NCBI GenBank assembly: GCA_050014495.1
Contig: JBEKDF010000050.1
Location: 1 to 17,325, forward strand
DNA length: 17,325 bases
DNA from: Candidatus Bathyarchaeia archaeon
GTDB taxonomy: Archaea; Thermoproteota; Bathyarchaeia; TCS64
Reading direction: 5' to 3'
Part shown: positions 1-17,325 of the stretch, in pieces
Numbering within the stretch: the first letter of the stretch is position 1
Layout of the letters: every line of letters starts with the position of its first letter
Made by a program: the position numbers and the translations under genes
Notes under the pieces: generated by a model
The model's database searches: none
The model's input: the letters and a program-made list of their open reading frames with translations, nothing else
Told to the model about the DNA's origin: nothing

Positions 1-36
1 CGAATACTATATCTTGAGTAAACTCGATAATACCTC

Positions 37-312
37 ATGGCACCCATGCTCGATTATTTACTAAGGATAGCACTAGTCGCCGCAACAGCGTTCCTCTTCG
101 GAATAATACTCCTAGCATACCTCAGAATCAAAAGCATAAAACTGCTATTCATAGCGGCAGGATTCGCCGTATTCCTCATACACGCCCTACTATACATGCC
201 CGAGATAATGTTCCAGTCAATAACGCTAGAATTTACTGATAACCTTCACATAGCCATGAACCTAATCGCCCTACTGCTCATAACCTATGGAATCATGCGT
301 GAAGAAAAATGA
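37..312 (+). CDS. Small three-TM membrane protein, translationally coupled to the downstream wHTH regulator
   Basis: 91 aa with three hydrophobic segments; its stop overlaps the next start (ATGA at 309-312). Confidence 0.75.
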   Translation: MAPMLDYLLRIALVAATAFLFGIILLAYLRIKSIKLLFIAAGFAVFLIHALLYMPEIMFQSITLEFTDNLHIAMNLIALLLITYGIMREEK

Positions 313-848
313 AGACCATGGAAAAAGTTCTCGAGAACGAACACCGTAGAACAATCTACAACTTCGTGAAGGAGAACCCTGGGCTTCACATGCGAGAGCT
401 TCAAAGAAAGCTCGATATTCCATTAAGCACACTTGAATATCACTTGGATTACCTTGAGAGAAAAGATATACTATCCCAGGAGGATGACAGGAGGTATTGC
501 AGGTACTTCGCTGAAGAACATACCGATGAGGAGAAAATACTTTTATCAGCCCTCCGCCAAAAGAAACAGAGAGAAATTATTCTGCTAGTGCTCAGTGAAG
601 AGCTGATGTGCTTCAAAGAGTTAGCTAATGAGACGATGATAGCGGATTCAACGTTATCTCATTATCTGAGGCTGCTATGTGAACGGGAGATTCTTGTTAA
701 GGAAAGAATTGGTGCTGAGACTTGTTATAGGGTGAAATCAGAGACATCTATAGTGCGTTCGTTGCTTTGTTACAGGACCAGCTTTTTAGATAAATTGGTG
801 GATAATGTACTAGCTTCATTCCTAGAAGTTGATTATGTGAAGAAGTAG
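309..848 (+). CDS. Archaeal double winged-HTH (ArsR-like) transcriptional regulator
   Basis: RRTIYNFVKENPGLHMRELQRKLDIPLSTLEYHLDYLE and a second HTH FKELANETMIADSTLSHYLRLL; alternative start ATG 318. Confidence 0.85.
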   Translation: MKTMEKVLENEHRRTIYNFVKENPGLHMRELQRKLDIPLSTLEYHLDYLERKDILSQEDDRRYCRYFAEEHTDEEKILLSALRQKKQREIILLVLSEELMCFKELANETMIADSTLSHYLRLLCEREILVKERIGAETCYRVKSETSIVRSLLCYRTSFLDKLVDNVLASFLEVDYVKK

Positions 849-934
849 CTTCGGTGATTGCACTAGTCCAATTCTATGTTTGTGTTAAACTCCTTAATAT
901 ACGCGCTTCCTTTCTACTGCCGCGGGTAAAAAAA

Positions 935-2038
935 ATGATTGTAAAAACATCAAGATTGTTATCATTCGTTGCCCTAGCGCTACTAATGCTCGGACCAACC
1001 CTCATACAGGTTGGGGCGAGCCCCACCGTAGCTGTTGGGGCGGTCTACACGGAGGATAACGCAGTAAGCAACCATGTTTGGCGTTTCACAAGATACTCTG
1101 ACGGGACCCTCGGACCCGGAGTCTCCTACAGCACAGGCGGAGCCGGAACAGGCGTCGCAACCCACAGCCAGGGGGCGATCGCCCTCACTGCGGATGGGAA
1201 GTGGTTACTAGCCACTGATGCTGGTAGCAACCAGATCAGCGTCTTCTGGGTCACATCCACGGGACTCGTACTGAAGGATGTAGAGGGCTCTCGAGGCAAA
1301 ATGCCAATCAGCCTCACGGTCAGCGATTCGTGGGTCTACGTTCTCGACGCGGGGACACTTAACATCGCAGGATTCAGGCTGAGACCATGGGGAGAGCTCA
1401 CCTACATCTCTGGGTCTTGGAGGCCACTCGGCTCGGGTGCAAGCTCGCCCGAGCAGATCGGATTTATCACTTGCCCAGAGAGAGCCGTGTTGGCAGTCAC
1501 GGATAAGGGGTCGGGCAAGATCTACACATACGCCGTCAACTACTGGGGAGTCGCCGGTTGGCCAAAGACAACTACTTCAAGTGGGCCTGGAACCTATGGA
1601 TTCGCCTCCACCAAGGATGACCTCATCGTTAGCGAGGCCGGGGACCACGCCGCATCCTCTTACGATGTATCTAGGTGGGGTGCCCTTACGCCGATCAGCA
1701 AATCGGTCTCAACCACTGGGTTATCTGACACGCCGTGCTGGGTGGCCGTCACCTGTGATGGCAAGTTAGCCTACACCGGTAACGGTGGTAGCGGGACTGT
1801 CTCCAGCTTCAGGGTAGGCTGGGATGGGTCATTGACGTTGATCAGCGCAAACGCGGCTGGAGCCACATACGCACCTTCCCTAGACCTTGCATTCAGTAGT
1901 GGTGATGGTTTCATCTATCTCTTGAGTGCTAATTCTGGTAACCTAGAGGGTTTCCAGGTTAATCACTCGACTGGTGCGCTGACCTGGGTCACGACAGTCA
2001 GTATCCCCACTTCGGCTGCTGGAATAGCTGCTTCCTAA
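935..2038 (+). CDS. Secreted lactonase-family beta-propeller protein (6-phosphogluconolactonase/cycloisomerase-2 like)
   Basis: Signal peptide after ATG 935 (MIVKTSRLLSFVALALLML); blade motifs DGKWLLATDAGSNQISVF, PCWVAVTCDGKLAYTGNGGSGTVSSF; TTAATATA box near 893-901. The ORF-track start at 854 is probably too early. Confidence 0.8.
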   Translation: MIVKTSRLLSFVALALLMLGPTLIQVGASPTVAVGAVYTEDNAVSNHVWRFTRYSDGTLGPGVSYSTGGAGTGVATHSQGAIALTADGKWLLATDAGSNQISVFWVTSTGLVLKDVEGSRGKMPISLTVSDSWVYVLDAGTLNIAGFRLRPWGELTYISGSWRPLGSGASSPEQIGFITCPERAVLAVTDKGSGKIYTYAVNYWGVAGWPKTTTSSGPGTYGFASTKDDLIVSEAGDHAASSYDVSRWGALTPISKSVSTTGLSDTPCWVAVTCDGKLAYTGNGGSGTVSSFRVGWDGSLTLISANAAGATYAPSLDLAFSSGDGFIYLLSANSGNLEGFQVNHSTGALTWVTTVSIPTSAAGIAAS

Positions 2039-2053
2039 GTATTTCTCACCCTA

Positions 2054-2059
2054 TTTTTT
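2054..2059 (+). terminator. Probable archaeal oligo-T terminator
   Basis: T6 tract about 15 nt after the stop at 2038. Confidence 0.35.
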
Positions 2060-2221
2060 CAGTATCCCAATTCACATCTGATTTGTTGCATTTTGAGTTA
2101 GCAGCGCGTTACTGGTAAATTTTCATTTCATTAAAAAATTCGTAAATAGAAGGGCTTCCCAAGAACTTGCGCATTTAAGGAATGTTAATTATCCTCTAAC
2201 TTCATCATCAAATAGAAAACT

Positions 2222-2494
2222 ATGGCAGACCTGAAAGAAGAGCTACGCGAAGAAGCCTCAAATTACGGAGTAGACCTCTTCGGAGTAGCCTCAGCACACG
2301 ACTTCAGTGAAGCACCCCCGGGCCACAGACCCACCGATATACTTCCCGGAGCCGAGTCGATTATCATACTCGGCCTGAAGATGCTCGACGCACAGACCGA
2401 CCTGCTCCCACTAGAGGGAGACACCTCCTCGAACTCGCCGAGGCAGGCCATGTTCAGCGGCATCGAATATCAACTTTTTCGCGTGCGCCTATAA
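2222..2494 (+). pseudogene. 3'-truncated epoxyqueuosine reductase (QueG)-like Fe-S protein
   Basis: N-terminus GVDLFGVASAHDFSEAPPGHRPTDILPGAESIIILG is typical of the family; only 90 aa and no Cys/4Fe-4S motifs. Confidence 0.65.
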
Positions 2495-2584
2495 TCGAGA
2501 ACGCGAAGTCCGTGGAGATCGCGTTCACGTTGTTATGGTTTAATAAACATAACATAAGCTTCGATAAGCTAGAGGTGTACAAAA

Positions 2585-3112
2585 ACGAACAACAGAAACA
2601 TAATCATAGTGGCAGCTGTAGTACTCGTCGTAGCAGGCGTCAGTGTCGTTGCTTGGCAGCTATTAAAGCCGAATAACCACATAACCGCAAACGCCACCTG
2701 GACTCTAAAACTCAACGGTAAGATATCAGAAACAATCGACGCCAACACCCTAATACAGCTCACAAAAGCATCAGCCAACGGCGGAGCCTCTTGGACAGAC
2801 TCAGACGGCTATATCTATTTTGGAATACCTTTGTGGATTCTCGTTGGCCGAGTCGATGACACTCAACCATCAGGCTTCAACAGCACGCTTGCGGATCTCG
2901 GCTACTTGGTGAGGGTGAAGGGCTCGGATGGCTTCTACAGAGACTTAACTTCAGCCAGTGTAAAGATGAATAACGATATCATCGTTGTGTATGAGATGGA
3001 TGGGAAGGCCTTACCCAGTAACGCGTATCCTCTTGAGTTGGTTGGGGCTGTCCCCAATAAGGGCTGGATGGTGAGGCTGATCGCTGAGATAGACATCATC
3101 TTCCCGAGTTGA
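2585..3112 (+). CDS. Membrane-anchored molybdopterin-oxidoreductase (sulfite oxidase-like) domain protein lacking Cys
   Basis: N-terminal TM; GIPLWILV, VKGSDGFY, IIVVYEMDGKALP..YPLELVG motifs. Start is either the in-frame ACG 2585 behind GAGGTG or GTG 2609. Confidence 0.65.
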   Translation, partial: TNNRNIIIVAAVVLVVAGVSVVAWQLLKPNNHITANATWTLKLNGKISETIDANTLIQLTKASANGGASWTDSDGYIYFGIPLWILVGRVDDTQPSGFNSTLADLGYLVRVKGSDGFYRDLTSASVKMNNDIIVVYEMDGKALPSNAYPLELVGAVPNKGWMVRLIAEIDIIFPS

Positions 3113-3183
3113 CCATCTATTGCTCGCGCACGCGACGACACCCCTCTCAGGATGATCGTGTTCATATGCGAAGCCACGTTTTT

Positions 3184-3603
3184 TTATGAAGGAATTTTGT
3201 TCATAAACTCGTTTCCAGCTGCAGTTAAAATTGTGACGTTAACGCTAGTATAGCCCAACCCATTCCCAATGAACAGGTTAAAGACTGTCTTCGAGCCCGG
3301 CATAATGACTGGACTTATCAAAGGGGTATCCGTCGATATCTCCGTAGGGTCCGGTGGGAAGTTTCTGCCAGTCACCGGCGTGCCATTTACAATTATTTCA
3401 GCTATCTTAACCGGAACAGCGCCAATGTTCTTCACCGTTATAGGAACCGTATTGAGCTTACATGCGCAGTCTATAAATCCAGTTATCTCTAACTTCTCCT
3501 GAGGCATTACAGAGCTGGAGAAGACCTCCATCTCTCCCACATAGAAGAACGATGCCGCAAAGATCACCGCGACGAGAATATAGATCATATATATTTTTTG
3601 CAT
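3184..3603 (-). CDS. Membrane-anchored pilin/archaellin-like beta-sandwich protein
   Basis: N-terminal hydrophobic helix; ITVKNIGAVPVKIAEIIVNG and VTILTAAGNEF resemble archaeal type IV pilin-like globular domains; GGAGGG upstream of ATG 3603. Confidence 0.55.
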   Translation of the reverse strand: MQKIYMIYILVAVIFAASFFYVGEMEVFSSSVMPQEKLEITGFIDCACKLNTVPITVKNIGAVPVKIAEIIVNGTPVTGRNFPPDPTEISTDTPLISPVIMPGSKTVFNLFIGNGLGYTSVNVTILTAAGNEFMNKIPS

Positions 3604-3664
3604 CAAAAATCCCTCCCGTCCGCTGTAATTGAACCTTTGTTTAATTTTTAATAGTTAAGGGATG

Positions 3665-4333
3665 CTAAGGAATAACCTTCAGTCCGGTATAGATCATATA
3701 TATCCCAGCGAGGATGAGAACCACGCCGTTCACCTTCTTCAGAAATGGCAGCGCCGCTAACAAATGATTGTGTAGCAAGTCCTTCGCCAGAGTCAACGTG
3801 ATGGTCAGTGGGATTATCAGCGCCGCAGCACCGGCACCATACGCAGCAAATAACCACAACAAGTCGATAAAGCTCTTCGCGGATGAGCTTTGGAGTACAA
3901 TTATTAGGAAGACGGGCAGGCTGCACCCGAGGGAGGCGACCCCGTAGGCAACGCCGTAGGTTAGAAACGAGATTTGGCTCGCACCATTGATCTTAAGACC
4001 TAAACTTGGAAGTCTATCCATAAACGTCGTCCAACCAGTGAGTAGACCGATTATTATCAACACAAAACCTAGCACAGGACCTGCAAGCCAAATGTATCTC
4101 TGAAACTCAGCGGCCATGATGGAGGGTATTATGCCCACGAGTAGGAAAACGGCTAGGAATCCAGCTGACATTAAGCAGGATTGGAGGAGACCACTTGCCA
4201 GCCTTTTTCCAGCTCTTTCACTACTAATATAGTATGATACGTAACTCGGCATCATGGGCAGTGCACAGGGGCTTAGGAAGGACAGGGCCCCGGCGGTGAA
4301 CGCGAGGCTCAACTGCGCTGCATCCATCTTCAA
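3665..4333 (-). CDS. ccdA: Cytochrome c biogenesis protein CcdA (DsbD transmembrane domain)
   Basis: AFTAGALSFLSPCALPMMPSY and second Cys in LGCSLP; six TM segments. Confidence 0.9.
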   Translation of the reverse strand: MKMDAAQLSLAFTAGALSFLSPCALPMMPSYVSYYISSERAGKRLASGLLQSCLMSAGFLAVFLLVGIIPSIMAAEFQRYIWLAGPVLGFVLIIIGLLTGWTTFMDRLPSLGLKINGASQISFLTYGVAYGVASLGCSLPVFLIIVLQSSSAKSFIDLLWLFAAYGAGAAALIIPLTITLTLAKDLLHNHLLAALPFLKKVNGVVLILAGIYMIYTGLKVIP

Positions 4334-4337
4334 ATCA

Positions 4338-4838
4338 CTAACTGTTCGCGTTAATTATCTGGATCAACTGCTCATAGGATGTGTAGAAGCCACGGTACCT
4401 TATAGTTCCAGACTTGTCTACCACAACAAGTGTTGGCACCGCGCTAACCTTGTAGTTATCGATAGCAGTTGGCGAGTTACCTATTAGCCAACTTACCTTA
4501 TTATTCTTGGCGAAAGTCAATAAGTCTGACTCGCTGGTACCGTCAACGTTGACTGATACGATGACTAACCCCTTTTGAACCTGTAACTGTCTTAGGGCGT
4601 CGAATTCTTCTACGCAGACTGAGCAGGTTGTCGTCACGAAGTCGAGGACCACAGTCTTACCCCTCTGCGTCGATAGGCTGAACGTCTGCCCGCTTGTGTC
4701 GTTCAACTTCATTTCTACCGCTTGATCTCCCACGTTGACTCCCGGAGGCGCTGATCGGTTGGATGTTACCCAGTAGGCGAACGCTGAGATCCCCACGATC
4801 AGGGTGAGCATGAGTGCGGCGGTGGTCTTAGTATTCAT
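4338..4838 (-). CDS. Membrane-anchored TlpA/ResA-like thiol-disulfide oxidoreductase
   Basis: GKTVVLDFVTTTCSVC (CxxC), cis-Pro motif VSAVPTLVVVDKSG; co-oriented with ccdA, 4 nt apart. Confidence 0.88.
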   Translation of the reverse strand: MNTKTTAALMLTLIVGISAFAYWVTSNRSAPPGVNVGDQAVEMKLNDTSGQTFSLSTQRGKTVVLDFVTTTCSVCVEEFDALRQLQVQKGLVIVSVNVDGTSESDLLTFAKNNKVSWLIGNSPTAIDNYKVSAVPTLVVVDKSGTIRYRGFYTSYEQLIQIINANS

Positions 4839-5067
4839 CCTCTCAGGCTTTTAGGGATCGATCTTTAAAAACGAACCTAAACAAGAAAATAGTTTTCAGG
4901 GAGGATTGACAAGTTTGCAAGTTTGCGCATAGAGGGGGATGCCTCTGTTGTCCCTCTCAGATAGCAACTTGTTGGTCTGCGTAATATTTTGGATCATTCA
5001 CTAACACAAGCGCGTTTTGTTAAGAGAATGTTGATATTCAAAGCTGCAGAGGCATTATTAAGTCATC

Positions 5068-5568
5068 ATGAGCAGTAAATTGACAAGAACATCAATAGTC
5101 TTAGTGGCAGCTCTTACGCTTGTAATCGTGGCATCAATTTTTACATACATTACCTATGGTCAAGCTAAGAATAGCGGCGTGGAGCAGGCAAAGATCATCC
5201 TATACTATAGCGAGCTCGTCTCGATGCCGAGGACCACGGTAAACGCTGACCTTTACTGCGTCGACAGCCTCATCGACCATGGGAACTGGACGGGTGTGAA
5301 GCTTGGATCCGTGCTTGAAAAGGCTGGGCTAAATCAGCAGGTGGAGAACGTGGAGTTCCACGCCAGTGACGGGTACTCGATAACGATACCGTACTCGGTG
5401 GCTATGCGGGGGGATGTGATAATAGCATATGAGAAGGATGGCAGCAACCTGCCGGAGTTGACTCGCTTGGTTATTCCTAATGCGAATGGCGACGAGTGGA
5501 TCAGCAAAATCACCCAAATTAAAATTATTTTTTCATCTGGCAACTATGTGTCGATTTATCTGAGGTAA
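5068..5568 (+). CDS. Molybdopterin-dependent oxidoreductase domain protein (sulfite oxidase/MsrP family)
   Basis: N-terminal TM; LYCVD, WTGVKLGSVLEKAG, FHASDGYS, IIAYEKDG, RLVIP...WISKITQI. Confidence 0.8.
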   Translation: MSSKLTRTSIVLVAALTLVIVASIFTYITYGQAKNSGVEQAKIILYYSELVSMPRTTVNADLYCVDSLIDHGNWTGVKLGSVLEKAGLNQQVENVEFHASDGYSITIPYSVAMRGDVIIAYEKDGSNLPELTRLVIPNANGDEWISKITQIKIIFSSGNYVSIYLR

Positions 5569-5728
5569 AACTGAGACTGCTAGCGATTGAGCTAGCCATT
5601 TTTTCCATGTATGAGATTTCAATAAGTTCGAGTAATGCCCACTTTCCTGTTTACATGAACTATTATGGATCCTTTTTGTAAGTCAAGGAATATATTCCAC
5701 TGTTGCAAATTTAATTTTGGTGATGTTT

Positions 5729-5902
5729 TTGTCGAAGGCACAACCGCACCCTGGACATGAGAAACATCTCTGTAAGTTGGTCGAGGATAAGACCCCAACT
5801 GAGAAACTTAAGCCCCTGGTAAAAAACCCCAAGTATATCTGTAAAGGCTGTGGAAGAGCCGCGGCTAAAGCGGAGAATCTCTGCTCACCCGAACCCCTTT
5901 AA
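5729..5902 (+). CDS. Small Cys/His-rich (probable Zn-binding) protein
   Basis: HLC...YICKGCGRAA...NLCSP; GGTGA RBS at 5719-5723 favours TTG 5729 (ORF track start 5717); T8 tract at 5916-5923 follows. Confidence 0.7.
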   Translation: MSKAQPHPGHEKHLCKLVEDKTPTEKLKPLVKNPKYICKGCGRAAAKAENLCSPEPL

Positions 5903-6221
5903 ATACCGTTTCACCTTTTTTTTACGTGCGCGTTACCGCGCTTCCATTCGGTATTTAGGGGCAGGTTTGTCGGTTTGAGAAGGGTGGTTTCTGTAAGAGG
6001 TCAGGATGGATTGTGAGGCTTGGAATTAATTTCCAAATCAACAAATGGGTTTAAAGACCATTTAAAAACAATATCTAAACAACCTCGCGAAAGATGTGTG
6101 CCTCGTTTAGTCGGTCGAGCTAGTACAAACCATATTAACCAAGATTGCGACGACAACAATATGTCTCTCTCCGACATGAGACAACATATCAGAAAACGAC
6201 ACCACAGCACCAGCGTATCAG

Positions 6222-7205
6222 GTGAATGAATTGGTACTATCACCGATACACTTCGCTCCATCCATCGCAGCAGCCATACTAACCATACTCCTAGCATTCA
6301 CCAAACATGACAGAAGCCACAAGTTGCTGGCCTATGGGATGGTGTTCTTCGCAGCGATCGGGTTCGCCGGCTTCATACTGGGTGACTGGACACAGCTCCT
6401 AGGCCTTAGCTTTCACTCGATACACGCTTGGGTGGGGTTACTCGTCCTCTCCACATCAGTCGCCACCTTCCTCCTAAATCGCAGATATCCGTGGCTTCAC
6501 TGCCAGCTTGGGAGGGTTGCAGGGATACTTGCGTTGATCTCCTTAGCGATGGGCTTAGTGATATTGTTTGGTCTGACTCCAGGCATCCAGACATCGGCTA
6601 GCACGGTACCCCTTCAGTATCCTGCCTCAAGTAAGCTACCTGAGGTCGAGGCAAAAGAGTTCATGAATACAACACTAGAGCCCATCTCGAGTCAGGGAAA
6701 CAATGCAATAATTGGAACCCAAATAATAGACCGGGGGTCATACAGGTTAGTGGTCAGCGGCCTTGTAAATAAGACGCTCACCTTGACGTACGATGATCTC
6801 CTCAACCTCCCGGCTTATTCTGAGAACGCTTACATGCCGTGCGTGGAGGGGTGGGGATTCTGGGCGAAGTGGACGGGCTTCCGAGTAACTGACCTATTAG
6901 ACGAAGCTGGAGTCTCTAAGGATGGCGTTTACGTGGTCTTCTACTGCGCGGACGGGTACTCCACAGGTCTCCCAATCAAGTATCTGAGAGACAATCATAT
7001 CCTTTTAGCCTATGGCCTGAACGACGTTACGCTTCCCCCAGATAGAGGGTTCCCTCTTCAGCTTGTCGCTGAGAGCAAGTATGGCTACAAGTGGGCGAAA
7101 TGGATAGTCAAGATCGATGTCGTGAACCAGGAGGTTCAGGGATACTGGGAGTCCCGTGGCTACACTGACTCGGCTGACGTTGGGACCTTCCCCTTCGTTC
7201 CTTAA
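6222..7205 (+). CDS. Molybdopterin-dependent oxidoreductase (MsrP/YedY-like) fused to an N-terminal 4-TM His-containing domain
   Basis: MPCVEGW Mo-ligand Cys, WTGFRVTDLL, ADGYSTGLP, RGFPLQLVAESKYGYKWAKW, GYWESRGY. Confidence 0.88.
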   Translation: MNELVLSPIHFAPSIAAAILTILLAFTKHDRSHKLLAYGMVFFAAIGFAGFILGDWTQLLGLSFHSIHAWVGLLVLSTSVATFLLNRRYPWLHCQLGRVAGILALISLAMGLVILFGLTPGIQTSASTVPLQYPASSKLPEVEAKEFMNTTLEPISSQGNNAIIGTQIIDRGSYRLVVSGLVNKTLTLTYDDLLNLPAYSENAYMPCVEGWGFWAKWTGFRVTDLLDEAGVSKDGVYVVFYCADGYSTGLPIKYLRDNHILLAYGLNDVTLPPDRGFPLQLVAESKYGYKWAKWIVKIDVVNQEVQGYWESRGYTDSADVGTFPFVP

Positions 7206-7248
7206 GACTTTCAAATGATACTTTGTGTGCGCGAACGCGGGCATGCTT

Positions 7249-8217
7249 CTACAATACTGGTAGGAGCTGCTCCTCGATCATGTTTAGCATTTCAAGCGCT
7301 GGCGTCGGTTGAAGTATCACGTAGTCGAAGCCCAGATCTGATAACCTCTTCACCCTATCAGCTATAGTTGAGGGAGATCCCACGAAGCCTCTGGCGACGA
7401 TGTTACGGTAGAGGTTCTCATTCTCGCCCGCCAGCCTCTTAACGATACTCCTCGCCTCCTCATCGGATTCGCCTATAAATATCTGCCCAGGAATAGCAAA
7501 CATCATCTTCCTTCCGCCACGCTCACCGAGCATGCTCCCCATTCTATGGGTCTTCTCCTCCGCCTCATCGATTGTTGATGCGCTCATCAGCCACCCATCC
7601 GCCAAGTCTGCGGCGAGCTCCATCGACTTCTTCGAATCTCCACCCCACCAAATTGGCGGATGGGGCTTCTGCACTGGCTTAGGTTCAAGGACCCCCTCGA
7701 CTATTTCGTAGAACCTCCCTTTGTAGTTCGTCGTAGGCTGCGTCCATAGAGATTTGATGATCTCTATCTGCTCCCTCGCGACATCGATCTTCGTATCGTG
7801 ATCATACCAGGGAGCACCATAGGCTTGGAACTCCCTCTGGTACCAGCCTGAGCCTATTGAGAACCTGAACCTGCCGTCGGAGACGTCGTCGAGCGTCGCA
7901 GCCATCTTCGCGAGGACGGCGGGGTACCTGAAGCCCTGGCAGATGGTTGTGTGGAAGAGCTCGATTCGAGTTGTCTGAGCCGCTATAGCGGTTAGGGTTG
8001 TCCATGCCTCAAGTGAGGGTTCTCGTTCCCCCTTGATTGGGTTGAGCATGTGGTCTGGTACCCAGATTGAGTGGATTCCGATGTCCTCCGCCTTCTTGGC
8101 CGAATCAGCTGCGTACTTGTAGTTGGGCTTTGCCTCGTTCTCCTTCACACCCCTTGTCCAGCCCCCGTAAACTGGGGCGTATATTCCAAGCTTGGTCTTC
8201 AAGTCATTCACTTCCAC
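7249..8217 (-). CDS. LLM-class (luciferase-like, probably F420-dependent) oxidoreductase
   Basis: SIWVPDH, EAWTTLTAIAAQT, RYPAVLAKMAATLDDVSDGR, PKPVQKPHPPIWWGG. Confidence 0.92.
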   Translation of the reverse strand: MEVNDLKTKLGIYAPVYGGWTRGVKENEAKPNYKYAADSAKKAEDIGIHSIWVPDHMLNPIKGEREPSLEAWTTLTAIAAQTTRIELFHTTICQGFRYPAVLAKMAATLDDVSDGRFRFSIGSGWYQREFQAYGAPWYDHDTKIDVAREQIEIIKSLWTQPTTNYKGRFYEIVEGVLEPKPVQKPHPPIWWGGDSKKSMELAADLADGWLMSASTIDEAEEKTHRMGSMLGERGGRKMMFAIPGQIFIGESDEEARSIVKRLAGENENLYRNIVARGFVGSPSTIADRVKRLSDLGFDYVILQPTPALEMLNMIEEQLLPVL

Positions 8218-8289
8218 GGGTTTTCTTGCTAGATATTCCTTTAACGGAACTTAAAGACACGCACTTAGAATAATACGTGCGTGGCGCGA

Positions 8290-8470
8290 GATCTATGGAG
8301 CTGGGTCAAGTTCAGGCCGGTGATTGAAGAGAACAGGAGAAGATTCTCTGGAAAGGACATCCTCACTGGTTTCGAGTACCTTGGCGATGAGCTGATGAAG
8401 CTTAAGAAGGTGAGGGATCCAGGTTTCGAGATCCCGGCGGAATTCACTAGGTATATTTCCAAAAAAGTAA
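8290..8470 (+). pseudogene. 5'-deleted remnant of an array-family (DUF4760-like) paralog
   Basis: WVKFRPVIEENRRRFSGKDILTGFEYLGDELMKLKKVRDPGFEIPAEFTRYISKK aligns with the C-terminus of 15427..15975 (YAKYRPVIEEGRRRYHGKDYQRDFEFLADEVLRVMKEKDPTFVFPETLDKYVPDK); no N-terminal part or upstream repeat. Confidence 0.85.
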
Positions 8471-8480
8471 CTTTCTATCT

Positions 8481-8527
8481 CAATAGCCTTATCCTCACTT
8501 CCACCTGACTCTAATCTGTGAACTAGT
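8481..8527 (+). repeat. Array leader repeat copy 1 (promoter/RBS-containing)
   Basis: caatagccttatcctcacttccacctgactctaatctgtgaactagt directly before TTG 8528. Confidence 0.95.
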
Positions 8528-9049
8528 TTGGTGGATTTAGCACTTCTACAGAGTGTATCGTACATAGCTGGTGCCCTAGGAGTATGCGTAGCTGCAGTCT
8601 ACTACATAATTAACCTTAGATTCCAAGTTGAGTCCCGTAAAGCCCAACTATTCCAACAGCTAATAGTACCATGGCTTTCTAACGACTTCCAAAGAGAAGG
8701 AGCCGAACTGCTAGCAATGAAGTGGACGGACTTCGACGACTTCGCGAGGAAGTACGATTCAAGCGTTAACCCGGATAACTGGGCTATGAGAGCCAAGCAT
8801 TGGACCTTTCTCGAAAACATAGGCTATTCCGTTAAGAGGGGGCTGATAGACGCTGACATGGCGTATTATGAGTTGGCGGGGTTCTACGTGTTGTGGATGT
8901 GGGATAAGTTTGGTCCCGTGATTACTCAGTATAGGAAGACGATCAATATTCCTGAGTGGTTTATCAACTTCGAGTATTTGGCTAAGGAGCTTCATAAGCA
9001 GCATCCTATTGAGATTCGTGAGGTTTATGGGGAGTATAGGCCGAAGTAG
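8528..9049 (+). CDS. Array paralog, membrane-anchored DUF4760-like protein (N-terminal type B)
   Basis: TM helix ending YY; W.DFDDF..KY, LENIGYSVKRGLID, W.KF.P.I, FEYLA motifs shared with the other paralogs. Confidence 0.85.
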   Translation: MVDLALLQSVSYIAGALGVCVAAVYYIINLRFQVESRKAQLFQQLIVPWLSNDFQREGAELLAMKWTDFDDFARKYDSSVNPDNWAMRAKHWTFLENIGYSVKRGLIDADMAYYELAGFYVLWMWDKFGPVITQYRKTINIPEWFINFEYLAKELHKQHPIEIREVYGEYRPK

Positions 9050-9063
9050 GACCTCGATTTCCT

Positions 9064-9109
9064 CAATAGCCTTATCCTCATTTCCACCTGATACTAATCC
9101 AGTGATTAT
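9064..9109 (+). repeat. Array leader repeat copy 2
   Basis: caatagccttatcctcatttccacctgatactaatccagtgattat before ATG 9110. Confidence 0.95.
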
Positions 9110-10564
9110 ATGGTTGAATCAAGGACTAGAACAACTACCCGAAACTTGAAAATCGAAGAAACTCTTGACCCTGAAAACTGGGAGGAGATGAAGGACCTTG
9201 CAAGAAGAATGGCCGAGGATATGGTCACCTTCCAACAGAACATACGAGAGGAGCCTGAATTCAAACCAATACCTGAACCAGTCATAGAGTATCTAAAACA
9301 AAGTGCCCCTCGAGAGGGAATTGGAACTGAAGAGGTCTACCAGGAGTTCCTCACCAAGATTCTTGCAAATCACGGTAGCTGGTATCAGGGACCAAAGTTT
9401 TGGGCTATGGTTTTAGCCAACAGCACTCCCTTCGCGGCACTCGCCGAAATGTGGCGTTCAGGCCTTAACACCTCATCTGGCTGGCCTGCCCAATTGGACA
9501 CGAAGGTCGAGTTACAGGTGATACAGTGGTTCAAGGAAGTCCTCGGATACCCGAGTGAAGCATCGGGGGTGCTAGTCTCAGGGGGATCGATGGCGAACCT
9601 AGTCGCATTAACGGTTGCGAGGAACGCCAAAGCTGGCTACAACGTTAAGGAGATGGGTGTGAATGGGAAACTCACCTTCTATGGCTCCAGCGAGATGCAT
9701 AGCTCAATACAACGAGACCTGGAGACCCTCGGTGTGGGAAATGAGCAGCTTAGGAGAATACCCTCTGACGAGAACTATAAAATACGAATCGACGAACTGG
9801 ATAAAAGAATTGAGGAGGACAAGAAGAACGGCTACACGCCTGTTTGTGTAATAGGTAACTCTGGCTCAACTAACACCGGTTCCTTCGATGACTTCAACGC
9901 TTTATCGGAGCTGTGTAAGGAGAAGAACCTCTGGCTCCACGTTGACGGAGCCTTCGGAGCCTGGGTGGCATTATCGCAAAAGTATAAGCACCTGGTTTCC
10001 GGGCAGGAGAAGGCTGACTCCCTATCCTTCGACCTTCACAAGTGGATGTACATGCCGTTTGGGATCGGATGCACCCTGGTTAGGGACGCGGATGCTCACT
10101 ATCATACCTTCTCGGCTCACGCCGAGTATATCGCCCATGAGGATCGTTGGTTGATCGATTATGGTCCGGAGTTGAGTCGCCCTTTTAGGGCTTTGAAGGC
10201 ATGGATGTGCTTAAAGGAGCATGGCTTCGACAAGTATGGTCGGTTGATTGAGCAGAATATTGATCAGGCGAAGTATCTGAAGAGTTTGATAATGTCTCAT
10301 GCTGAACTTGAGTTGTTGGCACCCGTCGCCTCGAATGTTGTGTGCTTCCGATATGTGAGGGAGGGAGTTGACGAGAAAGGTCTCGATGTGATTAATCAGA
10401 GGATATTCGAGGAGGGTATGAAGGAGTTAGAGTTTGGTTATTGGCCCTCGAAGGTTGGGGATAGGTTCGCTATTAGGATTTGTATTGTGAATCACAGGAC
10501 TAGGCGTGAGGATCTTGCTCAGTTTGTTGACTGGGTTCTCGAAACGGGGAAGAAGGCTACTTAG
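9110..10564 (+). CDS. Group II PLP-dependent amino acid decarboxylase (aromatic-L-amino-acid/glutamate decarboxylase family)
   Basis: SGGSMAN, HSS, WLHVDGAFG, SFDLHKW (PLP lysine), ELSRPFRALK. Confidence 0.93.
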   Translation: MVESRTRTTTRNLKIEETLDPENWEEMKDLARRMAEDMVTFQQNIREEPEFKPIPEPVIEYLKQSAPREGIGTEEVYQEFLTKILANHGSWYQGPKFWAMVLANSTPFAALAEMWRSGLNTSSGWPAQLDTKVELQVIQWFKEVLGYPSEASGVLVSGGSMANLVALTVARNAKAGYNVKEMGVNGKLTFYGSSEMHSSIQRDLETLGVGNEQLRRIPSDENYKIRIDELDKRIEEDKKNGYTPVCVIGNSGSTNTGSFDDFNALSELCKEKNLWLHVDGAFGAWVALSQKYKHLVSGQEKADSLSFDLHKWMYMPFGIGCTLVRDADAHYHTFSAHAEYIAHEDRWLIDYGPELSRPFRALKAWMCLKEHGFDKYGRLIEQNIDQAKYLKSLIMSHAELELLAPVASNVVCFRYVREGVDEKGLDVINQRIFEEGMKELEFGYWPSKVGDRFAIRICIVNHRTRREDLAQFVDWVLETGKKAT

Positions 10565-10573
10565 GTTTTAGGG

Positions 10574-10620
10574 CATAGTCTTATCCTCACTTTCACCCGA
10601 TACTCAATTAGTGATGATTA
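10574..10620 (+). repeat. Array leader repeat copy 3
   Basis: catagtcttatcctcactttcacccgatactcaattagtgatgatta before TTG 10621. Confidence 0.9.
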
Positions 10621-11226
10621 TTGGTTGATGCGCAGACGGTTGGAGTTTTGGTCACAGGAGCGAGTGTGACGGTGGCGGCGATATACTATGTGATGAACAT
10701 CAGAATAAGCCAGAGGAACCAGGAGCTGAGTCTCAAAGCCCTTGAACAATCCGCTAAGACTCAGGAACTACAATTAAAGGCTCAGGAGCAGAACCTCGAA
10801 ACAAGACAGGCGCAGCTATTCATGCAGCTCTTCGACCGATTTAGCGGAACGGAGCTATCAATGGATTATGGTAAGCTGAGATACGACATCTGCCCAAAAT
10901 GCCACGACAACCCAGAGGAGTTTGGGGAGTACGTCACAAGGGAGATAAACGATCACTTTAATCCCGAGGTGTTTCTTCCGGTTCACCAGTTCGCTCTCTT
11001 CTTTGAGGGAGTCTCAGTTCTCGCCCAGAAGAGGCTGATAGATATGGATATGGTGGACAGACTCTTCGCTGACCGGATAGTCTGGTACTGGAATATGGCC
11101 AAGCCCCGCATACTCCAAGACAGGAAGGTTCAGGGACCAGAGCTGCTATCAAACTTCGAGTGGCTTGCCAATCAGATGGCAGGTAAATATACCGCACGTA
11201 CACAGTCGGGCCAGATTCTCCAATAA
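10621..11226 (+). CDS. Array paralog, DUF4760-like (type A anchor, 36-aa stalk)
   Basis: MVDAQTVGVLVT..YY, ETRQAQLFMQ, FFEGVSVLAQKRLID, NFEWLA. Confidence 0.85.
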   Translation: MVDAQTVGVLVTGASVTVAAIYYVMNIRISQRNQELSLKALEQSAKTQELQLKAQEQNLETRQAQLFMQLFDRFSGTELSMDYGKLRYDICPKCHDNPEEFGEYVTREINDHFNPEVFLPVHQFALFFEGVSVLAQKRLIDMDMVDRLFADRIVWYWNMAKPRILQDRKVQGPELLSNFEWLANQMAGKYTARTQSGQILQ

Positions 11227-11271
11227 CAGTTTTTATCTTCATCCGGATCCTAAACATATCTCGTGATTAGT
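11227..11271 (+). promoter_or_regulatory. Degenerate leader (TTTATC box plus GTGA RBS) with the same geometry as the array repeat
   Basis: agtttttatcttca...cgtgattagtATG; TTTATC 11232-11237 lies 34 nt before ATG 11272. Confidence 0.6.
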
Positions 11272-12255
11272 ATGGTCAACTGGTTGAGGGAGTCGAGAGA
11301 CCCGAGGCACAGACCGACGCTTGACGACTTCAGGGACGCGTCTATAAGGCTTAACGGTGTCATCCTCCGAACACCCCTGATTCCCCTGAGGAGGTACCGG
11401 GAGGAGGACACAGGTATCTATCTAAAGCCCGAGGTCCTGCAACCCATAGGCAGCTACAAGATAAGAGGAGTCTACAACTGGGTCGCGAGACTCAAACCCG
11501 AAGAGAGAGCCCGGGGAATCGCCACACTTAGCTCGGGGAACATGGCACAAGCCGTGGGCTATGTAGCTAACCTATTCAACATACCCTCAAGGGTAGCAAT
11601 ATCAGAAGCAGCGCCTCAGAGCAAGATCAACAACTGCAGGAAATATGGCTCTGAGATCGAGCTAGTCAAGTTCAACGACGAGACCTTCTCCAACGCTGAC
11701 TCACTCGCCCACGGTCACTGCTTCATCCACACCCTAAGAGAGTACGGTTTGATGGACGGTTACGGGACCATAGGCTTGGAGGTACTTGAGGACACACCAG
11801 ACGTCGACACAATATACGTGGCACTGGGAGCTGGGTTCTTATCGTGTGGAATATCCCTCGCGGCGAAGGCACTGAATCCAGGCATAAGAGTCATCGGAGT
11901 CAACGCCGAGAACAGCCCACATTACTACTCTGCGCTTAGAGGGGGCAAACCGATTCCATACAACTTCAAGCCGACGATAGCCGACGGAATCGACCCCGGC
12001 GGTGCCCTAATGCCGAAGGAATCTATCGAGATGGTTCGGGAATGCCTGGACGATGTTGTCACAGTGTCTGAGGAGGAGATGATTAAGGCTATTCGCCTGC
12101 TAGCCGTGGAGAATAAGCTGGTGGTGGAGGGGGCCGGGGCTTCGAGTCTGGCGGCTGCGTTTAAGTCGCCTAAAGGGGAGCGTGGTAAGTCTGTTTGCAT
12201 ACTTTCTGGTGGAAGCATTGATGCTGTGAAGCTCGCCCACATACTTGAGAATTAG
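11272..12255 (+). CDS. PLP-dependent threonine/serine dehydratase (or racemase) family enzyme, no regulatory domain
   Basis: LKPEVLQPIGSYKIRG (PLP lysine), SSGNMAQAV, GYGTIGLE, VVEGAGA, ILSGGSID; ATG 11272 follows the GTGA RBS (ORF track start 11263). Confidence 0.9.
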   Translation: MVNWLRESRDPRHRPTLDDFRDASIRLNGVILRTPLIPLRRYREEDTGIYLKPEVLQPIGSYKIRGVYNWVARLKPEERARGIATLSSGNMAQAVGYVANLFNIPSRVAISEAAPQSKINNCRKYGSEIELVKFNDETFSNADSLAHGHCFIHTLREYGLMDGYGTIGLEVLEDTPDVDTIYVALGAGFLSCGISLAAKALNPGIRVIGVNAENSPHYYSALRGGKPIPYNFKPTIADGIDPGGALMPKESIEMVRECLDDVVTVSEEEMIKAIRLLAVENKLVVEGAGASSLAAAFKSPKGERGKSVCILSGGSIDAVKLAHILEN

Positions 12256-12260
12256 TCGCT

Positions 12261-12310
12261 AATAGCAGGTCTTATCCTCACTTCCACCAGAATGTAATCA
12301 GTGATGAATA
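12261..12310 (+). repeat. Array leader repeat copy 5
   Basis: aatagcaggtcttatcctcacttccaccagaatgtaatcagtgatgaata before ATG 12311. Confidence 0.9.
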
Positions 12311-12886
12311 ATGGTTGATGTTAGTTTGCTTCAATCGGCATCGTATGTGGCAGCAGCGATAGGAGTCTGCATGGCAGCATTCTACTACGCATTAAACCTA
12401 AGAGAAACAACGAGGAACCGACGCATGGCACTCACCACGAACCTCATGCAGTCACTCTTCTCCGAGGAGGGAAACCGACGCTTCCTAAACCTACTGATGA
12501 TGGAGTGGAAAGACCAGGATGACTTCATGAAGAAGTACGACTCGAGGGTGAACGGCCAGAACTTCATAGATAGGATGACCTACTGGGAGGCATGCGAGAT
12601 ACTGGGATACCAGTACAGGGCTGGGCTCATCGATAAGCAGACGCTGTACGGCATCGGGCGGGGGCAGATCACGGCGGTTTGGGCGAAGTTCAAGCCCGTC
12701 ATCGAGGAGTACAGGAAGGCCGACTTTCTCCCGGATATGTTTGAGAACTTCGAGTTCCTCGCAAATGACCTGTGGAAGATCGCTGAGGGTAAGGGTGCTA
12801 CTGGTAGGCGTTATGAGACTCATGGGGTCAGGGCGGATGAGTATGAGGGTGCCTTTAGTGGTGAGGGGGCTAAGCAGGGTCTGTAG
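12311..12886 (+). CDS. Array paralog, DUF4760-like (type B anchor)
   Basis: MVDVSLLQSASY..YY, WKDQDDFMKKYDS, EILGYQYRAGLID, WAKFKPVIEEYR, NFEFLA. Confidence 0.85.
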   Translation: MVDVSLLQSASYVAAAIGVCMAAFYYALNLRETTRNRRMALTTNLMQSLFSEEGNRRFLNLLMMEWKDQDDFMKKYDSRVNGQNFIDRMTYWEACEILGYQYRAGLIDKQTLYGIGRGQITAVWAKFKPVIEEYRKADFLPDMFENFEFLANDLWKIAEGKGATGRRYETHGVRADEYEGAFSGEGAKQGL

Positions 12887-12890
12887 GTGT

Positions 12891-12937
12891 CAATAGCCTT
12901 ATCTTCACTCCTACCTGACTCTAACCAGTGACTTATA
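12891..12937 (+). repeat. Array leader repeat copy 6
   Basis: caatagccttatcttcactcctacctgactctaaccagtgacttata before TTG 12938. Confidence 0.93.
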
Positions 12938-13492
12938 TTGGTTGATGCGCAGACGGTTGGAGTATTGGTCACAGCGGCAAGCGTGACGGTAGCGGCGTTC
13001 TACTACATCTACAACCTCAGAGTATCAAACCGCATGAGTCGAATCACATTCACAAACAGCATACTCCAGAGCCGCATAATCAAAGAAGAGATGAAGGTTT
13101 ACGTCGAACTACTAAATGACAGCTGGGACAGCTACCAGGACTACCTGAAGAAGTACGGGGAGGGGAACAGCGAAGGCTGGGCCCGCTCGAGGGCGTGGTT
13201 CTACTTCTACGACACACTGGGGTACCTTCTCATGGATAAGGTGGTGGATAATCGAACCCTGTACACTGGTGGTGGGGGTGGAATAGCGGTTATTCGGCTG
13301 TGGACTAAGTTTTCGCCGATATTCAGGGAGATGAGGGCCACTGGTTCTGAGGATTATATGAAGGGTTTTGAGTATCTCTTCTATGAGATAGCTCGAATGC
13401 GTGACAGGCTTGATCCGAGCTTCGAGAGGAATAACCCGGCCTCTTATTCTCTTTATAAATCGGGCGAGTACGAGGCACCCTTTTCGAAATGA
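12938..13492 (+). CDS. Array paralog, DUF4760-like (type A anchor)
   Basis: MVDAQTVGVLVT..YY, WDSYQDYLKKYG, YDTLGYLL, WTKFSPI, GFEYL. Confidence 0.85.
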   Translation: MVDAQTVGVLVTAASVTVAAFYYIYNLRVSNRMSRITFTNSILQSRIIKEEMKVYVELLNDSWDSYQDYLKKYGEGNSEGWARSRAWFYFYDTLGYLLMDKVVDNRTLYTGGGGGIAVIRLWTKFSPIFREMRATGSEDYMKGFEYLFYEIARMRDRLDPSFERNNPASYSLYKSGEYEAPFSK

Positions 13493-13539
13493 TCGGTGAT
13501 TGGAAACGGGTGCTTATTGGGGGATTGATCTCAATCGAG

Positions 13540-13585
13540 ATAGTCTTATCCTCACTTCCACCTGACTCTAATCCAGTGATGATTA
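13540..13585 (+). repeat. Array leader repeat copy 7
   Basis: atagtcttatcctcacttccacctgactctaatccagtgatgatta before ATG 13586. Confidence 0.95.
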
Positions 13586-14227
13586 ATGGTTGACTTAACG
13601 TTGCTCCAGTCGGTTAGCTACATCGCTGGGGCGTTGGGAGTATGCGTAGCTGCGATATATTATGTGATGAACCTGAGGATTAGCCAGCGGAACCAGCAGC
13701 TTAGCCTGCAAGCACTGGAACAATCCGCTAAGGCACAGGAACTCGGCTTGAAGACCCAGGAGCTCGCCTTGAAGTCCCAGCAGCAGAACCTAGAGACGAG
13801 GCAGGCCCAGCTCTTCATGCAGATATACCTACGCTACCTCGAACCGGACCTATTCAGCGACAACCTGCCAAAACTCTTCAAAAGAAGCTGGAAGGGTGCC
13901 GAGGACTACTGGAAAAAATATGAAACCGAAAAAGACGGGGGAAACCTAAACATGATGATGGCCTTCTACGAGGGCATCGCGGTCCTGGTCAACAGGGGCA
14001 TGCTTGACATCGGCCTAGTTTATGAGATCATGCCGACGAATGTGACTGCCTTCTGGGGAAGGTATGGCACTCTGATTAAGGAGATGAGGACCATGGGCTA
14101 CCCTCCACGATTGTATTGCTTGGTTGAGGAGCTCTCTGATAAGTTAACTGAGTACGCTAAGAAGAAAAGTGATCAAATAGTAACGGACTACACAGCAGCA
14201 GAATTGAGGCCCTCCAATCCAGTATGA
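13586..14227 (+). CDS. Array paralog, DUF4760-like (type B anchor, 43-aa stalk)
   Basis: MVDLTLLQSVSY..YY, ETRQAQLFMQ, FYEGIAVLVNRGMLD. Confidence 0.85.
   Translation: MVDLTLLQSVSYIAGALGVCVAAIYYVMNLRISQRNQQLSLQALEQSAKAQELGLKTQELALKSQQQNLETRQAQLFMQIYLRYLEPDLFSDNLPKLFKRSWKGAEDYWKKYETEKDGGNLNMMMAFYEGIAVLVNRGMLDIGLVYEIMPTNVTAFWGRYGTLIKEMRTMGYPPRLYCLVEELSDKLTEYAKKKSDQIVTDYTAAELRPSNPV
13736..13777 (+). repeat. 21-nt in-frame tandem duplication (one heptad)
   Basis: caggaactcggcttgaagacc / caggagctcgccttgaagtcc, 18 of 21 identical (QELGLKT QELALKS). Confidence 0.85.
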
Positions 14228-14240
14228 TTACTGCACGCGC

Positions 14241-14263
14241 TAGTCTTATCTTCACTTCAACCT
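14241..14263 (+). repeat. Truncated array leader repeat (5' half only, no gene follows)
   Basis: tagtcttatcttcacttcaacct then unrelated atgcgtacgcg; no GTGA or start. Confidence 0.8.
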
Positions 14264-14289
14264 ATGCGTACGCGTTTTGGAACCTTAGT

Positions 14290-15273
14290 TTATTTAATCG
14301 AGAAAAGCTTCCTCGCGTTCTCCCCGAGGATCATCTTCTTCTCCTCCTCCGTGAAGGCGCTCTCCCTTATGCTCGTTATGGCACGAGGCAGGTCACCGAT
14401 CACGTGAGGATAGTCGCTCCCCATCAGCATCTTCTCCGCTCCAACGAAGTCATAGGCGCAATTCAGCGCCGGCTGATAGAAGGTGACTGTGTCGTAGTAC
14501 ATGTTCCTGAGGAACTCGCTTGGAGGCCTGGAGATGTTCACCTTACACTCGGGATACGCCCTGTAGCAGAAGTCGAGCCTCTCCAGAAGGTAGGGCAGGG
14601 TCCCACCAAGGTGCGCGAGGATAAGCTTCAGGGAGGGATACTTCACGAACACGCCGCTGAAGATCATCCTCAGCGCACCCAGTGAGGTGTCGAAGGGGAA
14701 TCCGATCATCGGGGCCAACCGGTAGTCCTTGAAGATGTCGCCCGCGAGAGGCGTAAATGGGTGCATGAAGAGCGGGACACCCATCCTGGATATCTTGTCG
14801 TAGATGGGCCAGAGCTCAGGTGAGTCGAGGGTCTTCCCCGCTAGGTTGGAGAAGGTGACTACGCCCTTCATCCCCAGGTCATTGACCGCCCGGTCCAGCT
14901 CATCCATGGCCCCGTCAATGTCGTTGAAGGGGAGGGTGGCCATGCCGGCGAACCTGTCCGGGTACTTCTCGGCGATCGCGGACGTCTCGTCGTTCACGAG
15001 CCTCGCGAAGGCGATGCTGTCCTTCGGCTCCATCGAGTAGACGGATGGCGTCGTCATGCTCAGGATCTGCATATCCATGCCGCCCTTATCCATGTCCTTC
15101 AGCCTCTTCTCGATGTTGCTCATCTCCTCGGTTATAGTGACGATCCTGACGCCTCGGTCCACGATGATGGGGCGCCCCAGCTCGTCCTTTTCGAGGACGG
15201 GTGAGGTCTTTCTCTTCTTGAGTGCTTCGAGGTATTTTGGTGGGAAGTAATGAACATGAACGTCGATGCTCAT
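14290..15273 (-). CDS. Amidohydrolase-2 family protein (ACMSD/aromatic acid decarboxylase-like)
   Basis: MSIDVHVH (HxH), LFMHP, LAHLGGTLPYL, MGSDYPH; ATG 15273 has a GTGA RBS and CTTATC box upstream (ORF track start 15333). Confidence 0.9.
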   Translation of the reverse strand: MSIDVHVHYFPPKYLEALKKRKTSPVLEKDELGRPIIVDRGVRIVTITEEMSNIEKRLKDMDKGGMDMQILSMTTPSVYSMEPKDSIAFARLVNDETSAIAEKYPDRFAGMATLPFNDIDGAMDELDRAVNDLGMKGVVTFSNLAGKTLDSPELWPIYDKISRMGVPLFMHPFTPLAGDIFKDYRLAPMIGFPFDTSLGALRMIFSGVFVKYPSLKLILAHLGGTLPYLLERLDFCYRAYPECKVNISRPPSEFLRNMYYDTVTFYQPALNCAYDFVGAEKMLMGSDYPHVIGDLPRAITSIRESAFTEEEKKMILGENARKLFSIK

Positions 15274-15318
15274 CTTCAGTTCACGGAGAGAGTTTAGAAG
15301 CACCCTGAGATAAGACTT
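15274..15318 (-). promoter_or_regulatory. Probable promoter/RBS of the amidohydrolase gene
   Basis: Minus strand reads agtCTTATCtca...ccGTGAactgaagATG; CTTATC is 35 nt before ATG, the same spacing as in the repeat. Confidence 0.6.
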
Positions 15319-15379
15319 CGGAGGCGGATTCATTACTGTAATCGCTTTGGAATAGTCTTCATGTTGATGGTCCCATCCT

Positions 15380-15426
15380 CAATAGCCTTATCCTCACTTC
15401 CACCTGACCCTAATCCAGTGATTCTA
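15380..15426 (+). repeat. Array leader repeat copy 9
   Basis: caatagccttatcctcacttccacctgaccctaatccagtgattcta before TTG 15427. Confidence 0.95.
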
Positions 15427-15975
15427 TTGGTTGATGCACAGACGATCGGAATATTGGTAACAGCTGTAAGCGTGACGATAGCAGCGGTCTACTATGTGAT
15501 GAACCTCCGAGTCCAGCAGAGAAACGTGAAGACCACCATCGAGACGAGGCGAATAGGACTCCTAGACAGCGTCATCAATCGAGCGAGCGACGCAGAGGGG
15601 ATGAGGTACTTGTTTGAACTAATGAGATATGAGTGGAGCGACTACGGGGACTTCGAGAGGAAATACGGTTCAGAGAACAACCCCGAAGCCGCAGCCAAGA
15701 GATATGCGTTGTGTAACACCTACAACTCGATTGGCATGATGATCCGTAAGGGTCTGGTTGACGCTGTGGACCTCTACGATTTGGGTTTAACGGGTCCAAT
15801 CTACCTATATGCGAAGTACAGACCCGTCATCGAGGAAGGTCGGAGGAGGTACCACGGGAAGGACTACCAGAGGGACTTCGAGTTCCTCGCGGATGAGGTG
15901 CTGAGGGTCATGAAGGAGAAGGATCCCACATTCGTTTTCCCTGAGACTCTTGACAAGTACGTCCCGGATAAGTGA
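15427..15975 (+). CDS. Array paralog, DUF4760-like (type A anchor, 15-aa stalk)
   Basis: True start TTG 15427 (MVDAQTIGILVT) by homology; WSDYGDFERKYGS, YNSIGMMIRKGLVD, DFEFLA. Confidence 0.85.
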   Translation: MVDAQTIGILVTAVSVTIAAVYYVMNLRVQQRNVKTTIETRRIGLLDSVINRASDAEGMRYLFELMRYEWSDYGDFERKYGSENNPEAAAKRYALCNTYNSIGMMIRKGLVDAVDLYDLGLTGPIYLYAKYRPVIEEGRRRYHGKDYQRDFEFLADEVLRVMKEKDPTFVFPETLDKYVPDK

Positions 15976-15981
15976 ACGTCA

Positions 15982-16028
15982 CAATAGCCTTATCCTCACT
16001 TCAACCCGACTCTAACCAGTGATGAATA
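15982..16028 (+). repeat. Array leader repeat copy 10
   Basis: caatagccttatcctcacttcaacccgactctaaccagtgatgaata before ATG 16029. Confidence 0.95.
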
Positions 16029-16622
16029 ATGGTAGATCTAGCTGAGGTCCAAACAGCCTACTACATGGTGGCAGCAACCGGAGTAATCGTGGCAGCGATC
16101 TACTACGTCTACAACATGAGGATAAGCCAGAGAAACTCAGCACTAGCCCTAAAAGCGCAGGAACAGAACCTCGAGACGAGGCAAACCCAGCTCTTCATGC
16201 AGGTCATGGATCAAATGGATCAGCAGTGGCAAGCCGACTTCTGGGATCTGCTCAACAACTGGCAGTGGGAGGACTTCGACGACTACATGAAGAAGTACGG
16301 CACACTAGAGAACCCCAAATTCATGAACGTATTCAGCACCCTAGAGCACATCGGAATACTCGTCAACGATGGGCAGCTGAACCCGAGGAGATTATACCTC
16401 TGGATTGGGGGGTTCCTTATCTCGCTGTGGAGCAAGTATGAGCCAGTAATCCTGGGGTGGAGGGAGAGGTACGAGAAACCTCCTAAGGGCATGTTCTCCG
16501 AGTTCGTCGAGTCTCTTGTTCTGGCGATGAGTAATGAGCGGAGGGTGGATGATTTCAGTGCACGCTTGGAGTCGAGGAGGCTTGCCTGGGAGTCCCTCAG
16601 AGCGGCATCATCCCCTCAATAG
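16029..16622 (+). CDS. Array paralog, DUF4760-like (type C anchor, 22-aa stalk)
   Basis: MVDLAEVQTAYY..AAIYY, ETRQTQLFMQ, WEDFDDYMKKYG, LEHIGILV, WSKYEPVI; stop TAG lies inside the next repeat. Confidence 0.85.
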   Translation: MVDLAEVQTAYYMVAATGVIVAAIYYVYNMRISQRNSALALKAQEQNLETRQTQLFMQVMDQMDQQWQADFWDLLNNWQWEDFDDYMKKYGTLENPKFMNVFSTLEHIGILVNDGQLNPRRLYLWIGGFLISLWSKYEPVILGWRERYEKPPKGMFSEFVESLVLAMSNERRVDDFSARLESRRLAWESLRAASSPQ

Positions 16623-16663
16623 CCTTATCCTCACTTCCACCTGAGTGTAAGCCGTGAACATGC
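16617..16663 (+). repeat. Array leader repeat copy 11
   Basis: caatagccttatcctcacttccacctgagtgtaagccgtgaacatgc before TTG 16664. Confidence 0.93.
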
Positions 16664-17206
16664 TTGTCTGAGATTCAAACAATAGGAGTGATAGTGACTG
16701 CTGCAAGTGTGACGGTAGCAGCGATCTACTACATCTTCACGCTGAGGATAAACATGAGGACACAGCAACTGGCACTCAAGGCACAGGAGCAGAACCTAGA
16801 GACGCGCCAGGCCCAGCTATTCCAATCGGTTTACTCCAAGTTCTCGGCAAGGGAGGTCCTCCAAGACTTCAACGCAATCACGTTATGGAGCTGGAGAGAC
16901 TACGACGACTTCATGGAGAAGTATGGGCCGAACCACCCAGAGCATTACGTGGGTTTCTGGGAGCTGGCTAACTTCTACGAGGGCATAGGCGTCTACTTGA
17001 AACGGGGTCTACTTGATGCGGGCATGATAGATGATTTCCTCAGCGGACCGATACGCATCTTCTGGGAGAAGCTGAGGCCCATTATACTTGAGCATAGGAA
17101 GAGGGAGAACTGGCCAACTTATGGGGAGTGGATTGAGTACCTCTACAACGAGATCCAGCCAATAGCACTAAGGCAGCACCCAGAGATTGAGACCAAAACC
17201 AAATAA
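16664..17206 (+). CDS. Array paralog, DUF4760-like (type A-like anchor, 22-aa stalk)
   Basis: QTIGVIVTAASVTVAAIYY, ETRQAQLF, WRDYDDFMEKYG, NFYEGIGVYLKRGLLD, WEKLRPII, WIEYL. Confidence 0.85.
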   Translation: MSEIQTIGVIVTAASVTVAAIYYIFTLRINMRTQQLALKAQEQNLETRQAQLFQSVYSKFSAREVLQDFNAITLWSWRDYDDFMEKYGPNHPEHYVGFWELANFYEGIGVYLKRGLLDAGMIDDFLSGPIRIFWEKLRPIILEHRKRENWPTYGEWIEYLYNEIQPIALRQHPEIETKTK

Positions 17207-17248
17207 TCTTATCCTCACTTCCACCTGACCCTTACTCAGGTGAATGTA
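17202..17248 (+). repeat. Array leader repeat copy 12
   Basis: aataatcttatcctcacttccacctgacccttactcaggtgaatgta before TTG 17249. Confidence 0.92.
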
Positions 17249-17325
17249 TTGGTTGATGCGCAGACGGTTGGAGTGTTAGCGACAGCGGCAAGCGTGACAG
17301 TTGCGGCGATATACTACATGATAAC
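17249..17325 (+). CDS. Next array paralog (type A anchor), cut by the window edge
   Basis: TTG GTT GAT GCG CAG ACG... = MVDAQTVGVLATAASVTVAAIYYMI; not in the ORF track. Confidence 0.85.
   Translation, partial: MVDAQTVGVLATAASVTVAAIYYMI

Follow-up and report, generated by a model that had tools for sequence, protein, structure and literature searches.

Arrays of one-gene units are familiar from integrons, which have reportedly been found in archaea as well, and from the superintegrons of Vibrio, whose VCR repeats are genome-specific. In polymorphic toxin/immunity loci and antigenic-variation cassettes, recombination links a conserved 5' block to 3' parts that vary. Casposons are regarded as ancestral to CRISPR adaptation, and those known use one or few targets. 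In the parts of the literature consulted, casposases are described as duplicating 14 to 15 bp of their target (PMC6614799), and casposons as forming tandem stacks in either orientation (PMC4779613, PMC10359463). A proposed 'family 5' of casposases is there characterized as mostly PolB-less, with catalytic residues kept, and near subtype I-A Cas1 (Salgado et al. 2022, PMC9755687).

The window, that is, the whole stretch of 17,325 nucleotides analysed here, carries an array of DUF4760 paralogs and cargo genes set between copies of a 30-nt repeat (Table 1). Its own genome, designated G000, is an assembly of 92 contigs that is 96% complete. Zero-difference contigs from two further runs tile the array at single-copy depth, and it is therefore not an assembly artefact. 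The window itself holds neither cas1 nor a tract arm.

Table 1. Repeats, paralogs and cargo genes of the window
Feature	Position	Strand	Basis or remark
5'-truncated DUF4760 remnant, stops at repeat copy 1	8269..8508	+	local HMM match, profile positions 128-181; ORF 8281-8508
Repeat copy 1, 30 nt; 14-nt core at 8481-8494	8479..8508	+	repeat scan, alignment
DUF4760 paralog, anchor type B	8528..9049	+	ORF, Pfam
Repeat copy 2	9062..9091	+	scan, alignment
Cargo pyridoxal-dependent decarboxylase; start on DUF4760-type leader (ATGGTTGA)	9110..10564	+	PF00282 E 4e-62, alignment
Repeat copy 3	10571..10600	+	scan, alignment
DUF4760 paralog, anchor type A, long stalk	10621..11226	+	Pfam; first 26 nt as in 12938 and 17249
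Degenerate repeat copy	11223..11252	+	alignment only; under repeat-scan thresholds
Cargo PALP enzyme (threonine dehydratase-like)	11272..12255	+	PF00291
Repeat copy 4	12262..12291	+	scan, alignment
DUF4760 paralog, anchor type B (AAIG subtype), short stalk	12311..12886	+	Pfam
Repeat copy 5	12889..12918	+	scan, alignment
DUF4760 paralog, anchor type A, short stalk	12938..13492	+	Pfam
Repeat copy 6	13536..13565	+	scan, alignment
DUF4760 paralog, anchor type B, long stalk	13586..14227	+	Pfam
Repeat copy 7; leader severed past repeat	14236..14265	+	scan, alignment
Cargo amidohydrolase, inverted, same-strand repeats either side	14290..15273	-	PF04909
Repeat copy 8	15378..15407	+	scan, alignment
DUF4760 paralog, anchor type A	15427..15975	+	Pfam
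Repeat copy 9	15980..16009	+	scan, alignment
DUF4760 paralog, anchor type C; stop codon within next repeat	16029..16622	+	ORF, Pfam
Repeat copy 10	16615..16644	+	scan, alignment
DUF4760 paralog, variant type A; stop codon within next repeat; structure predicted for it	16664..17206	+	Pfam
Repeat copy 11	17199..17228	+	scan, alignment
DUF4760 anchor type A, gene cut by contig end	17249..17325	+	first 26 nt match

Anchors, stalks and C-domains of the DUF4760 paralogs

The original prediction held the paralogs to be mosaics of anchors, stalks and different C-terminal domains. All the paralog starts that it listed are present. Those at 10621, 12938 and 17249 agree in every one of their first 26 nt, of which 4 differ in 15427. 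The anchor strings were right in outline, each type A copy lying 1 to 4 residues off the string quoted; 16664 is a variant, as proposed, and 12311 a looser type B (AAIG for GALG). The downstream domains of 10621 and 12938 do differ strongly (C-domain identity 14%, anchor identity 91%). Nevertheless, all 8 complete paralogs of the window match DUF4760 (PF15956), and PF15956 only.

DUF4760 gave 74 Pfam matches in G000, and 124 with a local profile. On the C-domain tree of 80 full-length copies, taken genome-wide, the anchor type changed 36 times, compared to 38.2 after shuffling and 3 possible. Anchor type is random on this tree, and anchors were therefore swapped. Anchor and C-domain distances were uncorrelated (Mantel r 0.05, p 0.07), whereas two halves of the C-domain, used as a control, did correlate (r 0.57); the segment histories are incongruent, as anticipated. 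We conclude that anchors are decoupled from C-domains.

Three independent modules had been proposed, but the stalk tracks the C-domain (r 0.40) and mostly travels with it. The similar stalks seen behind different anchors at 10621 and 13586 were confirmed (identity 86% for the stalk, 52% for the anchor, 20% for the C-domain); since 10 of 13 four-fold sites of this common stalk differ, it is an old type rather than a recent transfer. That recombination acts in the repeat and first codons was borne out, and synonymous divergence is lower at the 5' side, with 52% of four-fold sites differing in same-type anchors versus 70% in C-domains. With 0.52 against 0.70, the anchors are homogenised only in part at synonymous sites, and their likeness is also maintained by purifying selection. 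A diversity-generating retroelement or retrohoming was rejected, as no reverse transcriptase (PF00078) was matched in G000.

The analogy with swapped toxin domains did not hold, there being one family and no immunity partner, and neither did surface exposure: basic residues come after the anchor, and by the positive-inside rule the C-domain is likely cytoplasmic. DUF4760 proteins are predicted to be single-pass, cytoplasm-facing helical binders, for which sensing or defence would be a guess; PADLOC matched only 1 of 127 members per family, always weakly. In both structural models, the top three matches of the predicted C-domain were EDS1/PAD4/SAG101 (PDB 7XEY, 8ZF0, 4NFU), over what is presumably the EP domain. 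The best two had Z of 9 to 10 and rmsd of 3.3 to 3.6 over 122 to 123 residues, Z being within the chance range of helical bundles; Foldseek TM was 0.53 to 0.55, E 0.1 or worse, and identity 10 to 15%. No sequence-profile match was found, and the modelled likeness is weak, a lead only. Atlas matches were below 0.9 and unnamed or DUF6082, and the best hit of a viral fold search had E 0.027. In a full-text search, DUF4760 came up in a single paper; the consulted part of 10.64898/2025.12.03.692087 names EDS1, not DUF4760.

The repeat and the units it bounds

What the original prediction overlooked is that the repeat marks cassette ends throughout the genome, and that Cas1-carrying elements use it too. 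G000 contains 203 repeat sites, versus 0 in a reversed control, and the repeat (about 200 copies, 30 nt) is abundant in this genus only. A repeat site lies just upstream of 89 of the 124 local-profile DUF4760 matches, and a stop codon falls inside the site in 24 of 72 cases. The core, of 12 to 14 bp, is present in 173 exact copies versus 1, and combines interchangeably with four arm types, linkage being absent across the invariant CTTATCC. Right-arm variant TGAG is genome-specific (1 site in G000, 30 in G009, 50 in G011), and CTCA..TGAG symmetry was seen at only 6 of 30, 4 of 50 and 1 of 7 TGAG sites.

No hairpin was found at the repeat (mean folding z -0.16 to +0.25 for the 203 sites, each strand being folded with RNA and with DNA parameters), and an attC-like or riboswitch hairpin was rejected for lack of excess structure. 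Rfam gave no family, bar one chance microRNA match, and viral contigs contained no exact repeat or tract site. Two origins were discarded: a fragment of an antisense gene (third positions do not vary, and the copies have no long ORF in common), and a tRNA 3' end mimic (best local score to G000 tRNAs 11, shuffled mean 11.7). Sigma-70 promoter and terminator scans, which are unsuited to archaea, were at chance level. Among the papers listed by literature searches, none dealt with this repeat.

The sites delimit 129 inter-site units in G000; these include 74 non-DUF cargo ORFs, some in one orientation and some in the other. In the window, the repeat precedes the decarboxylase (9110) and, in degenerate form, the PALP enzyme (11272), and it brackets the inverted amidohydrolase. 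Of the near-identical unit pairs, five break off between +16 and +21 of the repeat and three set in between -5 and -10, the neighbours being different in every case; right ends of recurring units cluster at +16 to +28. A copy of the PALP unit, 94% identical, in run X19 departs from the window at 12288, within the next repeat, and the G002 counterpart of the unit of 15427, 79% identical, ends at the equal point (+20) of the next repeat. Among 21 listed cross-genome alignments, 7 (4 distinct G000 units) had both ends in repeats in both genomes. Units, whether DUF4760 or cargo and in either orientation, recur both within a genome and from one genome to another; their neighbours change, and the repeat is where they begin and end.

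Several routes to such arrays were rejected. Circle insertion, which would pass a unit's own leader on downstream, and tandem duplication both lacked support: adjacent leaders gave p 0.73, cross-leader scores were not high in 9 pairs (1 skipped), and adjacent anchors were of the same type in 8 of 44 cases versus 14.3 expected. Joints suggestive of live excision in contigs were accounted for by paralogs elsewhere. Three IS110 copies exist, none listed as adjoining a core site, and an IS110 donor or target was set aside.

Stand-alone Cas1 and the movement of units

A stand-alone Cas1 scored above cut-off for TIGR00287 and PF01867; in G000 (96% complete, 92 contigs) no Cas2 was found, nor a CRISPR array by 20-mer scan. 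The only intact G000 copy (contig C80) has all of catalytic E, H, D, E, as judged by eye in the alignment, and in one of three G016 copies (G016:C13) Lys replaces the first catalytic Glu. Scores were E 2e-19 to 4N06, which we take to be an archaeal I-A-like Cas1, versus 5e-12 to 6OPM, which we take to be the M. mazei casposase.

The core is also joined to G/T and C/A tract arms, and is repeated at both ends of tract-armed elements. The three full-length G016 cas1 genes sit inside tract-armed units, with tract tips of 10 to 15 nt around them; the C80 copy and G012:C4 have a tract site or end on one side only. Within the three bounded G016 elements no ORF exceeds about 380 aa and none is PolB-sized, and no polymerase family matched among the neighbours scanned. 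A cas1-less G000 element has inverted ends of 114 nt, and one flank lies to the left of the core in one place and to its right in another. A tract site lies within 2.5 kb of the cas1 3' end in 5 of 10 cases (null 0.04 to 0.14). A G/T-arm end was found in 7 of 19 units with a C/A-arm start versus 15 of 110 others (p 0.02), and in 6 of 10 versus 5 of 50 at relatives' loci, many of which were picked for cas1; hybrid arm units are common (15 and 12 in G000). CC at -7/-6 occurs at 15 of 25 element-start junctions versus 41 of 216 ordinary sites, an enrichment that fits a 14-bp duplication. A rare core allele was common to both ends of only 1 of 36 and 2 of 18 tract units. This Cas1 clade was matched in 7 of 9 repeat-rich versus 0 of 8 repeat-poor genus members, which as kin are not independent; the repeat-rich G005 and G013, both fragmented assemblies, had no match.

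We lean towards the following reading: one-gene units are stacked on the 30-nt repeat, anchors have been randomly mixed with C-domains, probably by homologous recombination between shared 5' modules, and the core is probably the target of a PolB-less Cas1 transposon. The repeat would descend from the DUF4760 5' leader; in another genus, DUF4760 genes have a diverged version of it upstream. C/A- and G/T-tract-tipped elements, some with cas1, would insert at the core in either orientation, duplicating about 14 bp and carrying cargo into DUF4760 loci. The same module of 110 to 130 nt (repeat, leader and anchor) would flank each DUF4760 body, and exchanges with their left end in the anchor and their right end in the repeat would transfer bodies from one anchor to another and make the module uniform within a genome. 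Against this, 30 nt is little length of repeat for RadA-type recombination.

Cas1 might instead excise and reinsert all units, DUF4760 included, by recombining two cores, with anchor swaps as a side effect, in a Cas1-driven analogue of the integron. Units do end in the same repeat as the Cas1 elements, with the right-end clustering given above, repeat number and cas1 presence coincide, and excision of the M. mazei casposon is reported, in the part of PMC10359463 consulted, to leave one empty site. However, ordinary units have no inverted tips (four-base tips were also rejected), no rare core allele common to both ends was found (0 of 95 and 0 of 45), and in duplicated pairs the -7/-6 bases accompany the upstream unit, which is not what a 14-bp target duplication would give. 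We consider this unlikely, there being no target-duplication signal (0 of 95) that would speak for Cas1 moving the DUF4760 units themselves. An equally improbable extension makes Cas1 a domesticated PolB-less casposase, the integrase of a gene-cassette library, moving core-bounded one-gene units among about 200 sites while leader/anchor recombination yields a combinatorial set of about 120 membrane-anchored receptors with the fold of EDS1, a hub of plant immunity.

Less probable still, the repeat would be just a promoter, terminator or translation leader, duplication, deletion and gene conversion having built up the arrays and shared accessory islands accounting for the cas1 link. The spacing from repeat to start is fixed (30 to 69 nt, 88 sites), cargo genes begin on the DUF4760-type leader by alignment, anchor remnants are kept at many DUF-less sites, and the diverged leader precedes DUF4760 genes in G021, of another genus, which has no match to this Cas1 clade. 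This leaves unexplained the cores with tract arms on both sides, the 114-nt inverted ends, the inverted cargo between same-strand sites, and G012, with 12 repeat sites and 0 Pfam DUF4760 matches. Recombination of cores by a tyrosine recombinase, be it XerA or the integrase of an island, as in pdif modules or integron cassettes, is very doubtful: 13 PF00589 matches exist, several near arrays, hybrid arm combinations resemble attL/attR, and an archaeal integrase is described, in the part of PMC8371274 consulted, as recombining identical segments down to 104 bp, but there is no hairpin and, by inspection, no 11-6-11 dif symmetry, a flank on both sides of an asymmetric core is unexpected for a directional overlap, and the three array-near integrases profiled out of the 13 (a likely XerA being among the other ten) track the repeat poorly (1, 3 and 1 of 9 repeat-rich genomes) and reach at most 26 bits against the IntI cut-off of 265.

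Comparison with known systems

The array is not an integron, CRISPR, diversity-generating retroelement or toxin/immunity locus. It resembles polymorphic toxin and antigenic-variation loci in its conserved 5' block and variable 3' parts, and differs in having one 3' family, a start of its own for each copy, no immunity gene and a domain that is likely cytoplasmic. To the EP domain of plant EDS1/PAD4/SAG101 the predicted C-domain bears a weak structural likeness, identity being just 10 to 15% and a sequence-profile match absent. DUF4760 is among the larger archaeal paralog expansions, with demonstrable module shuffling.

Casposon families 1 to 4 were compared through AciBoo-C1, MetMaz-C1 and NitAR1-C1, as far as the consulted parts of PMC4046053, PMC4779613, PMC6614799 and PMC10359463 describe them. 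Common to both are a stand-alone Cas1 without cas2 or CRISPR array, and tandem stacks at one target in both orientations; inverted tips and a direct repeat of about 14 bp at both ends may be shared as well. Unlike these families, the bounded elements here have no PolB-sized ORF and are tipped with short tracts of low complexity; the probable target lies in the leader of a protein gene and exists in about 200 copies, rather than being a tRNA gene or single intergenic site; and most units have neither cas1 nor tips. Family 5 casposases, likened here by description and relative scores, are likewise mostly PolB-less with catalytic residues kept, and the Cas1 found here scores higher to 4N06 than to 6OPM; the consulted part of PMC9755687 does not describe a target site, cassette arrays or Bathyarchaeota. 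The literature found on casposons in Bathyarchaeia does not cover this system. What would be new is a target other than a tRNA, together with the scale and with a protein family that has diversified and faintly resembles plant EDS1 in fold.

As in integrons and superintegrons, there are one-gene units, same-strand arrays, stop codons often inside the site and diverse cargo, and the repeat is genome-specific, as are Vibrio VCRs; unlike integrons, the site has no hairpin, the arrays are many and separate, and units have their own leader. If the core is indeed a landing site of a Cas1-type transposon, this would be a gene library of integron type that works by chemistry related to that of CRISPR, and the defined 14-bp core with its arms makes it testable in vitro. 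An apparent Cas1-element site, in about 200 copies, that also delimits mobile one-gene units would place the system between transposon, integron and CRISPR array.

The window and its array of paralogs

The source genome assembly (G000) comprises 3.1 Mb in 92 contigs, one of which, G000:C50, is the window in its entirety; most of the runs containing this stretch are labelled as peat or wetland metagenomes. The array was tiled by zero-difference contigs (contigs, not reads) at flank depth in two further runs, X2 and X3, so the gene order is not a misassembly. The paralog starts, the anchor types and the 26 shared identical bases of the original prediction were all confirmed at their positions. 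The analogy with toxins or surface antigens fails: in a Pfam search, all eight complete window paralogs were DUF4760 proteins (PF15956), their C-domains being 14 to 40% identical.

An 18-nt repeat motif is present in 11 plus-strand copies, and a twelfth, degenerate copy of the repeat aligns ahead of the PALP gene. The repeat is found upstream of every paralog and of the decarboxylase, and it flanks the inverted amidohydrolase on both sides. GC-alternating runs at 8255-8290 and 14233-14275 lie at the cut points of a DUF4760 remnant and of the leader following repeat 7.

Exchange of anchors among DUF4760 paralogs

A local profile search returned 124 DUF4760 matches in the source genome, of which 80 full-length genes were aligned (44 partial or broken matches were omitted) and their anchors typed by pattern (A 33, B 19, C 25, D 3). 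Mapped onto the tree of C-domains (113 columns, many open forks), the anchor labels required 36 changes; shuffled labels required 38.2, and the smallest possible number is 3. When only well-supported branches are counted, 15 changes are forced for A, 14 for C and 11 for B. By Mantel test, anchor and C-domain distances correlated at 0.05 (P = 0.07) and anchor and stalk at 0.16, compared to 0.40 for stalk and C-domain and 0.57 for one half of the C-domain and the other. Anchor types differed in four of the 12 pairs whose C-domains reach at least 65% identity. At four-fold sites, same-type anchors differed by 52% and C-domains by 70%. We conclude from the randomness of the labels, the Mantel values and the four-fold contrast that anchors are exchanged and partly homogenised, the stalk mostly accompanying its body.

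The predicted mosaicism is thus real, and now quantified. Separate trees had been expected to disagree for each segment: the anchor is indeed decoupled from the C-domain, but the stalk follows it, and synonymous homogenisation of the anchors is partial. The stalk said to be shared by paralogs 10621 and 13586 behind different anchors does have 86% protein identity, yet the sharing is old, because 10 of 13 four-fold sites differ. In one pair (contigs C47 and C72) the switch lies at the ETRQAQ motif, evidence that a second breakpoint comes into play occasionally. In the arrays genome-wide, neighbouring paralogs had the same anchor type more rarely than by chance (8 of 44, 14.3 expected), perhaps through mutual deletion of neighbours of one type.

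AlphaFold, with 127 sequences, gave a confident all-helical model (pLDDT 90), in which a single 60-residue helix (anchor and stalk) precedes a six-helix domain. An unnamed 193-aa viral protein (BFVD entry A0A3G8F6F1) matches the full model (TM 0.60, E 0.027). The hydrophobic stretch is followed by basic residues, so that by the positive-inside rule the domain probably faces the cytoplasm. For both models the best structural matches were EDS1/PAD4/SAG101 chains (Z 9 to 10, rmsd about 3.4 over 123 residues), with non-significant Foldseek E-values; no sequence support for this likeness was found. That the family consists of variable membrane-tethered binders, perhaps virus-sensing, is a doubtful guess.

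The repeat as a unit boundary

A weight matrix detected 203 repeat sites in the source genome and none in its reversed sequence. At 88 sites a DUF4760 start lies 30 to 69 nt downstream, and 24 of 72 upstream DUF4760 stops fall within the repeat. Most of the 129 intervals that separate same-strand sites contain a single gene, and 74 non-DUF ORFs, in both orientations, were counted in inter-site intervals. Near-identical units were found among differing neighbours; in five pairs the match breaks off between +16 and +21 of the following repeat, and in three it begins at -5 to -10; further such pairs were also seen. Among the 21 between-genome alignments listed, 7 are bounded by repeats at either end in each of the two genomes; these stem from four source-genome units, one being non-DUF cargo. 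The window PALP unit has a 94% identical copy in another run, whose match to the window stops at 12288. Variants on either side of the invariant CTTATCC were unlinked, in a test of limited power. No hairpin formed in a folding test of the 203 sites. The repeat was rejected as coding sequence, which it is not, and as a tRNA-like target, for it bears no resemblance to tRNA.

Nineteen of 401 genomes of the class had a repeat match, and at least five copies were confined to this genus (158 in the source genome, 5 to 89 in nine others). The dominant right arm varies by species, a pattern that homogenisation inside each genome would produce. Upstream of DUF4760 genes in G021, which belongs to a different genus, lies a diverged version of the repeat, which therefore probably arose as the leader of the DUF4760 family. 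One exact copy, at L079 (G298:C119:935-960), lies in a genome from a different taxonomic family and reflects either transfer or mis-binning. A DUF4760-type leader with its first codons (MVE, MVN, MVD) opens cargo genes at window 9110 and 11272, and further cargo genes open on such a leader at L025:7830 and G000:C72:1142, which suggests capture under its expression signals. About 19 elements of 80-100 nt with three or four direct degenerate-core copies, often between two repeats, were seen in the source genome; they are possibly multi-site binding platforms.

Cas1 elements and the repeat core

The exact 12-nt core occurred 173 times, compared to once in the control. It joins ordinary arms or tracts (G/T-rich on the left, C/A-rich on the right), and all four combinations occur; C/A-arm openings are paired with G/T-arm closings more often than in ordinary units, and hybrids are frequent. 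Inverted ends of 114 nt were seen on one tract-armed unit, and a 233-nt flank lies left of the core at one place and right of it at another.

Stand-alone Cas1 forms the second-largest repeated-ORF cluster (9 members, mostly fragments), and no Cas2, CRISPR array or RT was found in searches of the source genome. In the related genome G016, three full-length cas1 genes lie within tract-tipped units of 3.4-6.1 kb, each bounded on either side by the core and lacking an ORF of PolB size; one G016 copy has lost a catalytic Glu. The intact source-genome cas1 has one recognisable end only. A tract site lies at most 2.5 kb from 5 of 10 cas1 3' ends in the source genome, the corresponding rates being 4% across the genome and 14% in the vicinity of any site. 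CC directly precedes the core at 15 of 25 element-start junctions, compared to 41 of 216 ordinary sites, an excess that fits a 14-bp duplication.

Of the genus members, 7 of the 9 rich in repeats carried this Cas1 clade and two gave no match, compared to 0 of the 8 poor in repeats; as kin, these genomes are not independent. At a stricter cut-off of 1e-30, Cas1 was still in 6 of 9, and three array-near tyrosine integrases were in 1, 3 and 1 of 9, one of them also in a repeat-poor genome. The principal result is that the repeat is a genus-wide cassette site, common to units and PolB-less Cas1 elements.

The element end that lies downstream of cas1 bears a low-complexity C/A/T tract of 100-150 nt, which varies from copy to copy as if produced by slippage or non-templated synthesis. 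Genes adjacent to cas1 are found again in other elements (a winged-helix protein, small basic ORFs, an ORF with a P-loop-like motif), with almost no family matches.

Positions of features in the window, the source genome and related loci
Feature	Position	Remarks
Accessory genes	window 37-8217	ordinary: HTH regulator, beta-propeller lactonase-like, thioredoxin/AhpC protein, two molybdopterin oxidoreductase-domain proteins, luciferase-like monooxygenase
Short ORF	window 2222-2494	no Pfam match; appears truncated
Multi-core element, 80-100 nt	G000:C7:91909-91989, C75:3809-3905, C85:3533-3615; G002:C23 (L036 13676-13757)	
C/A/T tract past cas1	L040:18700-18845, L042:11680-11807, L043:14190-14315, G000:C1:151900-152044	
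Recurrent cas1-neighbour genes	L044:11556-12416, L042:7688-8011, L043:9732-10079, L039:7294-7905	

Neither cas1 nor a tract arm lies within the window. Neither target duplication (0 of 95 and 0 of 45) nor inverted tips were evident in ordinary units, and the bases at -7/-6 remain with the upstream unit in duplicated pairs. From this, and from the gaps in the cas1 evidence, we infer two layers: Cas1 elements would land at the core, and DUF4760 bodies would be shuffled, mainly via homology in a 110-130-nt module on each flank. Left unit boundaries are dispersed across leader and anchor and right ones restricted to the repeat, as would be expected for exchange between the nearest homologous stretches.

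Casposases duplicate 14-15 bp and require leader determinants (PMC6614799), casposons stack in tandem and are found in both orientations (PMC4779613), and their excision leaves one empty site (PMC10359463). Family 5 casposases, PolB-poor and close to I-A Cas1, have been proposed (PMC9755687).

Follow-up and report, generated by a model that had tools for sequence, protein, structure and literature searches.

We propose that a group II PLP-dependent decarboxylase gene in a Bathyarchaeia genome arrived as casposon cargo: it would have landed in the core of a DUF4760-associated repeat at position 10573, and a later deletion or recombination would have fused it to the head of a DUF4760 gene at 9064. 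We put the probability of this reading at roughly 55%. In the order of events that we envisage, a Cas1-mobilised element carrying the decarboxylase as the last gene at its right end lands in the core of the head at 10573, a landing that would leave the DUF4760 gene at 10621-11226 with a head of its own. Deletion or recombination would then remove the left part of the element and fuse the decarboxylase with the head at 9064. The similarity that these enzymes and DUF4760 have in common at GTGA...ATGGTTGA would probably have mediated the fusion, and the head at 9064 could originally have lain either outside the element or inside it. The sequence-only reading of this DNA, which took the repeat in front of the decarboxylase for a capture or expression module, missed that the first 13 bp of that repeat are a casposon target and that the informative scar lies at the 3' end of the gene.

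The decarboxylase and its head

The window, by which we mean the whole 17,325-nt stretch that was analysed, holds 11 co-oriented copies of a 28-bp repeat, eight full DUF4760 paralogs, the group II PLP decarboxylase, a PALP-family gene and a reversed amidohydrolase gene (Table 1). Contigs from three public peat runs, which are near-identical and may represent the source population, cover the whole stretch around the decarboxylase with 0 differences, so it is not a misassembly. Among the neighbours, the PALP-family gene has a 58% paralog on contig C21 with a recognisable head, and the amidohydrolase gene has a core-like word at 15309-15321, 35 nt 5' of its ATG, which is the spacing found in DUF4760 heads. 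The final DUF4760 unit is cut by the contig end, and a short ORF at 2222-2494, cut at a GC run, may encode the N-terminal portion of an iron-sulfur protein like epoxyqueuosine reductase.

Table 1. Features around the decarboxylase, in window positions
Positions	Strand	Feature	Remark
8293..8508	+	remnant of a DUF4760 gene (3' fragment) that continues into the first repeat, with core at 8481-8493	begins at a GC-run junction
8528..9049	+	DUF4760 paralog 5' of the decarboxylase	
9064..9076	+	13-bp core CAATAGCCTTATC, 5' half of a DUF4760 head	variant of the casposon target duplication
9077..9091	+	15-bp arm	one base off consensus
9092..9117	+	leader of DUF4760 type, including the ribosome site GTGA (9102-9105), and the opening 8 bases of the coding sequence	
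9110..10564	+	group II PLP-dependent decarboxylase, 484 aa	
10560..10572	+	likeness to a right end (terminal inverted repeat), decayed and overlapping the stop codon	9/13 in strict register, 10/13 with a 1-nt slip
10573..10600	+	next core (10573-10585) and arm, head of the DUF4760 gene 10621-11226	
11226..12255	+	PALP-family (threonine dehydratase-like) gene 11272-12255	behind a strongly decayed head
12264..14227	+	three more units of head and DUF4760 gene	cores at 12264, 12891, 13538
14238..14263	+	gene-less head stub	ends at a GC-run junction
14290..15321	-	amidohydrolase gene (start 15273)	reversed between two repeats
15380..17325	+	four more units of head and DUF4760 gene	cores at 15380, 15982, 16617, 17201

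The decarboxylase ORF is a full-length match to PF00282 (E 4e-62, 210 bits against a curated cut-off of 27), with its motifs intact (H197, D279 and K311, and the PLP lysine motif SFDLHKW at 306-312). Its closest solved structure is that of the pyridoxal-dependent decarboxylase of Ruminococcus gnavus (PDB 4OBU, E 2e-74), the best solved relative over the full length, with aligned catalytic motifs; the substrate of the latter is tryptophan. What the sequence-only reading had seen around this gene is borne out. The repeat in front of it scores 46.5 of a maximum of 51.2 bits on a genome-trained matrix, where a shuffled genome gave three matches of at least 8 bits and none of at least 12; the ATG, which reads ATGGTTGA, lies 43 nt from the reference base of the repeat, and the DUF4760 paralogs start at +42 to +45 in 68 of 87 cases; the next core starts 8 nt past the stop; and a gene foreign to the family does stand behind a DUF4760 head, among units that have been reshuffled at the repeat. 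The core has weak BRE/TATA likeness, and the first 12 nt of the arm are free of G, as are casposon left ends.

Likeness of the 5' side of the decarboxylase to a DUF4760 head stops at about 9117-9121, and the join lies somewhere within 9092-9117 or just 3' of it. The shared first codons had been taken to place this join, and here the reading fails: 5 of 16 congener homologues that lack the repeat, a paralog from the same genome included, also start MV[DE] behind GTGA, a start found in 9 of 427 other genes. These codons are therefore ready-made microhomology and do not locate the join. Two further expectations, that homologues would lack both the repeat and the N-terminal extension, fit the data. 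At the 21 other decarboxylase loci of congeners whose 5' end is visible, the repeat was never found in front at 8 bits or more, and the nearest relative (62%) has 3 residues ahead of the conserved EETL motif against 15 here; at least 13 residues stand ahead of EETL in 12 of 117 database relatives. One homologue from another clade (L028, 43%) has 15 N-terminal residues with similar letters, starts MVDS and has a variant head on its 5' side, and its sister in a quick search tree has 3 residues ahead of EETL. This N-terminus may represent a second capture, or there may have been one old capture followed by swaps of 5' ends between genes, which would count against the order of events proposed above.

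The same loci bear on whether the repeat is a shared regulator site of an amino-acid catabolism regulon, carried independently by DUF4760 genes and by the enzymes. Heads are indeed present in front of two PLP enzymes of the window and of some homologues, as such a regulon would predict, but the absence of the repeat in front of all 21 congener loci, the 87 of 206 genomic copies with no co-oriented ORF of at least 80 aa behind them and the functionally unrelated genes behind heads largely refute this idea, which we regard as very improbable.

Repeat copies across the genome

The repeat occurs in 206 copies of at least 14 bits in this 96%-complete genome, and it has two parts, a 13-bp core and a 15-bp arm, which are followed by the ribosome site and the start of a DUF4760 gene. 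A search for the near-exact motif found it in 10 of 17 congeners and in 0 of 43 other genomes. Almost all related loci come from Bathyarchaeia, and diverged heads stand 5' of DUF4760 genes in other genera of the family. A DUF4760 ORF follows 87 of the 206 copies and another ORF of at least 80 aa follows 32, while 33 copies face a convergent gene and 54 have neither that nor a co-oriented ORF; conversely, 88 of the 105 DUF4760 family ORFs with an N-terminus have a copy on their 5' side. The 119 non-family copies are heads cut on their 3' side, with a likeness to the head that ends at scattered points between about +14 and +144, often at GC runs. The repeat is therefore not a fixed-point capture site and not integron-like. 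Non-family genes of at least 100 aa behind heads, of which 20 of 30 were scanned, encode hydrolases, reductases and a transporter, among others, and share no pathway.

The head is likely the promoter of the DUF4760 genes. A tRNA-promoter matrix (n=40) peaks on the core in the expected register, weakly, with a mean of 1.5 bits against 11.3 for tRNA promoters, and the core-like word at the amidohydrolase gene keeps the head's distance from the ATG. DUF4760 itself had no match in PADLOC, an Atlas search returned DUF4760 clusters only, and a literature search on DUF4760 function gave nothing relevant. An origin of the repeat from tRNA 3' ends was rejected, as it has no likeness to the tRNA genes of the genome (best local score 10), and an Rfam search of the repeat gave nothing relevant. 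Neither a reverse transcriptase nor an IS200-type Y1 transposase was found in the genome, and the IS elements at contig ends are located at GC runs, away from cores. Thirteen tyrosine recombinase matches occur in the genome, five of them within about 3 kb of repeat copies (G000 C40:4991, C44:2335, C15:8464, C29:23164 and C56:7475), and two of these five are beside tRNA genes. A recurrent spacer unit of 60-96 nt, which contains another, decayed core, is found either ahead of a head or between two of them, in congeners as well as in the source genome (G000 C7:91905-91985, C16:188, C32:19881, C75:3909, C85:3619 and others).

Cas1 elements and the 3' end of the decarboxylase

The core occurs about 250 times in the genome, also with arms of other kinds: G/T-rich simple repeats on its left and their complements on its right. 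Fifty-one cores touch a transposon-type end (34 a left end, 30 a right end, 13 both, and 13 a left end together with an array arm), against a single match when the core is reversed, and a core follows 35 of the 56 13-mers that resemble an end. A C at the second core base marks 41 of the 51 end-touching cores and 37 of 166 plain array copies. Units with a transposon-type left end finish in a right end in 12 of 23 cases, compared with 8 of 124 array-type units (p 7e-7), and end types pair better than shuffled ones (p 0.01, n=14). One segment adjoins a core on either side (contigs C6 and C57), and contig C34 holds a 3.5-kb unit with 112-bp inverted ends between two cores. In their structure, cores with inverted ends correspond to a transposon whose target site has been duplicated.

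A solo Cas1 is the candidate enzyme. It is present at six places in the source genome, with ten matches to the family profile, and Cas2 was not found in this genome. The one intact copy, on contig C80, keeps the catalytic E, H and acidic residue at positions aligned to 4N06/6OPM and is predicted to have integration activity. A right end and core lie within 2.5 kb 3' of four of the six Cas1 places, against 27 of 1938 long ORFs. One congener, G016, has three Cas1 genes that are each bounded by cores and have ends that match (L078, L079 and L080), and L078 has its Cas1 between two identical cores with inverted ends. Among 79 related Cas1 loci from other genomes, 59 had enough flank for a de novo search for ends, which found a target duplication and inverted ends in 33 (control 3; one match to an N run was dropped). 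Thirty-two elements, a set that may overlap elements also counted as individual loci, resolve to a 13-bp duplication with the element running from C to G; 16 of the 19 non-palindromic duplications are perfect. Their consensus is ATTAAA-N-TTTAAT, of which the core of the DUF4760 head is a divergent form.

These elements combine a solo Cas1, terminal inverted repeats and a target duplication of the type that measures about 14-15 bp in casposons and 13 bp here. No polymerase family, the family B DNA polymerase of casposon families 1-4 included, was found among 24 representatives of non-Cas1 protein clusters from the 33 elements, the clusters being of proteins of at least 300 aa or common to at least three elements. 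The ends (L093-L171) are simple repeats of at least seven types, CCAAAC, TC, TTC, AAC and AC units among them, identical in type at both ends of an element and free of C in the last 12 bases in 31 of 32. Of many Cas1 copies only the C-terminal tail survives, and behind it come one or two cargo genes, which vary, and then a right end and core (L078-L083, L090 and L172; in the source genome C17:5286-5372, C24:45474-45821 and C79:2411-2755); on contig C17 such a tail is joined to the core through a GC run, and an IS1182/IS5-type transposase (L079:7334-8299) is inserted within a Cas1 element whose Cas1 has lost a catalytic glutamate. That casposons land on promoters as a general habit was rejected: an outward ORF start lies 25-70 nt from the duplication in only 2 of 32 elements, whereas 152 of 535 control positions had one when the rule was less strict. 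None of the 79 loci from other genomes has a DUF4760 gene, and DUF4760 genes do occur inside bounded units at L083 and L044. Within the genus, Cas1 or its remnants occur in 7 of the 10 genomes that have the repeat and in 2 of the 7 that lack it, a weak co-occurrence.

The evidence that ties the decarboxylase to such elements lies at its 3' end, where a decayed right end overlaps the stop and directly precedes the next core; its decay and the stop codon within it count against our reading. Scored against the genome's own right-end sequence, tails reach at least 10/13 at 14 of 206 repeat sites and at 1 of 2730 background stops, and the core that follows carries the C at its second base, like transposon-touched cores. 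A second, near-identical decarboxylase 3' end, which is not in the source assembly, has a like tail before a core in three public runs of the first contig set and two of the second; a 629-nt contig (runs X2, X3, X9 and X10) carries this second 3' end, with a different C-terminus. In G016 a different decarboxylase lies directly behind a core and left end within a DUF4760 array (L089), and in G011 a PALP gene has a head on its left and a right end with core on its right (L172).

The decarboxylase unit is not an intact element, because its left core belongs to the plain array type and matches the right core at 10/13 bases, with 3 differences. No left end survives in the window, the left side of the unit is an array arm with no inverted partner, and the unit thus has neither the matching ends nor the identical flanking duplication of a non-autonomous casposon. 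If the heads alone are to account for this, the repeat is only the promoter and start of DUF4760 genes, deletion or end-joining within a fluid island put the decarboxylase behind one of the heads, and casposons have no more than the core in common with them. Head stubs that end at scattered places, often at GC runs, speak for that account, as do the presence of heads where this Cas1 was not found and the spread of crossovers over the repeat described below. It leaves unexplained the end-like tail at 10560-10572, at a level seen once in 2730 background stops, the like tail in the second decarboxylase copy and the left end before the L089 decarboxylase, and we hold it to be possible but doubtful.

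Array growth and relation to known systems

The arrays are reshuffled at the repeat. Thirty-four pairs of repeat copies share their upstream flank and 17 their downstream flank, none share both, and one unit is duplicated repeat to repeat at 96%. The crossovers fall within the repeat (12 and 11 non-overlapping pairs, one pair being in both sets); if a single crossover point is assumed, it is best placed at +4 to +11, within the core or next to it, but a distribution across the repeat gives a better fit (lnL -293.0 against -301.5). Repeat-to-repeat skips in public contigs were rejected as empty sites, since they have 20-30 letters on one side and represent other repeat copies. Among the 206 copies, the core is preceded by T in 129 and by G in 42, so most array junctions were not made by an element end, and neighbouring cores genome-wide are no more alike than shuffled ones (p 0.06-0.37). 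An arm inverted before the core was never seen in the source genome, nor in any of 18 genomes, and related heads stand 5' of DUF4760 genes in four genomes without a match to this Cas1 family (G010, G018, G023 and G034). Given that an element end is missing from most junctions, that the arm was never seen inverted and that heads occur in genomes without a match to this Cas1, the arrays were probably built by recombination between heads. Array growth is thus likely the work of recombination between many heads, with casposons adding cargo, and not of the casposase.

A direct part for Cas1 has to be weighed against this. According to parts of the casposon literature, a casposase needs only five terminal bases (PMC6614799), and casposons insert in tandem and may carry their own target (PMC5137440, PMC10359463), which leaves direct recombination of core-plus-arm sites by Cas1 conceivable. 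Core and arm would then be the casposase site, and units would be cut out and re-inserted core to core in the manner of an integron. The first 12 nt of the arm lack G in 166 of 206 copies, as in 31 of 32 true left ends, one true left end starts CTCAC, the best single crossover point lies in or at the core, and whole units are duplicated repeat to repeat; 26 upstream ORFs genome-wide stop at the TAG within the core, against 2 at the arm TGA. Such a system is hard to reconcile with an arm that is never inverted before the core, with crossovers better fitted by a spread than by one point, with the arm variants containing G that are common in congeners and with a repeat that has no hairpin, and as an account of the window we consider it quite unlikely. 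The wider claim, that a Cas1 transposase made the DUF4760 promoter into about 250 recombination sites between which whole genes move core to core, the head switching captured genes on, we find unlikely too.

The CRISPR integrase is presumed to derive from casposons, and CRISPR arrays are proposed to have arisen through insertion at a single target again and again. In this genome, a single target of 13 bp occurs about 250 times; it forms the boundaries within arrays of whole genes, and both Cas1 elements and cargo units without Cas1 make use of it. With enzyme, target and end sequence all defined, the system allows a direct test of how repeat-separated arrays are built by a casposase, and casposon landing with later fusion to a head would give uncultured sediment archaea a concrete route to gain metabolic genes together with a ready start signal. 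A link between DUF4760 heads and casposons did not appear in the openly accessible literature searched.

Integron cassette arrays, those of archaea included (Ghaly et al., 10.1101/2022.02.06.479319), likewise consist of co-oriented units split by one repeat, in variable order and often with stop codons in the repeat. Unlike in such arrays, the repeat here heads a gene, the joins are scattered and there is no fixed crossover point; an attC-type hairpin was found on neither strand of two repeat copies (z -0.2 to 0.9), nor does the repeat have an Rfam family. The family 2 casposons AciBoo-C1 and MetMaz-C1 (PMC5137440, PMC6614799 and PMC10359463) are similar in having a Cas1 integrase, a fixed target and tandem insertion at the same site, with a 14-15 bp duplication and a need for only five terminal bases, and the first nine letters of the Methanosarcina mazei duplication are shared with one core variant. 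They differ in carrying PolB, which was not found in the elements here, in a quoted M. mazei end that starts with G where the ends here start with C, and in having one target locus against about 250 cores. Family 5 casposons, from what parts of Salgado et al. (2022, PMC9755687) report, are also similar, with a solo Cas1, inverted ends and mostly no family B polymerase, and their Cas1_938, Cas1_1200 and Cas1_1269 resemble this Cas1 by eye; those parts contain no mention of Bathyarchaeia or of 'TSD'. Compared with what they describe, the elements here have 13-bp duplications and simple-repeat ends that match in type at both sides, are accompanied by many Cas1-less cargo units, and use as their target the head of an amplified gene family.
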